In this document: piece after piece, positions 1 through 64,000 of the stretch | Layout of the letters: each line of letters begins with the position of its first letter | Position numbering within the stretch: position 1 is the stretch's first letter | Source of the DNA: an uncultured Eubacteriales bacterium | Lineage (GTDB): Bacteria > Bacillota > Clostridia > Peptostreptococcales > Anaerovoracaceae | Assembly (NCBI GenBank): GCA_902786355.1 | Contig: CADABZ010000009.1 | Location: forward strand, 19,498 to 83,497 | Direction of reading: 5' to 3' | Length of the DNA stretch: 64,000 bases | The notes under the pieces: model-generated | Told to the model about the DNA's origin: nothing | The model's database searches: none | Seen by the model: the letters and a program-made list of their open reading frames with translations, nothing else | Translations under genes and position numbers: made by a program

Positions 1-1
1 G

Positions 2-1165
2 AGCGGGACCGCATCAGAGACGCTCCGTCCTTACACGCCAAGACACATCCGCCGCATGCTGCTTGAAAAGACTGCTTTATGGAAAAGAATGAAGTTCGGC
101 ACAAAGTGGAATCTGAGAGACATTTTCAGGCATAAATCCCGCAGTGCTATGTCTTTTATCGGAACCTTCGGATGCATGCTGATGCTGGTAGCATCATTCG
201 GCATGAACCAGACAATGGATGAGTTCCTTGACACATTCTTCAACGGATCGGCAGTGTATGCTTCGAAAGTATTCATATCTGCAGACGCGGACAATGAAGA
301 TGCACTGAAGATCGCAGACGATCTGGACGGCGACTACAGCGCATCAGTCAGCTCCAAGGTAGGTGACAAAGCGATCTCCGTGGATGTCTACAACATAACT
401 CACGGGACATATCAGTTCATAGATGAGGATTCAAAAATAGTGCAGCTGCCGGAAAACGGCGCTTTTATATGCAAGAGACTTGCGAAAGAATTTGATGCCG
501 GACCCGGAGACACTGTGACCGTGGAACCTTATGGCACGGATGAAAGCTATGATATCCTGATCAGCGGCATCAACAGCTCACTGACAGAAAGCATCTCAAT
601 GACTGAGAGATATGCAGAGTCTGTCGGACTTACTGACAGCGAGGCATATAAGATCAACAGTGTATATACTATGACCGGCAAGGATCAGATCAGCACAAGC
701 AGCATTATTACAAGCATACAGAGCAAGCAGGATATTGTAGATTCTTTCGATGCATTTATGGAACTGTTCTATTTCTTCATAATAGTTCTTGTAGCTGCAT
801 CGGTGCTGCTGTGTCTCATAGTACTTTACAATCTCGGGGTGATGAGCTATATGGAACGTTACCGCGAAATGGCTACACTTAAAGTGCTGGGATTCAAGAA
901 TAAGGCGATAGGCCGCCTGCTTATATCTCAGAATCTGTGGATCGCTGCAACCGGAACTCTTCTGGGGATACCTGCAGGTTCCTGGGCGCTGAAGGCTCTG
1001 ATGAATATGCTTGCAGGTGAATATGAGATGGAGGCTGTGATCGGACCCGGAAGCTTGCTGCCCGCTGCTGCTTTGAATCTGGGGACAGCTATGATCGTTG
1101 GCTGGATGATCGCGAGAAAGAACCGGAGCATCAATATGGTAGAAGCTCTCAAGGGAGCAGAATAG
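2..1165 (+). CDS. ABC transporter permease, FtsX-like domain (5' end cut by window edge)
   Basis: The frame is open from nt 2, with no stop upstream of the listed ATG at 56. The translation shows a long extracytoplasmic segment followed by three TM helices (FFIIVLVAASVLLCLIVLYNLG, GTLLGIPAGSWAL, AAALNLGTAMIVGWMIA), which is typical of the FtsX family. Confidence 0.75.
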   Translation, partial: SGTASETLRPYTPRHIRRMLLEKTALWKRMKFGTKWNLRDIFRHKSRSAMSFIGTFGCMLMLVASFGMNQTMDEFLDTFFNGSAVYASKVFISADADNEDALKIADDLDGDYSASVSSKVGDKAISVDVYNITHGTYQFIDEDSKIVQLPENGAFICKRLAKEFDAGPGDTVTVEPYGTDESYDILISGINSSLTESISMTERYAESVGLTDSEAYKINSVYTMTGKDQISTSSIITSIQSKQDIVDSFDAFMELFYFFIIVLVAASVLLCLIVLYNLGVMSYMERYREMATLKVLGFKNKAIGRLLISQNLWIAATGTLLGIPAGSWALKALMNMLAGEYEMEAVIGPGSLLPAAALNLGTAMIVGWMIARKNRSINMVEALKGAE

Positions 1166-1174
1166 AACAATAAG

Positions 1175-1210
1175 CTTATGGGATGCTATGCATAAAGAGC
1201 ATCCCATAGG
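1175..1210 (+). terminator. Hairpin downstream of FtsX permease gene (terminator-like, no U tract)
   Basis: An 11-13 bp perfect stem, TATGGGATGCT (1177-1187) / AGCATCCCATA (1198-1208), with a 10-nt loop, starts 10 nt after the stop codon. No T run follows it. Confidence 0.4.
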
Positions 1211-1462
1211 CTGTAAGCATATACCCACGAGCACTGAAGAAGAGCGGTGAGGCCCGCAAGGAGCCCCCGCTCTTTTACCTGTCTCTGCATGTATCCGAGG
1301 CGCGGTCTGCGGAGATCTCTCACCGGGTCTCTTGCTCGTGAGCGCCGGAGAGCTTCGCATGGATTTTACACCTTGACCCTGGCGACATGCGGCCGCTAAA
1401 ATACTATCTGAAAAAACCGGGAAGTCATGGATACAGTCCAGGACTTGCCACAGGAGGAAATA

Positions 1463-2605
1463 ATGCGACCTGAAGAAATCAGAAGAATCAGAAAAAGAAT
1501 AGATACAACTCTCAGTAATTTCAGAAGTATATACGGATGCTATGTCAATGCTGCCGGCGAGATCGTAACAACGATGGAGATCCCGGTGCTCGATATGGAG
1601 TCCGAGGAGCGTGAGATGTATGCCGCCGTTTTCAAAAAGGTGCTGTCCGGCAAAGCCGGGAGAAATCAGATGGCTCTCGACATGCCGACAGAAATAGTGG
1701 GAAACAGTGATGAACACAGGCTTCTCATGGCGCTCAAAAGCACTCAGCTGAGAGATGATAATCTCAGAGAGCTTCTGTATCAGCGTATCATAGAATCCCT
1801 CGATATGGATGGAGACAGCTATGTAATACTGCTGGCGGCGGATGTATACGATCTGAAGACTAAGGATGTCAAGGGGGAAGAGTGGTCTGAGGAATCAAAC
1901 CAGCAGTTTGAATACTTCCTCTGTGCGATCTGCCCGGTGAAGACATCCAAAGCAGCTCTCCAGTATCTGCCGGGACAGCAGGAGTTCAGAGGCATTTCGA
2001 CCGGAACGCTTCTTGCACCGCCTGCGATAGGATTCATTTTCCCTGCGCTGGATGAAGGCGGCTCAGACATATATCAGGCCCAGTATTATACAAAGAGCAC
2101 ATCAGTCAACCACGGCGAACTGATCACAGCTCTGTTCAGGATAGATGATCCGCCGATGGCGCCGGATGTGCAGAAGGAGACTTTCAATTCGACTCTTTCG
2201 GAAGCTCTCGGAAAAGAGTGCAGCCTTGATGTGATGACATCTCTTCAGGCAAAGCTGTCAGCAAAGGCTGAGGCGCTAAGCGAGGAGGATCCGTCTGCCA
2301 TAGCTGAAGTCCGTATCGAGGATATAGAAGAGATCCTCTCAGGAAAAGGAGTATCTGATGAGAAGATCAGGGATTTCGGCGAATCAGTAGAGAAACGGTT
2401 TGACGGAGCCGAGACCTTCAATATAGGAAACCTCATACAGAAGAGATCGTTTGAGGTCAGGACCCCTGAGACAAGGATCATAACCGATCCGGATAATGCG
2501 CTCAGGATAAAGACCAGAGTCATCGACGGCGTGACATACATACTCGTACCGGCAGGCGAGAGCGTGAGCGTAAACGGTGTGGAAGTCAGCCTGAATGATC
2601 TGTAA
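1463..2605 (+). CDS. Hypothetical protein, DUF4317-like
   Basis: The ATG at 1463 is preceded by AGGAGG at 6-nt spacing, so it is a better start than the track ATG at 1427. The N-terminal IYGCYVNAAGEIV... region and the ~380 aa size recall the Clostridia DUF4317 family, from memory only. No catalytic motif was recognised. Confidence 0.55.
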   Translation: MRPEEIRRIRKRIDTTLSNFRSIYGCYVNAAGEIVTTMEIPVLDMESEEREMYAAVFKKVLSGKAGRNQMALDMPTEIVGNSDEHRLLMALKSTQLRDDNLRELLYQRIIESLDMDGDSYVILLAADVYDLKTKDVKGEEWSEESNQQFEYFLCAICPVKTSKAALQYLPGQQEFRGISTGTLLAPPAIGFIFPALDEGGSDIYQAQYYTKSTSVNHGELITALFRIDDPPMAPDVQKETFNSTLSEALGKECSLDVMTSLQAKLSAKAEALSEEDPSAIAEVRIEDIEEILSGKGVSDEKIRDFGESVEKRFDGAETFNIGNLIQKRSFEVRTPETRIITDPDNALRIKTRVIDGVTYILVPAGESVSVNGVEVSLNDL

Positions 2606-2606
2606 A

Positions 2607-3251
2607 TCAGTCGCGGTATTTCTCCATTATCTCTGAGAACAGCTCCTTCGTAGTAGGCGGAGTGTATGTTATCGCATTGGCACCGGCCAAGATCGTTTCC
2701 CTTATGGAATCGGGCTGGTTTCCGCCAGAAGCTATCACCGGGATATCCGGGTATCCGGATCTTATTGATCTGACTATATCAGGTGTCCTGCTGCCTGCAG
2801 CGACATTGATTATTGATGCTCCGTTCCGCAGCCTGTCACGCACGTTTGCTTTGTCGCTTGTGACGGTGATCACGACAGGGATATCAACTGCAGCCGATAC
2901 TGCACGGAGATCACGGCTGCTCGTCGGCGAATTGAGGACTACACCGAAAGCTCCCTGGCTTTCAGCGTCTCTGGCCAGGCGTACTGTTCTGGGTCCTTTG
3001 GTGATCCCTCCGCCTATTCCGGCAAAAACAGGTACGGCTGCTGCCCGTATGATCGCGTCGCTTATAGACTGCTGCGGCGTGAACGGGTACACGGCAAAAA
3101 CTGCATCCGCATCGCAGTTTTTGATGATCGCCAGATCTGTTGTGAAGACGAGGCTTTTGATTCTGCGGCCATATATGAATATGCCGCTTGCCTCACGTAT
3201 CTCCGGCGGCATCACAAGTATGTTGTGGCGAAGCCTGCTGCTTATTTTCAT
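2607..3251 (-). CDS. Aldolase-type TIM-barrel protein (NanE/ThiE-like fold), function unknown
   Basis: This 214-aa ORF has an alternating beta/alpha pattern and phosphate-binding-like loops (FAGIGGGITKG, VIASGGN). The exact family was not recognised. Confidence 0.5.
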   Translation of the reverse strand: MKISSRLRHNILVMPPEIREASGIFIYGRRIKSLVFTTDLAIIKNCDADAVFAVYPFTPQQSISDAIIRAAAVPVFAGIGGGITKGPRTVRLARDAESQGAFGVVLNSPTSSRDLRAVSAAVDIPVVITVTSDKANVRDRLRNGASIINVAAGSRTPDIVRSIRSGYPDIPVIASGGNQPDSIRETILAGANAITYTPPTTKELFSEIMEKYRD

Positions 3252-3351
3252 CTGTCAGCACCTCCTGAACACATCGGGTTTTGACAATAACTATAGAACT
3301 ATAAGTAGCATACATTCCTATGTGTACTTTGAGGAATACGTGAACGTCATG

Positions 3352-3380
3352 TAAAAAAACAGCCCCCGGAGGAGCTGTTT
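3352..3380 (-). terminator. Rho-independent terminator of the 67-70 aa gene
   Basis: On the minus strand the sequence reads ACAGCtCC-tccg-GGgGCTGT followed by a run of 7 T (the complement of aaaaaaa at 3353-3359). Confidence 0.7.
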
Positions 3381-3389
3381 AATGACTAA

Positions 3390-3593
3390 TTATGCCGGGA
3401 TGACTTCAAAGATATTGTTGTCGGTCTCGTGGAAAGACTCGAGTCTGGTCATTATACCCTTGACAGCTTTCTCGGAGTATGCCTTTGCTTCGCCTTCATC
3501 AAAGGTGTTAATGAAGCATTTCTCTTTGTTTGAAAGAGCAGCGACATAGCCCGTTTCATGGCTATACTTATTAGTCCACTTGATTTTGACCAT
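3390..3593 (-). CDS. Small hypothetical protein (67 aa from second ATG)
   Basis: The ORF is 3390-3602. GGAGG lies only 1 nt from the first ATG (3602) but 10 nt from the ATG at 3593, so 3593 is preferred. No family was recognised. Confidence 0.5.
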   Translation of the reverse strand: MVKIKWTNKYSHETGYVAALSNKEKCFINTFDEGEAKAYSEKAVKGIMTRLESFHETDNNIFEVIPA

Positions 3594-3787
3594 GGTTATC
3601 ATACCTCCTTCCCAGTTGTTGTATAAGTGATTCCCCTAAGGGAAATAGGTCAATTATTTATCCATACTGGTCATATTAAGACTATTATGTTAAGAATTCA
3701 ATGTTTTTCAGCAAAAAGCACTGAAATTTTGTGTTTTTTGAACACCGGGCCAGTTATCGTTCGGAATATTCCCCGGTGTTCACGCCT

Positions 3788-4585
3788 TTACATTGAATGC
3801 TTCTTCTCCATGATCTTATCTACTGCATGTATGACCGAATGCCTGAATCCTGTCTCTTCAAGCGCGCTTATGCCTACAATGGTCGTGCCGCCCGGCGAGC
3901 ACACGGCATCCTTGAGTTCGCCCGGATGCTTTCCGCTCTCCATCATATATTTTGCAGTTCCTATGAGCATCTGAGGAACGATGACATAAGCCTGGGCACG
4001 GCTCATTCCGTGCTTTACAAGCCCGTCAGCAAGCGCTTCTATGAATACATCTGCAAAAGCAGGTGCGCAGCCTGCGCCTGTCCCGCCGAGGGAGAGAAGA
4101 TCCGGACTGAAGTATTCTATCTTCGCTATCTGCCCGAAAATACCTTCGAACAGTTTCAGCTGCTCCGCAGTCAGCGAGTGCTTCGATTCAGCCACTATGA
4201 TACCTTCGCCTACTGCGACAGGTGTGTTAGGTATCGTGCTGATATGATTGAATCCCTCGCCGAGATAGCTGACATATCTTTCGTAATCAATGCCTGCAGC
4301 GATAGAGATCACAGGTTTTCCCTTAAGCACGCCGGCAATTGCTGTAACAACATCCCTGACCTGCTCCGGCAGAACACCTATCACGATCATATCGGCTGAG
4401 CGGGCAGCTTCCGCCGCATCTGAGCAGGCGTTGATACCGCGATCAGCGCATTTTGCCTGCAGCTTCACTGTATCCCTTGCACATGCATATATATCCGATG
4501 GAGCAATGGCCCCGCTGAGCAGCAGCCCGTCGCAGATCGCTCCTGCCATATTGCCAAAACCTATAAAACCAATTCTCGTACTCAT
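3788..4585 (-). CDS. proC: Pyrroline-5-carboxylate reductase
   Basis: It has an N-terminal Rossmann motif IGFIGFGNMAG and the C-terminal P5CR signature SPGGTT (AVCSPGGTTIVGISALEE). The 265 aa length fits. Confidence 0.9.
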   Translation of the reverse strand: MSTRIGFIGFGNMAGAICDGLLLSGAIAPSDIYACARDTVKLQAKCADRGINACSDAAEAARSADMIVIGVLPEQVRDVVTAIAGVLKGKPVISIAAGIDYERYVSYLGEGFNHISTIPNTPVAVGEGIIVAESKHSLTAEQLKLFEGIFGQIAKIEYFSPDLLSLGGTGAGCAPAFADVFIEALADGLVKHGMSRAQAYVIVPQMLIGTAKYMMESGKHPGELKDAVCSPGGTTIVGISALEETGFRHSVIHAVDKIMEKKHSM

Positions 4586-4746
4586 TCCTGCCCCGATCCT
4601 TTCTCAGCAAACTCATCATGCATATATAGATACATGTTATTTTAACACATGGGAGAGCGCGCCGTTTACACTGGTTTAATGCTGCGCCGCCCGCCTGCAG
4701 ATGTTTGTATGGTGTAATCAAGACGGATCTTTTGTATAATGTCTGC

Positions 4747-5400
4747 ATGAGAATTATTATGAGAAAAGCAGTAAATATATGTATAATCATCGCTGTGGCG
4801 GGGTCATGGCTAGCTATGGCGCTGTACGGGCAGGGCACTCTGGCCGAGAACGGATTCGGAAATCTGAAATACTTCACAGTCCTTTCAAATCTGCTGGAGG
4901 GAGCCGCATCAGTGATCTGGCTTGTTATGTCAGGCAGGGATGAAAGTGCTAAAATAAAAGCTGAACGGCTCAAATACGTCGCAGCTTCCGCGGTGATGCT
5001 CACTTTCACTGTCGTGATGGGATTTCTCGGACCGCTGTACGGATACGGCTCGATGTTCACAGGGGCAAACCTGTTTTTTCATCTGATCATTCCTCTGGTG
5101 GCTGCAGCAGAAGTGATATTCCTCTCGGATGCAGAGTATACAGCATCAGACAATGCGCTGACGGTGATCCCGCCGCTTGTGTATGGGACGGTATATCTTC
5201 TCAATAATATCGTGAACGGGATCGGCGAGTGGCCAGATACCAATGACTGGTATACTTTTCTCGCGTGGGGGTACCCGGCAGGCATCGGAATCTTTGCGGT
5301 GATATGCGCTGTCACATGGCTGCTCGGACTTCTCATGCGAAAACTACAGATCAAAATACCGGCAAAGCATCGGCAGGAACCGGACCGGTGCAGGAGATAA
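4747..5400 (+). CDS. Integral membrane protein (6 TM, possibly Pr6Pr-like)
   Basis: Hydrophobic helices run throughout and an FTVLSNLLEG motif is present. The track start at 4705 is TTG; the first ATGs are at 4747 and 4759 and no clear SD was seen. The family assignment is tentative. Confidence 0.5.
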   Translation: MRIIMRKAVNICIIIAVAGSWLAMALYGQGTLAENGFGNLKYFTVLSNLLEGAASVIWLVMSGRDESAKIKAERLKYVAASAVMLTFTVVMGFLGPLYGYGSMFTGANLFFHLIIPLVAAAEVIFLSDAEYTASDNALTVIPPLVYGTVYLLNNIVNGIGEWPDTNDWYTFLAWGYPAGIGIFAVICAVTWLLGLLMRKLQIKIPAKHRQEPDRCRR

Positions 5401-5405
5401 TAGAC

Positions 5406-5657
5406 ATGACAGATTATATAACTATAGGCGGCAGCAGTTATCCGATCAGGGAACTGAGGCTGGAAGAATATGAGGTAGATGTCAGGGTATCCTGCGAATC
5501 TCTCGAAGCAGTCATCTTTGATGAAGAGAATGAGTACACTTCAAGAGAGGCGCAGCTCCTCGATGAGATCATATTCTTCTATGTCCCGGATGATATGATC
5601 GAAGATGCGTCCGATGAGGAGCTGGAGCAGTACATCACAGACAACCTTGAATGGTGA
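5406..5657 (+). CDS. Small acidic hypothetical protein (83 aa)
   Basis: The ATG at 5406 follows AGGAG by about 9 nt and sits 5 nt after the upstream stop. The upstream part of track ORF 5265-5657 overlaps the membrane-protein gene and is ignored. Confidence 0.5.
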   Translation: MTDYITIGGSSYPIRELRLEEYEVDVRVSCESLEAVIFDEENEYTSREAQLLDEIIFFYVPDDMIEDASDEELEQYITDNLEW

Positions 5658-5696
5658 ATCCTCAGAAGCAGGCACAGAAGCGAAACACAGACTAAC

Positions 5697-6407
5697 ATGA
5701 CAGAATCACAGTACACATATTTAAACAGAAACGAAAAGTGCATCAGCTGTAGCAGGATGTGCATGACAAGCCTGACTGCTCTGTCGAGCGTCGATGAAGC
5801 GGGATGGAAGCGCGTCATGGAGTCTGCTGTGCGCAAAAAATACCGCAAGGGCAGCTATCTGTTCAGAGAAGACGATCCGTGCGACGGGATCTATCTGATC
5901 CTGTCGGGGAAGATCAAGCTGCGGACATATGACGCCGAAGGCAGAGAGGAGATCGCAGGCATATTCTGGTTCGGCGAGGTCATATGGGAAGGCATCTTCA
6001 TCGACAAAAGCACCTTCCCGTATGATGCAGTCTGCCTTGACACGACTGACTGCTGCATGATACCGAGGGCAGAGCTTGAGTCCTTCATGGAAGAGCCAAA
6101 AGTCGCACTCAAGGTTATAAAGCTTCTGAGCCGCAAGCTGCACGCCGCCAACGAGAGAGTGCTGCTCCTGACGACCGAGGATCCCAAGGCGAGACTTGCG
6201 GGATTCCTGCTCAGGCAGAGCAAGTATTCAGAGTCAGATACTTTTACGATGAGACTCGAGGAAATCTCGGCGAGCATTCATCTCAGGCCGGAGACAGTAA
6301 GCCGCAAGATCAGAGAGCTGGAGAGAGAAGGCATCATCAGGAAGACCGGTCAGAGCACCATCAGGATCGTGGATTTTCAGCAGCTCAGAGACACGTTCAA
6401 AAGCTAG
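5697..6407 (+). CDS. Crp/Fnr-family transcriptional regulator with N-terminal Cys cluster (FNR-like)
   Basis: It has a cNMP-binding-type beta-roll (YLFREDDPCDGIYLILSGKIKL) and a C-terminal HTH (LEEISASIHLRPETVSRKIRELEREGII). An N-terminal CISCSRMC motif (C-x2-C-x3-C) recalls the FNR Fe-S sensory cluster. Confidence 0.85.
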   Translation: MTESQYTYLNRNEKCISCSRMCMTSLTALSSVDEAGWKRVMESAVRKKYRKGSYLFREDDPCDGIYLILSGKIKLRTYDAEGREEIAGIFWFGEVIWEGIFIDKSTFPYDAVCLDTTDCCMIPRAELESFMEEPKVALKVIKLLSRKLHAANERVLLLTTEDPKARLAGFLLRQSKYSESDTFTMRLEEISASIHLRPETVSRKIRELEREGIIRKTGQSTIRIVDFQQLRDTFKS

Positions 6408-6504
6408 AAATATGTTCTTCCGAAGCAGATCGTGTGCGTGAAAAAAGCTCTTCCCGGAGGCCGCCAATGCATTAAAAAAATATTTAATAAAAAATTACAA
6501 AAAC

Positions 6505-6518
6505 TTGATTATAATCAA
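6505..6518 (+). promoter_or_regulatory. Perfect FNR/CRP-family box TTGAT-N4-ATCAA
   Basis: The sequence TTGATtataATCAA was read directly at 6505-6518, in an AT-rich intergenic region 98 nt after the Crp/Fnr gene stop. Confidence 0.7.
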
Positions 6519-6537
6519 TTTTCTTATATATCGGCGG

Positions 6538-6546
6538 TGTTATATT
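6538..6546 (+). promoter_or_regulatory. Extended -10 element (TGtTATATT); predicted +1 near 6553
   Basis: TG is at 6538-6539 and TATATT at 6541-6546. With +1 about 7 nt downstream, the FNR-box centre (6511.5) falls at -41.5, which is class II geometry. Confidence 0.55.
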
Positions 6547-6622
6547 TCCCTCTGTCAGAAAGACAGCAACTAAACTGATCGGTGACGGTCAGTAATATAT
6601 ATACGAAGGGAGATATACAGAA

Positions 6623-6727
6623 ATGATGGAGCTTATGATCGGAGCAGCAGTTCTCGTACCGTCGCTTTACTGGACCGCAGCTGTAGCAGCATCTGTAAAA
6701 GACGCTGTTGAGGAAGCAAACGACTAG
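6623..6727 (+). CDS. 34-aa hydrophobic/acidic micropeptide (MMELMIGAAVLVPSLYWTAAVAASVKDAVEEAND)
   Basis: This ORF is not in the ORF track because it is under 60 aa. The SD AAGGGAGA lies 9 nt upstream of the ATG at 6623 and the stop is TAG at 6725-6727. It has one predicted TM-like segment plus an acidic tail, and a terminator follows. Confidence 0.5.
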   Translation: MMELMIGAAVLVPSLYWTAAVAASVKDAVEEAND

Positions 6728-6767
6728 TACGATTTACATAGATGCAGGGTGAAAGAACCCCGGGTAC

Positions 6768-6798
6768 CGGCAGACCAGACTGCCGTTTTTTATTTTTT
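6768..6798 (+). terminator. Weak rho-independent terminator
   Basis: CGGCA (6768-6772) pairs with TGCCG (6781-6785), followed by TTTTTTATTTTTT. Confidence 0.5.
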
Positions 6799-6914
6799 GA
6801 AAAAAGCATGCCGCCGCTGACCGGCCTGAGTGATTCAGAGGTTGAGATATGGTATCATTTACATGATAGTTGATGTCGTCACAAGGGGTTGCCCGGAAAG
6901 AGAGGATGGTCATT

Positions 6915-7862
6915 ATGCTTCATGAAATAAGTTTTGACTCGTACAACAAGAGAGACAGAGTATACGGATGGGTATATGTTCCTGCTGCAGCGCCTGTAGG
7001 AATAATCCAGCTGATCCACGGATTTGGAGAACATTCGCGCAGATACCTGCATATGATAGTCAAATTCATGGACGCAGGCTTTATTGTAGCCGCTGATGAT
7101 CACGTAGGCCACGGCAAGACAGCTATGGAGAACAACTGCTGGGGCGACTGGGGCAGCATGGGTGTTCATACCATGATGGAGGATGAGCATACTCTGACAA
7201 AGCTTGTCAAAGAGATGTATCCGGATCTTCCGTATTTTATGTTCGGACACAGCATGGGCTCATTCATAGCAAGAGACTATATCACCAAGTACGGCAATGA
7301 GCTTGATGGTGTGACTCTGTGCGGAACTTCGGGAGAGTTCCCTGGACTCGATAACAGTATAGACTACCTTAAGAAGCTTGTAGATGCGGGCAAGGGTCAG
7401 GAATCCGATCCTGATGCCGGAGCAGTGATGATGGGCTGGATGTTCGGCCGCTGCGAAGAAGGCGTCAAGCTTGGAAATGAATGGATCTGCCATGATGAAT
7501 TCGTCCAGAGAGACCATGCAGAGGATCCGTTCGATGCATTCACCAGGCCGACCAGCAACAGATCCTTCCTCGACTTTGCGGAGATGATCAAAGTGATCAC
7601 AGGACCGGAATGGGCTGCCAAAGTCCCTGTAGAGCTTCCGATCTACAATATCGCCGGCGATCAGGATCCTGTTGGTCAGTACGGTGCAGGTGTATATCAG
7701 GTATCCAACTGGCTGATCGATGCAGGATGTGATGTAGAGACGATGCTGTACTCAGGATACCGCCATGAGATACACAATTACGATGATCTCAAGGACGATG
7801 TTGAAGAGGGTATTATAGACTTCTTCTACAGATGCATAATAGATGTCGAGATCGATTTCTAG
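6915..7862 (+). CDS. Alpha/beta hydrolase (lysophospholipase / monoacylglycerol-lipase-like)
   Basis: It has the HGFGEHSRRY oxyanion region and the nucleophile elbow GHSMGS. The start is uncertain: TTG 6870 (track), ATG 6906, or ATG 6915, with AGAGGA 8 nt upstream of 6915. Confidence 0.8.
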   Translation: MLHEISFDSYNKRDRVYGWVYVPAAAPVGIIQLIHGFGEHSRRYLHMIVKFMDAGFIVAADDHVGHGKTAMENNCWGDWGSMGVHTMMEDEHTLTKLVKEMYPDLPYFMFGHSMGSFIARDYITKYGNELDGVTLCGTSGEFPGLDNSIDYLKKLVDAGKGQESDPDAGAVMMGWMFGRCEEGVKLGNEWICHDEFVQRDHAEDPFDAFTRPTSNRSFLDFAEMIKVITGPEWAAKVPVELPIYNIAGDQDPVGQYGAGVYQVSNWLIDAGCDVETMLYSGYRHEIHNYDDLKDDVEEGIIDFFYRCIIDVEIDF

Positions 7863-7917
7863 AGACATCAGGCCTGTGATTTGAAATACCTTGATCTTTT
7901 CGGTATTATATGCAGAT

Positions 7918-8493
7918 ATGAATCTGATCACGAAGACAACTGAGCTTGCGATGTCTGTGACACTCGCGTACATAAGAGAAGGCGATACGGTCATCGATGC
8001 GACATGCGGGACCGGGCAGGATACAGCAGTCCTTGCCCGCGCAGCAGGAGCAGAAGGGCACGTATATGCTTTTGACATTCAGAAGAAAGCGCTTCTTCTC
8101 ACTGAGGCAAGGCTGAGGGCAAAAGGCTATAATAATGTCAGCCTGCTGATGAAGTCTTTTGCGTCGATGGGCGAACACCTGCCTGCGGGAAGCGCTTCTG
8201 CGGTCGTCTTCAATCTTGGCTATCTGCCGGGAGGAGATCACAGCATAACGACAACAGCGGATGAAACGCTGAAAGGTCTGGAATGCGCATTGAAGGCCAT
8301 AAAAGCAGGCGGGATCGTTACTGTAGTGCTGTATGACGGGCACGAGGAGGGAGCCGCTGAAAAGCAGAGCGTTATCAGCTGGGCTGAAGCGCTTGATCCT
8401 CATGTCTATCACGCTGCTTTTGTGAGTCTCATCAATCAGGAGAATCATCCGCCTGAGATCCTGTGGATCACTAAGAAGAAAGACAGGGTATAG
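7918..8493 (+). CDS. mnmM: Class I SAM-dependent methyltransferase, YtqB/MnmM-like (tRNA mnm5s2U34 methyltransferase family)
   Basis: Motif I is DATCGTGQDT, and the FNLGYLPGGDH and VLYDGHEEG motifs plus the ~190 aa size match the family. The ATG at 7918 is preferred over the upstream track start. Confidence 0.6.
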   Translation: MNLITKTTELAMSVTLAYIREGDTVIDATCGTGQDTAVLARAAGAEGHVYAFDIQKKALLLTEARLRAKGYNNVSLLMKSFASMGEHLPAGSASAVVFNLGYLPGGDHSITTTADETLKGLECALKAIKAGGIVTVVLYDGHEEGAAEKQSVISWAEALDPHVYHAAFVSLINQENHPPEILWITKKKDRV

Positions 8494-8542
8494 CAGGGTC
8501 ACGGACGGGAATCGATGACTGAACAGATGGAGGTATAAGATA

Positions 8543-8845
8543 ATGAAAACCAATTCAAATGTTATCGCTGCAATTTCATATCTGACATGGGTAGGTTTTA
8601 TAATTGCGCTTCTCGTAAGGGACAGCAGAGATGATTTCACTGCCATGCACCTGAATCAGGCGCTCGTGCTGAATATCGCTTCTATAATCGGAGGTGTCGC
8701 TGCGGTCCTTCCTCTCATAGGAGGAATCATATCCGGAGTCGTATCTCTGGCAACATTCATTCTCGCCATCATGGGTGTATATCGTGCGGCAACCTGGAAC
8801 AACCAGCCGCTTCCACTGATAGGAGATATCCATCTGATCGGATGA
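8543..8845 (+). CDS. Small membrane protein (DUF4870-like)
   Basis: This 100-aa protein has 3 TM segments and an N-terminal AAISYLTWVGFIIALLV...HLNQAL pattern. Confidence 0.5.
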   Translation: MKTNSNVIAAISYLTWVGFIIALLVRDSRDDFTAMHLNQALVLNIASIIGGVAAVLPLIGGIISGVVSLATFILAIMGVYRAATWNNQPLPLIGDIHLIG

Positions 8846-8875
8846 TCACTGCCGAGTCTCATACAGATCACAGAC

Positions 8876-8911
8876 AACAGGATTGCCATGAGAGCAATCC
8901 TGTTTATTTTT
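8876..8911 (+). terminator. Rho-independent terminator
   Basis: An 11-bp stem, AACAGGATTGC / GCAATCCTGTT, is followed by TATTTTT. Confidence 0.8.
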
Positions 8912-9102
8912 GGCTTTAGGTGAATTTAAGGTTTATATGTAAAAATTAGACGGAGGCATTGCGGTTTGTTAATATAAAAATAATAATGGGTAATTTTATG
9001 GGAACTAAAGTATATTTATGATGCATATATGTTGCAGTGGAAAAACTATAATAAAACGTCAGATAAATAATGGGAACTGACTCCCCTGAATGTGGAGGTT
9101 TT

Positions 9103-9891
9103 ATGATAACTATTTGTGCTGTTGAAAATGAAGGAGACGCTGAGACAATCAGGAAAGTCACAAAAGAGATGCTTCCTGAATGCCTTTTTGTCTCTGCCGG
9201 CGGGGTATATGAAACAGGGCAGAAGATATCAGCCGATCATCCGGAAGTAGTATGGCTGGAAGCAACCCAGGATAACTATGATATGATCTCATCTCTGGAA
9301 AACACCGTTGGGATCAATTTTGTTATGGTTTCTGATGACATAGGAAAAGCGTTCGATGCGGTACATCTGAGAGCGAGCGGCTTCATCTGCAGACCGGTGA
9401 CAGAGAAGGCCGTATCAGAAGAGCTTATGAGGCTCCGGTATCCCCTGTCCTGTATGAACAGCATCAGGGTGCAGTGCTTTGGCAATTTTGAAGTGTTCTT
9501 CAACGGAAAGATCGTAAAATTCTCCCGCAGCCGCAGCAAGGAAGCTTTTGCATACCTGGTGGACAGAAGAGGAGCCGGATGCAGCGTACGTGAGCTCTGC
9601 TCGATCCTGTGGGAAGACCGCCAGGTGGACGACAGTCTTAAATCACAGTGCCGCGTGATAATGTCAGGCCTCAGAAAGGATCTGGAAGAGGCAGGCGCTT
9701 CTGATGTGCTCATAAAAGGCTGGAATGTCTGGAGTGTGGATACAGAAAAGATATCGTGCGATTTCTATGATTTCCTGCGGGACAGGAAGCGTTATGCGGA
9801 TCTCTTTATGGGAGAGTATATGTCGCAGTATTCCTGGGCTGAGCTCACGCGGGGAAGTCTGTACAGCATGACAGAGTATGATGATGAATAA
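9103..9891 (+). CDS. Atypical response-regulator-like protein: degenerate receiver + SARP/OmpR-type winged-helix DNA-binding domain
   Basis: GGAGG lies 4 nt before the ATG at 9103. The C-terminal half (VQCFGNFEVFFNGKIVKFSRSRSKEAFAYLVDRRGAGCSVRELCSILWED) is typical of SARP/BTAD-type wHTH domains. The N-terminal half aligns by eye to a receiver domain but lacks the acidic pocket. Confidence 0.6.
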   Translation: MITICAVENEGDAETIRKVTKEMLPECLFVSAGGVYETGQKISADHPEVVWLEATQDNYDMISSLENTVGINFVMVSDDIGKAFDAVHLRASGFICRPVTEKAVSEELMRLRYPLSCMNSIRVQCFGNFEVFFNGKIVKFSRSRSKEAFAYLVDRRGAGCSVRELCSILWEDRQVDDSLKSQCRVIMSGLRKDLEEAGASDVLIKGWNVWSVDTEKISCDFYDFLRDRKRYADLFMGEYMSQYSWAELTRGSLYSMTEYDDE

Positions 9892-9950
9892 TACATTGTA
9901 CTGATATATGGTCACGGCAGGGCAACTTGTTCTGACATACTCTCACAAAT

Positions 9951-9987
9951 GGGACTGAGGAAGTTTTTCCTCAGTCCCTCCTTTTTA
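9951..9987 (+). terminator. Rho-independent terminator
   Basis: GGGACTGAGG (9951-9960) pairs with CCTCAGTCCC (9969-9978), followed by TCCTTTTT. Confidence 0.8.
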
Positions 9988-10082
9988 TTGATGGTCGGCA
10001 TCAATGATGATAGAATGCAGTCATCGGCGAACATGCGGCTCTTCAGCATCGGCATGGATTCGGCAGTATCAGGAACGGATCA

Positions 10083-10979
10083 ATGGGTGAAGGACTGAGA
10101 ACAGGAGAAAAAAGCATCAGCAGATCGAAAGCCGAACTGCTTTTCACCATGCTGCTCTTCGGGACAATAGGAACCTTGTCGAGGTTCATCGACATGCCTT
10201 CGGGTGTCATATGTCTTGGAAGAGCATTTTTCGGTGTGATCATAATAATCATCGTGATAACATTGCGAAAGCAGAGTCTGGACTAGGAGGCTATTAGGCG
10301 CAATGCCGGATGGATCCTGCTCAGCTCTGTATTCATGTGCCTCAACTGGATATGCCAGTTTGAAGCATTCAAGCATACGACTATCGCGGCCGGGACACTC
10401 TGCTATTACATGCAGCCTGTCTTCTATATCCTTGCCGGCGCAATAGTTCTGAGAGAGAAGCTGTCATCAAGAAAAATGCTGTGTGTGATCATCGCATTCT
10501 GCGGTATGATACTTGTATCAGGAGTCCTTCAGACCGGCCTGAAGCTGTCGGAGCTGAAAGGGGCGCTGTACGGTGTTACCGGAGGCTTCTTCTATGCGAT
10601 GGTCGTGCTGATCAACAAGTACATGAAGGATATATCCCCGCTCAACACTACGATCGTACAACTTGCTCTTGTATCTGTCATAATGCTGCCATACTGCTAT
10701 GTGACGGGACTGTTTGCGGAAGCAACTATTACGGCCAGAGGGATGATCTGCCTTCTTATTCTCGGATTCCTGCATACGGGAATCGGTTATATCATATATT
10801 TCGATGCAGTCAACAGACTGCCGGCGCAGACAGTAGGCATACTCAGCTACATCGACCCAGTGGAAGCGGTGCTGCTTTCAGCGTTTTTCCTGAAAGAGCC
10901 TGTGACCGTATTTACCATTGCCGGAGCTGTTATGATCCTCGGGGCTGCGGCATACAGTGAGCTTGGAGAAAATGGATAG
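10083..10979 (+). pseudogene. EamA/DMT-family transporter interrupted by one in-frame TAG (10284-10286)
   Basis: Track ORFs 10083-10286 and 10335-10979 are in the same frame. Read-through gives ...LRKQSLD*EAIRRNAGWILLSSVFMCLNWICQFEAFKHTT..., a continuous 10-TM EamA architecture. Confidence 0.7.
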
Positions 10980-11280
10980 AGAATATCTCAGAGATTATCT
11001 GCATACAAGGCGCATGGGCTGGCCTTATGAGGACAGCTACAGAGTGGAGCGAAAAGACGGGCATCGTTTTATTGCGTTTATAGGCGATGAGCTTGCCGGG
11101 CTCTCATATGCCGATATCATTACCCCGGGAGAAGAAGCGCGGATGAAGATGAACCTGAAGTCTCAGTATGCAGAGTACGGCATAGGAACGGAGCTTCTGC
11201 ATCTTCTGATGGAGGATCTCATAAGCTCAGGATCAATAAGGACAAACGTAACAGAAAGGAAAATGCCGAAAAGATTATAA
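10972..11280 (+). CDS. Small hypothetical protein, weak GNAT-like motif
   Basis: The ATG at 10972 overlaps the EamA stop. YGIGTELLHLLMEDL resembles GNAT motif A, but the protein (~102 aa) is too short for a full GNAT fold. Confidence 0.35.
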   Translation: MDREYLRDYLHTRRMGWPYEDSYRVERKDGHRFIAFIGDELAGLSYADIITPGEEARMKMNLKSQYAEYGIGTELLHLLMEDLISSGSIRTNVTERKMPKRL

Positions 11281-11297
11281 AAACAAAGGATTTTCGG

Positions 11298-11774
11298 ATG
11301 CATAGAGATTTTATGGAAACCAGGACAAAAATTCTTTTTGTATGCCACGGCAATATATGCAGAAGCCCTATGGCTGAATTCGTGATGAAAGACATGGCTG
11401 CAAAGAGGGGCGTCAGTGACAGGTTCGAGATAGACTCTGCGGCTACGAGCAGGGAGGAGATCGGCAATCCTGTATACCCGCCGGCAAGGAGGAAGCTTGC
11501 GGAAAACGGAATAGGATGCAGCGGGCACAGAGCGTGGCAGATGACTAAGAAAGACTACGACAGGTACGACATGATCATCTGTATGGACTATAATAATATA
11601 AGGAACATACACAGGATCACCGGCGGAGACCCGGAAGGCAAGATAAGCCTTCTTCTCGACCACACTGCAAGGGCCGGGCAGGAGGTTGCGGATCCGTGGT
11701 ATACGGGCAATTTTGACGCGACATGGAGAGATGTCACAGAGGGCTGTGAAGGACTTCTTGATGAGCTCCTGTGA
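11298..11774 (+). CDS. Low-molecular-weight protein-tyrosine phosphatase
   Basis: The CX5R P-loop LFVCHGNICRSPMAE and the DP motif (VADPWY) are present. The SD AAGGA lies 7 nt upstream. Confidence 0.9.
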   Translation: MHRDFMETRTKILFVCHGNICRSPMAEFVMKDMAAKRGVSDRFEIDSAATSREEIGNPVYPPARRKLAENGIGCSGHRAWQMTKKDYDRYDMIICMDYNNIRNIHRITGGDPEGKISLLLDHTARAGQEVADPWYTGNFDATWRDVTEGCEGLLDELL

Positions 11775-11839
11775 GAAGCGGCAGGCAGCAGATATTCTGA
11801 AGGGGAAAGGGTACAGAAGGATCAAAGAGGGACGAAGGT

Positions 11840-13018
11840 ATGAAGTACAGAAAAGACAGATACGGAAATGAACTCTCACAGCTGGGATACGGCTGCATGA
11901 GATTCACAAGAAAAGGCGCGCAGCCGGATTATGAGAAGGCCGAGCGCGAGATCATGCATGCGATCGACTGCGGCGTCAACTATTTTGACACTGCATACGC
12001 ATACCCGGGAAGCGAAGAGACTCTCGGCAGGATACTCAGCGAAAACGGAGTAAGAGACAAGGTCAATGTAGCTACGAAGCTGCCTCAGTATCTGATGAGG
12101 TCGATCAAGGCTGTCGACAGGACATTCAGAGAAGAACTCGAAAGGCTCAGGACTGACCACGTAGATTACTATCTGATGCACATGTTCACAGATATCTCGG
12201 AGTGGGAGCGTCTAAGATCACTGGGCATAGAGAAATGGATCAGCGAGCGCAAGGCGGAAGGCAGCATCAGGCAGATCGGCTTCTCATATCATGGAGATAC
12301 GGATATGTTCCTCAGGATCCTTGATGCCTATGACTGGGATTTCTGTCAGGTCCAGTACAACTACCTTGATGAGACGAGCCAGGCAGGACGCAAGGGCGTC
12401 ATGGCTGCAGCTGAGAAAGGCATCCCTGTCATAATAATGGAGCCTCTCAGAGGAGGAAAGCTCGTCAATCTGCCTGTGGGAGCAAGGCGCGAACTCAGAG
12501 AAAGCGGCACAGGCTACTCAGCAGCTGAGCTCGGACTCAGATGGCTGTGGGATCAGAGCGAGGTAACAGTCGTGCTTTCGGGAATGAACTCCATGGAGAT
12601 GCTCGACGAGAACCTCAGGATCGCTTCGGATGCGATGCCGGGGAATTTTACAGCAGAGCATCACGCACTTGTCGACAGGATCAGGGGGATCATCAGAGAG
12701 AAGGAAAAAGTAGGCTGCACAGGCTGCAGATACTGCATGCCTTGTCCTCAGGGAGTCGATATTCCGGGGACCTTCTACTATTACAATCTCATGTATATAG
12801 AGGGAAAGAAAGCTGGTGTAAGATTCGAATACGCCAGGAATGTGGGACTTCAGAAGGAAGCAGGCTTTGCATCCGCATGCGTCGGATGCGGAAAGTGCGA
12901 GATGCACTGCCCTCAGCATATCAAGATAAGGGATATGCTGAAGAAAGCAGACAGAGACTTGAGACCTCTGCCTTACAGGATAGGCATGTCTGTGGCCAGG
13001 AAGGTTTTTTCAAGATAA
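11840..13018 (+). CDS. Aldo/keto reductase fused to a 2x[4Fe-4S] ferredoxin-like C-terminal domain
   Basis: The AKR N-terminus is YGCMRF...NYFDTAYAYPGSEE...DYYLMH. The C-terminus carries CTGCRYCMPCPQGV and CVGCGKCEMHCPQH motifs. Confidence 0.85.
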   Translation: MKYRKDRYGNELSQLGYGCMRFTRKGAQPDYEKAEREIMHAIDCGVNYFDTAYAYPGSEETLGRILSENGVRDKVNVATKLPQYLMRSIKAVDRTFREELERLRTDHVDYYLMHMFTDISEWERLRSLGIEKWISERKAEGSIRQIGFSYHGDTDMFLRILDAYDWDFCQVQYNYLDETSQAGRKGVMAAAEKGIPVIIMEPLRGGKLVNLPVGARRELRESGTGYSAAELGLRWLWDQSEVTVVLSGMNSMEMLDENLRIASDAMPGNFTAEHHALVDRIRGIIREKEKVGCTGCRYCMPCPQGVDIPGTFYYYNLMYIEGKKAGVRFEYARNVGLQKEAGFASACVGCGKCEMHCPQHIKIRDMLKKADRDLRPLPYRIGMSVARKVFSR

Positions 13019-13036
13019 GATCGGAGACATCTGCAT

Positions 13037-13630
13037 ATGCTGGCTAAAGCACATATAACGGCAGGAATGGCTGCTGCTTTTTCAATAATAATGCCGGCAG
13101 ATGCAGAGACGGCGCTGACCGTTGTCGCGGGAGCATCGCTTGGCTGCCTCGTATGCGACATAGACTGCGACAATCCGTCTGAGAAGTCAGACTCGGCACA
13201 CTGGAGACGGGTGATGATCGCTGTCTTCGCTGCAGCGCTGGCGGCTGACCATCTCCTGGACGGAATCATGACTCGGACTCTGGCAGAAAGCAATCCGTAT
13301 ATCTCCTGCGCAGGGATCGCGGGCTTTGTGCTGACGTGCGCATTTGCGAGCATTTCCGATCACAGGGGATTCTCACATTCGCTGCCGGCTCTCGCTATAG
13401 AGACGGTATTCGTGAAGATGGCATTTCCCGCAGCAGCTGAAGCATTCGCGATTGCCTTCATAACTCATCTGATACTGGATCTTATGAACAAAAAGCCGGT
13501 CAGACTGCTCTATCCTCTGAGAAAGGGGTTCTGTCTTGGCTGGTTCTATGCGGACAGACTCGCCAACAAAGTTTTTGCAGCTGCCGGTAGTGTATGGCTC
13601 ATCCTGGCGGTCATCGTAAGCCTGAGGTGA
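13037..13630 (+). CDS. Membrane-bound metal-dependent hydrolase, YdjM/DUF457-like
   Basis: It contains H..G near the N-terminus, SDHRGFSHSL, and ITHLILDLMNK motifs, with several TM helices. Confidence 0.65.
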   Translation: MLAKAHITAGMAAAFSIIMPADAETALTVVAGASLGCLVCDIDCDNPSEKSDSAHWRRVMIAVFAAALAADHLLDGIMTRTLAESNPYISCAGIAGFVLTCAFASISDHRGFSHSLPALAIETVFVKMAFPAAAEAFAIAFITHLILDLMNKKPVRLLYPLRKGFCLGWFYADRLANKVFAAAGSVWLILAVIVSLR

Positions 13631-13632
13631 AG

Positions 13633-14547
13633 ATGGAAGAACAGAGGCATAAGAGCAACAGCGGGAATATCGCCGCTGGCACTGTGATAACTCTCACAGG
13701 TGCCGGGCTGTGGGGCCTTAACGCCGTAGTGAGCAAATATCTGATGGCGCGCGGCCTCGATACGATGTGGGTCGTCAACTTCAGGATGATCATGTCGGGT
13801 ATCGTGCTGCTTATCGCTGCCGCATTCAGAAATCCCGGAGGCTTCTTCGATATATGGAAAGACAGAAGGTCTGTGATACGGCTCCTTATAATAGCCGCTT
13901 TCGCCTTCGGCGTATGCCAGACGACTTACTATCTGTCTATCGATTACAGCAACGCAGGAATAGCGAGCGCTATCCAGCAGACTGCGCCGGTGTTCGTGCT
14001 TATAGCAGTCATCATCAGGGAGCACAGGCTTCCCCGAAGAGCAGAGCTGCTGACTCTGCCGCTTGTAATATTCGGATCGTTTCTCATAGCTACTCACGGA
14101 GATATCCATGCACTGGCTGTTGATCCATTGGCCCTGCTGTTCGGGCTGATCTCAGCTCTGACGTGCGCGCTGTATATGGTGCTTCCGTCTGAACTGATAA
14201 AACGATACGGCACATTTGAGACAGTAGGATGGGGCCTCTTCCTGGGAGGCTGCATGATAGCTCCTTTCTGCAGACTGTGGGAATTCCCGGCTGCATGGGA
14301 CGGAGCGCTGATAGCCGGAATGATATTCATAATCCTGCCGGGTGCAGCGATAGCATTCGCGATGTTCCTCTACGGAACGAGCATAGTTGGTCCTGTAAAA
14401 GGCGGGGTGTATAATCTGTTTGAGCCGGTCGTGGCTGTTACGGCTTCCGCGGCACTGCTCGGACAGAGCTTTCACATAGCGGAGCTTCTCGGCATAGCGG
14501 CGATACTGCTGGGCATAGCCATCCTTACAGTATCGAAGGCCGAGTGA
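13633..14547 (+). CDS. EamA/DMT-family transporter
   Basis: It has 10 predicted TM helices in two EamA repeats. The ATG at 13633 is preceded by GAGGTGA, and the track start at 13594 overlaps the previous gene. Confidence 0.8.
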   Translation: MEEQRHKSNSGNIAAGTVITLTGAGLWGLNAVVSKYLMARGLDTMWVVNFRMIMSGIVLLIAAAFRNPGGFFDIWKDRRSVIRLLIIAAFAFGVCQTTYYLSIDYSNAGIASAIQQTAPVFVLIAVIIREHRLPRRAELLTLPLVIFGSFLIATHGDIHALAVDPLALLFGLISALTCALYMVLPSELIKRYGTFETVGWGLFLGGCMIAPFCRLWEFPAAWDGALIAGMIFIILPGAAIAFAMFLYGTSIVGPVKGGVYNLFEPVVAVTASAALLGQSFHIAELLGIAAILLGIAILTVSKAE

Positions 14548-14584
14548 AGTATCAGACAGGGAGATACGGAAGGAAGGCACAGAC

Positions 14585-14809
14585 ATGGGACTTTTTACAA
14601 GAAAAAAGACATCATATCCGGTATTTCCTGAGGGAGACTATGAGCCGGTCCTCAGATGCAGCATATGCACCGGCGAGCAGGTCCTCTGCGCCAGAGAGAA
14701 GGCGACGGGGCAGCTCCTTGAGCTCATGCTGATCAGAAATCCCGCGCAGCTCGAGGGCTTCTGCGGGGAAAACGGGCTCGATCCGAAGAATATACAGAAG
14801 ATATACTGA
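14585..14809 (+). CDS. Small conserved hypothetical protein (74 aa, RCSICTGEQV motif)
   Basis: The ORF has the motif PVLRCSICTGEQV...LMLI. I recognise similar small proteins in Clostridia, but their function is unknown. Confidence 0.45.
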   Translation: MGLFTRKKTSYPVFPEGDYEPVLRCSICTGEQVLCAREKATGQLLELMLIRNPAQLEGFCGENGLDPKNIQKIY

Positions 14810-14828
14810 GAAAGATGGAATCAGAACA

Positions 14829-15227
14829 GTGAAGAATATACACGTTGTTGCAGCTGTAATAGAACAGGACGGAAAGATCTTCGCCACACAGCGGGGCTAT
14901 GGCGATTATAAGGACTGGTGGGAATTCCCGGGCGGGAAGATGGAGCCGGGCGAATCGCCGGAGGAAGCTCTGGCCAGGGAGATCAGAGAAGAGCTGGATA
15001 CAGAGATATCTGTCGGGAAGCTCATCACTTCAGTCGAATACGATTATCCGAAGTTCCATATGCTGATGGACTGCTTCATGTGCAATATAGTCAGCGGAGA
15101 TCTGAAGCTGCTTGAGCACGAGGCTGCAAGGTGGCTGTCTGCAGATGAACTGTGGGACGTGAAGTGGCTGCCGTCGGATATCAGAGTGATCGAAGAAATA
15201 GAGAAGATGATCGGAGGCACGGTATGA
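14829..15227 (+). CDS. Nudix hydrolase (MutT-like NTP pyrophosphohydrolase)
   Basis: It carries the Nudix box GGKMEPGESPEEALAREIREELD and starts at GTG 14829. Confidence 0.85.
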   Translation: MKNIHVVAAVIEQDGKIFATQRGYGDYKDWWEFPGGKMEPGESPEEALAREIREELDTEISVGKLITSVEYDYPKFHMLMDCFMCNIVSGDLKLLEHEAARWLSADELWDVKWLPSDIRVIEEIEKMIGGTV

Positions 15228-15748
15228 GAAAACTTCTTGTAGTAGTGGATATGCAGAACGATTTTATCGACGGATCGCTCGGGACTCCCGAGGCTGTCGC
15301 CATCGTTGAAAACGTGAAGAACAAGATCAGAGAGTATGACCTGAAGGACGTCTTCGTGACTATGGACACGCATACTCCTGACTATCTTGATACACAGGAA
15401 GGAAGGAATCTTCCTGTAGTACATTGTGTAAAAGGCACCGAAGGATGGCAGATAAGAAGCGACATCCGGGAGCTCCTGCAGGGTGCCAGGATATATGAGA
15501 AGCCGACGTTCGGAAGCACCGAGCTTGCCCGCGACATTGCTGCCGAGGCTGCAGGCGGAGAGATTTCGGAGATCGAGCTTATCGGATTGTGCACTGATAT
15601 CTGCGTTGTTTCCAACGCGCTTCTCATTAAAGCAGTACTGCCGGAAGTCCCTGTAGCTGTAGATGCATCATGCTGTGCCGGAGTAACTCCGCAGTCGCAT
15701 CAGGCAGCTCTTGAGACCATGAAGATGTGCCAGGTACACATCAGGTGA
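15224..15748 (+). CDS. Cysteine hydrolase, isochorismatase/nicotinamidase family
   Basis: The start overlaps the Nudix stop as ATGA. It has VVVDMQNDFIDGSLG and a catalytic-Cys region LIGLCTDICV. Confidence 0.75.
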   Translation: MRKLLVVVDMQNDFIDGSLGTPEAVAIVENVKNKIREYDLKDVFVTMDTHTPDYLDTQEGRNLPVVHCVKGTEGWQIRSDIRELLQGARIYEKPTFGSTELARDIAAEAAGGEISEIELIGLCTDICVVSNALLIKAVLPEVPVAVDASCCAGVTPQSHQAALETMKMCQVHIR

Positions 15749-15786
15749 TAACAGATCTTTCATGAATGCGAGGGGCATGGTTAGTG

Positions 15787-15816
15787 TTGTCTGTCCAGTT
15801 AAGGCTGTGATAAAAT
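15787..15816 (+). promoter_or_regulatory. Candidate sigma-A promoter (TTGTCT -18 nt- TGaTAAAAT)
   Basis: The -35-like TTGTCT is at 15787-15792 and an extended -10, TGATAAAAT, ends at 15816. This is 31 nt upstream of the TM1266-like ATG. Confidence 0.45.
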
Positions 15817-15846
15817 ACGGCTATCGTTTCGTACAAGGAGATACAA

Positions 15847-16092
15847 ATGGAAACAAGAGTCGCAGTGATAAGCATAATTGTCACTAAGGCAGATCAGGTA
15901 GAAGTACTCAACGACCTTCTCCATGAGTACTCGGAATTCATCCTCGGCAGGATGGGAGTCCCGTACAGAGAGAAGGGTCTTAATATAATAAGCGTTGCCA
16001 TAGATGCACCGATGGACAGGATCAATGCCCTGAGCGGTGCGCTTGGAAGACTTGACGGCATCAATGCCAAGGTAGTCTACGCAAAAGCCTGA
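15847..16092 (+). CDS. TM1266-family ACT/NikR-C-like small regulator (usually annotated 'iron-only hydrogenase system regulator')
   Basis: In this 81-aa protein, RVAVISIIV...LNDLLHEYSEFILGRMGVPYREKGLNIISVAIDAP...ALSGALGRL matches my memory of the TIGR03959/TM1266 family. Confidence 0.6.
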   Translation: METRVAVISIIVTKADQVEVLNDLLHEYSEFILGRMGVPYREKGLNIISVAIDAPMDRINALSGALGRLDGINAKVVYAKA

Positions 16093-16098
16093 AGTCTT

Positions 16099-16122
16099 GC
16101 CCTGAAGGGGACAGGGCTTTTT
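16099..16122 (+). terminator. Intrinsic terminator / attenuator hairpin between TM1266-like gene and nifH-like gene
   Basis: GCCCTG (16099-16104) pairs with CAGGGC (16112-16117), followed by TTTTT (16118-16122). It starts 7 nt after the stop codon and ends 17 nt before the SD of the next gene. Confidence 0.55.
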
Positions 16123-16154
16123 GTGTTGAAAAAACGATCGGAGGATCACATATA

Positions 16155-16916
16155 ATGGTCAAAATAGCAGTTTACGGCAAAGGGGGTATCGGGAAATCCA
16201 CGACAGTTTCCAACGTCTCGGCAGCACTTGCAGACATGGGATATAAGGTCATGCAGATAGGCTGCGATCCGAAGGCGGACTCCACTGCCAGTCTGCACGG
16301 AAAAGGCAGCATAACTACAGTGCTTGATCTTGTCAGGAAGCACAAGAATGATTTTGCGCTTGAAGACATGGTCTGCGAAGGCTACGGCGGTGTTATCTGT
16401 GTTGAAGCCGGAGGACCGACTCCTGGACTCGGATGCGCCGGGCGCGGGATAATCGCAGCCCTTGAGAAGCTCAAAGAAAAAGGCGCATACAAAGTCTATA
16501 AGCCTGACGTAGTGATCTATGACGTCCTCGGTGATGTCGTGTGCGGAGGCTTTTCGATGCCGATGAGAGGCGGATACGCTGACAAGGTATTCATCATCAC
16601 ATCAGGCGAGAACATGGCGATCCATGCTGCAGCCAACATTGCAGTCGCCCTGGAAGGATTCAAAGACAGAGGCTATGCAAGCCTCGGCGGCATCATACTC
16701 AACCACAGGAATGTGAGAGATGAGGATGCCAAGGTCGCAGAGCTTGCTGATGATATCCATTCTGAGGTCATCGGAGAGCTTACAAGGAGCGAGACTGTGA
16801 CCGATGCAGAGGATCTTGGCAAAACTGTCATAGAGGCGTTCCCTGAGAGCGCTATGGCAGACGAATACCGTACACTGGCAGAAAAGCTGACCGCGATATG
16901 CGGGATAGAAAAATAA
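16155..16916 (+). CDS. NifH/BchL-family ATPase-reductase (nitrogenase iron protein-like, 'NflH'-type)
   Basis: It keeps the P-loop GKGGIGKST, switch I DPKADST, and the two [4Fe-4S] ligands in GLGCAGRG and DVVCGGFSMP. At 253 aa it is shorter than true NifH. Confidence 0.9.
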   Translation: MVKIAVYGKGGIGKSTTVSNVSAALADMGYKVMQIGCDPKADSTASLHGKGSITTVLDLVRKHKNDFALEDMVCEGYGGVICVEAGGPTPGLGCAGRGIIAALEKLKEKGAYKVYKPDVVIYDVLGDVVCGGFSMPMRGGYADKVFIITSGENMAIHAAANIAVALEGFKDRGYASLGGIILNHRNVRDEDAKVAELADDIHSEVIGELTRSETVTDAEDLGKTVIEAFPESAMADEYRTLAEKLTAICGIEK

Positions 16917-16920
16917 AGCT

Positions 16921-18333
16921 ATGCTTAAGAAACTGAACGAAGATGCAGGACATAAGGATATTCCGGGAATCCGCATCGCCGATGCTGATTTTCCGGCACC
17001 TTTCAGGTCCGGGCTCGAGTATTCTTCTCCGGCGCGAGGTACATGGAACATCGTACACACCGGAATGCTGATACCGGAAGCTCACGAGATATACGTGTGC
17101 GGAGCAGGCTGCCTCAGAGGGGTAGTGCTCACGGCAGCGGAAATGGGGACCATGGACCGGTTCTCCACGGTCGCGATAAGAGAGAACAATCTCCTCGACG
17201 GAGATATGGAGGATCTCATAATCGAAGGTGTGAGCGATATCCTCGGAAAGCTTCCGAAGAGACCTCCTGCGGTCCTGGTATATACCAGCTGCATCCATCA
17301 TTTTACAGGCACAGATCTGGATGTGGTGTATGACAGACTTGCGGAGCGTTTCCCTGATGTAGATTTTATAGACTGCTACATGAACCCTATCATGAGAAAA
17401 AGCGGCCTGACACCGGATCAGCTCATGAGATCAAGGCTGTACATGCTCCTTCATGAGCGCCCGCAGTCTGATAACGCCGTAGCTATAATAGGCAACGACC
17501 TTCCGACTCTTGAAGACAGCGACCTTATGAGACTCCTTCGCGCGTCGGGTCTCAGGATACATGAGATCACTTCATGCAGGACTTATGAGGAATACCAGGA
17601 GATGGCAGAGAGTGTGCTGTACATCTCGTATAACCCGGATGCTGCTCCCGGAGGAGATATGCTTTCGGAAAGACTCGGCGGCAGACATCATTTTATGAAG
17701 CTGAGCTTCGATATGGATGAGATCGATGAAGAATTCGACAGGCTTGCGGAAGTGATCGCAGAGAAATGCTTCTCAGAAAAGGAAGGAGCTGAAGAGAAGC
17801 TTATAGAAGCTCTTTCAGTCATAAGAAGCGAAGGCAGAAACGAAGTATCTGACGCTGTCAGCGAGACTCTCGGTCTCATAGGAGATACTCCTGTAGTGAT
17901 AGACTACACGTACTGCCCGAGACCGCTCGGACTGGCAAGGATGCTCCTGGATAACGGCTTCAATGTGACAAAGGTCTATGCAGACAGTCTGCCGGCGGCG
18001 GACAGACCTTCTTACGAATATCTCAGGGAAAACTATCCGGATCTCATGATCCATCCTACAGTCCATGCATCGATGCGGTTCGCATCAACTGAGAACTCCA
18101 TCTCAGATGCTGAAGAGGCTGCTTCGGGCTGCAGGGTGCTGGCTATAGGTCAGAAGGCGGCGTATTTCGAAAACACAGATCATTTTGTGAATGTGGTCGA
18201 AGGCGGCGGAATGATAGGCTATAACGCGATAACCGGAGTTCTCCGGCTGATGCGTGAAGCATATAATACGGAAAAACCTATGAAGGAACTGGTCCAGATC
18301 AAAGGACTGGGATGCGAAGTGTGCGTAAGATAA
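16921..18333 (+). CDS. Nitrogenase component-1-type oxidoreductase, NifD/NifE-like subunit
   Basis: This 470-aa protein has Cys motifs YVCGAGCLRG, YTSCIHHF and FIDCYMNP in the N-terminal third. It starts 4 nt after the nifH-like stop. Confidence 0.75.
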   Translation: MLKKLNEDAGHKDIPGIRIADADFPAPFRSGLEYSSPARGTWNIVHTGMLIPEAHEIYVCGAGCLRGVVLTAAEMGTMDRFSTVAIRENNLLDGDMEDLIIEGVSDILGKLPKRPPAVLVYTSCIHHFTGTDLDVVYDRLAERFPDVDFIDCYMNPIMRKSGLTPDQLMRSRLYMLLHERPQSDNAVAIIGNDLPTLEDSDLMRLLRASGLRIHEITSCRTYEEYQEMAESVLYISYNPDAAPGGDMLSERLGGRHHFMKLSFDMDEIDEEFDRLAEVIAEKCFSEKEGAEEKLIEALSVIRSEGRNEVSDAVSETLGLIGDTPVVIDYTYCPRPLGLARMLLDNGFNVTKVYADSLPAADRPSYEYLRENYPDLMIHPTVHASMRFASTENSISDAEEAASGCRVLAIGQKAAYFENTDHFVNVVEGGGMIGYNAITGVLRLMREAYNTEKPMKELVQIKGLGCEVCVR

Positions 18334-18345
18334 TAACCAGGTACT

Positions 18346-19599
18346 ATGAAACAGACAGCAAGTGTAATTTCAACTTATTCAGCGGATGTCATGGGCGTGT
18401 GCTCCGCTCTGTATGAGCTCGGAGGCATGACTGTCATGCATGATGCTTCGGGATGCAATTCGACATATACTACTCATGATGAGCCTCGCTGGTTCGACAT
18501 GGACAGCATGGTATATATTTCCGGCCTCAGTGAGATGGAGGCAATAATGGGTGATGATGATAAGCTGATCGAAGATATATGCGAGGCAGCTTCCGATCTT
18601 CACCCGAAGTTCATAGCTCTGGCTGGCTCGCCGGTCTCGGCTATGACAGGCTTTGACTACGAGGCAGTTGCCGGGGTCATAGAAAGCAGGACAGGGATAC
18701 CGGCTCTCGGCTTTCCGACTACCGGGATGAACACATATATCCATGGAGCTTCAATGGCTCTTGAAGGTATAGTAAGCAGATTCATCGATGATCCGAGTGA
18801 TGAATGGATAGAAGAGAAACTCCACACCGTCAGGACCTCAGATGAAGAGGTTCCGTACCGCGTCAATCTGCTCGGCCTCACGCCTCTGGATTTCTCTGTC
18901 AACAGCACGGTCGATTCTCTGACAAAATGGCTTGAGGACAGGGGCTTTGAAGTAGGCGCCAGACTTGCTATGGGAAGCAGCCTTGAGGAGATCGGAAGAG
19001 CTTCGGAATCCGAGGTCAACCTGATCGTTTCAGCAGCAGGACTCGGTGCTGCAAGGATGATGTACAGAAAATTCGCTATACCGGGAGTCATAGGTCTGCC
19101 TGTAGGAGCAAAACAGAGCGATCTCCTTGAAGATGCTCTGCGGCGTACAGCGTCAGAATACCGCACCTTCCGGACATCGGGAGAGGTTTTCGAAAGATCC
19201 GGACTTACAAGGATCAAAATCCATCCGAATGACCTTGACCCTGCCAGGGATGAAGAGCTCGTTGCTGTGATAGGAGAAGGCATAACCAGCCTCTCTGTTG
19301 CCAATGCTATAAGATTTGAGACCGGACGCAGGACCAGAGTGCTCTGCGCTACAGAGTGTCCGGATAATATACTCAGGCCATGGGACTGCATGACGCCTGA
19401 TGAAGATGACATCGTACCTAAACTCTCAGATGCGACAGTGGTTATTGCAGATCCTCTCTACAAGCCGATATGCCCGCCTCATGCGAAGTTCATAGAGCTT
19501 CCGCATGAAGCATTTTCCGGAAGGATCTACAGAAAAGATATCCCGGATCTCATAAGAGATTTTGACAGCTGGACTGAAGCTAACGGGATAAGATTATGA
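18346..19599 (+). CDS. Nitrogenase component-1-type oxidoreductase, NifK/NifN-like subunit
   Basis: This 417-aa protein has N-terminal motifs GVCSALYE and DASGCNSTY, typical of the beta-type subunits of the NifDK/NifEN/BchNB superfamily. Confidence 0.75.
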   Translation: MKQTASVISTYSADVMGVCSALYELGGMTVMHDASGCNSTYTTHDEPRWFDMDSMVYISGLSEMEAIMGDDDKLIEDICEAASDLHPKFIALAGSPVSAMTGFDYEAVAGVIESRTGIPALGFPTTGMNTYIHGASMALEGIVSRFIDDPSDEWIEEKLHTVRTSDEEVPYRVNLLGLTPLDFSVNSTVDSLTKWLEDRGFEVGARLAMGSSLEEIGRASESEVNLIVSAAGLGAARMMYRKFAIPGVIGLPVGAKQSDLLEDALRRTASEYRTFRTSGEVFERSGLTRIKIHPNDLDPARDEELVAVIGEGITSLSVANAIRFETGRRTRVLCATECPDNILRPWDCMTPDEDDIVPKLSDATVVIADPLYKPICPPHAKFIELPHEAFSGRIYRKDIPDLIRDFDSWTEANGIRL

Positions 19600-19603
19600 T
19601 GAA

Positions 19604-19637
19604 AAAGCTCCCGGGTCTCATACGACGGGAGCTTTCA
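19604..19637 (+). terminator. Terminator hairpin after nitrogenase-like operon
   Basis: AAAGCTCCCG pairs with CGGGAGCTTT in a 10-bp stem. Only a short T tract (TTTCAAT) follows. Confidence 0.55.
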
Positions 19638-19664
19638 ATACTTAGGGTAGAGGAGTCTTGATCA

Positions 19665-20564
19665 GTGGATCAGATCAAAAGAAGTGAACAGAACAAAGGA
19701 TATCTGATGATCCTTACAACGGGGGCGCTCTGGGGGACGATAGGGCTTTTTGCAACGTTCCTGTCAGAGCTTGGAATGAACGCGGGGGCCGTGGCTTTTT
19801 TCAGAGTGCTGTCGGCGAGCATCATGCTGGCCCTGATCCTGCTTATTAAAGGAAGGGGCTTCAGCCAGTTCCGCGTCAGCCGCAAGGGCCTGATATCCTG
19901 CATTCTTGTAGGTTTCGTATCTCAGGCATTCTACAATGTCTGCTATATGAACACTATCGAGCAGAGCGGCATGGCAACTGCGGCGGTGTTCCTGTACACT
20001 TCCCCTGTTTATGTTGCGCTTATATCCTGGCTGGCTTTTCATGAGCCGCTGACACGCAATAAGATTCTTGCGATACTTATCAATATAGCGGGATGTATCC
20101 TGACAGTTACAGGAGGGGATTTCTCCGATATGAAGATCTCCGGCTTCGGTCTGATAATGGGTATACTCGCAGGATTCACATATTCTCTGCTTCCGATCCT
20201 GTCAAGGCTCGGAGCCGACCGTGAGGATCCGTATGCTGCAGCTTTCTACGGCCAGGCATTCGGAGCACTTCTGCTGTTCTTCCTTATAAGACCATATAAC
20301 GGCATCGGGACACCATTCACTGGCGTCGTTCTGCTGCTGCTGATCGGATTCGGCATAATTCCTTCTGCGATGGCTTACATAGTCTACTATAACGGCCTGA
20401 GCAAAATAACCGAGACCTCGAGGGTCCCGGTTCTCGCTTCCGTTGAGACAGTCGTTGCAGCTCTTATAGGGCTTGTTGTATTCGGCCAGAGCCTGGGTAT
20501 CGTCAAGATAGCCGGCATCGCCCTTGTCATGATATCGATCGCTCTGATGAATAAAGACAGCTGA
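19665..20564 (+). CDS. EamA/DMT-family transporter
   Basis: It has 10 TM helices in two EamA repeats. The track start is GTG 19665, with an alternative ATG at 19707. Confidence 0.8.
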   Translation: MDQIKRSEQNKGYLMILTTGALWGTIGLFATFLSELGMNAGAVAFFRVLSASIMLALILLIKGRGFSQFRVSRKGLISCILVGFVSQAFYNVCYMNTIEQSGMATAAVFLYTSPVYVALISWLAFHEPLTRNKILAILINIAGCILTVTGGDFSDMKISGFGLIMGILAGFTYSLLPILSRLGADREDPYAAAFYGQAFGALLLFFLIRPYNGIGTPFTGVVLLLLIGFGIIPSAMAYIVYYNGLSKITETSRVPVLASVETVVAALIGLVVFGQSLGIVKIAGIALVMISIALMNKDS

Positions 20565-20575
20565 TCAAAACCTTA

Positions 20576-21907
20576 TCAGAAATTGCTTCCGTTCGTCCTG
20601 ATCACTTCCGAATACCACAGGGCAGAGTCTTTGAGTATCCTCTCCTGCGTGCTGTAGTCGACGTATATCAGGCCGAATCTCTTCTCGTAGCCGAAGGCCC
20701 ATTCGAAATTATCCAGGATAGACCATACCATGTAGCCTGTGACAGGGACACCCTCGTCCACAGCCCGTCTGAGACCGCGAAGGTACCACTTCAGGAACTG
20801 TATCCTCTGAGGGTCATGCACGTGACCGTCATCCATCACAAAATCAACTATCGCAACGCCGTTCTCTGTGATCATGACAGGGAGCCTGTACCTGTCGTAT
20901 ATGAATTTTACACCCCAGTAGAGTGCATCAGGAGTCACCGGCCATCCCATTGCAGTCCTCGGGATGCCTGAACATGGTGTGAGAGGCTTGCCGTCCGGAC
21001 CGTCATTGTAGTTGTTGGCCAGATAGCAGTTCCAGCCAATGAAGTCCAAAGGCTGATGTATGATATCCATCTCGCCCTCGCGGAGGACCGCTTCAAGGCG
21101 CGGATGAGCCGTTCCGTTCATGATCGGATCGAGCCACCAGTTGAGGAGGTAATGGTTGACATCTCCGGCAAAAGTCCTGCTCACAGCTGAGCGTATATCT
21201 TCTTCGCTTTCTGAATCAGGCATATAGAGAGTGCTGTCTGTAGCTATTCCTATTGATGGCGGAAGTACAGCTCTGCTGCGGATGACAGAAGCTGCTCTGC
21301 CGTGGCACAGAAGCAGGTTTCTCGATAAGCGGATGATCTTGTCCGCCTCTTCCTCTGAGCCGTATTCGGAGCTTTCATATGGCGGATGTGTTCCGTGCAG
21401 ATAACCTTCACCCAGGAAGGATGTTCCCTCGTTGAAGGTCATCCAGTCTGCGACCTTGTCTGAAAGAGCATCAACTACTGCTTCTGCATATACGGCGAAG
21501 TGGTGACTGATCTCATCAGAGTACCAGCCGCCTTTTTCGTGCATCCATAAAGGCAGATCCCAGTGATACAGAGTGCAGAGAGGTCTGATCCCCGCAGCAG
21601 TAAGCTCGCTTACGAGTTCTCTGTAGAAATCCAGTCCCTTCTCATTGATAACGCCTTCTTCAGGCATAACTCGCGGCCAGCTTACAGAGAATCTGTAAGC
21701 CTTGAGTCCGATCTGCTTCATCAGCGCCACATCTTCTCTGAAATGATGATAGTGATCGCAGGAAACATTTCCGTTGTCGCCATGCAGCACATGACCGTCT
21801 GAAAGAGCATCCCAGATGCTGAGTCCCTTGCCGTCCTCATTGTATCCGCCTTCTATCTGATATGCGGCGCTTGCTGCACCCCAGAGAAAATCCTTCGGAA
21901 ATCCCAT
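20576..21907 (-). CDS. GH1 beta-glucosidase / 6-phospho-beta-glucosidase
   Basis: It has the N-terminal FLWGAASAAYQIEG, the acid/base motif TFNEG and the nucleophile motif ITENG. Confidence 0.9.
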   Translation of the reverse strand: MGFPKDFLWGAASAAYQIEGGYNEDGKGLSIWDALSDGHVLHGDNGNVSCDHYHHFREDVALMKQIGLKAYRFSVSWPRVMPEEGVINEKGLDFYRELVSELTAAGIRPLCTLYHWDLPLWMHEKGGWYSDEISHHFAVYAEAVVDALSDKVADWMTFNEGTSFLGEGYLHGTHPPYESSEYGSEEEADKIIRLSRNLLLCHGRAASVIRSRAVLPPSIGIATDSTLYMPDSESEEDIRSAVSRTFAGDVNHYLLNWWLDPIMNGTAHPRLEAVLREGEMDIIHQPLDFIGWNCYLANNYNDGPDGKPLTPCSGIPRTAMGWPVTPDALYWGVKFIYDRYRLPVMITENGVAIVDFVMDDGHVHDPQRIQFLKWYLRGLRRAVDEGVPVTGYMVWSILDNFEWAFGYEKRFGLIYVDYSTQERILKDSALWYSEVIRTNGSNF

Positions 21908-22134
21908 ATGTTCCCCCTTTTTAACATGATTTATTGTTCTGCAGTTATTATTCTGCGCATTGATGCCTGCGTTTCTATGTCAGGCTTCACGAGTCATTTT
22001 AACAAATATGCGGCGGACTTTTGAAGCCCGGAAATGAATGACGTTTTTGAAAGATATTGATGAGACATATGGAACATATATGTGGTATGCTATTAGCGCT
22101 TGAGAAAAAAAGACAATTCAGGAAGGGGACACAC

Positions 22135-23733
22135 ATGCTTTGTGACAGATACAGAGATTTTACACGCCTGGTGGTATACCAGATCTACCCGAGAAGCTTT
22201 ATGGACAGCAATGGTGACGGGATAGGAGATCTTCAGGGTATCATCAGCAAGCTTGACTATATAAAGGGCCTCGGGGCTAATGCCGTATGGCTGTGCCCGT
22301 GCTTCAAGAGCCCTAACGATGATAACGGCTATGATATCTCGGACTACAGGGATATCATGGATGAGTTCGGCACGATGGCTGACATGGACCAGCTGATAGA
22401 AGAGCTGCATTCCCGCGGGATGAAGCTCATCCTCGATCTGGTGCCTAACCATTCATCTACGTCCCACAGATGGTTCCGGGAGTCGCGCAAGGGCAGGGAT
22501 AACCCTTACAGCAATTATTATGTGTGGGCAGACAAGCCGCTCAACGACTGGAAAGCTGCTTTCGGCGGCAGTGCCTGGGAATATGATGAGATGCGCGGGC
22601 AGTATTATCTGCATTCATTTGCGGTCAGCCAGGCGGACCTTAACTGGGACGAGCCTGCTGTCCGGCAGGAGATGATCGACATCATAGACTTCTGGGTCAA
22701 CAAAGGCGCTGACGGCTTCAGGATCGATGTAGTGGACTCTATTTCCAAGGATTACTCCAATCCGAACCGCGGCAAATTCGGACCGCATCTGCATGAGTAC
22801 ATCAGGACGCTCTTCGGCAGAGAAGAAGTATCACATATATTCACTGTCGGAGAAAGCAACGTCAAGGATATCGAGGAGCTTGTGAGGCACTGCGGAGCCG
22901 ACAGAGGAGAACTCACATCTCTGTTCGTGTTCGATCATATGGATGTTGGCAGATCGGATAAGTTCACGCCGAAGGAGGACAGCCTGAAATCACTCAGGGA
23001 TATACTCGTGTACTGGCAGCAGGAGACTGACAGAAACGAGATTCTCTATACACTTTTCACTGATAATCATGATCAGCCGGCCATGATCTCAAGGATAGGC
23101 AATGATTCAGAGCTCAGATACGAATCAGCAACAGATATAGCTACGATGATGTATCTTCTCAAAGGCGTACCGTTCATATATCAGGGTCAGGAGATAGGCC
23201 AGACCTCTGCGCATTTTGATGACATAAACGATTTTGACGATGTGGAGAGCCTCGGACATTATAAGGAGATGCTTGAGCGCATGAGCCCTGAGGAAGCTCT
23301 TGAGAAGGTCAACTTCGGAAGCCGCGACAACGCGCGCCATCCTATGCCTTGGGACGGAAGTGAGAAATGCGGTTTTACTGAAGGAGAGCCTTGGCTCGCG
23401 ATGCATTCGCGCAGTGCTGAGATCAATGTAGAGAAAGATCTTTCATCTGACAAGTCAGTGTACAGATTCTATCAGAAGCTTCTCGCGCTCCGTACCGGAA
23501 ATGATGTCTTCCTTGACGGAGATCTCGATGTGCTTTCCGCAGCAGAAGACGACCACTTCATATACACCAGAACGCTCGGAGATGAGAAGTGGGTCGTTGT
23601 ATGTAATTTTGAGAAAGAGCAGGACATCAGAGTTCCGCTGGAATGCGGCAAGGCAATGCTTTCCAACCTCGGAAGAGAGGATGCAGACGGAACATATCTG
23701 CCTTATGAGTGCGCTGTATTCAGGGCAGTCTGA
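22135..23733 (+). CDS. GH13 alpha-glucosidase / oligo-1,6-glucosidase
   Basis: GH13 regions are present: VYQIYPRSF, DLVPNHSS, GFRIDVVD, TVGES and FTDNHDQP. The ATG at 22135 has an upstream GGAAGGGG, and the track start at 22057 is less likely. Confidence 0.9.
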   Translation: MLCDRYRDFTRLVVYQIYPRSFMDSNGDGIGDLQGIISKLDYIKGLGANAVWLCPCFKSPNDDNGYDISDYRDIMDEFGTMADMDQLIEELHSRGMKLILDLVPNHSSTSHRWFRESRKGRDNPYSNYYVWADKPLNDWKAAFGGSAWEYDEMRGQYYLHSFAVSQADLNWDEPAVRQEMIDIIDFWVNKGADGFRIDVVDSISKDYSNPNRGKFGPHLHEYIRTLFGREEVSHIFTVGESNVKDIEELVRHCGADRGELTSLFVFDHMDVGRSDKFTPKEDSLKSLRDILVYWQQETDRNEILYTLFTDNHDQPAMISRIGNDSELRYESATDIATMMYLLKGVPFIYQGQEIGQTSAHFDDINDFDDVESLGHYKEMLERMSPEEALEKVNFGSRDNARHPMPWDGSEKCGFTEGEPWLAMHSRSAEINVEKDLSSDKSVYRFYQKLLALRTGNDVFLDGDLDVLSAAEDDHFIYTRTLGDEKWVVVCNFEKEQDIRVPLECGKAMLSNLGREDADGTYLPYECAVFRAV

Positions 23734-23781
23734 TCATACGATCGTACTATTCGTTATCGGGGGAAAAGAAGGAGACTGGCG

Positions 23782-24558
23782 ATGAGAGAATTCTATATTC
23801 AGGATGATGGTATAAAACTGCATTCCAAGCTTGACATGCCTGAGGGCATCACGGAGGATGGCGGCGGGAAATGCCCGCTCGTTATCGTGATCCATGGCCT
23901 GACAGGACACATGGAAGAGACTCATATCGTAGCTGTATCAGAGCTTCTGAATTCTATGGGCTTTGCGACACTCCGGGTCGAGATGTACGGACACGGCAGG
24001 AGCGGAGGTGATTTCCACGAGCACAATCTGATGAAGTGGCTCAATAATGCTATGACTGTTACTGATTATGCCCGGAAGCTGCCGTTCGTCACAGACCTGT
24101 ACGCATGCGGCCATTCGCAGGGCGGTGCTGCGGTGATATTCCTCGCGGGCATGATGCCGGAATACTTCAGGGCGGTGATGCCGCTATCTCCGGCCACAAT
24201 GATCCCGGAGGGCTCCAGAAAAGGCTATGGCTTCGGATACAGCTTTGATACAGAACATATACCAGAGGAAGTCCCGGTAAATGCAGTGCAGAAGGTCAGC
24301 GGGAACTACATAAGGGCTGCCCAGATGCTCGATATCGACTGGGCGATCAGGCGCTATAATGGCCCGGTGCTGATCGTACACGGAGATGAGGATGAAGCTA
24401 TTCCGGTCAGTTTTTCCGAGAAGACGGCAGAGAAATACACCAATGCCGAACTCGTTGTGGTAAGTGGCGACGATCATTGTTATAATTACCATCTGGACAG
24501 AGTGATTGACGCAGTCAGGGATTTTATGGCTGAACAGACTGTGGAAGCACAGCAATAA
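23782..24558 (+). CDS. Alpha/beta hydrolase (esterase-like)
   Basis: It has the nucleophile elbow GHSQGG, the HG pair in VIHGLTGH, and a C-terminal IVHGDEDE...DH. Confidence 0.7.
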   Translation: MREFYIQDDGIKLHSKLDMPEGITEDGGGKCPLVIVIHGLTGHMEETHIVAVSELLNSMGFATLRVEMYGHGRSGGDFHEHNLMKWLNNAMTVTDYARKLPFVTDLYACGHSQGGAAVIFLAGMMPEYFRAVMPLSPATMIPEGSRKGYGFGYSFDTEHIPEEVPVNAVQKVSGNYIRAAQMLDIDWAIRRYNGPVLIVHGDEDEAIPVSFSEKTAEKYTNAELVVVSGDDHCYNYHLDRVIDAVRDFMAEQTVEAQQ

Positions 24559-24698
24559 AATGACAATTTAGTGACAAAAATTATGTATTAAAATTTAACC
24601 AAAACTGTGGCGGTGCATAAGATGGCGAAAACATTGAAATCGTGCGCATTCGCTTTCTCGTATACATGTTTTCTTTGCCACTGCGAAACCTATTTTCG

Positions 24699-24728
24699 TT
24701 GACACATAGCTGATAAAACTGATAGAAT
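24699..24728 (+). promoter_or_regulatory. Candidate sigma-A promoter TTGACA -18 nt- TAGAAT
   Basis: TTGACA is at 24699-24704 and TAGAAT at 24723-24728. The -10 overlaps the track ATG at 24727. Confidence 0.5.
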
Positions 24729-24774
24729 GCATCCGTTACTAAAAGCAGAACTTAAGACAGGACAGACGCATGAA

Positions 24775-26661
24775 ATGAACGAAATGAAGTTCAGAATCCT
24801 AGACAATGGTACCGCTGAGATCGAAGTTCGCGGAATAGGATTAAACAGTATCTCACCATACATCAATGAAGCGCCGGCCCTGCCTTTTTCTATATCAGTT
24901 GAAAACAATACTGTTTCGTATGCTGCGGACGGATGGAAGATAATCTGCTCATACAGAGAGGAAGACGGGGAAGTCATACTGTCGACAGTCATCGAAGGAC
25001 TGGATGGCATCCATGATATAGAGCCCGTCGGAGCAGCCTCTCTTACAGGAGCTGACAGCGCATATATACAGGGGTTCGGGATGGAAGGGCCGTCCGGATT
25101 CTTCAGGATCAGCGAAACGCTCAGGAAGTCTTATGGGATCATAGGTCTTGAGGGCTGCGGATCTGCAATGGCGGTGTTCACAGTCGATCACAGAAGATAT
25201 TCTGCAGGCTTCACTGTGAAGGATTCAGCAGGCATGTATTCCGGATCGAGACACTTCAGTGCAGGATTTGATCTTGAGTGTACTGCCTCGGGGCGCACAG
25301 AACTTCCGGAGATCCACTTCATAGCAGGTGATGATGCTGTCTCCTGCATGAAGGCAGCGGCAGAGAAGATAGCAGCAGAAATGGGAGCGAGGACATCGCA
25401 GCCTCCGGCATTCCACTGGTGCAGCTGGTACTACCACTACGAGAACATGAGTCAGCAGATCCTCGACGGATTTCTCGCTGATCTGAAGGAAGACCGCACG
25501 GACTTCCGTTATATACAGCTGGATGCTGGATACACAGAGCACATCGGCGACTGGCTGGATTTCAATCACAGATATCCGGAAGGACTCAGCAGGGCAGCTG
25601 CTTCGATCCTTGACGCAGGATATGCTGCCGGTATATGGATCGCTCCGTTCATGGTCGGAGATCAGTCGAAGCTTTTCTGTGAGCATCCGGACTGGATCAT
25701 CAGGAACCGCGACGGAAGTCCGTATGTAAGATTCCGCAGCTACACAGAACCTAAGATCTGGGGAAACACAGACAACGACTACTATGTTCTGGATATGACT
25801 AATCCGGGAGCATATGAATATCTTAAGGGAGTATTCGAGACCTACAGGCAATGGGGATTCACCCTGTTCAAGACGGACTTCATGCTGTGGGGCATGCAGG
25901 ACTCAGCTGCAGTCGTAAGATACGACAACTCGAAGACTTCAGTCATGATCATGCGGGAGACTCTCGATATGATCAGGACAGCTATAGGAGAGGACAGCTA
26001 TCTCCTCGGCAGTATAGCGCCGTTCATGCCTTCCATAGGATATGCCGACGGCATGAGGATCGCGTCAGATATGGGCGCACAGTGGACCGAGGGAGCTTTC
26101 GGACCTGCGAATCTGCTGCAGGAGCTCCCGTTCGACAATTACTTCAACAATGTATTCTGGCAGAATGATCCGGACTCAGTGATCCTGAGACAGTTCGCCT
26201 CACATCTGACAGAAACAGAAATAAGAAGCGTAGCGCTTCTTCAGGCTCTCTCAGGAGGGATAATCACTACGTCAGATCCGGTAGCACTACTGGCGCCGGA
26301 CAGACAGAAGCTTCTCAGTTTTATCAGACCTGCGAAGCGTGTGAATGCGGAGTTTCCTTTCCTGACTGAAGGACGTGATGAGATAGTCATCACACATGAT
26401 TTACCTGATTGGAACCTGTTTTACATACTGAATCCGACTCAGCAGCCGCTAAGGGTCAGTTACAGGCTGGATGAGCTGTTCGGCAGTAAGACAGGCTATC
26501 AATACCGATTCAATTGGAATGATGACAGCATCGTATCGGAGAAAGGCAGCTGCTTCTCCGGCACGCTGGCACCACATGAGTCGGCACTTCTGTTCATCAC
26601 AGAAGATCCGATTACTGTAAAGCCATCGAACCTCTGGGGTCGGAACGGAAGTTATTGTTAA
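24775..26661 (+). CDS. GH36-like (clan GH-D) alpha-galactosidase-family glycosidase
   Basis: It has FHWCSWYYHY, YIQLDAGY, AAGIWIAPF, KTDFM (nucleophile region) and RIASDMG. The start is placed at the first in-frame ATG after the predicted promoter; the track start is 24727. Confidence 0.6.
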   Translation: MNEMKFRILDNGTAEIEVRGIGLNSISPYINEAPALPFSISVENNTVSYAADGWKIICSYREEDGEVILSTVIEGLDGIHDIEPVGAASLTGADSAYIQGFGMEGPSGFFRISETLRKSYGIIGLEGCGSAMAVFTVDHRRYSAGFTVKDSAGMYSGSRHFSAGFDLECTASGRTELPEIHFIAGDDAVSCMKAAAEKIAAEMGARTSQPPAFHWCSWYYHYENMSQQILDGFLADLKEDRTDFRYIQLDAGYTEHIGDWLDFNHRYPEGLSRAAASILDAGYAAGIWIAPFMVGDQSKLFCEHPDWIIRNRDGSPYVRFRSYTEPKIWGNTDNDYYVLDMTNPGAYEYLKGVFETYRQWGFTLFKTDFMLWGMQDSAAVVRYDNSKTSVMIMRETLDMIRTAIGEDSYLLGSIAPFMPSIGYADGMRIASDMGAQWTEGAFGPANLLQELPFDNYFNNVFWQNDPDSVILRQFASHLTETEIRSVALLQALSGGIITTSDPVALLAPDRQKLLSFIRPAKRVNAEFPFLTEGRDEIVITHDLPDWNLFYILNPTQQPLRVSYRLDELFGSKTGYQYRFNWNDDSIVSEKGSCFSGTLAPHESALLFITEDPITVKPSNLWGRNGSYC

Positions 26662-26681
26662 TGGTTTTTTAGGAGGAAAAA

Positions 26682-27983
26682 ATGAAGAAAAGCAACTTTA
26701 AGATGATGCTTGCTCTCGTAATGTCATTCGTAATGGTATTCGCAATGACAGCTTGCGGCGGTGGCGGCGGCGATGACGCTGAAGCAACAGGCGGCTCCGG
26801 AGACGGAAAGTCGATCACACTGTTCAACTCCAAGAACGAGATCCAGGAAGACCTCGAAGCGCTCGCTAAGACATACGAAGAGCAGACAGGTGTTCATGTA
26901 GAAGTTTACTATTCACAGGACACAGTATCAGCTCACCTTGCTACCAAGTATGCTTCCAAGGCACCTTATACCATCAACATGGTAGATGCTAAGGACATCT
27001 ATTCACTCGGCAAGCAGTACGGTGCTGACATGACAGGTATGTCATGGGTCGATGACACTGACTATGCTATCACAGTAGACAACAAGGTCCTCGGATTCCC
27101 GACCTGCATCGAGGCAAGAGGTATTCTGTACAACTCTGCAGCTATCAAGAGCGCTCTTGGTGAAGACTTTGACCCAGCTACAATCAAGACTCTTGACGAC
27201 TTTAAGGCTATGTGCGACAAGCTCGTAAAAGCTGGTATGGAAGCTCCTACCGCCATTCTCGGACCTGACTGGTCACTCGCTGCTCACTACCTCCAGCAGG
27301 TATATGAGGAGAGAGAAGATCCTGAAGCATTCGTTCAGTCCCTGTATGCAGGTGAGGTTGATCTCATGAAGGACGAGAAGTTCAACGCTCTCATGGACAC
27401 ATTCGATGTCCTCAAGGAGTACAACCAGTTCAAGACTCAGGGCAGCAATGCTGAGGACGAACTCGTACACCAGGCTATGTCCGAAGGTAAGGACGCATTC
27501 CAGTTCGGCGGATGCTGGGAGTGGAATGACCTGCTGACTTATGACTACAATGGACCTGTAGGCATCATGCCTGTTCCACAGAACCTTGAGGATGACTACA
27601 CAGGAAAGCTCGTAGGCGGCGGATCAAAGTACTTCTATGTTGACGCAAGTGAGTACACATCAGAAGCTGACCAGGAAGCTGGTAAGGCATTCCTCGAGTG
27701 GCTCGCTACTTCTGACGAAGGTAAGACATTCGTATCCGACACATGCGGAATGGTATCCCCATTCAAGAGCAACACAGTTCCATGCACAAACGATATCGGC
27801 AAGGTTGTTAAGGAGTACGTAGATGCAGGAAACCTCGTTCCTAACTATGACTATGACCCTGATGATCACTATTCAAAGATTGGTATCGAGATGAAGAAGT
27901 ATCTCGACAATGCATGCACACGTGAAGAGCTCGCAAAGGCTATTCAGGACTACTGGGCAAGCACAACACCTGTAGAACACTAA
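26682..27983 (+). CDS. Sugar ABC transporter substrate-binding lipoprotein
   Basis: It has a lipoprotein signal peptide with lipobox AMTACGGGGG. The 433 aa size matches family 1 extracellular solute-binding proteins. Confidence 0.85.
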   Translation: MKKSNFKMMLALVMSFVMVFAMTACGGGGGDDAEATGGSGDGKSITLFNSKNEIQEDLEALAKTYEEQTGVHVEVYYSQDTVSAHLATKYASKAPYTINMVDAKDIYSLGKQYGADMTGMSWVDDTDYAITVDNKVLGFPTCIEARGILYNSAAIKSALGEDFDPATIKTLDDFKAMCDKLVKAGMEAPTAILGPDWSLAAHYLQQVYEEREDPEAFVQSLYAGEVDLMKDEKFNALMDTFDVLKEYNQFKTQGSNAEDELVHQAMSEGKDAFQFGGCWEWNDLLTYDYNGPVGIMPVPQNLEDDYTGKLVGGGSKYFYVDASEYTSEADQEAGKAFLEWLATSDEGKTFVSDTCGMVSPFKSNTVPCTNDIGKVVKEYVDAGNLVPNYDYDPDDHYSKIGIEMKKYLDNACTREELAKAIQDYWASTTPVEH

Positions 27984-28024
27984 TTTCTTGCTTTAATTAA
28001 GTAATAGTTGGTTTTTGATCACGA

Positions 28025-28055
28025 TAAGAGGCAGCTCTTAACAGGCTGCCTCTTA
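28025..28055 (+). other. Intra-operon stem-loop after SBP gene (no U tract)
   Basis: TAAGAGGCAGC pairs with GCTGCCTCTTA in an 11-bp perfect stem. This kind of mRNA-stabilising or partial-terminator hairpin is typical after SBP genes. Confidence 0.55.
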
Positions 28056-28107
28056 AGTGGTATCTGAAAGCCGGCTGTTACGGATTGTGACTAACAAGGG
28101 GACAATA

Positions 28108-28986
28108 ATGAAAAGGAACACTTTAAGCTATAAGGTCAAACAGTATCTGATGTTTGGCGGTGTCGGAACGGCCCTGTTCTGTGCCGTCGTAATCGTTCCG
28201 TTCATCTATGGTATCTACCTGACATTCACCAGCTGGGACGGCGTATCTCCTACTAAGCCGTTTGTAGGAATTGCTAACTACATAGCAGCTTTTTCTGACC
28301 ATGATTATTGGCTGGCAATGGGCAGAACGGTAATTTACTCTGTATTTGCGGTAGTACTTATCAACGTTCTTGCCTTTGCTCTGGCATATCTTGTAACAAG
28401 CGGTGTTAAGGGACAGAACTTCTTCCGCGCAGGTTTCTTCATTCCTAACCTGATCGGCGGTATCGTACTTGGTTATGTATGGAAGTTCGTTTTCAACAGA
28501 GCATTTGTAGCTATCGGTACAGCGATTGCCGGACATGATGTTCCGTCACTGCTCGCGTCACCGAACGGAGCTATGTTCTGTCTGATACTTGCCTCAGTAT
28601 GGCAGTATGCAGGTTATATGATGCTGATCTATGTAGCGGGCTTCATGAGCGTATCTGATTCACTCAAGGAAGCTGCTATGATCGACGGATGCACACCTTC
28701 ACAGGCTATGCGTAACGTAACGATTCCACTGATGCGCTCATCATTCGTACAGTGCATATTCCTGAGCATCACAAGATGCTTCGTAGTATACGATGTCAAC
28801 CTGTCATTGACAAAGGGCGATCCGTACGGACAGTCAATCATGGCAGCTATGCACGTATATAACACAGCCTTCACATACAAGAACTATGGTATGGGTCAGG
28901 CTGAAGCGCTCATACTCTTCATAGTATGCGCAGTAATCGGTATCACTCAGGTTATGGTAGGTAAGAAAGGAGAGGTAGAAGCATAA
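28108..28986 (+). CDS. Carbohydrate ABC transporter permease (MalF/UgpA-type)
   Basis: It has 6 TM helices and the EAA loop EAAMIDGCTPSQAMRNVTIP. The ATG at 28108 is preceded by AAGGGG. Confidence 0.85.
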   Translation: MKRNTLSYKVKQYLMFGGVGTALFCAVVIVPFIYGIYLTFTSWDGVSPTKPFVGIANYIAAFSDHDYWLAMGRTVIYSVFAVVLINVLAFALAYLVTSGVKGQNFFRAGFFIPNLIGGIVLGYVWKFVFNRAFVAIGTAIAGHDVPSLLASPNGAMFCLILASVWQYAGYMMLIYVAGFMSVSDSLKEAAMIDGCTPSQAMRNVTIPLMRSSFVQCIFLSITRCFVVYDVNLSLTKGDPYGQSIMAAMHVYNTAFTYKNYGMGQAEALILFIVCAVIGITQVMVGKKGEVEA

Positions 28987-29849
28987 TGACTCAGAACGAA
29001 AAAGCTGCAGCAGCTAAGAAAAGAAATCATGCGATCATGATCACTGTGCTGATCCTGCTCTTCCTCTTCTTTATCATGCCGTTCATTCTGGTACTGATCA
29101 ATGTATTCAAGGACAAAGCAGATATCGTAACAAGTCCGCTCGCACTTATCGGTGCACACGGATTCACACTGAAGAACTTCCCTGAAGCTATGGCTAAGAT
29201 GGACTTCTTCAATGTATTCAAGAACTCACTTCTGATCACAATATCCGCAACGGTTCTCACTATACTGGTATCCGCGATGACATCATTCGTAATCGTACGT
29301 AACGGAAAGTGGAAAATGTGCGCAGCAGTTTTCGCTCTCATGGTTGCTTCGATGGTCATCCCGTTCCAGGTACTGATGGTACCGCTGGTATCCGTATACG
29401 GCGGAATCCTCGGAATACTCAATAGCCGTCTTACGCTGATATTCATGCATGTGGGTTTCTCGGTTTCGATGGCAACATTCATGTTCCACGGAGCTATTCA
29501 TACCAATATACCTCTCGAGCTTGAAGAAGCAGCTCTCATCGACGGATGCTCCAGATGGCAGACATTCTGGAAAATCGTCTTCCCGCTGCTCAAGCCAACT
29601 ATTGCTACAGTAGCTATTATCGATGCTATGGGATTCTGGAACGACTACCTCCTGCCAAGCCTGGTGCTGACAGACAAGGCAATCTACACTATCCCGATCG
29701 CTACTCAGCAGTTCTATGGAACATATTCCACAGATATCGGTCTTGTAATGGCTGCCCTCGTGCTCGCCATGCTGCCGATCCTCATCCTGTATCTCTTCCT
29801 GCAGAAGTACATCGTTGCAGGTGTAACATCAGGAGCTGTTAAGGGTTAA
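28986..29849 (+). CDS. Carbohydrate ABC transporter permease (MalG/UgpE-type)
   Basis: It has the EAA loop EAALIDGCSRWQTFWKIVFP, and its start overlaps the upstream stop. Confidence 0.85.
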   Translation: MTQNEKAAAAKKRNHAIMITVLILLFLFFIMPFILVLINVFKDKADIVTSPLALIGAHGFTLKNFPEAMAKMDFFNVFKNSLLITISATVLTILVSAMTSFVIVRNGKWKMCAAVFALMVASMVIPFQVLMVPLVSVYGGILGILNSRLTLIFMHVGFSVSMATFMFHGAIHTNIPLELEEAALIDGCSRWQTFWKIVFPLLKPTIATVAIIDAMGFWNDYLLPSLVLTDKAIYTIPIATQQFYGTYSTDIGLVMAALVLAMLPILILYLFLQKYIVAGVTSGAVKG

Positions 29850-29880
29850 ATGTATCCGGTCAGGGTAAAGTTGATAGCTA

Positions 29881-30513
29881 ATGGACAAAATATTTAGTTC
29901 TGAAAATCCGGTAATGAGATTCCTCGCGAGGCTGTTCGACCTGGCGGCGCTGAATGTTATAACGCTGCTGTACTCACTGCCTCTTATAACTGCTGGCGGA
30001 GCGCTTGCGGCTATGAATTACGTACTCCTTCGCTTGCACAGGGAGGAAGAGTCATACATATTCGCGATGTTCAGAAAATCCTTCAGGGAGAATTTCAGAC
30101 AGGGCATCCCTGAGGGCCTGCTGGTTCTGGCTGCTGCCGGTATCACGGCTGTGGACCTGCTGTCTTTGCGGGGTTCGGAGTCGCCCGTGGCAACCGTCAT
30201 GATGATAGTTATTACTTTCATCGCAATCATGATTTTCGTAACATGTGTTTACATGTTTGCCCTGCAGTCAAGATATGAGAATACCGTATCCGGCACGATC
30301 CTCAATGCGGTCAGACTCGCGATCGGAAATCTTCCGAGGTCGCTTGGAATCGCACTTATCTGGCTCCTATGGACGGGTCTCATGGTGTATCTCAATAAGG
30401 CGGCATCACTGCTCATTCTGGTATGCGGGTTAACACTTCCCGGGTATCTGTGCACGATGCTGATTGACGGAATCTTCAGAAAGCTTGAATCAGAAGAAGA
30501 GTTATCAGAATAA
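29881..30513 (+). CDS. YesL/DUF624-family membrane protein
   Basis: A ~210 aa, 5-6 TM protein is commonly embedded in Firmicutes sugar ABC loci. The N-terminal FLARLFDLAALNVITLLYSLPLIT fits DUF624. Confidence 0.6.
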   Translation: MDKIFSSENPVMRFLARLFDLAALNVITLLYSLPLITAGGALAAMNYVLLRLHREEESYIFAMFRKSFRENFRQGIPEGLLVLAAAGITAVDLLSLRGSESPVATVMMIVITFIAIMIFVTCVYMFALQSRYENTVSGTILNAVRLAIGNLPRSLGIALIWLLWTGLMVYLNKAASLLILVCGLTLPGYLCTMLIDGIFRKLESEEELSE

Positions 30514-30556
30514 CTGGCCGGTCAAGCGTGTATATTGGAATAAAGGAGAATAAAAC

Positions 30557-31666
30557 ATGGCAAGTTTATCATTGAAACATATCGAGAAAGTCTACGAGAA
30601 TGGCTTCCATGCTGTTCACGACTTCAACCTCGAAGTAGAAGATAAGGAATTCATTATCTTCGTAGGACCTTCCGGCTGCGGAAAGTCCACAACTCTGCGT
30701 ATGATCGCAGGTCTTGAAGATATCTCCAGCGGAGAGTTCATGATCGACGGCGTTCTTATGAACGACGTAGAGCCAAAGGACAGAGATATCGCGATGGTAT
30801 TCCAGAGCTACGCTCTCTATCCTCATATGACAGTAAGAGACAACATGGGATTCGCGCTCAAGCTCAGAAACGTTCCTAAGGATGAGATCGATGCCAAGGT
30901 AAACGAAGTAGCTAAGATCCTCGACCTCGAGAAACTGCTCGACAGAAAGCCTAAGGCTCTCTCCGGCGGACAGAGACAGCGTGTTGCTATGGGCCGTGCT
31001 ATCGTAAGAAGCCCTAAGGTATTCCTCATGGACGAGCCTCTGTCAAACCTCGACGCTAAGCTGAGAGTTCAGATGAGAACAGAGATCGCTAAGCTCCACG
31101 AGAGACTGGGAACAACAATCATCTACGTAACACACGACCAGACTGAGGCTATGACACTCGGTACAAGAATCGTTGTTATGAAAGACGGTATCGTTCAGCA
31201 GATCAACTCACCTGAGCACCTCTACAACAAGCCATACAACCTCTTCGTTGCCGGCTTCATCGGATCGCCTCAGATGAACTTCCTCGACGCTGTTGTTGAG
31301 AAGAAGGGCGCTGACACATTCCTCAAGGTTGCAGGCTTCGACATCAAGCTCCCTGCTGACAAGGCAGAAGCAGTCAAGGATTACGTAGGCAAGACTGTTG
31401 TTATGGGTATCAGACCTGAGCACCTCATCGACGGAAGAGGCAAAGAGGCTGAGCAGTGCGTAATCAAGGCTCCTATCGAAGTAAGAGAGCTCCTCGGCGC
31501 AGAAGCATATCTGTACTTCAACCTCGATGGCAAGCAGTGCACAGCAAGAGTAGCTTCCGATGTTGACCTCTATGTAGGCATGGAAGGTACTATGGCACTC
31601 GACATGAGCAAGCTCCAGCTCTTCGACAAGGAAACAGAGCTGAGCCTTCTCTGGAAAGAGTGGTAG
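30557..31666 (+). CDS. Sugar ABC transporter ATP-binding protein (MsmK/MsmX/UgpC-type)
   Basis: It has Walker [10 protein letters not shown], signature LSGGQRQR, Walker B FLMDEPLS and a C-terminal TOBE-like domain. Confidence 0.9.
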
Positions 31667-31700
31667 AATCTACCGGTTTTACAAAGAATAAAAACATTTG

Positions 31701-31741
31701 CAGGACTGTCACTATCATGTGGCAGTCCTGTTGATTTTTTG
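31701..31741 (+). terminator. Rho-independent terminator
   Basis: CAGGACTGTCAC pairs with GTGGCAGTCCTG in a ~12-bp stem, followed by TTGATTTTTT. Confidence 0.8.
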
Positions 31742-31781
31742 GTATTATTGCCGTGGACTTTAATATAGCGCGGAGGACATC

Positions 31782-33971
31782 ATGAGCATAAGATTTAACG
31801 AAGAAACAAGACAGCTGATACTGGAGACAAGGAAGACCTCCTATCAGATGAAAATAGATGAACTAGGCTATCTCAAGCATCTGTATTACGGACCTTCGGC
31901 AGGAACCTGGAACATGGACTATCCTTTCCGTACATATGACAGGGGATTCTCGGGGAATCCTTACGATATGCGTGATAACCGCGCGTACTCGCTTGATTCA
32001 ATGCCTCAGGAGTACACTTCATACGGAGTCGGGGATTTCAGGATCAACACGATCACAGCTTCTTATCCGGACGGGAGCCGCTGCGCCGAATACAGGTATA
32101 TCAGTCATGAGATAAGAGAGGGGAAATACTCAATTCCGGGACTGCCTTCAGCATATGATAACGGTGATACTGTTCAGACTCTGGTGGTCACACTGGGAGA
32201 TACAGCATCGAACATCAGGGTCAGGCTGTATTACGGAGTCTTCGAGGAGAAAGATATAATCACAAGGACAGCAGAGATAATCAACGGAGGCGAAGAGACG
32301 GTCTGGCTTCGCAAAGCTGCTTCCGTATGCCTGGATCTTCCGTTCGGCAAATGGGATCTGATACATTTCCATGGCCGCCACTGCATGGAACGCCAGCCGG
32401 AGAGAGTGCCGCTTTTCCATGGGATACACACGATCTCGTCCGGACGCGGTATGTCGAGTCATCAGCACAATCCTTTTGTCATTCTCTGTGACAGAAAGAC
32501 TACAGAGGACAGCGGCGCATGCTATGGAATGATGATGATGTACTCAGGCAATCACAAGACAGAGATCGAGCTCGATCAGTTTGACTCGGTCAGGGCAGTG
32601 ATGGGGCTCAATGATGAGAGATTCCGCTGGGAACTGGAACCAGGGACATCCTTCTTCACGCCTGAGGTAATACTTACATATGCAGACGGACTGACTGAAA
32701 TGTCGCACAATTATCACAGGATCATACAGAACAATGTGGTCAGCAGCAGATACAGAAACAGCCACAGACCGGTCCTGATCAACAACTGGGAAGCGACATA
32801 CTTTGACTTTACAGAAGAGAAGCTGCTGGAGATAGCAGAGAAGGCAGCAGATCTCGGAATAGAACTTTTCGTGCTTGATGACGGATGGTTCAGAAACAGA
32901 AATGATGACAATGCCGGCCTCGGAGACTGGACACCTGATGAGCATAAGCTCCCGGAGGGTCTCGGAAGGCTGATAGAAAAGATAAAAGAAAAAGGTTTGG
33001 CTTTCGGGCTGTGGATAGAGCCTGAAATGGTTAGCGAAGATTCGGACCTGTACCGCGCACATCCAGACTGGGCGCTTACCGCACCGGGAAGAGCTCCGAT
33101 GATGGCAAGAAACCAGCTTGTTCTTGATCTGTCGCGCAGTGACGTCCGTGATTATCTCTTTGAGACCATATCCGGACTTCTTGAGAATAACGACATCAGA
33201 TATATCAAGTGGGATTTCAACAGGCCGCTTTCCGATGTTTATTCACACTCGATATCTGCAGAGAGGCAGGGAGAGGTTCCTCACCGCTACTATCTGGGGC
33301 TGTATGAGCTGTATGACAGACTTACCTCAGCGTTTCCTGATGTCTTGTTTGAGGGATGCGCAGGCGGCGGCGGACGTTTTGACGCCGGAATGCTGTACTA
33401 CTCACCTCAGATATGGTGCTCAGATAACACAGACCCGATCTCGAGGCTGAAGATACAGTACGGAACATCCTTCGGTTACCCAGCCGGAACCGTATCTGCA
33501 CATGTGAGTGCTTCGCCTAATCATCAGACCGGACGCAGGACGACCCTTGAGACAAGAGGGACTGTGGCTATGACAGGAGCTTTCGGCTATGAGCTTGATC
33601 TGACGAAGCTGACTGACGAAGAATGCAAAGAGATAAAAGAACAGATCCTCAGATACAGGGATGTGGAATCTGTCATACGCGAAGGAAAGCTTTACCGCCT
33701 GAGCGGTCTTGAAGAGGGAAGCAGATATTTCTGCTGGGAATATGTGAGCGAAGATAAGAACAGATGCCTGCTCAGCATAGTTGTCACAGATCCGCTCGCC
33801 AATGGTCCATCAATACACGTGAAGCTGAAAGGCCTTCTGCCGGATGCGGTATACTCTGTCGGAGGGGAATTTGAATGCCCGGGAAGTATTCTGATGGAGA
33901 ACGGATATACATTCGTCAGCCTTACAGGAGATTATCCGGCTCTTCAGATCGATATATGTACAGTAAGCTGA
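31782..33971 (+). CDS. GH36 alpha-galactosidase (AgaA/Mel36-type)
   Basis: This 729-aa protein has LINNWEATYFDF, FVLDDGWF, YIKWDFNR, CAGGGGRFD and WCSDNTD motifs. Confidence 0.9.
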   Translation: MSIRFNEETRQLILETRKTSYQMKIDELGYLKHLYYGPSAGTWNMDYPFRTYDRGFSGNPYDMRDNRAYSLDSMPQEYTSYGVGDFRINTITASYPDGSRCAEYRYISHEIREGKYSIPGLPSAYDNGDTVQTLVVTLGDTASNIRVRLYYGVFEEKDIITRTAEIINGGEETVWLRKAASVCLDLPFGKWDLIHFHGRHCMERQPERVPLFHGIHTISSGRGMSSHQHNPFVILCDRKTTEDSGACYGMMMMYSGNHKTEIELDQFDSVRAVMGLNDERFRWELEPGTSFFTPEVILTYADGLTEMSHNYHRIIQNNVVSSRYRNSHRPVLINNWEATYFDFTEEKLLEIAEKAADLGIELFVLDDGWFRNRNDDNAGLGDWTPDEHKLPEGLGRLIEKIKEKGLAFGLWIEPEMVSEDSDLYRAHPDWALTAPGRAPMMARNQLVLDLSRSDVRDYLFETISGLLENNDIRYIKWDFNRPLSDVYSHSISAERQGEVPHRYYLGLYELYDRLTSAFPDVLFEGCAGGGGRFDAGMLYYSPQIWCSDNTDPISRLKIQYGTSFGYPAGTVSAHVSASPNHQTGRRTTLETRGTVAMTGAFGYELDLTKLTDEECKEIKEQILRYRDVESVIREGKLYRLSGLEEGSRYFCWEYVSEDKNRCLLSIVVTDPLANGPSIHVKLKGLLPDAVYSVGGEFECPGSILMENGYTFVSLTGDYPALQIDICTVS

Positions 33972-34054
33972 GATTCTTTATCTGCAGACAGTGTTTTGAA
34001 CGGCTCCGTATGTTAAAATTTGATACACATATATTAATTCAGAGGTAAAAATTA

Positions 34055-35620
34055 ATGGTCAGCAAAGAGCTTGCTCAGGCAAGAGAACACGAGGCAGCTG
34101 CAGGTGCTGCAGTACAGGAAGAAGACCGGCCGGTCTGTCATTTTACAGCCCGCACAGGGTGGCTCAACGATCCCAACGGCCTGTCTTTCTATAACGGTAC
34201 ATACCACCTGTTTTACCAGTATCATCCGTACAGCACCTACTGGGGGCCAATGCACTGGGGACATGCGGTAAGCCGGGATCTTATAAAATGGAAATACCTT
34301 CCGGCAGCCATGTCTCCGGATACAGAGTACGACAAGTCGGGATGCTTCTCCGGCTCGGCACTTACTCTTGAAGACGGCAGGCACATGCTGATGTATACAA
34401 GCTGCGGCGACAGCTCTGAAGATCCGACCGGCAAAGGCCGCTGGCTTCAGACACAGAGCCTGGCAATACTCGGAGATGACGGAGAGTACGTCAAATACGA
34501 GGGCAATCCTGTTATATCCGAGAAGGATCTTCCTGAAGATGCAGATCCATATGAATTCAGAGATCCTTTTATCTGGAAAGGGAAGGACGGCACCTACAGA
34601 GTGCTGGTTGCTGCGGCAAGAGCAGCAGAGGCTGCAGGCGAGGAACCTGAAGGCGGCACATATATCCTGATGTACAGGAGCAGTGATGGGATCCACTGGG
34701 GTGACGGGAAGGTTTTCTTCGAAGATGACCGCAGGATAGGCGTGATGTGGGAATGCCCTAACTTCTTCCCTCTGGGAGACAGACATGTGCTGATCGCAAG
34801 CCCGATGGATATGAAGGCTGAAGAAGGCGAAGCTGTGGGATCGATCCGTTTCCCTCAGGGCAATAATGTATGCTATATAACAGGCAGATACAGCGAGGAC
34901 AGCGATACTTTCGTTCCTGACACAGACAGAGCGGGAAGATACAGATACGAACCTGTAGATTCGGGCCTTGACTTCTATGCTCCTCAGGTGCTGCATACTA
35001 TAGACGGCAGACGAGTCATGATAGGCTGGATGCAGGACCCGAGCGTCGGCAATACTGAATCAAACGGGCGCAGACAGAGCGGAATATTCGGGCAGATGAC
35101 TGTACCGAGGGAGCTGAGCCTCAGAGATAACAGGCTCATACAGTGGCCGGTCAGTGAGCTTGAAGAATACAGGACTGACGAATCTGTATGGCCGCCGATC
35201 ACGATGGCTCCGGTCTGGCTGAGGGTGCCGGGAATAGAAGGCAGAGCCATGGACCTGGAGATCGATATCAGGACAAAGCGGAGCTGCAAGGGCTGCGGCA
35301 TGAGGTTTGCCGCAGATGAAGAGCATTATACACAGCTCTGGTACGATCCGGCAAAATCAGTTATAACTATAGACAGAAGCCATTCAGGGCAGGATGAGAG
35401 TATCCCGTCAAAGAGGACCGTCAAGGTCAGCGAGAGGAAGGGCAGACTGAGCCTGAGGGTCATCCTCGACAAGTGGAGCGCCGAGATATTCATAAACGGC
35501 GGTGAACAGGTTATTTCAGTCACATACTACACAGATCTCTCTGCTGAAGGCATCAGATTCAGAGCTGAAGGAGAGGCTGAAATGGATATTACAGCCTATA
35601 AGCTGGCAGCAGACAGATAG
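34055..35620 (+). CDS. GH32 beta-fructofuranosidase / sucrose-6-phosphate hydrolase
   Basis: It has WLNDPNG (nucleophile), FRDP and WECP (acid/base) motifs. Confidence 0.9.
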   Translation: MVSKELAQAREHEAAAGAAVQEEDRPVCHFTARTGWLNDPNGLSFYNGTYHLFYQYHPYSTYWGPMHWGHAVSRDLIKWKYLPAAMSPDTEYDKSGCFSGSALTLEDGRHMLMYTSCGDSSEDPTGKGRWLQTQSLAILGDDGEYVKYEGNPVISEKDLPEDADPYEFRDPFIWKGKDGTYRVLVAAARAAEAAGEEPEGGTYILMYRSSDGIHWGDGKVFFEDDRRIGVMWECPNFFPLGDRHVLIASPMDMKAEEGEAVGSIRFPQGNNVCYITGRYSEDSDTFVPDTDRAGRYRYEPVDSGLDFYAPQVLHTIDGRRVMIGWMQDPSVGNTESNGRRQSGIFGQMTVPRELSLRDNRLIQWPVSELEEYRTDESVWPPITMAPVWLRVPGIEGRAMDLEIDIRTKRSCKGCGMRFAADEEHYTQLWYDPAKSVITIDRSHSGQDESIPSKRTVKVSERKGRLSLRVILDKWSAEIFINGGEQVISVTYYTDLSAEGIRFRAEGEAEMDITAYKLAADR

Positions 35621-35662
35621 GACGCGATCTCACAGACCGTAATACGAGAGGTATACATTAAA

Positions 35663-36649
35663 ATGAAAAAGCATATAAGTACTCTTGGAGAATTACTCAT
35701 AGATATGACTCAGAACGGTACCGATGAACTCGGAAACGGTGTGTTCATCGCGTATCCGGGCGGCGCTCCGGCCAATGTAGCTGTAGCTGCTGCAAGACTC
35801 GGAGCAAGAACAGGTTTTATCGGGAAGGTCGGAGATGACGCTTTCGGCCGGAGCCTTGCAGATACACTGAGCAGGGAAGGCATAGATGTTTCGGGGCTGT
35901 TTACCTGTTCTGACATCCCAACTACGATGGCTTTGGTATCAGTCGATGAGAAAGGAGAGCGTGAGTTTGCTTTCTACAGGACTCCGGGAGCTGATACTCA
36001 GCTGACAGCGGATGAAGCTATATCCGCTCTTGCCGGCAGTCACAGCAGAGGCAATGAGGATCTGACAGGCGAGACATCAGAGCTGCCGTTGATCCTGCAT
36101 GTAGGGTCGCTCTCCATGACGACAATGCCTTCAAGAGAAGCGTGTGAAGCAGCAGTCAGATATGCCAGGGACAGGGGTGTTCTGATCAGCTATGACCCTA
36201 ACTACCGTGCTGCTCTCTGGGACAGCGAGGAGCATGCAGTTGAGATGATGAAGGTTCTGCTGCCGCTTGCAGACATCCTCAAGGTATCAGATGAGGAGAT
36301 GCTTATGCTGACAGGAACAGAGGACTTCAGCGATGGAAGCCGCATACTGAGTGACTATGGTCCGTCACTTGTGCTTGTGACACTCGGTGCAAAAGGCGTA
36401 TTCGTAAGATGCGGTGATTTTGCGGATACTGTTGCCGGCTTCAGTGTCAGAGTAGCTGATACCAATGGAGCCGGAGACACATTCCTCGGTGCGATGCTCG
36501 CGCAGATCAGCAGGAGACCACAGCTGCTCAGCAGCCTCGGAGAGGAAGAACTCAAAGATATGGTCACATATGCCAATAAAGCGGCATCACTGACATGTTC
36601 AAGACACGGAGCTATACCGGCAATGCCGTATGCAGAGGAACTTATCTGA
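35663..36649 (+). CDS. PfkB-family carbohydrate kinase (fructokinase-like)
   Basis: It has an N-terminal GELLIDM...GGAPANVA and the ATP/anion-hole motif DTNGAGDTFLGAM. Confidence 0.8.
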   Translation: MKKHISTLGELLIDMTQNGTDELGNGVFIAYPGGAPANVAVAAARLGARTGFIGKVGDDAFGRSLADTLSREGIDVSGLFTCSDIPTTMALVSVDEKGEREFAFYRTPGADTQLTADEAISALAGSHSRGNEDLTGETSELPLILHVGSLSMTTMPSREACEAAVRYARDRGVLISYDPNYRAALWDSEEHAVEMMKVLLPLADILKVSDEEMLMLTGTEDFSDGSRILSDYGPSLVLVTLGAKGVFVRCGDFADTVAGFSVRVADTNGAGDTFLGAMLAQISRRPQLLSSLGEEELKDMVTYANKAASLTCSRHGAIPAMPYAEELI

Positions 36650-36671
36650 CGAAATACTTGAAAGGACATAA

Positions 36672-38531
36672 ATGGCAAAAAACGCGTTTGAAACAAGGCT
36701 TGAAAAATACGGAGACGAATTAGAAGAGCTGTACATGGGGCTCTATGATGATGAGAACGCATATGAGTATTTTCTCAGTCTCCTCAGAAAAGCATACAGA
36801 GAAAGAAAGCAGTCCCTTCGCAGGAGGGATGCTGCAAGCATCGAGGATCCGGACAGAAAGCTTTCTCAGAAAATGCTCGGCATGATGCTTTATACTGAAA
36901 ACTTTGCAGGAAATCTGAATGGTGTAGGCGAAAAGCTGCCATATCTGAAAGAGTGCGGCGTGAATTATCTGCATCTGATGCCTCTTCTGGACTCTCCGGA
37001 AGGCAAAAGCGACGGAGGGTATGCGGTATCGGATTTTCGCAAGGTAAGACCGGACCTCGGTACAATGGAAGATCTTGAGAAGCTGACCGGTGACTGCCAC
37101 CGCAGGGGGATAATGGTCTGCCTCGATTTTGTCATGAATCATACCAGCGAAGAGCACGAATGGGCCAAGGCTGCCCGCAGCGGCGATCAGGGAGCTATGG
37201 ACAGGTATTTCTTCTACGATAACTGGGATATACCGAACCAGTACGAGAAGACTCTTCCTGAAGTTTTTCCTGAGACAGCTCCAGGCAATTACACTTATCT
37301 CGAGGACTGCGGCAAGATCGTCATGACATCCTTCTATCCTTTCCAGTGGGATCTCAACTATGCCAATCCGATGGTCTTCAATGATATGACTGACAATCTC
37401 CTGTATCTCGCCAACAGAGGCGTGGATATAGTGAGGCTGGACGCTGTTCCGTATATATGGAAGAGCCTCGGCACCAACTGCCGCAATCTGCCTGAAGTTC
37501 ACACTCTTGTAAGAATGATGAATCTGGCATGCAGGATAGTATGCCCGGGAGTGATGCTCCTCGGCGAGGTCGTTATGGAGCCTAAGGAGGTAGTGCCGTA
37601 CTTCGGTACCCCTGAAAAGCCTGAGTGCGATATGCTGTACAACGTAACAACGATGTGCACTATCTGGCACACTCTTGCCACCAGGGATGTCAAGCTTCTT
37701 CGTCATCAGCTTGAGCAGATCGAGCTGCTGCCGGATAACTGCCTGTTCCAGAATTATATAAGATGTCACGACGACATAGGCTGGGGCCTGGATTACAACT
37801 ATCTCGGATGGTTCGGCATGCAGGAAGCTCCGCATAAGAAATATCTCAATGACTGGTTTACCGGAAGATGGCCTGGAAGCCCGGCGCGAGGAGAACTCTA
37901 TAATGATTCAGAAGTCCTGCGTGATGCGAGACTGTGCGGCACTGCTGCATCGCTCTGCGGGATAGAGTCAGCTCTGTACGAGAGAAATGAAGATTCCCTG
38001 AAGCGCGGCATCGCTGCAGATCTGATGCTGCACGCTCTGATGCTCACACTCAAGGGTATCCCTGTCCTCTACAGCGGTGATGAGATAGGAATGCTCAACG
38101 ATTACAGTTATCATGAAGACCCTAAGAAGGCTGCGGACAGCAGATATATACACAGAGGAAAGTTCGACTGGGAACTCGCTGAACAGAGACATAACAGAGG
38201 CAGTGTGACAGCTGCAGTCTTCGAAGGTATAGGCGACCTTGTCAGTGTCAGAAAATCAAGCGAAGTCTTCCGTTCGGATTCTGATATGGCGCCTGTCAAC
38301 ACAGGCGATGACCGCGTGCTTGGGATCAGACGCAAGTACGGAGATAAAACACTTATGGCTGTCTTTAATTTTGCGCCGGAATACGCAAGGGCCGAATTCG
38401 AAAACGGTGAGTGGCGTGACATGCTTGACCCTGAGGGCAAAACCATCAGCGGTGAGGGAAGCCGTATGGAATACTGGCTTGAGCCTTACGGATACCGCTG
38501 GTTCATAAAAAAACAGAAGCAGGAGAGATAA
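36672..38531 (+). CDS. GH13 amylosucrase-like alpha-amylase-family enzyme
   Basis: GH13 regions are DFVMNHTS, IVRLDAVPYIW (nucleophile), LLGEV and IRCHDDIGW. The N-terminal helical extension and ~620 aa size resemble amylosucrase (GH13_4). Confidence 0.7.
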   Translation: MAKNAFETRLEKYGDELEELYMGLYDDENAYEYFLSLLRKAYRERKQSLRRRDAASIEDPDRKLSQKMLGMMLYTENFAGNLNGVGEKLPYLKECGVNYLHLMPLLDSPEGKSDGGYAVSDFRKVRPDLGTMEDLEKLTGDCHRRGIMVCLDFVMNHTSEEHEWAKAARSGDQGAMDRYFFYDNWDIPNQYEKTLPEVFPETAPGNYTYLEDCGKIVMTSFYPFQWDLNYANPMVFNDMTDNLLYLANRGVDIVRLDAVPYIWKSLGTNCRNLPEVHTLVRMMNLACRIVCPGVMLLGEVVMEPKEVVPYFGTPEKPECDMLYNVTTMCTIWHTLATRDVKLLRHQLEQIELLPDNCLFQNYIRCHDDIGWGLDYNYLGWFGMQEAPHKKYLNDWFTGRWPGSPARGELYNDSEVLRDARLCGTAASLCGIESALYERNEDSLKRGIAADLMLHALMLTLKGIPVLYSGDEIGMLNDYSYHEDPKKAADSRYIHRGKFDWELAEQRHNRGSVTAAVFEGIGDLVSVRKSSEVFRSDSDMAPVNTGDDRVLGIRRKYGDKTLMAVFNFAPEYARAEFENGEWRDMLDPEGKTISGEGSRMEYWLEPYGYRWFIKKQKQER

Positions 38532-38532
38532 G

Positions 38533-39726
38533 ATGGCGGGTATGAATCAGACTCCTACGGGAGAAAGGGTGCATATAGGTTTCTTCGGAAGCAGGAACGC
38601 AGGAAAATCCAGCGTAGTCAACGCTGTGACCGGCCAGGATCTTGCTGTTGTATCGGATGTGCGCGGTACGACCACTGACCCTGTGAGCAAGGCCATGGAG
38701 CTTCTGCCGCTTGGGCCTGTCGTGATAATTGATACCCCCGGCTTCGATGATACAGGAAATCTCGGAGAGCTGAGGGTGAGGAAGACCCGCCAGATACTCA
38801 ATAAAACAGATATCGCAGTGCTGGTCGTCGATGCTGCAGAAGGCATGAAAGACTGCGACAGAGAACTCACGGGGCTGTTCAAAGAGAAGAATATCCCGTA
38901 TATCACAGCGTTCAATAAGAGTGATCTTATCTGTGAGCACTCTGAGGAAGGCTTGATGTATGTGAGCGCTCTTACGGGCGAAGGAATCAATGAGCTCAAG
39001 GAGAAGATCGCTTCCATGAAGCCGGACGGCAGCGACAAGCGCCTTGTTGCAGATAAGATAAACGCCGGAGATCTCGTGGTCCTGGTCGTACCTATAGATA
39101 AAGCTGCTCCGAAGGGACGCCTCATTCTCCCTCAGCAGCAGACAATAAGAGATATACTCGATTCCGGAGCTGTATCCGTAGTCGTAAGGGAAACGGAGCT
39201 TGCTGATACCCTGGAGAAACTCGGACGCAGGCCTGACCTCGTTATTACCGACAGCCAGGTATTCGGGAAGGTCGACAGCATCATTCCTGACGAAGTGCCG
39301 CTGACATCTTTTTCCATACTGATGGCCCGCTACAAGGGACTTCTGGATGATGCAGTGCGGGGCGTGACGGCAGTCGACTCGCTTAAGGACGGCGATACTG
39401 TGCTGATTGCAGAAGGCTGCACTCATCACAGGCAGTGCGGGGATATAGGATCTGTCAAGATCCCGAAATGGCTTACAGAATATACCGGAAAAACTCTTAA
39501 CTTTCGGACCGTGAGCGGGACCGAATTCCCTGAGGATCTGAGTCCTTATGCGCTGGTGATCCACTGCGGCGGATGTATGCTCAGTGAGCGTGAAGTGCGC
39601 GCAAGGGCAAAAAACGCTGCAGATCAGGGTATACCGATCACCAATTACGGCACCATGATAGCCTTCGTGCACGGAATACTGAAGCGAAGTCTCGGGATTT
39701 TTCCGGACCTGGAAGAACAACTGTGA
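38533..39726 (+). CDS. hydF: [FeFe]-hydrogenase H-cluster maturation GTPase HydF
   Basis: It has the GTPase G1 motif GSRNAGKSS, G3 DTPGFDD, and the C-terminal cluster motifs GCTHHRQCGDIG and IHCGGC (CxH...HCxxC). Confidence 0.85.
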   Translation: MAGMNQTPTGERVHIGFFGSRNAGKSSVVNAVTGQDLAVVSDVRGTTTDPVSKAMELLPLGPVVIIDTPGFDDTGNLGELRVRKTRQILNKTDIAVLVVDAAEGMKDCDRELTGLFKEKNIPYITAFNKSDLICEHSEEGLMYVSALTGEGINELKEKIASMKPDGSDKRLVADKINAGDLVVLVVPIDKAAPKGRLILPQQQTIRDILDSGAVSVVVRETELADTLEKLGRRPDLVITDSQVFGKVDSIIPDEVPLTSFSILMARYKGLLDDAVRGVTAVDSLKDGDTVLIAEGCTHHRQCGDIGSVKIPKWLTEYTGKTLNFRTVSGTEFPEDLSPYALVIHCGGCMLSEREVRARAKNAADQGIPITNYGTMIAFVHGILKRSLGIFPDLEEQL

Positions 39727-39743
39727 AGACAGTTGTTTTTTTT
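39716..39743 (+). terminator. Rho-independent terminator
   Basis: AACAACTGT pairs with ACAGTTGTT, followed by TTTTTT. It overlaps the hydF stop. Confidence 0.8.
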
Positions 39744-39973
39744 ATAGACAATATAGTTATTGTGTAAAGTATTTGGTAAAATATAATCAATATTCACATA
39801 CCGTACAGAAGGTTTTTGCCGGCTGAGGTATATTACGAGAAGACAAATAAGATAGCGTCAGAGGATGGTCTGCAGACTGATACAAATGATAGCTGGCTGT
39901 GCCTGATCGAACGCTTGATTTTTTAATGTGCTGTAATCTTAGATGTGGATATTGATAACAGGAGAGAGGGAAA

Positions 39974-41644
39974 ATGAGAAAGTATAAATGCAAATACGAC
40001 ATAGAATTCCAGGATCTCAAGGAGATCATGGATTTCGTGGCAGACAAATACGGTAAGAATACCGGCTTTATCTATAAAAGTGCAGACAGAAAGACCAAGA
40101 CAGAGATCACGTACAAGAAATTCCGTGAAGACCTCGATGCTGTAGGTGCATATCTTATAAGCAAGGGTCTTAAGGGAAAGAAGATCGTAGTTATAGGACC
40201 GAATTCTTATCAGTGGCTGGTTGCATACTATGCAGTTGTCATCAATGTAGGCGTAGTAGTTCCTCTTGATAAGGGCCTGCCTGAGGAGGAAGTAGTCAAT
40301 TCCCTGATCAAGTGCAAGGCTGATGCGATAATCTACGATGACAGCCTCAAGCTGGACTTCAGCGAGATCATAACTAATCCGGAAATAACTGTCAAAACAC
40401 TCATTCCGATGAGTGACTTCACACAGGAGAAGATGCCTGAACTGGCAGCAATGATCAAAGAATACAAGCCTCAGTTCAAGGTTATAGACAAGCACGCAGT
40501 GGACATCATACTGTTCACTTCGGGTACATCAGCTGATGCCAAAGCAGCACAGCTTACTCAGAGGAACATAGCTTCCACGATCTCCGCGATGAGGAAGGTA
40601 GAGCCTATATATGAAGATGATGTAGAGATGATACTCCTTCCGCTCCATCACGCTTTCGGAAACCAGGGCGTGCTTATGTTCATAAGCAACGGCTGCACCA
40701 ATGTTTTCTGCAGCGGACTTAAGTATGTACAGAAGGAGCTGGCTGAATACGGAGTCACAGCATTCTTCTGCGTACCTCTGATCATAGAATCCATGATCAA
40801 CAAGGTCCTCAAGACAGCTGAGAAGGAAGGCAAGCTCAAGAAGCTTGAAATGGGACGCAAGATCTCCAAGGCTCTTATGAAAGTCGGTATCGATGCAAGG
40901 CGCAGGATCTTCAAGGACGTTATTGACGGCCTTGGCGGAAAACTGAGATTCCTGATCAGCGGCGCTGCATCTCTCGATCCGAAGATCCTTGAATATGCAA
41001 CAGACTTCGGAATCCTTACAGTACAGGGTTACGGACTTACCGAAACAGCTCCGACCATTGCATCAGAGAGCTACTTCTATCGCAAACCTGGATCGGTCGG
41101 ACATGCTATGCCTGGAGTCGAGGTCAAGATCAATGAACCTGATGAGGATGGTATAGGAGAGCTGTTCGCCAGAGGTCCTAATATCATGAAAGGTTATCTT
41201 GATGATGATCAGGCCAACAGAGATGTTTTCGTCGATGGCTGGTTCAACACAGGAGACCTGGCGCGCATAGACGATGAGGAGTATATCTTCCTGACAGGCC
41301 GTAAGAAGAATGTAATAGTTCTGAAGAACGGCAAGAACATATATCCGGAAGAGATCGAAGTTCTGATCGACAAGATCCCGTATGTTGTTGAGAATGTTGT
41401 CATGGGCGAAGAAGAGGGCGATGACTACAGACTCGTTGCACATGTGGTATATGATCCTGAGGCTGAGGCCCTCAAGGGAAAGAGCGCAGAAGAGATACAG
41501 GCTATAGCTGATGCAGATATCGAGAAGATCAGCGCAGAGATGCCGAAATTCAAACGTATCAAAGAAGTCTACCTCAGAACAGAACCATTTGAGAAGACTA
41601 CGACGCAGAAGATCAAGAGAAGGAAGATCCGCAAGGCAGAATAA
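39974..41644 (+). CDS. AMP-dependent synthetase/ligase (long-chain acyl-CoA synthetase-like)
   Basis: It has the AMP-binding motifs LFTSGTSADAKA, GYGLTET, TGDLARID and LKNGKNIYPEEIE. Confidence 0.8.
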   Translation: MRKYKCKYDIEFQDLKEIMDFVADKYGKNTGFIYKSADRKTKTEITYKKFREDLDAVGAYLISKGLKGKKIVVIGPNSYQWLVAYYAVVINVGVVVPLDKGLPEEEVVNSLIKCKADAIIYDDSLKLDFSEIITNPEITVKTLIPMSDFTQEKMPELAAMIKEYKPQFKVIDKHAVDIILFTSGTSADAKAAQLTQRNIASTISAMRKVEPIYEDDVEMILLPLHHAFGNQGVLMFISNGCTNVFCSGLKYVQKELAEYGVTAFFCVPLIIESMINKVLKTAEKEGKLKKLEMGRKISKALMKVGIDARRRIFKDVIDGLGGKLRFLISGAASLDPKILEYATDFGILTVQGYGLTETAPTIASESYFYRKPGSVGHAMPGVEVKINEPDEDGIGELFARGPNIMKGYLDDDQANRDVFVDGWFNTGDLARIDDEEYIFLTGRKKNVIVLKNGKNIYPEEIEVLIDKIPYVVENVVMGEEEGDDYRLVAHVVYDPEAEALKGKSAEEIQAIADADIEKISAEMPKFKRIKEVYLRTEPFEKTTTQKIKRRKIRKAE

Positions 41645-41717
41645 TAACCAGTTTGCCAGGGGATGAAATGATCGGTCAGTTACTTATCTGCAGCAGTTAT
41701 GAAGGGGGGGATTACAA

Positions 41718-42389
41718 GTGAAGAGAAGTATCAGAAATATGTTCGTTGCCATGATGCTCATTATGGCGATGGTTGTGAGCTTTTCAGGCTGCGGCCCTAA
41801 GAAGCCTACCGCAGATGATGCAAAGAACTATGTTCAGGCTGTACTCGATGTAATGTGTACAGGTGACTATGATCATTCTGTTGAGATATCAGATATCGAA
41901 GAAGGCAAGGAAACTGAGATCCGTGATGAAGCGATAGATGAGATCATTGATCAGCTCGGTGCACAATCATCACTCAACGAAGAAAACAAGGCGGGACTCA
42001 AGGAATTCCTGATCTCAGCATTCGCCAAGGCAAAATACTCCGTAGGAGATGCAGTCGAATCTGAGGACGGAGGCTATGATGTCACAGTTACGATCGAGCC
42101 ACTGCAGGCATTCGCTGCTATGGGCGACGGCTTTCAGGAGAGGCTTCTTGAAAAAGTTCAGGAGGACCCGAATGCATATCTGGCAATGTCACAGGACGAG
42201 CAGATGAACTATCTGATGTCTCTGGCTATCGGCTGGCTCAATGAAGACCTTGAAAATCCTTCCTATGATGATCCGGTAGACGTAGTAGTCCACTACGGAC
42301 TTCTCGATGAAGAGAAAAATCTCTACGGATGCACAGAGAGTGAGGGCAAGAAGCTCGGTGAGAAGCTGTTCTCCCTGACAGGAATGTAG
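41718..42389 (+). CDS. Hypothetical lipoprotein
   Basis: The GTG start follows AAGGGGGGG. It has a signal peptide with lipobox SFSGCG. Confidence 0.6.
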   Translation: MKRSIRNMFVAMMLIMAMVVSFSGCGPKKPTADDAKNYVQAVLDVMCTGDYDHSVEISDIEEGKETEIRDEAIDEIIDQLGAQSSLNEENKAGLKEFLISAFAKAKYSVGDAVESEDGGYDVTVTIEPLQAFAAMGDGFQERLLEKVQEDPNAYLAMSQDEQMNYLMSLAIGWLNEDLENPSYDDPVDVVVHYGLLDEEKNLYGCTESEGKKLGEKLFSLTGM

Positions 42390-42444
42390 GATCAGAAGAC
42401 CGTCACTGACGGGGCGTGTCGTTATTTGAATAATCAATACAGGT

Positions 42445-42485
42445 AACGGGCAGGATAGTCTAATTCTATTTTGCCCGTTCTTTAT
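42445..42485 (+). terminator. Terminator-like hairpin
   Basis: AACGGGCA pairs with TGCCCGTT, followed by CTTTAT, a weak T tract. Confidence 0.5.
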
Positions 42486-42594
42486 GTGATAGTAAAATTT
42501 AAACAGTACAAACTCTGTTTTTGTGCAGCCTGAAACGGGCCGGAAGCACCGGAGTTACCAATTGTAACACTATGATATTAAGGGAGAAAGAATT

Positions 42595-43840
42595 ATGGCA
42601 GACAATCAGAAAATGTGGGGCGAACTCGGAATGAATCTCGAGATGCACGATCAGCTTTGTGCAGTACTTCCGGGAGCGATTGGAGACGTATTCATGTCCC
42701 AGGAGAACAGACCTGAAGCTATGGACTACTTTGACATGGTCCTCGCTGATGTTCACGGTCTCAGACCTGCTGAGCTCGTAGAGTTCAGAAAGAACGGCGG
42801 CAAGGTATTCGGCACATTCTGCGCTTATGTACCAGACGAAGTTATCGTAGCTGCTGACGCTATTGCTACAGGCCTCTGCGCAGGATCACAGTTCTGGGTA
42901 CCTGGCGGTGAGAGATATCTTCCTGCCAACACATGCCCGCTGATCAAGGCTATGCTCGGAGCAAGATTCGACAGAACATGCCCGTTCTACAGACTCGCTG
43001 ACGTATATATCGGAGAGAACACCTGTGACGGAAAGAAGAAGGCTACCAATGCATATCATGGATCTTCCACAGATGAAGAGACCTAAGGACTACCTGAAGT
43101 GGGCTGATGAGATCAAGGATCTCAAGGCTCTCGTAGAGAAGGAAACAGGTAACGAAGTAACAGCTGAGAAGCTCGCTGAAGGAATCAAGACCATCAACGC
43201 TAAGAGAGCTGCACTTCAGAGACTGTATGATGAGAGAAAGAACCTCAACGTTCCTATCTCCGGAACAGACACACTGCTGATCAGCCAGATCGCTTACTAT
43301 GATGATCCTAAGAGATTCGCAGCAATGGTCAACAAGCTGTGCGATGAGCTCGACAAGAGAGTTGCAGACGGCGTCAATGTTGCAGAAGGCAAGAAGAGAA
43401 TCCTCATCACAGGAACACCTATGGCTATTCCTAACTGGAAGATGCACAATCTCATCGAGACAAGCGGCGGCGTAGTAGTATGCGAAGAGACCTGCACAGG
43501 TACAAGATACTTCGAGAATCAGGTAGACGAGAGCGGCAAGACTGTTGATGAGATGATCCAGCACATCGCTGACAGATACATGGGCATCAACTGTGCATGC
43601 TTCACTCCTAACACAGGAAGATTCGATGATGTTATCAGACTCGCTAAGGAATACAAGGCTGACGGAGTTATCGATGTCAACCTCATGTTCTGCCAGACAT
43701 ACGATATCGAGGGCAGAAGCCTCGAAGAGAGATGCAAGGCAGAGGGAATCCCATTCCTCGGACTCGAGACAGACTACACTGACAATGATGCTCAGCAGCT
43801 CAAGACAAGAGTCGGCGCATTCATCGAGATGCTTGGCTAA
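42595..43840 (+). pseudogene. Double-cubane-cluster / 2-hydroxyacyl-CoA-dehydratase-family (HgdAB-like) reductase, split by a +1 frame change near 43042-43058
   Basis: Track ORFs 42595-43086 (frame 1) and 43025-43840 (frame 2) together give one ~414-aa HGD-D-family protein. The N-terminal part ends ...YIGENTCDGKKKA and the C-terminal part continues ...HIMDLPQMKRPKDY... Each half alone is truncated. Confidence 0.65.
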
Positions 43841-43901
43841 TTAACAGAGCACCGTATGAGCGGTCAGACGACTTGCTGAAGCGGCACAATTTTTGCTTAA
43901 A

Positions 43902-43934
43902 AAGGGCGGGATATCTTTCCGCCCTTTATTTCTG
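43902..43934 (+). terminator. Rho-independent terminator
   Basis: AAGGGCGGG pairs with CCGCCCTTT, followed by ATTTCT. Confidence 0.65.
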
Positions 43935-43966
43935 AATAATGATATATATGGTATAATAACCGAGCT

Positions 43967-44230
43967 ATGTCAGAATATTTACACTATTATATTTTGTTTC
44001 AGAATCACACGGACGCTATGGCAATGTACCGCACTCTCAAGAGCAGCGGTATCTATGCACAGATAAGCCCTACACCGAGAGAACTCAGCGTATGCTGCGG
44101 AGTATCTCTGCTTGTTCATGGTGAAGATGTTGATGCGATCAAAGCTATCTCCTCAGAGAAAGGGCTCAATTATCTGTCTGTAGACGGACTTAACAACACT
44201 TTTGACAATACGAGGCACAAATATGGCTAA
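43967..44230 (+). CDS. DUF3343-like small protein (putative S/Se-carrier-like)
   Basis: This 87-aa protein has the YYILFQNHTDAMAMYRTLKSSGI...PTPRELSVCCG pattern typical of DUF3343, recalled from memory. Confidence 0.5.
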   Translation: MSEYLHYYILFQNHTDAMAMYRTLKSSGIYAQISPTPRELSVCCGVSLLVHGEDVDAIKAISSEKGLNYLSVDGLNNTFDNTRHKYG

Positions 44231-44993
44231 AAAATACATAGGAATCGACATCGGATCTACAGCATCCAAGGTATGCGTGCTGGAGGAAGGCTGCGAGCCT
44301 GTTTTTGAGGTGCTCCCTACAGGCTGGAACAGCAAGATAACAGCAGGTATTATCAGAGAGGATCTTGAGAAGAGATACGGAAAGATCGAGGAAGACTCTC
44401 AGGTAGTTGCGACCGGATACGGAAGGATCAGCGTTGAGTATGCGGACCATGTCATAACAGAGATAAGCTGCCACGGAAGAGGCGGATATGAGATGATAGG
44501 CCGTGACTGCACTATAATAGATATCGGCGGACAGGATACCAAGTATATCAACGTTGTCGGAGGAAGGCCTGTCGATTTTCTGATGAATGATAAATGTGCT
44601 GCCGGAACGGGCAAGTTCATCGAGGTAATGGCCAACAGGCTCGGACTTACGATCGAGGAACTCTTTGAGCTCGCTGAGATAGGCAATCCGATCTCTATAA
44701 GCTCTCTGTGCACGGTATTCGCAGAGTCAGAGGTCATCAACTACATGGGTGAAGGCAGAAGCCGTGAAGATCTTGCTGCCGGCGTTATCGACTCTGTGGC
44801 ACTCAAGGTCGCTACTCTCGTTCAGCGCAAAGAGCTTCAGGACACGATAATCATCACCGGAGGATTCAGCAATAATGAGTTCTTCGCAGGACTGTTAAGC
44901 AAGAAGCTGGGCAAAACAGCTCTTGCGATGCCTCTTGGAAGATACGCAGGCGCATATGGTGCCGCACTTCTTGCAAAAGAAAAGGCAAAATAG
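44223..44993 (+). CDS. BcrAD/BadFG-type ATPase: 2-hydroxyacyl-CoA dehydratase / double-cubane reductase activase
   Basis: It has the ASKHA-fold N-terminus IGIDIGSTASK, then DIGGQDTK, and the two cluster-bridging Cys contexts NDKCAAGTG and SSLCTVFAESE. Confidence 0.85.
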   Translation: MAKKYIGIDIGSTASKVCVLEEGCEPVFEVLPTGWNSKITAGIIREDLEKRYGKIEEDSQVVATGYGRISVEYADHVITEISCHGRGGYEMIGRDCTIIDIGGQDTKYINVVGGRPVDFLMNDKCAAGTGKFIEVMANRLGLTIEELFELAEIGNPISISSLCTVFAESEVINYMGEGRSREDLAAGVIDSVALKVATLVQRKELQDTIIITGGFSNNEFFAGLLSKKLGKTALAMPLGRYAGAYGAALLAKEKAK

Positions 44994-45024
44994 AGCAGCA
45001 GACTATCGCACATATTGCCGGACC

Positions 45025-45057
45025 GGCGCAGCTCATGTAAGGCTGCGCTGTTTTTTT
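45025..45057 (+). terminator. Rho-independent terminator
   Basis: GCGCAGC pairs with GCTGCGC, followed by TGTTTTTTT. Confidence 0.8.
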
Positions 45058-45204
45058 GCTGCGATACTGCTATGTATATGTCCGGCACCGGCAGGACCGC
45101 AGGGCTTGTCCGAAAGTGCGTTTTAGTGCGGACAGCTCAAATTGTAAAGAGAGCACAGGATATGATATGATAATTATGAATAAATAAGGGGCGGAGGAAG
45201 GTCT

Positions 45205-46653
45205 ATGTTCAGAAAGTTAAAAGAGAGTCCGTACTTCAAAGCGGCAGTTGTACTGCTGGTGTGCGGATCATTTCTGATAATGTTCAATGACTGGGTGGAA
45301 AACACCCATTTTTCCGTTGGCTTTGAGACTCTGAACAGTACACTGGCACCTGTATATATCGGCATCGTATTCGCATTCGTTCTCTGCCCTGTATATAACG
45401 CATGCGTCAAGGCTTCATACCGGAAGATGCTGGAGGGAGCAAAGAGAAAAGGCTTTTCGATCGGAGCTATGATAGTGCACGATGATTCGAAGCCTTTTGA
45501 GATAGATAAGGAAGAAAAACGCAGAATACTGACTGCTGCCAGAGCAGCGGCCACGTTTGTATGTGTCGTTATTGTCGTCGGCCTGGTGGGGCTGTTCGTA
45601 TATTTTGTAGTACCTCAGGTCGTGGCGAGCGGTGTCAATCTTGTCAACACGATGCCGCAGAGACTGGAAATACTCTCTGACTGGTGCAAGGTGCATTTTG
45701 CGCGTTTTCCGATGCTGGCAATCTGGGTGGATAATATCGCCAATGCAGGCAACAGCGAGATACTTGCATGGGTACAGGAGCACATTCTGTCGGGTAATGC
45801 TGTAAGCATTGCAACAATGATATCCACCGGCGTTATCACAGCGGTCAAGTATGTAGCCAATGCTTTCATCGGACTGCTGATCATGATCTATCTGCTCAAT
45901 TACAAAGAAAGGCTCTTCGCCATAACCCGCAAGCTTGTCAATGCCACATGCAGTACGAAGAGAAAAGCCAGACTGTATGAATTCGCATCTATCGTCAATG
46001 AGACATTCATCGGGTTCATAGTAGGCAGGATCATTGATTCGTTCATCATCGGTGTTCTGTGCTTCATAGTGATGAAGATCTGCGCGATACCATTTGCGCT
46101 CATGATAAGCGTTATCGTCGGAGTCACCAACGTGATACCGTTCTTCGGACCGTTCATCGGAGCGATCCCGTCGGTATTCATACTGATGCTTGAGCAGCCG
46201 CTGCAGGCTCTGTATTTTGTCATCATTATCGTGATCATACAGCAGCTTGACGGTAATGTCATAGGACCTAAGATCGTCGGAAATGCGATAGGTATCAGCA
46301 GCTTCTGGGTCCTGATCTCAGTTCTCATCGGAGGCGGCCTGTTCGGATTTGCAGGCATGGCACTGAGTGTACCGGTCTTTGCTGTCATCTACAGATACGT
46401 GGATAAGCTGACCATGGCGAGCCTGAGGCGCAAGGATAAGAATACTGATACAGCTTATTACTTCACCCTCGGAAATTACGGACTTGAGGATGATGAAGTC
46501 GACCTCAGTCCGGACAGGAAGAAAGAAGCCTCGATATTTGACAAGTTCCGAAAGAAGAAGCAGAGCGGTGATACAGAGCGTAAAGACAGTGAAACTGATG
46601 CTGAAGCTGAAGAGATCCGCAAACTCATAGACAGGGGGAAAAACACGAAATGA
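45205..46653 (+). CDS. AI-2E family transporter (PerM/YhhT-like, UPF0118)
   Basis: It has a multi-TM layout with the conserved C-terminal block NVIPFFGPFIGAIPS...LDGNVIGPKIVG. Confidence 0.8.
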   Translation: MFRKLKESPYFKAAVVLLVCGSFLIMFNDWVENTHFSVGFETLNSTLAPVYIGIVFAFVLCPVYNACVKASYRKMLEGAKRKGFSIGAMIVHDDSKPFEIDKEEKRRILTAARAAATFVCVVIVVGLVGLFVYFVVPQVVASGVNLVNTMPQRLEILSDWCKVHFARFPMLAIWVDNIANAGNSEILAWVQEHILSGNAVSIATMISTGVITAVKYVANAFIGLLIMIYLLNYKERLFAITRKLVNATCSTKRKARLYEFASIVNETFIGFIVGRIIDSFIIGVLCFIVMKICAIPFALMISVIVGVTNVIPFFGPFIGAIPSVFILMLEQPLQALYFVIIIVIIQQLDGNVIGPKIVGNAIGISSFWVLISVLIGGGLFGFAGMALSVPVFAVIYRYVDKLTMASLRRKDKNTDTAYYFTLGNYGLEDDEVDLSPDRKKEASIFDKFRKKKQSGDTERKDSETDAEAEEIRKLIDRGKNTK

Positions 46654-47618
46654 ATCATGACAGAGGGCAGGCAGGCCCTGCCGCTCAGAGACTTATAGAA
46701 GATATACGCAGCATAATACCGGCTGAACGTCTGCTCGAGGGAGAACCGATGTCAAAGCATACATCGTTCAGGATCGGCGGCAATGCAGCAGCCCTGGTCA
46801 TATGCAGCAATGAAGAGGAACTCGCACAGGTCCTTAAGAAATGCTCATCTTCCGATGGCGCAGAATACATGATGATAGGAAACGGGTCAAACTTCCTTGT
46901 ATCCGACAGCGGCTATCCGGGAATAATGATCAGGCTCGGAGGCGATTTTGACAGTGTTTCTGCTGAATCGGACAATGGGGACGGAACCGTTTATGTCAGA
47001 GCAGGCGCTGCAAAGCTCCTTTCAGGTACTTCTGCTTTTATGACAGAGCACGGACTTACCGGGATGGAGTTCGCAAGCGGTATCCCGGGGAGCGTTGGCG
47101 GTGCAGTTTTCATGAATGCAGGAGCTTACGGCGGAGAGATGAAAGACATAGTGACTTCTGTTCGTCTCATGAAATCTGACGGATCAGAGATCATCGAGCT
47201 GCCTGCAGAGGAGATGGATTTCAGCTACAGACACAGCGTAGTTGAGGACAGAGGGCTGATAGTTCTGTCTGCACTTCTCAGACTTACAGAAGATGAGCCG
47301 GCAGAGATAGCAGCCAGAGTCCATGACCTTCAGAACAGAAGGAATGCAAAGCAGCCGGTCAACTATCCGAGCGCCGGAAGCACATTCAAGAGGCCGGTGG
47401 GCGGATTTGCAGCAGCCCTTATAGATGAGGCGGGACTCAAAGGATACAGATGCGGCGGAGCGATGGTCTCCGAGAAGCATGCAGGTTTTGTTATCAATAC
47501 AGGAGGAGCTACAGCTGAGGATGTACTCAATGTTATGAGACATGTCCGTGATACTGTTTACAGCAGAAGCGGCATCATGCTCGAACCTGAGGTCAGGCTC
47601 ATCGGCTGTGAGCTATAG
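46650..47618 (+). CDS. murB: UDP-N-acetylenolpyruvoylglucosamine reductase
   Basis: It has SFRIGGNA, GNGSNFLV and GIPGSVGGAVFMNAGAYG motifs, and its start overlaps the upstream stop. Confidence 0.9.
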   Translation: MNHDRGQAGPAAQRLIEDIRSIIPAERLLEGEPMSKHTSFRIGGNAAALVICSNEEELAQVLKKCSSSDGAEYMMIGNGSNFLVSDSGYPGIMIRLGGDFDSVSAESDNGDGTVYVRAGAAKLLSGTSAFMTEHGLTGMEFASGIPGSVGGAVFMNAGAYGGEMKDIVTSVRLMKSDGSEIIELPAEEMDFSYRHSVVEDRGLIVLSALLRLTEDEPAEIAARVHDLQNRRNAKQPVNYPSAGSTFKRPVGGFAAALIDEAGLKGYRCGGAMVSEKHAGFVINTGGATAEDVLNVMRHVRDTVYSRSGIMLEPEVRLIGCEL

Positions 47619-47624
47619 ATAATT

Positions 47625-48395
47625 ATGGATCCGGAAACAATTAAGCAGAAATTCAGACTGACAGCTGATTATCACACTCATACGATATACTCGAGACTCG
47701 GACCTTATCTTCACGGCAAGGGCAAGGTGGTAGAGAATGTCGCAGTTGCGTTCGGAAAAGGACTTCGCGAGATCGCGCTCACAGATCACGGTCCTTCAGA
47801 CTTTTATGGCCTTTCAATCAGAAATATACCGCAGATCCGCAAGGATATAGCTGCAGCAGCTAAGAGATTCCCGCGCATCAATATACTGCTGGGAGTCGAG
47901 GCAGATATCGTGGACACGCCGAACGGACTTGATGTTACAGAAGAGGAGTTCGGACTCTTCGATTTTGTCAACGCAGGTTATCACTATGTTCCCAACAGCC
48001 ATATGATACAGAACTGGCTCTCATTCAGACTGCCATGCCCTGATTCTGTCAGGGAACGTCTGAGGAAACAGAATACCGAGCGTATTATCAAAGCTCTGAC
48101 TAGCAACAACATATATATACTCACACATCCGGGGGACAAAGCATACATCGACACTCATGCTGTGGCAAAAGTATGCGAGGAGACAGATACTCTGGTGGAG
48201 ATCAATGCCAGACACAGACATCCGGACTGCGAAGAGCTTAAGATATTCGCCGGCTACGATGTGAAGTTTGTGATAAGCAGCGATGCGCACAGACCGGAGA
48301 AGGTCGGTCGCTATGTCAAGAGCCTTCAGCTGGCACTGTCAGCCGGAATAGATCCTGAACGGATAATTAATATTGAAGAGCTCCGCGCAGAATAA
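47625..48395 (+). CDS. PHP-domain phosphoesterase (histidinol-phosphatase-like)
   Basis: It has DYHTHT, LTDHGP, ILTHPG and SSDAH metal-ligand motifs. Confidence 0.7.
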   Translation: MDPETIKQKFRLTADYHTHTIYSRLGPYLHGKGKVVENVAVAFGKGLREIALTDHGPSDFYGLSIRNIPQIRKDIAAAAKRFPRINILLGVEADIVDTPNGLDVTEEEFGLFDFVNAGYHYVPNSHMIQNWLSFRLPCPDSVRERLRKQNTERIIKALTSNNIYILTHPGDKAYIDTHAVAKVCEETDTLVEINARHRHPDCEELKIFAGYDVKFVISSDAHRPEKVGRYVKSLQLALSAGIDPERIINIEELRAE

Positions 48396-48450
48396 CAGAC
48401 GCCGGATGCCCAAAATACCGATTTTTGCTAAGGAATATTATAAATATATT

Positions 48451-49323
48451 ATGAAAGTTGTAATTATTACAGGAATGTCAGGTGCAGGACGAAGCAGAGC
48501 CGCGGACTGGTTTGAAGACCAGGGTTATTATTGTGTCGACAATATGCCTCCTGCACTTATTGACAGTTTCCTTGAGATGACATCGGCCGGTGCAGGCAAT
48601 ATCGATAAAGTTGTATTCGTGGCAGATCTGCGAAGCCGCAGTTTCTTCGATCAGCTGTCCCATGTGATAGATGATCTGAGAAAACGCAAGGGCATCGAGC
48701 TGACGGTCCTCTATATGGAAGCGGCACCTAAAGAGATAGTACGAAGATACAACGAAGTCAGAAGAAATCATCCTGTAAGCGGTGCTGAAGCGAGCCTTGA
48801 TGTTATCGAGCAGGAAAGCATCAGACTCAGGGAGATCCGCGGAAAAGCAGATCTCATACTTGATACAACTAATCTCAAGGTCGCAGAGCTGAACTCCGAG
48901 CTGGATAAACTGATCTTCGGCGGAAGCGGTTCAACTAATTTTGCCATCAACATAAGTTCATTCGGCTTCAAGTACGGTATCCCGGAAGAAGCGGATATCA
49001 TGTTTGACGTCCGGTTCGTGCCTAATCCTTACTGGGTGCCGAGCCTCAGAAAGCTCACAGGCAACAACAAGAGGGTTGTGGAGTTTATTTTCAGAAATGA
49101 GATTGCAGAAAGATTTGTCGATTCTACACACGCCCTGCTCAAATCAATAGTTCCCGGGTATATCAATGAAGGCAAGTATCACCTGAATATAGCCTTCGGC
49201 TGCACCGGAGGACATCACAGGTCCGTAGCTATTGCCAACGCTATGGCAGAGAAATTCAGAAAAGATGGTATGCGAGTCAGGGTCAATCACAGAGACCTCG
49301 ACCTGCAGAACAAGAAGCGCTGA
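48451..49323 (+). CDS. rapZ: RNase adapter / nucleotide-binding protein RapZ (YvcJ)
   Basis: It has Walker A ITGMSGAGRS and the C-terminal GCTGGHHRSV. The ATG at 48451 is preferred, since the upstream track start overlaps the PHP gene. Confidence 0.9.
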   Translation: MKVVIITGMSGAGRSRAADWFEDQGYYCVDNMPPALIDSFLEMTSAGAGNIDKVVFVADLRSRSFFDQLSHVIDDLRKRKGIELTVLYMEAAPKEIVRRYNEVRRNHPVSGAEASLDVIEQESIRLREIRGKADLILDTTNLKVAELNSELDKLIFGGSGSTNFAINISSFGFKYGIPEEADIMFDVRFVPNPYWVPSLRKLTGNNKRVVEFIFRNEIAERFVDSTHALLKSIVPGYINEGKYHLNIAFGCTGGHHRSVAIANAMAEKFRKDGMRVRVNHRDLDLQNKKR

Positions 49324-49328
49324 TCAAA

Positions 49329-50348
49329 ATGTCTTTTTCCTCAGATGTAAAGGGTGAACTCGCCCGTCTGGAAGTCAAAAAACAATGCTGCAAGCTGGCG
49401 GAAATCGCCGGCTTTCTTAGAGTCTCCAGTTCCATCCGTCTTGTAGGAGGCGGAAAACTGGCAATAGTTGCTACCACAGAAAATGCTGCAATAGCCAGAC
49501 ACTACAAGAAACTGATCAGAAATTATTTCAGCAGCAATGCAGGACTCGCAGTAGGCGGCTCACAGATGCCGGGTGCCAGCGGACGAAACCGCTATTATCT
49601 GAACATCAGCCCTGAGGAGAAATCCATGCAGATCCTCCGTGAGACAGGAATGATGCTTATTAGAGCGGGCGATGACTATTTCAGCGATGGTATCTATCAG
49701 CCTGTAGTCAGATCAAAATGCTGCCGCAAAGCATATCTGAGAGGAATGTTCCTGAGCTGCGGGACAATGTCAGATCCAAGAAAAGGCTATCATCTTGAAT
49801 TCGTCCTCGACAAAGAGCAGACCGCCAATGATTTGAAGAAACTGATCGGAACATTCGTAGATCTCTCAGCATCCATTACACGCAGAGGTGACAGCTACAT
49901 CGTATATGTCAAAAAGGCACAGTATATCAGCGACATCCTCGGGATAATGGGTGCAGACAGCGCTGTTCTGGAATTTGAGAATATACGGATAAGCAAGAGC
50001 CTCCATGGTGATGTTCAGAGGATGCTCAACTGCGACAATGCCAATGTTGACAGAGCACTGTCTGCTGCAGAGGAACAGAGGACATGGATCAGGCTGCTGG
50101 CCGAGGCTGAGCTGGGAAGAAAGGGGAGCCCGGAAGAAATCGCAGACACCGGCTCTGCATTCTGGACGGAAGGACTCAGGCACCTGCCTGCACCGCTCAA
50201 GGAAGTGGCTTTTCTCAGACTCTATAAACCGGATGCAAGCCTTGCGGATATCGGTGAGACACTGGCTCCTCCTATAGGTAAGGCTGCAGTCAGCAAGAGA
50301 TTCGCCAGAATAAAATCACTTGCTGAGAATCACAACGAAATGAAATAA
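49329..50348 (+). CDS. whiA: DNA-binding protein WhiA
   Basis: It has the N-terminal MSFSSDVKGELAR...CCKLAEIAGFLR, a LAGLIDADG-like middle region and a C-terminal HTH. Confidence 0.9.
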   Translation: MSFSSDVKGELARLEVKKQCCKLAEIAGFLRVSSSIRLVGGGKLAIVATTENAAIARHYKKLIRNYFSSNAGLAVGGSQMPGASGRNRYYLNISPEEKSMQILRETGMMLIRAGDDYFSDGIYQPVVRSKCCRKAYLRGMFLSCGTMSDPRKGYHLEFVLDKEQTANDLKKLIGTFVDLSASITRRGDSYIVYVKKAQYISDILGIMGADSAVLEFENIRISKSLHGDVQRMLNCDNANVDRALSAAEEQRTWIRLLAEAELGRKGSPEEIADTGSAFWTEGLRHLPAPLKEVAFLRLYKPDASLADIGETLAPPIGKAAVSKRFARIKSLAENHNEMK

Positions 50349-50353
50349 GGGAT

Positions 50354-51835
50354 ATGGAAAAGAATCAGATAATAGAACTTACTATAGAAGATATGCTCGA
50401 TGACGGAAGAGCTTTCGGCAGATATGAAGGCTGCGGTGTATTCGTGAGCGGTGGCTGCAGTATCGGCAAGGGCGTTTCGGCTGCCGGTGCAGTTCCGGGA
50501 GACCGCGTTACAGCCAAAGTCATCCGGACCAGAAAATCATCAGCAGAAGCCAGCCTTCTGGCTGTTACAGAACCTTCTGCTGACAGAGTGGTTTCAGACT
50601 GTAGGTATGCGGCAGAATGCGGAGGCTGCACTCTGCGCGAATTGGCTTATGAAGCACAGAAGAAGCTCAAGACAGACCAGGTCAGATCCAAGCTTATAAG
50701 ACTCGGCGGACTCAGTGATCCGTGCGTCAAACCCATCATCGGAGCAGACACAGTCAACTACTACCGCAATAAAGCGGTATTCTCAGTCGGGCCTCACGGG
50801 GAGGTGGGTTTTGTCAGAAAGAAGAGTCATTATGTCATAGACATCGACGACTGCCTCCTCCAGTCGGATGCTGCAATGGTATGCGCCGACGCCCTGAGAC
50901 ATTTTCTTCACCGGCATCAGACCGGATGCATCACACAGATGACAGTCAAGACTGCATTCGGAACAGGCGAAGTCATGGTAGTACTTGATAGCGAGAGGAA
51001 GGACATTCCGCATATCGAGGAGCTGACCGAACTGCTCGATGACGCCGTATACAGCCTCAGCTGTGATGATGAGGGACAGCCGGATCCGGATGCAGAATCC
51101 TTCAGTCTTGAATCTGTCGCGGTGATACATAAAGGGAAATGCCGGATACTGGCAGGCAAGCCGACTATCACGGATGAGATCATCAGAGAGAACGGAAGGA
51201 GCGTCGCATTCGAGATAAGCCCTCAGTCATTCTATCAGGTCAATCCTGAGCAGATGGTACGCCTGTACGACAAATCTGCAGTATATGCGGATTTGAGAGG
51301 TGGGGAGACTGTCCTTGACCTCTACTGCGGAGCGGGCACTGTAGGCCTGTGGCTTCTTGAAGACCTGAGGGGCAGAGATGAAGAGGCTTTTGAAAGGACA
51401 AGTGTAATAGGTATCGAATCCGTGAAACCTGCAGTCATTGATGCCAACAGGAACTCCGTCATCAACGGAATCGTCAACACAAGATACTTCTGCGGCAAAG
51501 CAGAAGAGGAACTTCCGGGGATGATGGGTCTGGCAAAACTCTACAAGTGGAACGAAGTCAATGAACGTGTCGAGCGCGAGCCGGAGCTTCGCATAGATAA
51601 AGTTGATGTCGCAGTCCTCGATCCTCCGAGGGCAGGCTGCGATGAAGCACTTCTCAATGCCGTTGTTAAAGCACAGCCTGAGAAGATAGTCTATATCTCT
51701 TGCGATCCGGGGACACTCGCACGGGATATCAGATATCTCACAGATAACGGATACGAATTCATAGAGGCAACACCTGTGGATCAATTCCCGAATACATCAC
51801 ACATCGAGGTAGTCGCGAAAATACAAAGACAATAA
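50354..51835 (+). CDS. rlmD: 23S rRNA (uracil-C5)-methyltransferase RlmD/RumA family
   Basis: It has an N-terminal TRAM domain, the Fe-S motif CRYAAECGGC, the SAM motif LDLYCGAGTVG, and the catalytic ISCDPGTLARD. Confidence 0.85.
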   Translation: MEKNQIIELTIEDMLDDGRAFGRYEGCGVFVSGGCSIGKGVSAAGAVPGDRVTAKVIRTRKSSAEASLLAVTEPSADRVVSDCRYAAECGGCTLRELAYEAQKKLKTDQVRSKLIRLGGLSDPCVKPIIGADTVNYYRNKAVFSVGPHGEVGFVRKKSHYVIDIDDCLLQSDAAMVCADALRHFLHRHQTGCITQMTVKTAFGTGEVMVVLDSERKDIPHIEELTELLDDAVYSLSCDDEGQPDPDAESFSLESVAVIHKGKCRILAGKPTITDEIIRENGRSVAFEISPQSFYQVNPEQMVRLYDKSAVYADLRGGETVLDLYCGAGTVGLWLLEDLRGRDEEAFERTSVIGIESVKPAVIDANRNSVINGIVNTRYFCGKAEEELPGMMGLAKLYKWNEVNERVEREPELRIDKVDVAVLDPPRAGCDEALLNAVVKAQPEKIVYISCDPGTLARDIRYLTDNGYEFIEATPVDQFPNTSHIEVVAKIQRQ

Positions 51836-51872
51836 TGCCCAAAACCCTTGAAATTCAAGGCTTTCACGATTT

Positions 51873-51911
51873 GGCGATTTTTGCAGATTTTAGCGAAAAT
51901 CGCCATTTTTT
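51873..51911 (+). terminator. Rho-independent terminator of rlmD
   Basis: GGCGATTTT (51873-51881) pairs with AAAATCGCC (51896-51904), followed by ATTTTTT. Confidence 0.85.
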
Positions 51912-52046
51912 AGTGTCCGGATCGAAATCAAAAAGGGCATCTGGTCAAAGGAAATACATCAACAGGCGTAGTTCCGAAAAAATGGCTGTTTTCTGAAAGC
52001 CTTGCAATTACTGCGTTATACATCCATTATTCATCGAAATCCATGT

Positions 52047-52060
52047 ATTTTCAGGCGGGG
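52047..52060. repeat. 14-bp direct repeat copy 1 (ATTTTCAGGCGGGG)
   Basis: This is an exact match to 53944-53957, and the flanks are partly similar (GGGG-GTT-AT). Confidence 0.8.
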
Positions 52061-52129
52061 GGTTATCTGAAATTGTAACTGCACATTTGCAATCGTTACT
52101 GCACAGACTGCTCTGAGGAATAGTGTTTT

Positions 52130-52157
52130 GTGGCAGTTACGACTTCGTAATTGCCAC
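52130..52157. repeat. 28-bp near-perfect palindrome GTGGCAGTTAC-N6-GTAATTGCCAC
   Basis: The arms are reverse complements with 1 mismatch. It belongs to a cluster of GTAAYTGC-type motifs at 52005-52177. Confidence 0.75.
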
Positions 52158-52283
52158 AGTTGTAATTGTTATTGCGACATTACTTAGTATTTTTGCTAAA
52201 ATTGACTCAGGAGTACGCATTCTAAAAGATCGGGCTGCACAGGCCAAATATTTTTGCAGTTGTTAGTGCACTCCGTTTCGGTA

Positions 52284-53664
52284 GTAAATGGTATTGTGCG
52301 TATCCTGCCTGTTGTATATATGGATTTAACCTACTTCTTAATGAGCTCAGGGGTCAGACAGAGTTCATTGAGTAGAATGTACTTCAGGCCGAGTTTCGCG
52401 GCAGTCTCACTGCCATACTTGTCCTCAAATACCTGGTATGGAGATCTGGCATTGAGGCTGGCGCGAGGTAACGAGTTTATGTGATTCATCATCAAAGTCA
52501 CGTCATCCTGAGTAAGATCATCGAAAGATGATCCTTTAGGGAGGATGTATCTGATGAACTCATGATTACGTTCGCAGCGACTCTTCTGATTGGTCTGCTG
52601 CGGATCGCAATAGAACACATTGCATTGAAACTCGCCTGTATCCTGATCGATCTCGATCGAAGACGGATCGGTGAACTCAGTGCCGCGATCAACTAGAATA
52701 ACCTCGAATACATTGGAGAATGAATCTCCCATCGCTTCACGCAGATGCACATATGCAGCAGCAACACCGGCTGCTGTTTTTGTTTCTCTGAGTAACATGA
52801 TCTGCACACTGCAATCCCGAAGAAAGATGGTAAGTATGACTTTGCCTCCCTTAGTACCTTCGACAGTATCCATCTCTGAAACTTTGGCATTAGGATGTTT
52901 CTCAAGATGATCGAGGAAATCTGCATACGTCCTTCCGACATGACATTTCTTGTCTACATGAAGAACCGGGCCGCTCTTCTGGCGAGGCTGTTTTCTCTGC
53001 ACCTTTCTGTGGAGATCCAGATTGCCGGCATCAAAGTAACCTTTATCTATGTAGTCGTATAGGGTCCTTAAAGATACAGGCATCTGATCTGCATAATATT
53101 CATATGCAACAGGGACAGAAACACCATTCTTAATAAGCGGAATAATATGATCTGCGATGAACTGCAGCTCTTTCTCAGAAAGCGATATGCCGAGTCTGGA
53201 TTCAGAGAGAGTCTGTTTATACATCTTGTGAGCATGATCAGCAAAATACATCCTTGTTGCAAGGAGGCAATTATTGCCGCCACGATCCCCACAGCCATTA
53301 CAGACATAAGGGGGCTTGAGCAGCTTAGGACATATTTCAGGTTCATATCTGTCACAGTACAGAGCACATTGAGAGCATAGAAGAGAGCATACTCTTTTGG
53401 GGCACCTTGGTGCCGGGCACTGAGATGGATCGTCGAATATGCATTCATATCTGAACTTGCATCTGCTCCTGGCAGGTTTTTTGCTGCCATAATGAAGGTG
53501 GGCACGGATCTCTCTGCTGATGGAAGTTCTGTCTTTACCAATCTCAGCTGCAATGCGTGAAAAAGACCAGCCGAGAGTTAGGCCTCTCTGGATCAACAAT
53601 CTGTCGTCATAAGTGAAATGTTTCATAACAGTTCCTTTCCGGCAGGATACAGAGAAAATTTTAC
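52284..53664 (-). mobile_element. IS30-family insertion sequence (approximate ends)
   Basis: The transposase ORF is flanked by an inverted-repeat core, GTATCCTGCC (52300-52309) / GGCAGGATAC (53641-53650), with outer GTAAA matches at 52284 and 53664. The ends and target duplication are not resolved. Confidence 0.5.
52331..53626 (-). CDS. IS30-family transposase
   Basis: This 431-aa protein has an N-terminal HTH (GWSFSRIAAEIGKDRTSISREI) and a DDE/rve-type core (MDTVEG...ILVDRGTEF...RCERNHEFIRYILPKG). Confidence 0.85.
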   Translation of the reverse strand: MKHFTYDDRLLIQRGLTLGWSFSRIAAEIGKDRTSISREIRAHLHYGSKKPARSRCKFRYECIFDDPSQCPAPRCPKRVCSLLCSQCALYCDRYEPEICPKLLKPPYVCNGCGDRGGNNCLLATRMYFADHAHKMYKQTLSESRLGISLSEKELQFIADHIIPLIKNGVSVPVAYEYYADQMPVSLRTLYDYIDKGYFDAGNLDLHRKVQRKQPRQKSGPVLHVDKKCHVGRTYADFLDHLEKHPNAKVSEMDTVEGTKGGKVILTIFLRDCSVQIMLLRETKTAAGVAAAYVHLREAMGDSFSNVFEVILVDRGTEFTDPSSIEIDQDTGEFQCNVFYCDPQQTNQKSRCERNHEFIRYILPKGSSFDDLTQDDVTLMMNHINSLPRASLNARSPYQVFEDKYGSETAAKLGLKYILLNELCLTPELIKK

Positions 53665-53943
53665 GCTAATAATTGGAAAGAGAATCTTAAAATATGGCTA
53701 TGGATTTATGGATAACCGGCGCAGAGCCATGGATAAGTGCATGGACAGTCAAACTGCCCATGCACTTATCCACAGCTCTGCCGGATAGCCGGTTACCCAC
53801 AAGCTCCACAGCCACTGCTGCGATGATCACGACAGATGATGATCAAAAATAAAAAACGTGAAGTTGCAACTGCACAGTCACAATCTCCACGCTTTCGCAA
53901 TCCGAAATGCACTTTTATTATGTATTTACCTTAGCAATTAACC

Positions 53944-53957
53944 ATTTTCAGGCGGGG
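53944..53957. repeat. 14-bp direct repeat copy 2 (ATTTTCAGGCGGGG)
   Basis: This is an exact match to 52047-52060. Confidence 0.8.
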
Positions 53958-54312
53958 TAGTTCATACAATGGAAAAAATACACGCCACTGTGTATACTCT
54001 TTATTCATTTTATGCATTTTTATTCATTCGGGCCTCAAAGGCCTCGAAAACTCGCATAATTGCCCGCGATCAGGAAACCCCTTATAGTAGATGTAGGTGA
54101 ACACCGGTGTTATCAATACCAGCAAGGAAGGAGGGTTCGCCTATTGGGTAGATCAATAAAGAGAATAAGAAAAAAATGAATACAGTATCAAACTGTAAAT
54201 CAGAGGTAAAATATGCGATTCCAGCATTTTGGACGTTTTCAGTTCCATCTGGCTCGCAGCAATGACATAGTTGGGAGAAGATTTGTTTGTTAAGGCAAGC
54301 TGAAAGGAGGTC

Positions 54313-54459
54313 ATGGATATGTTCGGACCAAAATATAAATTCACTTATGAAGAAGTCAGAATCATAGTTCTGGCGCTGATAGAACTCAAGAATCAGCTGA
54401 TCGAAGAAGGCAGATACACTGACAGCGTTGATGACCTTCTTGTCAGGCTGGTCGACTAG
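54313..54459 (+). CDS. Small hypothetical protein (48 aa)
   Basis: This ORF is not in the track because it is under 60 aa. AAAGGAGG lies 2-3 nt before the ATG at 54313. The translation is MDMFGPKYKFTYEEVRIIVLALIELKNQLIEEGRYTDSVDDLLVRLVD. Confidence 0.45.
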   Translation: MDMFGPKYKFTYEEVRIIVLALIELKNQLIEEGRYTDSVDDLLVRLVD

Positions 54460-54562
54460 TTCAAAAAATTAATATTATTCAGCCAGTTTATACATGCCTG
54501 CTCTTAAATAGGGCAGGCTGTTATATTGTCACGAAAACCAGATGAAAGGAAGGTAATACTTA

Positions 54563-54946
54563 ATGGAACAACCAAGAGAAGGAAAGATGATCGTTATCAC
54601 AGGAGGCAAAGTAAAGGATGCAAATGTGCTTGTGGACAGAATAGCGAAACTCACGGCCGCACATTATCTTAGTTCTGTGGAATATGATCTGTCAAAGCGA
54701 ACAGAGCAGCAGATCAGGTGCACATTGATGAATCTCTACCGGGAAAGGAAGTACTGGGAGGCGGTAGGAGTCCTTATGGAGATTTTTAAGGAATTGGAAG
54801 ATGAAGGAGCACAGGATCTTCTGGTCGTACTCAATGCCGAGAGAACTGAAGCGAATGGAAGAGTATTTCTTGAAGGTTTACTCGAATACACAGGAATCTT
54901 CTGGGACAGAGCACCCGGAGATGTTCCCGTGAAAATGGCCAGTTAA
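54563..54946 (+). CDS. Hypothetical protein (127 aa), first gene of par operon
   Basis: The ORF has the SD GAAAGGAAGG. No family was recognised. Confidence 0.5.
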   Translation: MEQPREGKMIVITGGKVKDANVLVDRIAKLTAAHYLSSVEYDLSKRTEQQIRCTLMNLYRERKYWEAVGVLMEIFKELEDEGAQDLLVVLNAERTEANGRVFLEGLLEYTGIFWDRAPGDVPVKMAS

Positions 54947-54958
54947 GGGGGTGGTCGG

Positions 54959-55777
54959 ATGGCGAAAACAATAGCTATATGTAATCAGAAGGGAGGTGTC
55001 GGAAAAACAACGACTGCACTGAATCTTGGAGTCGGACTTGCAAGAGAAGGCCAGCGCGTACTTTTGATCGATGGAGATCCGCAAAGTGACCTGACCTCGT
55101 CATTAGGATACAACCCTGATGATCTGGATAAGTCCCTTGGCCGACTGATGTATCTTGCAACCAAAGACTCCAGACCGGATGTGGGGGACACTATTCTGCA
55201 TCACACAGAAGGGGTAGATATCATACCATCCAATCTGGATCTTTCTTCCATGGAGACTCAGCTTGTAAACGCGATGAGCAGAGAGAAAGTGCTGACCAAT
55301 CTTCTGAAGGATGTGAAAAAAGACTACGACTATATAATCATCGACTGTCTCCCGTCACTTGGTATGCTGACGATCAATGCGCTCACTGCAGCGGACAGCG
55401 TGATAATCCCCGTGCAGGCTCAGTACCTGCCGGCCAAAGGAATGACCCAGCTCATGAAGAGCATAGACATGGTCCGGAATCATACCAATGATCAGCTGAA
55501 GATCGATGGTATCGTTATGACTCTGGTTGATGGCAGAACCAATCTTGCCAAGGATGTAATCAACGCAATCAGAACCAATTATGGTATGCACCTGAGAATT
55601 TTCGACACCCAGATCCCTGTAGCAGTCAAGGCAGCAGAGGCAACAAGAGAAGGACAGAGCATCTTCGCTTATGACAGATCATCCAAACCGGCGAAGGCTT
55701 ATGAGATGCTGACAAAGGAGGTGATGAAGCTTGGCGAACGAGAGAAGCACAGAAATGAGATTGCCGTCACTCTCTGA
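54959..55777 (+). CDS. parA: ParA/Soj-family partition ATPase
   Basis: It has the deviant Walker A NQKGGVGKTTT, then LLIDGDPQ and IIIDCLPSLG. Confidence 0.9.
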   Translation: MAKTIAICNQKGGVGKTTTALNLGVGLAREGQRVLLIDGDPQSDLTSSLGYNPDDLDKSLGRLMYLATKDSRPDVGDTILHHTEGVDIIPSNLDLSSMETQLVNAMSREKVLTNLLKDVKKDYDYIIIDCLPSLGMLTINALTAADSVIIPVQAQYLPAKGMTQLMKSIDMVRNHTNDQLKIDGIVMTLVDGRTNLAKDVINAIRTNYGMHLRIFDTQIPVAVKAAEATREGQSIFAYDRSSKPAKAYEMLTKEVMKLGEREKHRNEIAVTL

Positions 55778-56669
55778 TCTGTTCTCCTCACAGGAAGAGC
55801 GTGATGATGCAAAACTAAAAAGGATCTACGAGATACCGCTCGATGAGATCGATCCATTTCCGGATCATCCATTCAAGGTCCGGGATGATGAGGATATGCA
55901 GAATCTGGTCGAATCAGTGAAAGCTAACGGAGTACTTACTCCTGCTACAGTACGGAAAAAAGAAGATGGCAGATATGAACTGCTGTCAGGACACAGAAGG
56001 CACAGAGCATGTAAGATCGCTGGAATACCTACCCTCAGATGCGAAGTAGTCGATATGACAAGAGATGAAGGAACGATTTTCATGGTAGAGTCCAACTTTC
56101 AGAGGAGTAAGATACTCCCAAGTGAGAAAGCATTTGCTTACAAAATGCGGCTGGAGGCGATGAAGAGGCAGGGGCAACGCACAGATCTAACTTCTCGCCC
56201 AGTGGGCGAGAAGTTAAGTGTGGAACGTGTCAGTGATGAATCCATAGACAGTGCACGACAGATTCATAGATATATTCGTCTTACAGAACTACTACCTGAA
56301 ATTTTAGACATGGTCGATGAGGGGCAGATAGCCCTGAGACCTGCGGTTGAGCTTTCATATATCCCAAAGCTGTCACAAGGGCTGCTGTGGGAATCGATGG
56401 AAATGGAGAGCTGCACACCGTCACATGCACAGGCAATCAGGATGAGGCGAATGTCGGAGGAAGGTAAGCTCACACCGGAAGCGATGGAAGCGATACTTAC
56501 CGAGGAGAAGCCGAATCAGAAAGAGAGGATCATTCTGAGAGGGGAACGATTCAGGAATCTGTTTCCTCCGGATCTCCCGGTATCCAAACGAGAGGACTAT
56601 ATCGCTGCCGCCATGGAATTCTACGGCAGACATCGGCAGAGGCAGCGGGAACGGGATGATGCCAGATAG
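55755..56669 (+). CDS. parB: ParB/Spo0J-like nuclease-domain partition protein
   Basis: It has a ParB N-terminal domain (PFPDHPFKVRDD...LLSGHRRHRACKIAG). The ATG at 55755 overlaps the parA 3' end. Confidence 0.85.
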   Translation: MRLPSLSDLFSSQEERDDAKLKRIYEIPLDEIDPFPDHPFKVRDDEDMQNLVESVKANGVLTPATVRKKEDGRYELLSGHRRHRACKIAGIPTLRCEVVDMTRDEGTIFMVESNFQRSKILPSEKAFAYKMRLEAMKRQGQRTDLTSRPVGEKLSVERVSDESIDSARQIHRYIRLTELLPEILDMVDEGQIALRPAVELSYIPKLSQGLLWESMEMESCTPSHAQAIRMRRMSEEGKLTPEAMEAILTEEKPNQKERIILRGERFRNLFPPDLPVSKREDYIAAAMEFYGRHRQRQRERDDAR

Positions 56670-56806
56670 GAGGAGTATTGCCCAACTGCATGAGGAGTAA
56701 CTTTTCCCATCTCCTTCCCTATAACCCTACCTCTATTACTACCAGTTACTAACCGAAGAAGAAAAATATTAATATTACAATAATCGCAATATCATGACAA
56801 ACATGC

Positions 56807-56840
56807 AACGCTCAGATTTAACGATCTGGGCGTTTTTTGT
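56807..56840 (+). terminator. Rho-independent terminator after parB
   Basis: AACGCTCAGA pairs with TCTGGGCGTT in a 10-bp stem with 1 G-U pair, followed by TTTTGTTTG. Confidence 0.75.
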
Positions 56841-56869
56841 TTGTCTGAATTGGCGGGAAAGGAAGGTAT

Positions 56870-57043
56870 ATGACGAAAACCAAAGAAGACAAAGCTAATG
56901 ACGAAGTGATCATCTGCACTGACGATGCAGGAATGCAGCTCTATCTCAGTGAAAAGGCAGCCAACAGGCTCAGCTGGATCCTCACAGGTGTTTGCATCGT
57001 GCTCAGCCTACCGGTGATCATCCTCGCATTCATGTGCATTTAG
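56870..57043 (+). CDS. Small membrane-anchored hypothetical protein (57 aa)
   Basis: This ORF is not in the track. The SD AAAGGAAGG precedes it, and it has a C-terminal TM segment WILTGVCIVLSLPVIILAFMCI. Confidence 0.45.
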   Translation: MTKTKEDKANDEVIICTDDAGMQLYLSEKAANRLSWILTGVCIVLSLPVIILAFMCI

Positions 57044-57062
57044 CGGAAAGGAGAAAACAGAT

Positions 57063-60000
57063 ATGTGTAAAGATCAAATGAAGACAAGGCTTTTTGCCAT
57101 CTTTCTTGTGTTCTGCATGCTGGCTGCATCTATGCCTATGCTTGCGTACGCGGCAGAAGGAAATGAAACTGATCCGACGCAGCAGATTACAGAAGAAGAA
57201 CAAACTGAAGCTGAGACACAGCCATCACAGGAGACGGTCGAGAAAGTGGAAACGACCGAAACAGGCAGTGACAAGGCTGCATCTGAATCTGCCGGAGAGG
57301 CGAAAACAAATCAGGAACCAGAAAAAGCTGAATCCAATGACAAGCCTGTACCAAAGGCGCTAAAGGCTGCGGCCAATGATGCTGCTGAAGAAGATGACGG
57401 GACCGGCATTGAAACGGATGAACAGACTGATCTTCCGGAAGGCGGACAGGAAGTAAAGTTCGTTTTCGATGGAGCAGATAAGCTTGATGCATGGATCGAA
57501 GGTGTCAGTGAATCAGCTTTCAGTATGGATCCTGAAACAGGAGACATCAACATCGACTACGACATCACCATCAACAACAACGATACCATGACTCTGAACG
57601 CAAACTCAGATATCATCTTCAAAGGAATTGACGGTAAGTGCCTTAATATCGGCGTCGGAAATGACCTGGATAATGCCAAGACCATTGTTACAGTCAGTCA
57701 GCCTGGTAAGCTTGCGACAGTCGGTACGACAGGCGAGTGTACTGTATATGTCAAAGTGACAGATACTCCGGAAGATATCGGAGAAACGATCGACGGAGAC
57801 CCTGACGATCCGGATTCGACAGTATCCTACAGCTTCATCACTTCAGAAGACGATGAGGGCAAATACTACGGTGACGGAGATCCTGAAGTCCACTCATCTA
57901 TCAAGAAGGGTGACAAGTTCACAGGATCTGCTGTCTGTGTATCCTGGATATACAACTGGGGTTCAGGTCCTTCACACGCAGACATCAAGTGCACAACAGG
58001 AAAGCTCAAGGGCAAGGTGATCGGTACAGCATGTATCTCAGGAAAGTCCAAGGCTCTCGCACTCAAGGGAGCCAAGTTCTCTTATGTTGCCAAAGTCGTA
58101 AGCGTTGACAGCAAGAAGGGCAAAGTCAAGTATGATGTCACCTTCTATCCGAGAGACCGTCATAACGTATCTTACGGAGAACTGAGTAATTTCCATGTAG
58201 CCACCCAGACGATGGCAGGAACAACAACTCTGTCATATACTCCGCAGATAGATGTCAAGGTCAAGAAAGTGGATCCGCAGACTCACTACAATCACCCTGA
58301 GAACTACAACGTCGGCGGCGCGACATTCCAGATCTATACGGATGAAGCATGTACCAAGAAGGCAACGGACATCAAGGGAAACAACGCTCTTCTCACCATC
58401 AAAGCTGACTCAACAGGTCACAGTGGAGAGAGCCAGACTATTACTCTTAAGAAGCTCGACGGCACAGAGTATTACGTCAAGGAAGTCAGTTGCCCTAAGG
58501 GATACAAGCTTGCAGGTATCGGTACGATCCAGGAAGACATGACAGTAGAAGAAGCAGTCGTGATTCCTCAGGTAAAGGTAGTCAAAAAGGCAGCTCAGAC
58601 AGATGTCGACTATCTGCAGTTTTCCAACAACTACACTCTAAAAGGTGCTGAGTACACCATGTACTGTGACGCTGCATGCACCAAGGTCGCAAAAGATATC
58701 ACAGGCAAAGCTGTTGTGTTCAAGACAGATATTATGGGGCAGACTTCACCTGTAAGAGTGGATATCGGAAACTACTGGGTCAGGGAAACCAAGGCATCCA
58801 AGGGATTCAGGAAGGATAGTAAGACATACAGCTTCACTCTCACAGAGGCTCATGAGGACGAGCCTTACACAGTCGATTCCACTGAGGAGCCAACATATAA
58901 GAATCCGGGACTCAAGGTGTTCAAATTCGATCCTACCGGAGCCAAGGGGTGGAAGAGACTTGTCAATGCTGAATTCACAATCAAATACTACGATGTAACT
59001 GTGCCATATGGCGATGAGAACGACATAGATCCTGCTTCAGTCGATCTTTCAGGCAAGACCCCTGTACGTCAGTGGACGTTCAAGACGAGAAAGATGCCTA
59101 CAGACGATCCTACCGTGATCATGGCGGGATTCGACTGGAACAGTGATGAAACGGTCAGCGGTGATGATTTCCTTACTGAAGGCGGCAGCCGTATACTTCC
59201 ATGCGGCTTTTACACGATAGAAGAGACAAAGTCACCTACAGGTCTTTCTCTTTTCGAAAAGATCTATCACGGTAAAGTATACCAGCCTGCAAACGGTGCA
59301 GCTGCAAGTGTCTTTACAGAAGGAGCAACCGCAGACGGACAGATCATCACAAAGATCAATGTTCCGAATAAACCTCAGCATGTGACTGTCGGCATCAGAA
59401 AGCTCGATGCGGAATCAGAGACTACTGTAGCTAAGGGACAGGCGAGTTCTGAGAGAAAGAGTGCTTTCGGATCACTTGCAGGAGCTAAATACGAAGTCTA
59501 CTTCGATAACGACGAGACAGAGAAACCTGAGATCGTCGGAACTATCACTACAGATGAGAAGGGCGAAGGATACCTCACCAAGAGGATGGCAGGCAGACCT
59601 GAAGCCATCGGAGATGATCTTGAGCCGGGAACATATTACGTCAAGGAAGTAAAGGCGTCCCCTGGATATGTAGTAGACAAGTATATCCTCAAGGATGGTA
59701 AGACTGAAGAGATCAGATCCGGAAAAATCGAAGTGATCTGCGGCTACAGAGAAGACGGCAAGGCCGTAACAAAGACCATCACAGGAGAATATGGCGACGG
59801 TATGCATCTTTTCAGAACAAGAGCAGAGAATGAGAGCACCGAGATCTTCAATTACACTGTAACTTCAAAGGACTGGCCGCATAAGACACACATAAGAAAG
59901 ACTGATGCGGCTACAGGCAAAGATCTTCCGGGAGCGAAGCTTCAGATCATCGATGCAGCCGGTCAGATTGTTGAAGCGTGGACATCGACAAATGAAGAAC

Positions 60001-61754
60001 ACATCGTATGGGCGCTTCCAGATGGGAAATACACGCTTCGTGAGATCGCAGCACCATATGGCTATGATGTAGCCGAGGATATCTCGTTCGAGATCAGGGA
60101 TAACGTCATAGAGAACTCAGTGGAGATGAAGAACAAGCCTGTTACAGTCGGCACAACTGCACTTGATGATGCAACACAGTCCCACCAGGGCGTGTTTGCT
60201 GAATACTCGACTATCGTGGATAAGGTCAAAGTGACAGGCCTTTACGAAGGCAGAGAGTACGTTATCAAGGGTGTCATGATGGACAAAGCGGCAGGTGAAG
60301 CGATCACAGACGCTGAAGGAAACCCTGTGACCGCCGAGTCAAAGCCTTTCATCGCAACAGGCGATGAGATGGAAGTGGAAGTTGAGTTCACGGTTGATTC
60401 GTCAAAGTTCACTACTGACACTGTAGCTGTAGTATTCGAGAATCTGTATAGAACAAGTCAGGTCCATGATGAAGAGACACCTGTCGAGCTCCAGAAGCAT
60501 GAGGAGATCGGTGATGAGGAGCAGTCGATCCACTATGGCGGTATCGTATCTACAACAGCTCTCGACAAGGCCTCGAAGAGCCACAATATCCTTGCGGCTG
60601 AGAACGTTACAATCGTTGACACTGTAAAGTTTGAGAATCTCTCTCCAAACAGCGAATACGAGATCACGGGAACGATCTTCGATAAGACCACCGGCAAGCT
60701 TACGGATATCTCAGCATCAAAGAAGTTCACTCCGAAGACTGCTGACGGTACTGTAGATGTCGAATTCATATTCAATGCTACTGAGTTTGCTAACCATGAC
60801 CTTGTTGTATATGAGACTCTTCTCATCAATAAGATAGAGATCAACAGACATGAGAATCCTGATGATGAAAATCAGACGATGTATGTTCCTGAGATCAAAA
60901 CTACTGCTGCTGATATAGCTACCGGTGATCATATCGCATATGGCGGTGAGACTGTAAGGATCAACGATGTAGTTGAATACCACAACCTCATCCCGGGCAA
61001 GCAGTATACTATGAACGGTACTCTTATGAATCAGAGAACAGGAAAGCCTGTGAAGGTAAACGGCAAAACTGTCACTGCATCCAGAACATTCACACCGAGC
61101 GAGAAAGACGGAACTGTCGAGATCGAATTTGTATTCAACGGGATCGATCTCAGAGGAGATACGGTAGTCGCATTTGAGGAATGCACAGTTGACAGAATAC
61201 CTGTCGCAGTGCATATGGACATCAATGATGTTCCTCAGTCTGTGAAGATCCCTAAGATCGGGACAAAGGCAGCTCTTGTAGACAAAGCTGTCGAAGATAC
61301 TGTTTCATACGAGAATCTTATCCCGGGACAGTACTTCCTGAGAGGATGGCTCGTCGATAAAGAGACCGGAGAAAAGATCAAAGGTTCCGAAGGGGAGACT
61401 CTTCTCAATGTTACAGAAGGTGCAACGTCTGGTACTGCTGTTGTTGAACTCAGTATCGACAATTACGACAAGCTCTCAGGACATAAGATCGTGGCCTTTG
61501 AGGAATGCTATTATGTCGTGACCAATGATGACGGCACACCCGGAGAGAAGCTCGTAGGTGAGCATAAGGATATAAAGGACGGAAAGCAGACTGTAAAGAT
61601 CCCGTTCGGTGGTCCGAAGACAGGTGACAGCACGCCTCTTTTGATTTACTTCGGGATATTTACAGCAGCGCTCGGAGGAATGCTTTTCTTCGTGATCAGA
61701 GAGTATGCCGAAAGACGCAGACAGCACAGAGAGGATATGGAGATGTTCGCCTGA
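57063..61754 (+). CDS. Large sortase-anchored surface adhesin: signal peptide, acidic linker, SpaA/Cna-B-type Ig-like domains, four C-terminal VaFE repeats, PKTGD sorting signal
   Basis: The signal peptide is LFAIFLVFCMLAASMPMLAYA. Repeated GA.F/Y-type prealbumin-fold segments occur (VGGATFQIYTD, LKGAEYTMYCD, LAGAKYEVYFD, LPGAKLQIID). There are four ~120-aa repeats ending VFE/VYE/VAFE plus HxDxxDxxQ. The C-terminus is GGPKTGD, then a TM helix, then a RRRQHR tail. Confidence 0.85.
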   Translation: MCKDQMKTRLFAIFLVFCMLAASMPMLAYAAEGNETDPTQQITEEEQTEAETQPSQETVEKVETTETGSDKAASESAGEAKTNQEPEKAESNDKPVPKALKAAANDAAEEDDGTGIETDEQTDLPEGGQEVKFVFDGADKLDAWIEGVSESAFSMDPETGDINIDYDITINNNDTMTLNANSDIIFKGIDGKCLNIGVGNDLDNAKTIVTVSQPGKLATVGTTGECTVYVKVTDTPEDIGETIDGDPDDPDSTVSYSFITSEDDEGKYYGDGDPEVHSSIKKGDKFTGSAVCVSWIYNWGSGPSHADIKCTTGKLKGKVIGTACISGKSKALALKGAKFSYVAKVVSVDSKKGKVKYDVTFYPRDRHNVSYGELSNFHVATQTMAGTTTLSYTPQIDVKVKKVDPQTHYNHPENYNVGGATFQIYTDEACTKKATDIKGNNALLTIKADSTGHSGESQTITLKKLDGTEYYVKEVSCPKGYKLAGIGTIQEDMTVEEAVVIPQVKVVKKAAQTDVDYLQFSNNYTLKGAEYTMYCDAACTKVAKDITGKAVVFKTDIMGQTSPVRVDIGNYWVRETKASKGFRKDSKTYSFTLTEAHEDEPYTVDSTEEPTYKNPGLKVFKFDPTGAKGWKRLVNAEFTIKYYDVTVPYGDENDIDPASVDLSGKTPVRQWTFKTRKMPTDDPTVIMAGFDWNSDETVSGDDFLTEGGSRILPCGFYTIEETKSPTGLSLFEKIYHGKVYQPANGAAASVFTEGATADGQIITKINVPNKPQHVTVGIRKLDAESETTVAKGQASSERKSAFGSLAGAKYEVYFDNDETEKPEIVGTITTDEKGEGYLTKRMAGRPEAIGDDLEPGTYYVKEVKASPGYVVDKYILKDGKTEEIRSGKIEVICGYREDGKAVTKTITGEYGDGMHLFRTRAENESTEIFNYTVTSKDWPHKTHIRKTDAATGKDLPGAKLQIIDAAGQIVEAWTSTNEEHIVWALPDGKYTLREIAAPYGYDVAEDISFEIRDNVIENSVEMKNKPVTVGTTALDDATQSHQGVFAEYSTIVDKVKVTGLYEGREYVIKGVMMDKAAGEAITDAEGNPVTAESKPFIATGDEMEVEVEFTVDSSKFTTDTVAVVFENLYRTSQVHDEETPVELQKHEEIGDEEQSIHYGGIVSTTALDKASKSHNILAAENVTIVDTVKFENLSPNSEYEITGTIFDKTTGKLTDISASKKFTPKTADGTVDVEFIFNATEFANHDLVVYETLLINKIEINRHENPDDENQTMYVPEIKTTAADIATGDHIAYGGETVRINDVVEYHNLIPGKQYTMNGTLMNQRTGKPVKVNGKTVTASRTFTPSEKDGTVEIEFVFNGIDLRGDTVVAFEECTVDRIPVAVHMDINDVPQSVKIPKIGTKAALVDKAVEDTVSYENLIPGQYFLRGWLVDKETGEKIKGSEGETLLNVTEGATSGTAVVELSIDNYDKLSGHKIVAFEECYYVVTNDDGTPGEKLVGEHKDIKDGKQTVKIPFGGPKTGDSTPLLIYFGIFTAALGGMLFFVIREYAERRRQHREDMEMFA
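60150..61613 (+). repeat. Four tandem ~360-nt coding repeats (VaFE-type, predicted Thr-Gln ester-bond Ig domains)
   Basis: The repeat units are approximately 60150-60545, 60546-60900, 60901-61260 and 61261-61613. Each starts T(T/K)A(L/A)D-like and ends with HEEIGDEEQ, HENPDDENQ, HMDINDVPQ or HKDIKDGKQ. Confidence 0.75.
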
Positions 61755-61836
61755 TAAGGGCAGCATCGGTAGCGCAGAGGCGGAAGCTTAGCAGCAACCG
61801 CCTCTATTGTTTTGCAAGAATAATGGAGGAAGACCA

Positions 61837-62157
61837 ATGAATCATAAAGAAACATCTTTGAATGTTGAAGTCGCGAGACTGTGTGGAACGAATGCAGCAG
61901 TCGTGGCTTCCAAGCTGTGGGAATCACAGGCTGACAGTGAGGCGGTCAGATATATTGACGGATATCCGTGGATCAGAGCCTCGTATAGAAGGCTCACGGT
62001 AAAGATACCGTTTCTGTCGGTGCACATGGTGAGGACAGCAGTAAAGAAGCTGCTGAGGGAAGGAGTCATCAAGGTCGGAGTATACAACGACAGCAAGTTC
62101 GATCATACACACAGCTATACCTTTACAGGCTATGGCAGAGACCTGATGAGGCCATAG
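61837..62157 (+). CDS. Hypothetical protein, probable winged-helix DNA-binding
   Basis: The ATG at 61837 follows GGAGGAAG. The helix-rich 106-aa protein (ARLCGTNAAVVASKLWE...MVRTAVKKLLREGVI) was not assigned to a family. Confidence 0.45.
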   Translation: MNHKETSLNVEVARLCGTNAAVVASKLWESQADSEAVRYIDGYPWIRASYRRLTVKIPFLSVHMVRTAVKKLLREGVIKVGVYNDSKFDHTHSYTFTGYGRDLMRP

Positions 62158-62194
62158 CAAAGAGACATATCTGGGAATAATGAAGGAGATAAAC

Positions 62195-62410
62195 ATGAAA
62201 GAGTTACCGGTAACACCAGGCAGGAGAAGAATGTGCCCGGACAATTGCAGATACAGAGATAAGAGGACTTCATTTTGCGGTTTCTGCATGATGGAGATCA
62301 AGAAAAAGACAGAGGAGAAAATGCATGGCAATAGACAAGTCAAAGATCAAAACACTGGAAAAATTAAAGGAGAAGGGCTTCGACACAGCGAACAAGATAA
62401 GGCCGCTTGA
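62195..62410 (+). CDS. Small Cys-rich protein (CPDNC...CGFC, zinc-ribbon-like)
   Basis: GAAGGAG lies 6 nt before the ATG at 62195. The 3' 86 nt overlap the next ORF in another frame, so the true end is uncertain. Confidence 0.4.
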   Translation: MKELPVTPGRRRMCPDNCRYRDKRTSFCGFCMMEIKKKTEEKMHGNRQVKDQNTGKIKGEGLRHSEQDKAA

Positions 62411-62624
62411 GATGGAGGAGGTGTTTGAGAACGGCCTCGAGAATGAGCTCGGGAACATCATTGGCCTCAAGAAAGCAATCAAGGCTAATCACAGCGAGAT
62501 CGCCTGGCTGCTTGACGGATCAGACCCAAAACCGGAAAAGAAGGAGGAGCATACTCGTGCAGATGATGATAGAGCCGCAGGAACCAGAATATATTCCGAG
62601 GCATATGAGACGGAAAGCTATTGA
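62325..62624 (+). CDS. Hypothetical protein (99 aa)
   Basis: GAGGAGAAA lies 7 nt before the ATG at 62325. The translation starts MAIDKSKIKTLEKLKEKGFDTANKI... Confidence 0.45.
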   Translation: MAIDKSKIKTLEKLKEKGFDTANKIRPLEMEEVFENGLENELGNIIGLKKAIKANHSEIAWLLDGSDPKPEKKEEHTRADDDRAAGTRIYSEAYETESY

Positions 62625-62736
62625 AGTAACACTGAAAGGACTCCGACAGCTTGTGGATGAGCTGCCGGAAGGGGTGATTCTTTCGGTGAATCCGCGGGAG
62701 GTGTCTGATGGGCAGGAAAATGGGAAATCCGAATGA
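62557..62736 (+). CDS. Small hypothetical protein (~58 aa)
   Basis: GAAGGAGGAG lies 7 nt before the GTG at 62557, with ATG at 62563. It overlaps both neighbours. Confidence 0.35.
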   Translation: MQMMIEPQEPEYIPRHMRRKAIEVTLKGLRQLVDELPEGVILSVNPREVSDGQENGKSE

Positions 62737-63205
62737 AGTACAGGTAGTCAACATCCGCATGGTTAGAGAACCTTCTATTTATAGTGAGGATAAGATCACC
62801 TGCCCTGAAGATGCCGTCAAAGCAATAGCGAAAGATATGGCAACTTATGACAGAGAAGTTTTCGCAGTAATGAATCTCAAGACTAATGGGCAGATAATCA
62901 ATCTGAATATCTGCAGCATGGGAACGCTGGATGCTTCAATGGTGAGTCCAAGGGAAGTGTTTAAGTCCAGTATCCTAAGCAATGCGGCATCATTCATAGC
63001 GATCCACAATCACCCCAGCGGCAGTCTGCAGCCCAGTCAGGAGGACCGGGATGTCACAAGAAGGCTTCTGGAATGCGGAGACCTTCTGAACATAAAGATG
63101 CTGGATCATATAATAGTGGCCGGGGAGTCGGCTCATGTATACAGCTTCAGAGAACATGGGGAACTGGATATGCTGAAGCCAAGGCAAAGAGATTGGGAAA
63201 GGTAG
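62708..63205 (+). CDS. radC: RadC-like JAB/MPN-domain protein
   Basis: It has the JAMM motif IAIHNHPSGSLQPSQEDRDVT, and GGAGG lies 6 nt upstream. Confidence 0.85.
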   Translation: MGRKMGNPNEVQVVNIRMVREPSIYSEDKITCPEDAVKAIAKDMATYDREVFAVMNLKTNGQIINLNICSMGTLDASMVSPREVFKSSILSNAASFIAIHNHPSGSLQPSQEDRDVTRRLLECGDLLNIKMLDHIIVAGESAHVYSFREHGELDMLKPRQRDWER

Positions 63206-63211
63206 GTGGAC

Positions 63212-63481
63212 ATGGCAAACGGAGAAATAGAATTCAACATTCATGAACGAATTGCAGTTCTCGAAAGGCATGAGAATGGATGGTGCAGAGAACTTAACAT
63301 AGTTTCCTGGAACAAAGGTGAACCAAAACTGGATATACGTGAGTGGTCACCTGATCACGAACGTATGACTAGAGGAATCACTTTATCTGAAGAACAGGGA
63401 AGAAAACTGTCAGATGCGCTCAGCAACAGATATGCGAGCAGAGAGAATCGTAAACTTGAACGGGATATTGAGGAACGATAA
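63212..63481 (+). CDS. YdbC/PC4-like small ssDNA-binding-type protein
   Basis: This ~89-aa protein has the pattern RELNIVSWNKGEPKLDIREWSPDHERMTRGITL, typical of the YdbC (PC4-fold) family, recalled from memory. Confidence 0.45.
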   Translation: MANGEIEFNIHERIAVLERHENGWCRELNIVSWNKGEPKLDIREWSPDHERMTRGITLSEEQGRKLSDALSNRYASRENRKLERDIEER

Positions 63482-63565
63482 CATCTGACACAGGCGCGGC
63501 ACCTGTAGTCGTTATGACCGGAATTGCCGCAGTACATCATCCATGCAGCTTGTGGAGGGTTAAGT

Positions 63566-64000
63566 ATGAGTAGCGATGATTATAAAGAACAAAGAAGAAA
63601 CAGGCAGAAAGAACTAGCTAGAAAATATATTATGTCAGACGAGGTGGATCAGGTAGCGCTGGAAGAACTCAACCGCTTGTGCAAGCCGATTTATTTGTAT
63701 ATTTATAGCGGCTACCATATAAAGCTCCCTCACATAGACAAAGATGATTATATTCTTATGGGATATATTACCCTGTGGAAGGTTTTGGAGAGATGCAGAA
63801 AAAACCCGGATATTATAAACAACTTCAGCGCATATCTGTTTCGTTCTATCAGAAATGCATATGCTGCTGAATTCAGAAAGTATGTGTTCAAGAACCCTAT
63901 AGTCATGAAGGACTATGAGTATGACCGTGCTGGGTATGAATATAACATTGCTCATACAGTAATGCTTACAAAATACAAAGAGCGTGTGCTGCAGTATGAA
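63566..64000 (+). CDS. Sigma-70-family (region 2-like) protein, 3' end cut by window edge
   Basis: This ORF is not in the track because no stop falls inside the window. GGAGGG lies 6 nt before the ATG at 63566. FSAYLFRSIRNAYAAEFRKY resembles sigma region 2.2-2.3, and such small sigma factors are common in Firmicutes ICEs. Confidence 0.5.
   Translation, partial: MSSDDYKEQRRNRQKELARKYIMSDEVDQVALEELNRLCKPIYLYIYSGYHIKLPHIDKDDYILMGYITLWKVLERCRKNPDIINNFSAYLFRSIRNAYAAEFRKYVFKNPIVMKDYEYDRAGYEYNIAHTVMLTKYKERVLQYE

Follow-up and report, generated by a model that had tools for sequence, protein, structure and literature searches.

On the evidence of its sequence, a locus in the genome of an uncultured Eubacteriales bacterium (Anaerovoracaceae) is a cassette of two genes, encoding an FNR-type regulator and a conserved hydrophobic protein of 34 residues, and the micropeptide gene appears to be the sole strong target of the adjacent FNR-family regulator. 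The locus lies on contig CADABZ010000009.1, in the 64-kb stretch of a 2.5-Mb genome that was analyzed here as a whole and is referred to below as the window. We place at about 0.7 the probability that the micropeptide gene is real and that the regulator beside it activates it through a class II promoter of the FNR type. Comparison with related loci in silico indicates that the open reading frame (ORF) is coding, that the geometry of its promoter is conserved, and that the regulator and the peptide are strictly linked. The carriers of the cassette are uncultured anaerobes of gut, rumen or oral habitats, and our literature searches returned no description of either the regulator clade or the peptide.

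The micropeptide gene spans positions 6623-6727 of the forward strand, and its 34 codons encode MMELMIGAAVLVPSLYWTAAVAASVKDAVEEAND. A preliminary description of this DNA had pointed to an unannotated ORF with a Shine-Dalgarno (SD) sequence at this site, and both are present, the SD GAAGGGAG (6605-6612) lying 10 nt before the ATG at 6623. We identified nine distinct homologues from Anaerovoracaceae/Mogibacterium-type MAGs and metagenomes, and in all nine the frame is intact over 33-34 codons and opens with an ATG that is preceded by an SD. The balance of synonymous and non-synonymous change, which had been suggested as a check on the ORF, came out in its favor: diverged pairs gave a pS of 0.5-0.7, a pN of 0.10-0.29 and a dN/dS of 0.09-0.46 (about 0.1-0.4), while the variable columns in the ORF alignment were distributed 15/6/21 over the three codon positions. 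The low dN/dS, together with the near-saturation of synonymous sites, indicates that the ORF is translated, and synonymous divergence of this size indicates that the related loci are not assembly copies of one sequence.

Structure prediction returned the peptide as one helix (residues 2-33, pLDDT 88.8). Residues G7, A9, L11, P13, S14, Y16, W17, A19 and A23 are invariant, and the conserved residues face all sides of the helix, suggesting specific helix packing. The apolar stretch, L4-V25, is 22 residues long and has at its center P13-S14, which is costly for membrane insertion. Hydrophobicity is moderate: the Kyte-Doolittle 19-residue mean is 1.6-1.9 among the peptides, exceeding 1.6 but staying under the values of known examples, and a crude Hessa sum gives +2.3 to +3.2. 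Against control sequences that we take to be correct, this sum is less favorable than those of CydX, YnhF and KdpF and similar to those of Fst and TisB. The N-terminal 26 residues are conserved, while the C-terminal 7-8 residues are hypervariable (DAVEEAND, AVAKKDN, SVAKEMDN, TMIQGEDR, TIADEENK, HFNDDNK and SAINEEDR among the homologues), with a net tail charge ranging from -4 to +1. The hydrophobic peptide with an acidic tail that had been described is thus upheld as to the first part, with a single helix now predicted, but the acidic tail is a peculiarity of this genome.

The peptide falls outside all described families. Neither Pfam nor NCBIfam has an entry that covers it, a search of eight of the peptides against Pfam at E <=10 gave one insignificant DUF5654 match and nothing else, and a profile search across 1.84 billion proteins returned this peptide family alone. 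JGI/IMG names one homologue 'ATP synthase c / V-ATPase K', a label that we rejected because none of the eight peptides matches the proteolipid family PF00137 and because a profile of the peptide, run against the three c/K subunits of the genome itself, scores -0.3 bits. Large proteins placed in the same 90% clusters (P0114, P0116 and P0120) lack the peptide and are clustering artefacts, and a weak match in G591, PSLYWQAVSASSIK, is coincidental, lying inside what appears by eye to be an SPFH-type protein.

Upstream of the ORF, scanning of the window and the genome identified an FNR box, TTGATTATAATCAA (TTGATtataATCAA), at 6505-6518, which is a perfect TTGAT-N4-ATCAA palindrome, followed on the forward strand by an extended -10 element, TGtTATATT, at 6538-6546 (hexamer TATATT at 6541-6546). 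Both had been noted previously, and comparison bears them out: the half-sites of the box are exact in all related loci examined, and the spacer between box and -10 is exactly 19 nt in 9/9 micropeptide promoters, although its sequence is variable. The extended -10 of the relatives reads TGnTATCCT, with TGnTAT..T invariant. At two loci (L024 and L025) the half-sites are retained but TTAA replaces TATA as the central N4, and this change in L024 indicates that the half-sites are constrained, not the embedded TATAAT. Five further promoters of the wider regulator family have a TAnnnT hexamer at the same offset from the box, and in all 14 family promoters the -10 hexamer begins 29.5 bp from the box center. 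The predicted transcription start (+1) at 6553 was derived from the position of the -10 and is uncertain by 1-2 nt; with this start, the box center (6511.5) lies at -41.5, as had been proposed. A predicted site near -41.5 and a fixed distance to the -10 correspond to class II geometry. An isolated box would count for little; its conservation in every related locus, together with that of its geometry, lifts it above chance. The A/T-rich tract immediately 5′ of the box (6470-6504, forward strand) is a possible UP-like element, and an alignment of seven promoters showed ATAAATAAAAAAATAACTA at this place in the relatives.

The predicted 5′ leader, placed from the -10 geometry, extends from 6553 to 6622 and holds the SD. 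An intrinsic terminator follows the ORF at 6768-6798 on the same strand, as previously noted, with a CGGCAG/CTGCCG stem and 6-nt loop (hairpin 6768-6785) followed by T6AT6, so that the unit from promoter to terminator is predicted to be ~245 nt. A hairpin and T-run are likewise found 3′ of the ORF in every related locus read.

We also investigated whether the box occurs elsewhere. It has a single exact match in the whole window, and boxes with up to one mismatch are not enriched there (3 observed versus 4.1 expected). The 2.5-Mb genome contains four exact boxes, three of which lie in a riboswitch-terminator hairpin or within coding sequence. In this genome (G000), the micropeptide promoter is the only place where an exact box is combined with an extended -10 at 18-20 nt; in G001, the micropeptide box is the only exact box; and in G658, just one of the five exact boxes has promoter geometry, again that of the micropeptide. 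A genome regulon search covering boxes with up to one mismatch returned no convincing second target. One such one-mismatch site, on C13, was rejected as a target, since it faces the end of a convergent gene, and boxes upstream of the two PFL-like genes of the genome do not exceed the background rate.

The gene immediately upstream (5697-6407, forward strand) encodes a regulator of 236 aa, which Pfam, alignment and an AlphaFold2 (AF2) model identify as FNR-like. An N-terminal cNMP-binding-like beta-roll and a C-terminal Crp-type helix-turn-helix are both present, as in other members of the Crp/Fnr superfamily, and both match Pfam above cut-off (cNMP_binding PF00027, 8.7e-18; HTH_Crp_2 PF13545, 5.9e-14). 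The N-terminal cysteine cluster that had been noted is C15-x2-C18-x3-C22, and an additional C120 aligns with the cysteine of 'MVCEIP' in Aliivibrio fischeri FNR, which is equivalent to FNR C122. C18, C22 and C120 are conserved in at least 90% of 43 regulator homologues, and C15, too, is present and conserved. The recognition helix, RPETVSR, corresponds to residues 197-203; LRPETVSR is essentially invariant among the 43 homologues, with E199, T200, S202 and R203 fully so. The occurrence of Ser or Pro at the position of CRP R180 has been found to go with TTGA-type motifs (PMC1274295), and the regulator agrees with this rule, having Pro at that position of its ETVSR helix. Two further Crp/Fnr paralogues in the genome lack an ETVSR-type helix. 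The AF2 model has a pLDDT of 86.5, with only 38-65 for residues 1-30. Among PDB folds, holo-FNR matches the model best (TM 0.73), and CRP/FNR structures score TM 0.7-0.79.

In its Crp/Fnr fold, its E--SR recognition helix and its closest structural match, the regulator thus resembles the FNR proteins of E. coli and A. fischeri, and it shares with them a cysteine aligned with C122 besides three N-terminal cysteines. The promoter is similarly like FNR class II promoters, with the identical consensus box at the same class II distance from the -10. On the other hand, the regulator is only ~25% identical to FNR, its N-terminal spacing is C-x2-C-x3-C as opposed to C-x2-C-x5-C in characterised FNRs, and its host is a strictly anaerobic member of the Bacillota. 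We rejected it as an orthologue of proteobacterial Fnr, since it scores 67 bits against the NCBIfam Fnr profile NF008365, far under the cut-off of 228. As far as its sequence can tell, the regulator works like FNR yet is no Fnr orthologue, and its three N-terminal cysteines and Cys120 most probably ligate an iron-sulfur cluster that is labile to oxygen or NO. In contrast to the global FNR, it is apparently local, with one strong target.

The two genes are found together without exception. Every peptide locus with upstream DNA has an orthologous Crp/Fnr gene directly 5′, on the same strand and with at least 64% identity, and all examined regulators at or above 64% identity have the peptide gene. 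For regulators with 59% identity or less, box and -10 recur with unchanged geometry before other genes, namely sufC-sufB, DUF1858-cupin, and a PFL-like glycyl radical enzyme and its activase. Relatives of the regulator thus adjoin pyruvate-formate-lyase-like genes, as FNR acts at pfl. The distribution of the peptide is very patchy: in samples of 400 genomes each, one carrier turned up in the order and 2-3 in the family. The genomic contexts of the cassette vary between carriers and the outer neighbor genes differ, the gene downstream of the unit being, depending on lineage, a hydrolase, xpt-like, an ECF sigma factor, a homoserine dehydrogenase or a rubrerythrin. A plasmid collection that we searched contained neither the cassette nor the peptide. 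In a synteny test for insertion, orthologues of the downstream hydrolase in six genomes of the same genus had wholly different neighbors, which made the test uninformative.

These data suggest a mechanism in which a dimer of the regulator would bind the TTGAT-N4-ATCAA box centered ~41.5 bp upstream of the start, where its class II position would stand in for a -35 element and activate a short monocistronic transcript consisting of the leader, the 34-codon ORF and the terminator. The translation product of 33-34 residues would form a single, moderately hydrophobic helix, which we infer inserts in the membrane and packs specifically, whether against a larger membrane protein, to which it would be an accessory subunit or modulator, or with copies of itself in a homo-oligomer. 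A role as a membrane accessory or modulator is the function we favor, tentatively, with slightly less than an even chance of being correct. As to the signal, the iron-sulfur cluster would render expression responsive to oxygen or NO, and we somewhat prefer 'on in anoxia, off after oxidant exposure' over the opposite, by analogy with FNR and with the wider family, whose targets include glycyl radical enzymes. However, this promoter type of the regulator family also precedes suf genes (L042), and these would fit a cluster-free form as activator better, leaving the direction of control uncertain.

The favored functional model, an oxygen-regulated accessory helix, is drawn by analogy with YnhF and CydX. 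YnhF (CydH/CydY) is made at low oxygen and encoded apart from the operon of its partner (PMC6853902). Both YnhF and CydX, which are subunits of E. coli cytochrome bd, have 29-37 residues and a single helix, like the peptide described here. However, our peptide has no sequence similarity to them, is less hydrophobic and has its own adjacent regulator.

Another possibility, which we consider unlikely, is a small toxin like TisB or Fst: the peptide would damage the membrane by itself, and the regulator would induce it in some redox state to slow growth or bring about dormancy. In length and in its hydrophobic helix the peptide is similar to Fst/Ldr and TisB, with an internal proline as in Fst and control by a stress regulator as for TisB (LexA), and its hydrophobicity is near that of Fst and TisB, presuming that our control sequences are accurate. 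A toxin would also be in line with the patchy distribution, with the differing contexts of the cassette, and with a unit that is monocistronic, has a strong SD and ends in a terminator of its own. The loci inspected nevertheless revealed no antitoxin partner, no evident antisense or antitoxin RNA, no conserved convergent promoter and no second conserved element downstream, and Pfam gave no match to an Fst-type or any other toxin. For a type I toxin of the Fst/Ldr-like kind, neither a family profile match nor, in the loci inspected, a conserved convergent element downstream was found, which speaks against this assignment. Furthermore, the residue-specific conservation around the helix exceeds what a generic membrane perturbant would need, and if the regulator is FNR-like, the peptide would be made during the ordinary anoxic growth of a strict anaerobe.

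The strict pairing of regulator and peptide, and the finding that the peptide gene is the only strong target in three genomes, raise the question of whether the two form a closed circuit. The broadest version would be a self-contained sensor-effector pair that moves between genomes as a unit, in which the FNR-like iron-sulfur protein senses oxygen or cluster damage and has one helix as its only output; this helix would either act back on the regulator, perhaps by sequestering it at the membrane, or be processed to free its hypervariable C-terminal octapeptide as a lineage-specific signal. We regard this as a little less probable even than a toxin; if true, it would be an FNR circuit of a kind not described before. 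Lower again do we rate the specific proposal that the peptide acts on its own regulator, as a tether or modulator in the style of MgrB and PhoQ, or as a lineage-specific signal, the peptide being cut after a conserved AAS-VK to release the C-terminal 7-8 residues. The conserved N-terminus of 26 residues followed by a hypervariable tail is reminiscent of pheromone precursors, but this pattern is more simply accounted for by a membrane anchor whose cytoplasmic tail varies. In addition, the N-terminus is acidic (MME/MMD), where export signals have a positively charged n-region, the loci carry no linked genes for processing or export, and no mode of peptide binding is known for Crp/Fnr proteins. 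A regulator-pheromone cassette of the RRNPP type was rejected, as the regulator is a Crp/Fnr protein and not a TPR receptor and the peptides begin with MME, MMD, MVD or MID.

The preliminary description had also raised the alternative of a regulatory leader or sRNA, according to which the transcript would act mainly as an RNA, in the manner of FnrS, or as an attenuating leader, with the ORF incidental or a leader peptide. FnrS of enterobacteria is a short monocistronic unit, from promoter to terminator, that is switched on from an FNR box, is non-coding and acts through base pairing, and the ~245-nt unit behind a class II FNR box resembles FnrS of E. coli in its layout. Dual-function RNAs such as AzuCR also exist (PMC8915982). 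In contrast to FnrS, the transcript here is under purifying selection at the amino acid level, with synonymous sites saturated, while its untranslated parts are poorly conserved: the leader ranges from ~40 to 75 nt among relatives, and the 3′ UTR is likewise variable in length. The hairpins of the leader, which had been pointed out in this genome and do occur there, are not conserved among relatives, and mRNA folds showed no stability beyond that of shuffled controls, with z-scores of -1.3 to -1.6 (leader, -1.6). A search of Rfam over 6300-7000 gave sub-threshold snoRNA noise alone. Since a terminator comes after the ORF in every related locus read and different lineages have different genes downstream, the unit would not be a leader for any one gene. 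We consider an RNA function very unlikely, and the earlier alternative is not sustained.

That the box is a chance palindrome or a -10 element and the small ORF spurious is hardly credible. A lone exact match of 10 bases would not be significant in 64 kb whose intergenic regions are AT-rich, and the palindrome has TATAAT on both strands, but the box, spacing and ORF are conserved down to 64% regulator identity, TATAAT is lost in L024/L025 (TTTAAA) with the half-sites kept, and dN/dS is well under 1.

A micropeptide gene driven by its adjacent FNR-type regulator, as we propose here, would have its closest regulatory parallels in other small proteins under the control of transcription factors. 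MgrB is activated by PhoP and feeds back on PhoQ, and here too a transcription factor would drive a membrane-acting protein of fewer than 50 residues. AzuC, a protein of 28 aa, is controlled by CRP (PMC8915982). However, MgrB and AzuC are encoded by genes of large regulons that are unlinked to their regulators, whereas the regulator and peptide genes described here travel as a cassette.

The peptide family is rare, and the control of a small membrane protein by a stress regulator is an established principle. Annotation nevertheless under-reports small proteins systematically, and the regulator is known for very few of them, while for this locus the in silico case is near complete, comprising, besides a conserved and selected protein of 33-34 residues and its terminator, a defined promoter and what is probably the cognate sensor. 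The clade of C-x2-C-x3-C regulators seems to be uncharacterised, and the locus thus provides a compact test case for the use of FNR-type iron-sulfur regulators by strict anaerobes and for the role that a redox-controlled micropeptide may play at the membrane.

Direct reading of positions 5500-7300 bore out every coordinate of the preliminary description, which had claimed a class II FNR-type promoter driving a hydrophobic micropeptide beside an FNR-like regulator. The Crp/Fnr-family gene (5697-6407, plus strand), with cNMP_binding and HTH_Crp_2 matches in a domain search, is followed by a perfectly palindromic FNR-type box (TTGATTATAATCAA, 6505-6518), an extended -10 (TGtTATATT, 6538-6546), an SD sequence (GAAGGGAG, 6605-6612), a 34-codon ORF with its ATG at 6623 (6623-6727) and a terminator hairpin (CGGCAG-N6-CTGCCG, 6768-6785) ahead of a T-run. 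If the hexamer TATATT is placed at -12 to -7, the predicted +1 is 6553 and the box is centred at -41.5. Directly 5′ of the regulator (4705-5657) lie genes for a 231-residue membrane protein, which has a weak, sub-threshold Pr6Pr-family match only, and a very acidic 85-residue protein without a family (5400-5657); both may share an operon with the regulator.

Among the 23 same-genus genomes first sampled, one (G001) carried a regulator orthologue, of 79% identity, with an unchanged box and a 33-codon ORF (MMDLVVGTAVLVPSLYWSAIVAASVKAVAKKDN) 3′ of it. Further loci came from a regulator scan of genome contigs, a peptide scan of metagenome contigs, context look-ups and a family-wide six-frame search, which gave L037. 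Nine distinct micropeptide sequences were recovered, and when 1.84 billion representative proteins were searched with a profile, this family alone was retrieved. In every locus with upstream DNA, the Crp/Fnr gene, box, leader, ORF and terminator follow in this order on one strand; the outer neighbours vary (an alpha/beta hydrolase in the window, and an xpt-like phosphoribosyltransferase, an ECF sigma/anti-sigma pair, homoserine dehydrogenase and rubrerythrin), and the 5′ neighbour is a glycyl radical enzyme at some loci and a protein of about 150 residues at others. A conserved protein of 145-162 residues, with the motifs GGAWFSTR..., AYTFGTDWFDI and FC.QAD.EALAG and without a Pfam family, abuts or overlaps the regulator start in five related loci (L006 2462-2950, minus strand; L022 2723-3160; L037 2449-2913, minus strand; L039 3439-3894; L041 247-711) and is probably co-transcribed with the regulator; it is absent from the window, where the unrelated 85-residue protein takes its place. 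In G001 (L006 2331-2462, minus strand), only the last 43 codons of a glycyl radical enzyme (RVSGFSAYF...) remain 5′ of the regulator, whereas a near-identical MAG (L013 446-2845) holds the intact 799-residue enzyme, a difference due to either rearrangement or assembly.

In an alignment of the nine micropeptide promoters, the blocks AAAA-TTGATT..AATCAA-TTTT and TG.TAT..T.C....TG are invariant, and the gap between them is always 19 nt long and unconserved in sequence. Such a gap, fixed in length and variable in sequence, would be expected where proteins contact two elements at a constant helical phase. TATAAT occurs inside the palindrome, and the palindrome itself was considered as the -10; at two loci (L024 and L025) its centre is TTAA (TTGATTTAAATCAA), which destroys the hexamer and keeps both half-sites, so that the half-sites are the constrained part.

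The recognition helix of the regulator, RPETVSR, shares the E--SR pattern with FNR and, unlike CRP, holds Pro at the Arg180 position, a residue tied to TTGA-type rather than TGTGA-type motifs by Rodionov et al. (PMC1274295). When the regulator is aligned with A. fischeri FNR by phmmer, C120 (DCCMIP) falls on the cluster-ligating Cys of MVCEIP. Across 43 homologues, the most distant at 29% identity, conservation is at least 90% for C18, C22 and C120, C15 is the usual residue and LRPETVSR hardly varies. Compared with PDB structures, the AlphaFold model (pLDDT 86.5, with the N-terminal 30 residues at low confidence) matched holo-FNR best (TM 0.73). Two points speak against simple Fnr orthology: the N-terminal cysteine spacing, C-x2-C-x3-C in place of the C-x2-C-x5-C of characterised FNR, and an NCBIfam Fnr score of 67 bits, far below the threshold of 228. 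We take the regulator to work like FNR without being an Fnr orthologue. Two further Crp/Fnr paralogues in the genome (G000) differ in their recognition helices.

The micropeptide gene stands beside all examined regulators of at least 64% identity and is absent at 59% or below, where exact boxes nevertheless adjoin the regulators and a TAnnnT hexamer follows at the same 19+3-nt offset. Beside a 59%-identical regulator (L042), which lacks the micropeptide gene, the identical box TTGATTATAATCAA (2587-2600), with TATCAT at the class II offset, lies 5′ of sufC-sufB-like genes; exact boxes also precede a DUF1858-cupin pair (L027, 53% identity), a PFL-like glycyl radical enzyme (L029, 46%), and both an activase and a glycyl radical enzyme (L031, 43%). 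The box/-10 geometry is common to all 14 sites, independent comparative evidence which argues that the clade reads TTGAT-N4-ATCAA from the class II position. Its regulon would concern oxygen-sensitive enzymes and iron-sulfur metabolism, and, to judge from the L042 box, some members of the clade may control the assembly of iron-sulfur clusters. In L027, the 530-nt gap between regulator and DUF1858-cupin operon also holds two copies of a ~110-nt element (...GCCAAGCGAAAAAACGCGGT...GGCGGAATGTGCCGG...AGTAAAAA...; about 3690-3800 and about 4030-4140) flanking the FNR box; for the element, a repeated leader or structured RNA is one possibility. In L029/L030 (3802-6705), beside the 46%-identical regulator, another Crp/Fnr gene, a divergent one, heads a row of ferredoxin, cupin and hybrid-cluster-protein (Prismane) genes; this HcpR-like arrangement adjoins the FNR-like/glycyl-radical-enzyme unit.

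In the micropeptide-carrying genomes, the micropeptide promoter looks like the sole strong target of the regulator. G001 has one exact box in a 74%-complete assembly; G658 has five, with promoter geometry at the micropeptide box alone, and the other four appear within coding sequence, as judged by listed open frames of at least 80 aa. The PFL-like genes of G000 have no upstream boxes beyond the background rate.

The micropeptide is predicted to form a single continuous helix (residues 2-33, pLDDT 88.8), whose apolar stretch, L4-V25, reaches a Kyte-Doolittle mean of 1.6-1.9 over 19 residues, above the classical threshold of 1.6. This mean is below those of what we take to be the CydX, YnhF and KdpF sequences, and a crude Hessa sum is close to those of what we take to be Fst and TisB. 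No Pfam or NCBIfam family claims it. A 33-residue homologue is named 'F0F1-type ATP synthase membrane subunit c / V-type ATPase subunit K' in JGI/IMG; this label could not be reproduced, with no micropeptide matching PF00137 and a profile score of -0.3 bits against G000's own three c/K subunits. The acidic tail proposed initially is peculiar to G000, the C-terminal 7-8 residues being hypervariable, with a net charge of -4 to +1 among homologues. By helical-wheel arithmetic, the invariant residues (G7, A9, L11, P13, S14, Y16, W17, A19 and A23) spread round the whole helix, a pattern that would suit burial among other helices more than the role of a generic anchor.

In our best reading, an FNR-like iron-sulfur sensor would activate a monocistronic mRNA encoding a small helix, which would insert in the membrane and serve there as a modulatory or accessory subunit. 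In functional terms, it comes closest to YnhF/CydY, made at low oxygen from a gene apart from cydAB (PMC6853902). We lean towards expression being on in anoxia, because of the FNR homology and the glycyl-radical-enzyme targets; the suf target in L042 would better fit activation by the cluster-free form. A self-acting toxin of the TisB/Fst kind, which the Hessa sum would allow and the all-round conservation fits less well, is unlikely, and feedback of the micropeptide on its neighbouring regulator, or processing as a signal peptide, is less likely still.

A function mainly at the RNA level is improbable. Two small hairpins are indeed present in the window's leader, as first described, but have no counterpart in relatives, where the leader is ~40-75 nt, A-rich and poorly conserved; fold energies do not stand out from those of shuffled controls (z -1.6 and -1.3), and Rfam gave the leader no match.

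In relatives the ORF is intact, free of frame-destroying changes; every copy has an ATG, an SD and 33-34 codons. Over 26 gap-free codons, diverged pairs show 0.5-0.7 synonymous and 0.10-0.29 non-synonymous differences per site (dN/dS 0.09-0.46), and variable columns number 15, 6 and 21 at codon positions 1, 2 and 3. We take the gene to be real. Since the exact 34-residue product is already in public protein collections (31 contigs), some gene callers do find it; the NCBI record of a Mogibacterium MAG leaves its copy uncalled (L040 versus L039).

That the locus pattern is chance can be practically dismissed, although a single box taken alone is weak evidence: the window has 3 boxes with at most one mismatch against 4.1 expected, no enrichment. 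The 2.5-Mb genome (95% complete, 63 contigs, the window being part of contig C9) has four exact boxes, and the micropeptide promoter is the sole site with an extended -10 at 18-20 nt. The other three lie within coding sequence or in a hairpin 3′ of a riboswitch-like leader. In the latter (contig C6, 59176-59189), the exact TTGATCTTGATCAA is within the stem (AATGGCC...GGCCATT) that ends the leader, 5′ of a gene resembling an ECF-transporter S component, and is an FNR-box look-alike by chance.

Both the class II promoter type and stress regulators driving small membrane proteins are well known. The micropeptide family, the C-x2-C-x3-C FNR-like clade of Bacillota and the tight cassette, with the adjacent micropeptide gene as the one strong target evident for the regulator, appear new, and no description of any of them was found in the searchable literature. 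Gene, promoter and linkage are strongly supported in silico, and the distribution of the micropeptide family is narrow, with carriers rare across the order (1 of 400 genomes sampled) and across the bacterial family (2-3 of 400).

Follow-up and report, generated by a model that had tools for sequence, protein, structure and literature searches.

A nitrogenase-like NflHDK gene cluster of gut and rumen bacteria and its possible link to hydrogenase metallocofactor maturation

The window, that is, the whole 64-kb stretch of DNA that was analysed, carries three intact genes for a member of a nitrogenase-like enzyme family common in gut and rumen bacteria. The genes, here termed nflH, nflD and nflK, lie among the following features.

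11840..13018, + strand: aldo-keto reductase with a fused 2x[4Fe-4S] ferredoxin-like tail, which recurs near nfl clusters as a loose neighbour
15787..15816, + strand: sigma-70-like promoter candidate (TTGTCT-18-TAAAAT with extended TG), from a consensus scan only
15847..16092, + strand: TM1266-family ACT-like small protein, 81 aa, putative ligand-sensing regulator (PF21699, TIGR03959)
16099..16125, + strand: intrinsic-terminator-like hairpin, GCCCTG-AAGGGGA-CAGGGC with TTTTTG, between the TM1266-like gene and nflH
16155..16916, + strand: nflH, 253 aa, NifH-family Fe protein, putative ATP-dependent electron donor (PF00142, 1e-86)
16921..18333, + strand: nflD, 470 aa, highly divergent nitrogenase component-1 alpha-like subunit (PF00148, 1e-13)
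18346..19599, + strand: nflK, 417 aa, divergent component-1 beta-like subunit (PF00148, 3e-30)
19665..20564, + strand: EamA/DMT transporter (PF00892, 3e-36), adjoining nflK and outside the conserved system
38533..39726, + strand: hydF, [FeFe]-hydrogenase H-cluster maturation GTPase (TIGR03918, 559 bits; cutoff 326)

A sequence-only reading of this DNA had described four ORFs of 81, 253, 470 and 417 aa, the last three separated by gaps of 4 and 12 nt, and these coordinates and lengths were all borne out. The motifs it quoted (GKGGIGKST, DPKADST, GLGCAGRG, DVVCGGFSMP, YVCGAGC, YTSCIHH, GVCSAL, ASGCNS and GSPVSAMTGFD) were likewise all present in the translations. Family assignments of the TM1266-like, H, D, K and EamA proteins are well beyond chance, the first of these matching PF21699 at 2e-29, TIGR03959 with 103.7 bits (cutoff 60.8) and the PDB structure of TM1266 itself (2nzc) at 3e-12. 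A scan of about 40 larger ORFs of the window returned zero matches to nifB/E/N/V, bch or cfb genes, in agreement with that reading.

The NflD family is discrete, with 833 clusters among 1.84 billion proteins, and is present in no fewer than 546 species genomes, predominantly of Anaerovoracaceae, Lachnospiraceae and Oscillospiraceae; the identities of 52-81% across these genomes argue for conservation and not decay. The clade is not new to the literature: Dos Santos et al. 2012 (PMC3464626; BMC Genomics 13:162) already reported it in gut Firmicutes, in association with hydrogenase maturation proteins. That study offered a one-line speculation and no function, and contains no description of importer type, TM1266 fusion or Hyp link; the clade is absent from the text of a 2026 review. 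We found no published function or experiment for any member in the literature, and the earlier view that the enzyme lacks an assigned function holds.

NflH is a complete Fe protein. Its P-loop and switch I are conserved, and the cluster-bridging C94 and C130 are invariant in 68 of 68 relatives. It shares 49% identity with C. butyricum NifH, and its bit scores fall below every equivalog cutoff (nifH 318 against 394, CfbC 311 against 402, BchL 199 against 345, BchX 162 against 331). NflD is far more divergent: its best PDB sequence match was NifE at E=0.02, and its AF2 model (pLDDT 72) matched component-1 folds exclusively, at E values of ~1e-13 to 1e-14. The NflK family profile retrieved NifEN (1e-19), NifD (3e-18) and BchB (6e-12) from the PDB, and the NflK AF2 model was nearest to ChlB/BchB and NifN/NifE. 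No similarity between the NflD and NflK family profiles was detectable with hhalign. Both subunits score below all curated cutoffs for Nif, NifEN, Bch and Cfb (CfbD 23 against 268, BchB 36 against 490, NifE 16 and 59 against 505). Together with the sequence and profile comparisons, these cutoffs support the earlier placement of the H/D/K system outside Nif, NifEN, DPOR, COR, CfbCD and Mar.

Just three canonical cluster-ligand positions are still occupied by Cys, namely NflD C64 and C124 (positions of NifD C88 and C154, the C64-C88 mapping resting on a MAFFT alignment at <20% identity) and NflK C37, which is invariant and aligns with NifN C44/NifK C95. NflK C19 is conserved in 90%, and the alignment places no Cys of NflD or NflK at the positions of NifD C62, NifD C275 or NifK C153. 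The third P-cluster Cys of the beta subunit had been thought replaced by Ser; the Cys is indeed missing, but the residue at the NifK C153/NifE C124 alignment position is Pro96 ('GSPVSAMTG' against 'ATCVTAMTG'). As proposed from the sequence earlier, NflDK probably holds a simple inter-subunit cluster, and its Cys pattern is close to the [4Fe-4S] pattern of NifEN. Invariant NflD residues comprise C60, C64, C124, H126, H127, C152, C219 and C468, together with C465, C332 and H382.

The leading analogy of the sequence-only reading was to a Mar/Isr-type organosulfur reductase serving anaerobic sulfur assimilation. The best solved match of NflH is the Fe-protein chain of a methylthio-alkane reductase complex entry (9fmg_D, 1e-74), locus L015 has a YeeE/YedE-type sulfur transporter upstream, and in L077 and L066 the gene after nflK encodes a cysteine desulfurase. 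However, no NifB/MarB-like radical SAM protein occurs in any locus or in the window, and NflD lacks the Cys275-equivalent cofactor ligand. PDB sequence searches with NflD did not retrieve MarD, and the NflD model matched MarD (9fmg_A, 9d9u_A) no better than other component-1 proteins. Recurrent cysK/metY-type sulfur assimilation genes were not present, nor was an S-box or other riboswitch found, and we regard this role as very improbable. Genomic context supports neither the organosulfur nor the tetrapyrrole role suggested earlier.

The neighbourhoods of related loci point elsewhere. A TM1266-like gene lies upstream of nflH in 61 of 62 loci, an ABC ATPase with a TM1266-like tail occurs in 55/62, a FecCD permease in 54/62 and a substrate-binding protein (SBP) in 54/66, while HydE is found in 26/62 and HydF in 20/66. 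The HydE, HydF and HypE neighbours score far over their equivalog cutoffs. The relatives' permease reaches 258 bits to HI1471/MolB as against 135-157 for FhuB, BhuU, HmuU and BtuC; MolA/HI1472 is the second-best solved match of their SBP (5e-29), the best being 4ovk, which has no assigned ligand. In distant relatives (27-34% identity) the SBP, FecCD and ATPase genes lie directly upstream of H-D-K, and in Treponema downstream. The mid-distance relatives L089 and L094 share the order HypF-HypC-HypD-HypE-TM1266-H-D-K-HydF-HydE, L095 has HydF-H-D-K-H2-D2-K2-HypF and L091 TM1266-D-K-x-HydF-HydE; HypFCDE was found in none of 80 close loci. The conserved partners are a MolBC-type (HI1471-like) FecCD importer and HydE/HydF, with HypFCDE in more distant members. 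These importer, Hyd and Hyp partners did not figure in the sequence-only reading.

The FecCD, ATPase and SBP genes, HydE and HydG are all missing from the 64-kb window. Its hydF, 19 kb downstream, is a possible functional partner, being 70-73% identical to the HydF whose gene follows nflK and an SBP gene, immediately past the nfl cluster, in Lachnospiraceae/Oscillospiraceae loci. Homologs of the aldo-keto reductase stand beside nfl/HydF genes in L043, L046, L049, L054, L055, L060 and L067. The EamA transporter had been counted with the regulator and reductase as one conserved module; the TM1266 part of that neighbourhood stands, but an EamA homolog is found in 0/80 related loci. In the closest relative, L002, nflK is followed directly by a beta-glucosidase gene, and the window holds three EamA paralogs (the others at 10335-10979 and 13594-14547). 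EamA falls outside the nfl system.

The window copy is a reduced version of the family layout, TM1266-H-D-K alone, in which the leader RNA has been lost. Relatives carry a conserved, structured, attenuator-like leader of 95-180 nt ending in a homologous terminator, of which the hairpin at 16099-16117 with its T-run, a feature absent from the earlier description, is a remnant. A hairpin scan of the region gave 15 sites against 5.4 expected, so some of these sites are real. Promoter-like sites were no more numerous than in shuffled sequence, and the candidate at 15787, with which the start of the earlier finding coincides, is weak evidence for a promoter. The missing importer, the shrinkage of the leader to a terminator hairpin of 6 bp, 38 nt ahead of nflH, and the excess of hairpin sites might together suggest a decaying or poorly expressed remnant. 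Against this, the three ORFs are full-length and keep all family-invariant residues, identical D proteins occur on several independent contigs, and the same minimal layout recurs in at least seven related genomes (L002, L003, L004, L008, L010, L033 and L049), which makes decay highly unlikely.

The importer class bears on a further reading, in which NflHDK would serve nutrient salvage by reducing an organic metal chelate or a tetrapyrrole taken up by the cell (heme, a corrinoid, a chlorophyll derivative or a ferric siderophore) to release or remodel it, like DPOR, COR and CfbCD, the hyd/hyp neighbours merely sharing iron-responsive regulation. All characterised Nfl enzymes with a [4Fe-4S] cluster alone act on tetrapyrroles (PMC13474568), FecCD/Peripla_BP_2 importers also carry siderophores, heme and B12, and the NflK model is nearest ChlB/BchB. 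A different Nfl lineage, on a Sporomusa termitida plasmid, lies between a TonB-dependent siderophore receptor with a FecCD importer and a PF00756 esterase. However, the permease and SBP of the present clade are much nearer the small-oxyanion importer MolB/MolA than heme, B12 or siderophore systems, no gene of tetrapyrrole or siderophore metabolism recurs across the 80 loci, and hydE and hydF alternate with the nfl genes in a single gene string. We consider salvage unlikely.

NflDK could also be the end user of the maturases, a new redox enzyme whose active-site cofactor would be built by Hyd/Hyp-type proteins and bound by additional invariant Cys/His residues in NflD; NflH would then supply it with electrons as an ATP-dependent reductase. 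NflD does hold more such residues than an interface cluster needs (C60, C152, C219, C332, H382 and the C-terminal CxxC of C465/C468), and the HypFCDE-TM1266-HDK-HydF-HydE operons contain no hydrogenase structural gene within 7 kb. However, the Treponema branch does not conserve C60 and C219, and the NifD residue opposite C152 in the alignment is a Cys that does not serve as a ligand; moreover, the HydE/HydF of nfl loci resemble ordinary orthologs and are probably the organism's sole copies. This makes the end-user role doubtful.

Beyond the gene integrity, family placement, ligand-residue conservation and neighbourhood statistics observed here, we tentatively favour, at somewhat under even chances, NflHDK as an ATP-driven reductase or scaffold acting on an imported metal species for hydrogenase metallocofactor maturation, a role that we infer from the clade's conserved genomic partners. 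NflH would be the Fe protein of a two-component ATP-dependent system and NflD/NflK its heteromeric acceptor, for which a single simple [4Fe-4S]-type cluster is predicted at the D/K interface. A small metal species would enter through the MolBC-A-type (HI1470-72-like) type II ABC importer, a class whose physiological substrate is weakly established, and would be reduced or processed by NflHDK in cooperation with the hydrogenase active-site builders HydE/HydF and, in deeper branches, HypFCDE. NflHDK would accordingly resemble a metal-mobilising reductase or NifH/NifEN-like assembly scaffold instead of an enzyme of catabolism. The TM1266 ACT-like module, which is free-standing and also fused to the importer ATPase, may sense the imported species or a derived product and switch the system off. 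Neighbourhood evidence of this kind is indirect. HydE/HydF adjacency is limited to roughly one in three close relatives, and the co-location might stem from shared TM1266 regulation instead of shared chemistry.

Among known systems, MarHDK/IsrHDK (Group IV-C/IV-F) share the H-D-K gene order, and the Mar Fe protein is the nearest solved relative of NflH. In contrast, Mar depends on MarB/NifB and on a complex cluster with Cys270/His429 as ligands, whereas Nfl has neither the gene nor the Cys, and no sulfur-assimilation context. CfbCD, DPOR (BchLNB) and COR (BchXYZ) resemble Nfl in that NifB and FeMo-co ligands are absent, the cluster between the subunits is simple (predicted for Nfl) and the Fe protein keeps every ATPase and cluster motif; Nfl differs in scoring below every equivalog cutoff and in lacking tetrapyrrole genes in its context, and CfbD is homomeric whereas Nfl is a D+K heteromer. 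Group VI Nfl of Elusimicrobia (Meheust et al. 2020) similarly lacks NifB and an assigned function and has very divergent D/K with at most four Cys at P-cluster positions. That group lies among many radical-SAM, B12 and HemN-like genes in Elusimicrobia, Gracilibacteria and Myxococcales, with H about 40% identical to true NifH as against 49% here; the present clade occurs in Bacillota and Spirochaetota, where its neighbours are MolBC-type importers and Hyd/Hyp maturases, and differs from Group VI in taxa, context and H identity.

MolBC-A (HI1470/HI1471/HI1472) resembles the relatives' importer in permease and SBP profile, while their ATPase bears a C-terminal TM1266-like ACT domain and the window has no importer. 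The 'NifHEN-like' clade of Dos Santos 2012 (Coprococcus catus GD/7, Dorea longicatena) shares Cys at alphaC88 and alphaC154 (D/E-like) and betaC95 (K/N-like), gut Clostridia as hosts, the hydrogenase-maturation association and tandem duplicated H-D-K sets; the window copy differs in its minimal TM1266-H-D-K form with no neighbouring hyd or ABC genes. Compared with NifH/NifEN, Nfl lacks NifB and an L-cluster ligand (no Cys at NifE C250/NifD C275), falls far under the NifE cutoff and has no Cys at the NifE C37 position. Yet its ligand positions are homologous to NifE C62, NifE C124 and NifN C44, the NflK model is structurally close to NifN/NifE, and both systems combine an ATP-dependent Fe protein with a heteromeric scaffold of the component-1 type that bears one [4Fe-4S] cluster at the interface (likely in the case of Nfl); in the NifH/NifEN system, the scaffold receives a reduced, imported heterometal (Mo) from NifH.

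The genes for the nitrogenase-like Fe protein (nflH) and for the alpha-like and beta-like component-1 subunits (nflD and nflK) were located in the window together with their flanking elements.

Features of the nfl locus in the window
15787: start of a candidate promoter-like site, where the finding of the sequence-only reading also begins
15847-16092, + strand: TM1266-like gene (small ACT-like protein, 81 aa; PF21699 2e-29; TIGR03959 103.7 bits against a cutoff of 60.8)
16099-16117: terminator-like hairpin with a T-run, between the TM1266 gene and nflH
16155-16916, + strand: nflH (253 aa; Pfam Fer4_NifH 1e-86)
16921-18333, + strand: nflD (470 aa; 4-nt gap after nflH; Oxidored_nitro 1e-13)
18346-19599, + strand: nflK (417 aa; 12-nt gap after nflD; Oxidored_nitro 3e-30)
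19665-20564, + strand: EamA transporter gene (299 aa; Pfam EamA 3e-36)

The ORF list and translations bore out the ORF positions, the gaps and all of the motifs quoted in the sequence-only reading. The TM1266-like protein belongs to the TM1266 family, scoring above the equivalog cutoff and resembling the solved TM1266 structure 2nzc (E=3e-12). The window ORFs that were scanned encode sugar-utilisation, transport and housekeeping functions, and no nif, bch or cfb gene was found among them, as had been claimed. Neither hydE nor hydG was present in the 64-kb window. A hydF gene (38533-39726; TIGR03918 559 bits) stood alone among sugar-utilisation genes, 19 kb from the nfl genes, and was 70-73% identical to the hydF genes which, in other genomes, follow nflK and a substrate-binding protein gene immediately 3' of nfl clusters. 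Downstream of the window hydF, the stretch 39974-44993 carried genes for an acyl-CoA ligase, then a 223-aa protein without a Pfam match, as well as a gene resembling the D component of 2-hydroxyglutaryl-CoA dehydratase and, at 44202-44993, one for a BcrAD/BadFG-type activator ATPase. The dehydratase-like gene was split into two overlapping ORFs, 42595-43086 (profile 1-74) and 43025-43840 (profile 81-342), and therefore contains a frameshift or a sequencing error; together, the genes of this stretch constitute a second ATP-dependent low-potential reductase system. An aldo-keto reductase with a ferredoxin-like 2x[4Fe-4S] tail was encoded at 11840-13018, 2.8 kb upstream of the TM1266 gene, and the same fusion adjoined nfl/hydF genes in at least 7 related loci (e.g. 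L046:10913-11917, L049:3831-4940 and L054:10896-11852; L-handles denote related genomic loci, 80 of them close and 99 in all).

H retained all of the Fe-protein hallmarks, and its cluster cysteines C94 and C130 were invariant in 68 relatives. It nevertheless scored under every curated cutoff, with 318 bits against 394 for nifH (TIGR01287), 311 against 402 for CfbC, 199 against 345 for BchL and 162 against 331 for BchX. Its identity was 82% to a Blautia homolog, 61-63% to the Fe proteins of the Treponema and Sporomusa Nfl clusters, 49% to Clostridium butyricum NifH, 44% to BchL and 40% to BchX. For D, the top PDB sequence match was NifE at only E=0.02, family profile included, and BLASTP gave no significant match to NifD/E/K/N or BchB/Y/Z (E>4 for BchY and BchZ). 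The D and K family profiles displayed no significant similarity to each other in hhalign, so residue positions in D are not transferable through K. An AlphaFold model of D (pLDDT 72, pTM 0.73) matched only component-1 folds (E about 1e-13 to 1e-14), with AnfK, VnfK, MarD, BchN and NifEN at 12-17% identity and no subfamily favoured. The K family profile matched NifEN (1e-19), NifD (3e-18) and BchB (6e-12) in the PDB, and the AlphaFold model of K was nearest to ChlB/BchB and NifN/NifE. Measured against the curated models, the pair falls outside NifEN (TIGR01283, cutoff 505; D 15.9 bits, K 59 bits), DPOR/COR of Group V (BchB, 36 bits against 490) and CfbCD of Group IV-B (TIGR03282, cutoff 268; K 23 bits, D none). 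Placement of D/K inside the NifDK, NifEN, BchNB or BchYZ clades is incompatible with these data, since no observed score fits it; the proposal of a nitrogenase-like H-D-K set outside Nif, NifEN and Bch thus stands, with scores under all curated cutoffs. Among solved structures, H was closest to the Fe protein of methylthio-alkane reductase (entry 9fmg), and D had no sequence match to MarD (9fmg_A, 9d9u_A) at E<=1; it is very improbable that NflHDK has a Mar- or Isr-like role in sulfur metabolism.

Residue conservation was assessed across 75 family members. In D, C60, C64, C124, H126, H127, C152, C219 and C468 were invariant and C465, C332 and H382 nearly so, while in K, C37, H32 and H44 were invariant, with C19 (90%) and C334 also conserved. 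Three of these residues, each invariant in 75/75 members, occupied canonical cluster-ligand positions: D C124 that of NifE C124/NifD C154 (HMMER alignment), K C37 ('HDASGC') that of NifN C44/NifK C95 (alignment), and D C64 that of NifD C88/NifE C62 (MAFFT alignment in which the Treponema and Sporomusa proteins served as bridges). The MAFFT alignment placed no Cys of D at the NifD C62 or C275 positions, and in it D C152 fell opposite the 'PCEG' Cys of NifD, which is conserved but is not a ligand. The K residue at the NifK C153/NifE C124 position was Pro96, and not the Ser previously read there. The P-cluster set of nitrogenase proper (NifHDK, VnfHDGK and AnfHDGK, Groups I-III), alpha C62, C88 and C154 with beta C70, C95 and C153, was incomplete, only the equivalents of alpha C88, alpha C154 and beta C95 being Cys. 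Features of a FeMo-co nitrogenase were also missing, with no Cys at the alpha C275 position and no nifB, nifE or nifN among the scanned window ORFs. Since three canonical ligands remain, two from D and one from K, and a fourth could be provided by D C60 or K C19, NflDK probably holds one [4Fe-4S]-type interface cluster, most like that of NifEN or DPOR, which agrees with the simple inter-subunit cluster predicted earlier from the sequence. D C60 and C219 were not kept in the Treponema branch. The additional invariant Cys and His residues in D, among them the C-terminal C465-x-x-C468, are suggestive of another metal site.

Of the candidates scored from a set of 5.8 billion proteins, more than 3900 were D homologs at E<=1e-5; those listed were 65-81% identical, and the named ones were annotated only as 'nitrogenase' or 'hypothetical protein'. 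An exhaustive search of 1.84 billion cluster representatives returned 833 at E<=1e-3 and 238 at 1e-30, and because only 833 clusters match, the D family is discrete and does not merge into the canonical component-1 families. At least 546 stretches encoded D in a scan of one genome per species. The best 80 of the 546 came from rumen and gut Anaerovoracaceae/'Mogibacterium', Lachnospiraceae (Blautia, Faecalimonas, Lachnoclostridium) and Oscillospiraceae, the nearest relatives of the window locus being rumen and goat-gut MAGs. A plasmid collection searched with D yielded one match only, in Treponema. The family also included a D-K fusion of 850 aa (protein P0257, L093:7001-9553), an H-D fusion of 729 aa (P0303, L094:6165-8354), a component-1 protein of 1010 aa (P0319, L088:6749-9781) and a tandem H-D-K-H2-D2-K2 arrangement (L095:6173-12988).

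Neighbourhoods were compared by tblastn and ORF clustering over the 80 close loci, giving the consensus order TM1266 - FecCD permease - ABC ATPase with a C-terminal TM1266-like domain - [HydE] - nflH - nflD - nflK - Peripla_BP_2 lipoprotein (the substrate-binding protein, SBP) - [HydF].

Occurrence of neighbours in related loci
TM1266: 61/62 loci
ATPase with TM1266-like domain: 55/62 loci
FecCD permease: 54/62 loci
SBP: 54/66 loci
HydE: 26/62 loci
HydF: 20/66 loci
EamA: 0/80 loci

HydE or HydF was present in 35/80 loci, and both were assigned securely by Pfam and NCBIfam models (HydE 532-554 bits against a cutoff of 255; HydF 536-559 against 326). The sequence-only reading had envisaged a self-contained module of TM1266 regulator, H-D-K reductase and EamA transporter; TM1266 holds its place in that neighbourhood, whereas EamA does not. 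EamA is best regarded as an incidental neighbour in the window genome, given its absence from all 80 loci, the three EamA/DMT paralogs in one 10-kb stretch of the window (10335-10979, 13594-14547 and 19665-20564) and the nearest relative, L002, in which nflK abuts a beta-glucosidase gene. TM1266-H-D-K occurred alone in the window and in at least 7 relatives (L002, L003, L004, L008, L010, L033 and L049). Such a reduced form might be taken for local decay of the nfl cluster in the window genome, but orthologs keep the ligand Cys, the check for decay named in the sequence-only reading, and the nfl genes are thus not decaying; this explanation has very little probability. In L077 (8760-9944) and L066, both from Lachnospiraceae, a gene of the cysteine desulfurase/SclA-like selenocysteine lyase family started at the nflK stop codon, and in L015 a YeeE/YedE-type sulfur transporter gene (1565-2659) lay 5' of the TM1266 gene.

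The permease of the relatives scored 258 bits to Haemophilus HI1471 (MolB) as against 135-157 bits to FhuB, BhuU, HmuU and BtuC. The SBP profile matched 4ovk, which has no known ligand, at 3e-56, followed by MolA/HI1472 (5e-29) and the nickel-binding protein CeuE of H. pylori (about 2e-16), whereas proteins that bind siderophores, heme or B12 matched far less well. The MolBC-A system is an importer of type II and takes up small oxyanions (molybdate/tungstate). Against this background it is unlikely that NflHDK reduces an imported tetrapyrrole or siderophore in nutrient salvage. ABC ATPases with C-terminal regulatory domains, such as ModC and MetN, are trans-inhibited by their substrate, and from this analogy we infer that the imported species, or something derived from it, is the signal sensed by the TM1266-like tail of the ATPase and by free TM1266.

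In more distant loci the partners of H-D-K changed. At 37-40% identity, L089 had the order HypF-HypC-HypD-HypE-TM1266-H-D-K-HydF-HydE and L094 the same order with H and D fused, while L095 had HydF-H-D-K-H2-D2-K2-HypF with HydE upstream. Also at 37-40% identity, L091 (6699-12487) had TM1266-D-K, a 151-aa protein without Pfam match, HydF and HydE; its lack of an adjacent nflH suggests that D/K may need no Fe protein of their own or may rely on one encoded elsewhere. HypE was directly followed by D in L092 (35% identity), and L088 combined fused component-1 proteins, NifH, HydE, HypE and HypD in one cluster. Hyp and Hyd genes thus occurred together in L088, L089, L094 and L095. An HMM built from HydE detected no HydG, NifB or other radical-SAM relatives of HydE in the 99 loci or the window. 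At 27-34% identity (L083, L087 and L096) the context was reduced to SBP-FecCD-ATPase-H-D-K, and a Treponema saccharophilum megaplasmid carried the same genes with the importer downstream of H-D-K. Since these relatives keep importer and H-D-K only, the importer is the most ancient nfl partner, and association with TM1266, Hyd and Hyp marks the sub-branch of the window. A separate and more canonical Nfl lineage, reached through H, was found in L081 (631-13080; Sporomusa termitida plasmid pSPTER), where H was 63% identical to the window H and D/K matched Pfam at 1e-70 and 2e-48; this iron-chelate uptake locus comprised a TonB-dependent siderophore receptor, an AraC regulator, an SBP, two FecCD permeases, an ATPase, H-D-K and a PF00756 esterase.

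All Anaerovoracaceae-type relatives carried a conserved structured leader 3' of the TM1266 gene, before FecCD or nflH.

Leader RNA in related loci
L013:2702-2843
L002:4943-5097
L012:1897-2016
28 other related loci

Its helix P1 pairs CAUC with GAUG and is followed by an internal loop, C:G and U:A pairs, tandem G.A/A.G (23/25 and 21/25) and a 4-bp helix with compensatory changes, after which a distal hairpin is optional. The intrinsic terminator 3' of the leader has a 5' arm, CUUGCUUC, complementary to the leader 3' strand, GAAGCAAG, and this predicted pairing can form an antiterminator. RNAalifold on the leader alignment returned the terminator only, and the upstream helix was scored by hand. 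Rfam 15 gave no credible match for the L013 leader or for 11 related loci, and a strict search of metagenomes with the leader pattern found it only in the context of nfl operons. The leader is deleted in the window, leaving a remnant (16093-16125) with just a 6-bp terminator. Control of the window operon by known S-box, cobalamin, Moco or NiCo riboswitches was ruled out, as gathering and permissive Rfam scans of 15600-16300 found nothing. The 'regulator gene - terminator - operon' layout of nfl loci is like that of HutP- or PyrR-type attenuation, an analogy which suggests that read-through may be controlled by a small ligand or by TM1266 itself. The leader is thus a candidate for a new riboswitch or a TM1266-dependent attenuator.

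The reading that we tentatively favour, at a little under even confidence and drawn entirely from gene context, is that NflHDK acts in metal processing or maturation. In this mechanism NflH2 would use ATP hydrolysis to pass low-potential electrons via the cluster at the D/K interface, and NflDK would reduce or process a small metal species that the importer brings in. This activity would serve the assembly of metallocofactors, most obviously those of hydrogenase active sites. NifH/NifEN provides the nearest working analogy, as its Fe protein reduces imported Mo and inserts it into a cluster bound to the scaffold. A stronger proposal, to which we give a low probability, is that NflHDK is a missing ATP-dependent part of hydrogenase active-site biosynthesis in anaerobes, as a scaffold/reductase or as an anaerobic supply of CO ligand. 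In the former case a NifH/NifEN-like NflHDK, with HypFCDE and HydE/HydF and no HydG, would assemble an organometallic Fe(CO)(CN)-type cofactor, possibly heterometallic with a species from the MolBC-type transporter; in the latter, it would supply the CO ligand by CO2 reduction. NflDK could also be envisaged as the end user of a cofactor made by the Hyd and Hyp proteins, a role that we consider similarly doubtful.

Literature on nitrogenase-like proteins combined with Clostridia, hydrogenase maturation, siderophores or TM1266 contained no characterisation of the family, just a remark from 2012. A Chem Rev review of July 2026 (North and Shafaat; PMC13474568) recognises Groups IV-A (Nfa), IV-B (CfbCD), IV-C (MAR), IV-F (ISR), V (DPOR/COR) and VI (Elusimicrobia), states that the roles suggested so far by context are limited to sulfur metabolism for Group IV and tetrapyrroles for Group VI, and counts finding the functions of NFL enzymes among the greatest challenges of the field; it makes no mention of metal importers, hydrogenase maturases or the context of the present clade. 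The family is therefore of a kind already known, though uncharacterised, to which the window contributes one more member, of minimal layout. What is new is how large the family is, that its importer is of MolBC type, the fusion to TM1266, the link with HypFCDE, the lack of HydG in every neighbourhood, and the leader RNA. Clostridia of the human gut and the rumen carry the family in abundance, and 'nifH' counts in microbiome surveys are for that reason inflated. A MolBC-type importer with a TM1266 tail, together with HydE/HydF and HypFCDE, offers a testable hypothesis apart from the sulfur and tetrapyrrole themes. If true, the link to hydrogenase assembly would bear on questions of hydrogenase maturation, such as how metal and ligands are supplied under anoxia, and on gut and rumen H2 metabolism, and the missing-component proposal would for the first time connect the nitrogenase and hydrogenase maturation machineries in function; if the link is merely regulatory, the family would still represent a new ATP-driven metal-processing system.

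Among known systems, CfbCD has a homomeric D and occurs in methanogens with cfbA/B/E, whereas the window locus has two distinct D/K genes and a bacterial host. MarHDK (Group IV-C) is partnered by NifB/MarB and has a P-cluster Cys set and the cofactor ligands Cys270/His429, in contrast to nfl loci, which have neither a NifB-like gene nor a Cys275 equivalent. Group VI, of the Elusimicrobia type and compared here by description, shares with the window nfl genes the absence of NifB, at most 4 Cys at P-cluster positions and the lack of C275, the H442 position not being reliably alignable. The NflH of Group VI is described as sister to Group V, with many radical-SAM/tetrapyrrole-type neighbours. The scores of the window H are far nearer to those for NifH/CfbC than for BchL/BchX. 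In context and taxonomy Group VI differs from the window's family. The same Cys pattern, alphaC88 and alphaC154 in the D/E-like and betaC95 in the K/N-like protein, is found in a NifHEN-like clade of gut Firmicutes, having been described exactly so for Coprococcus and Dorea homologs (Dos Santos 2012; PMC3464626). The association of that clade with hydrogenase maturation is common to the window's family, and is loose in the window itself, where hydF lies 19 kb away.
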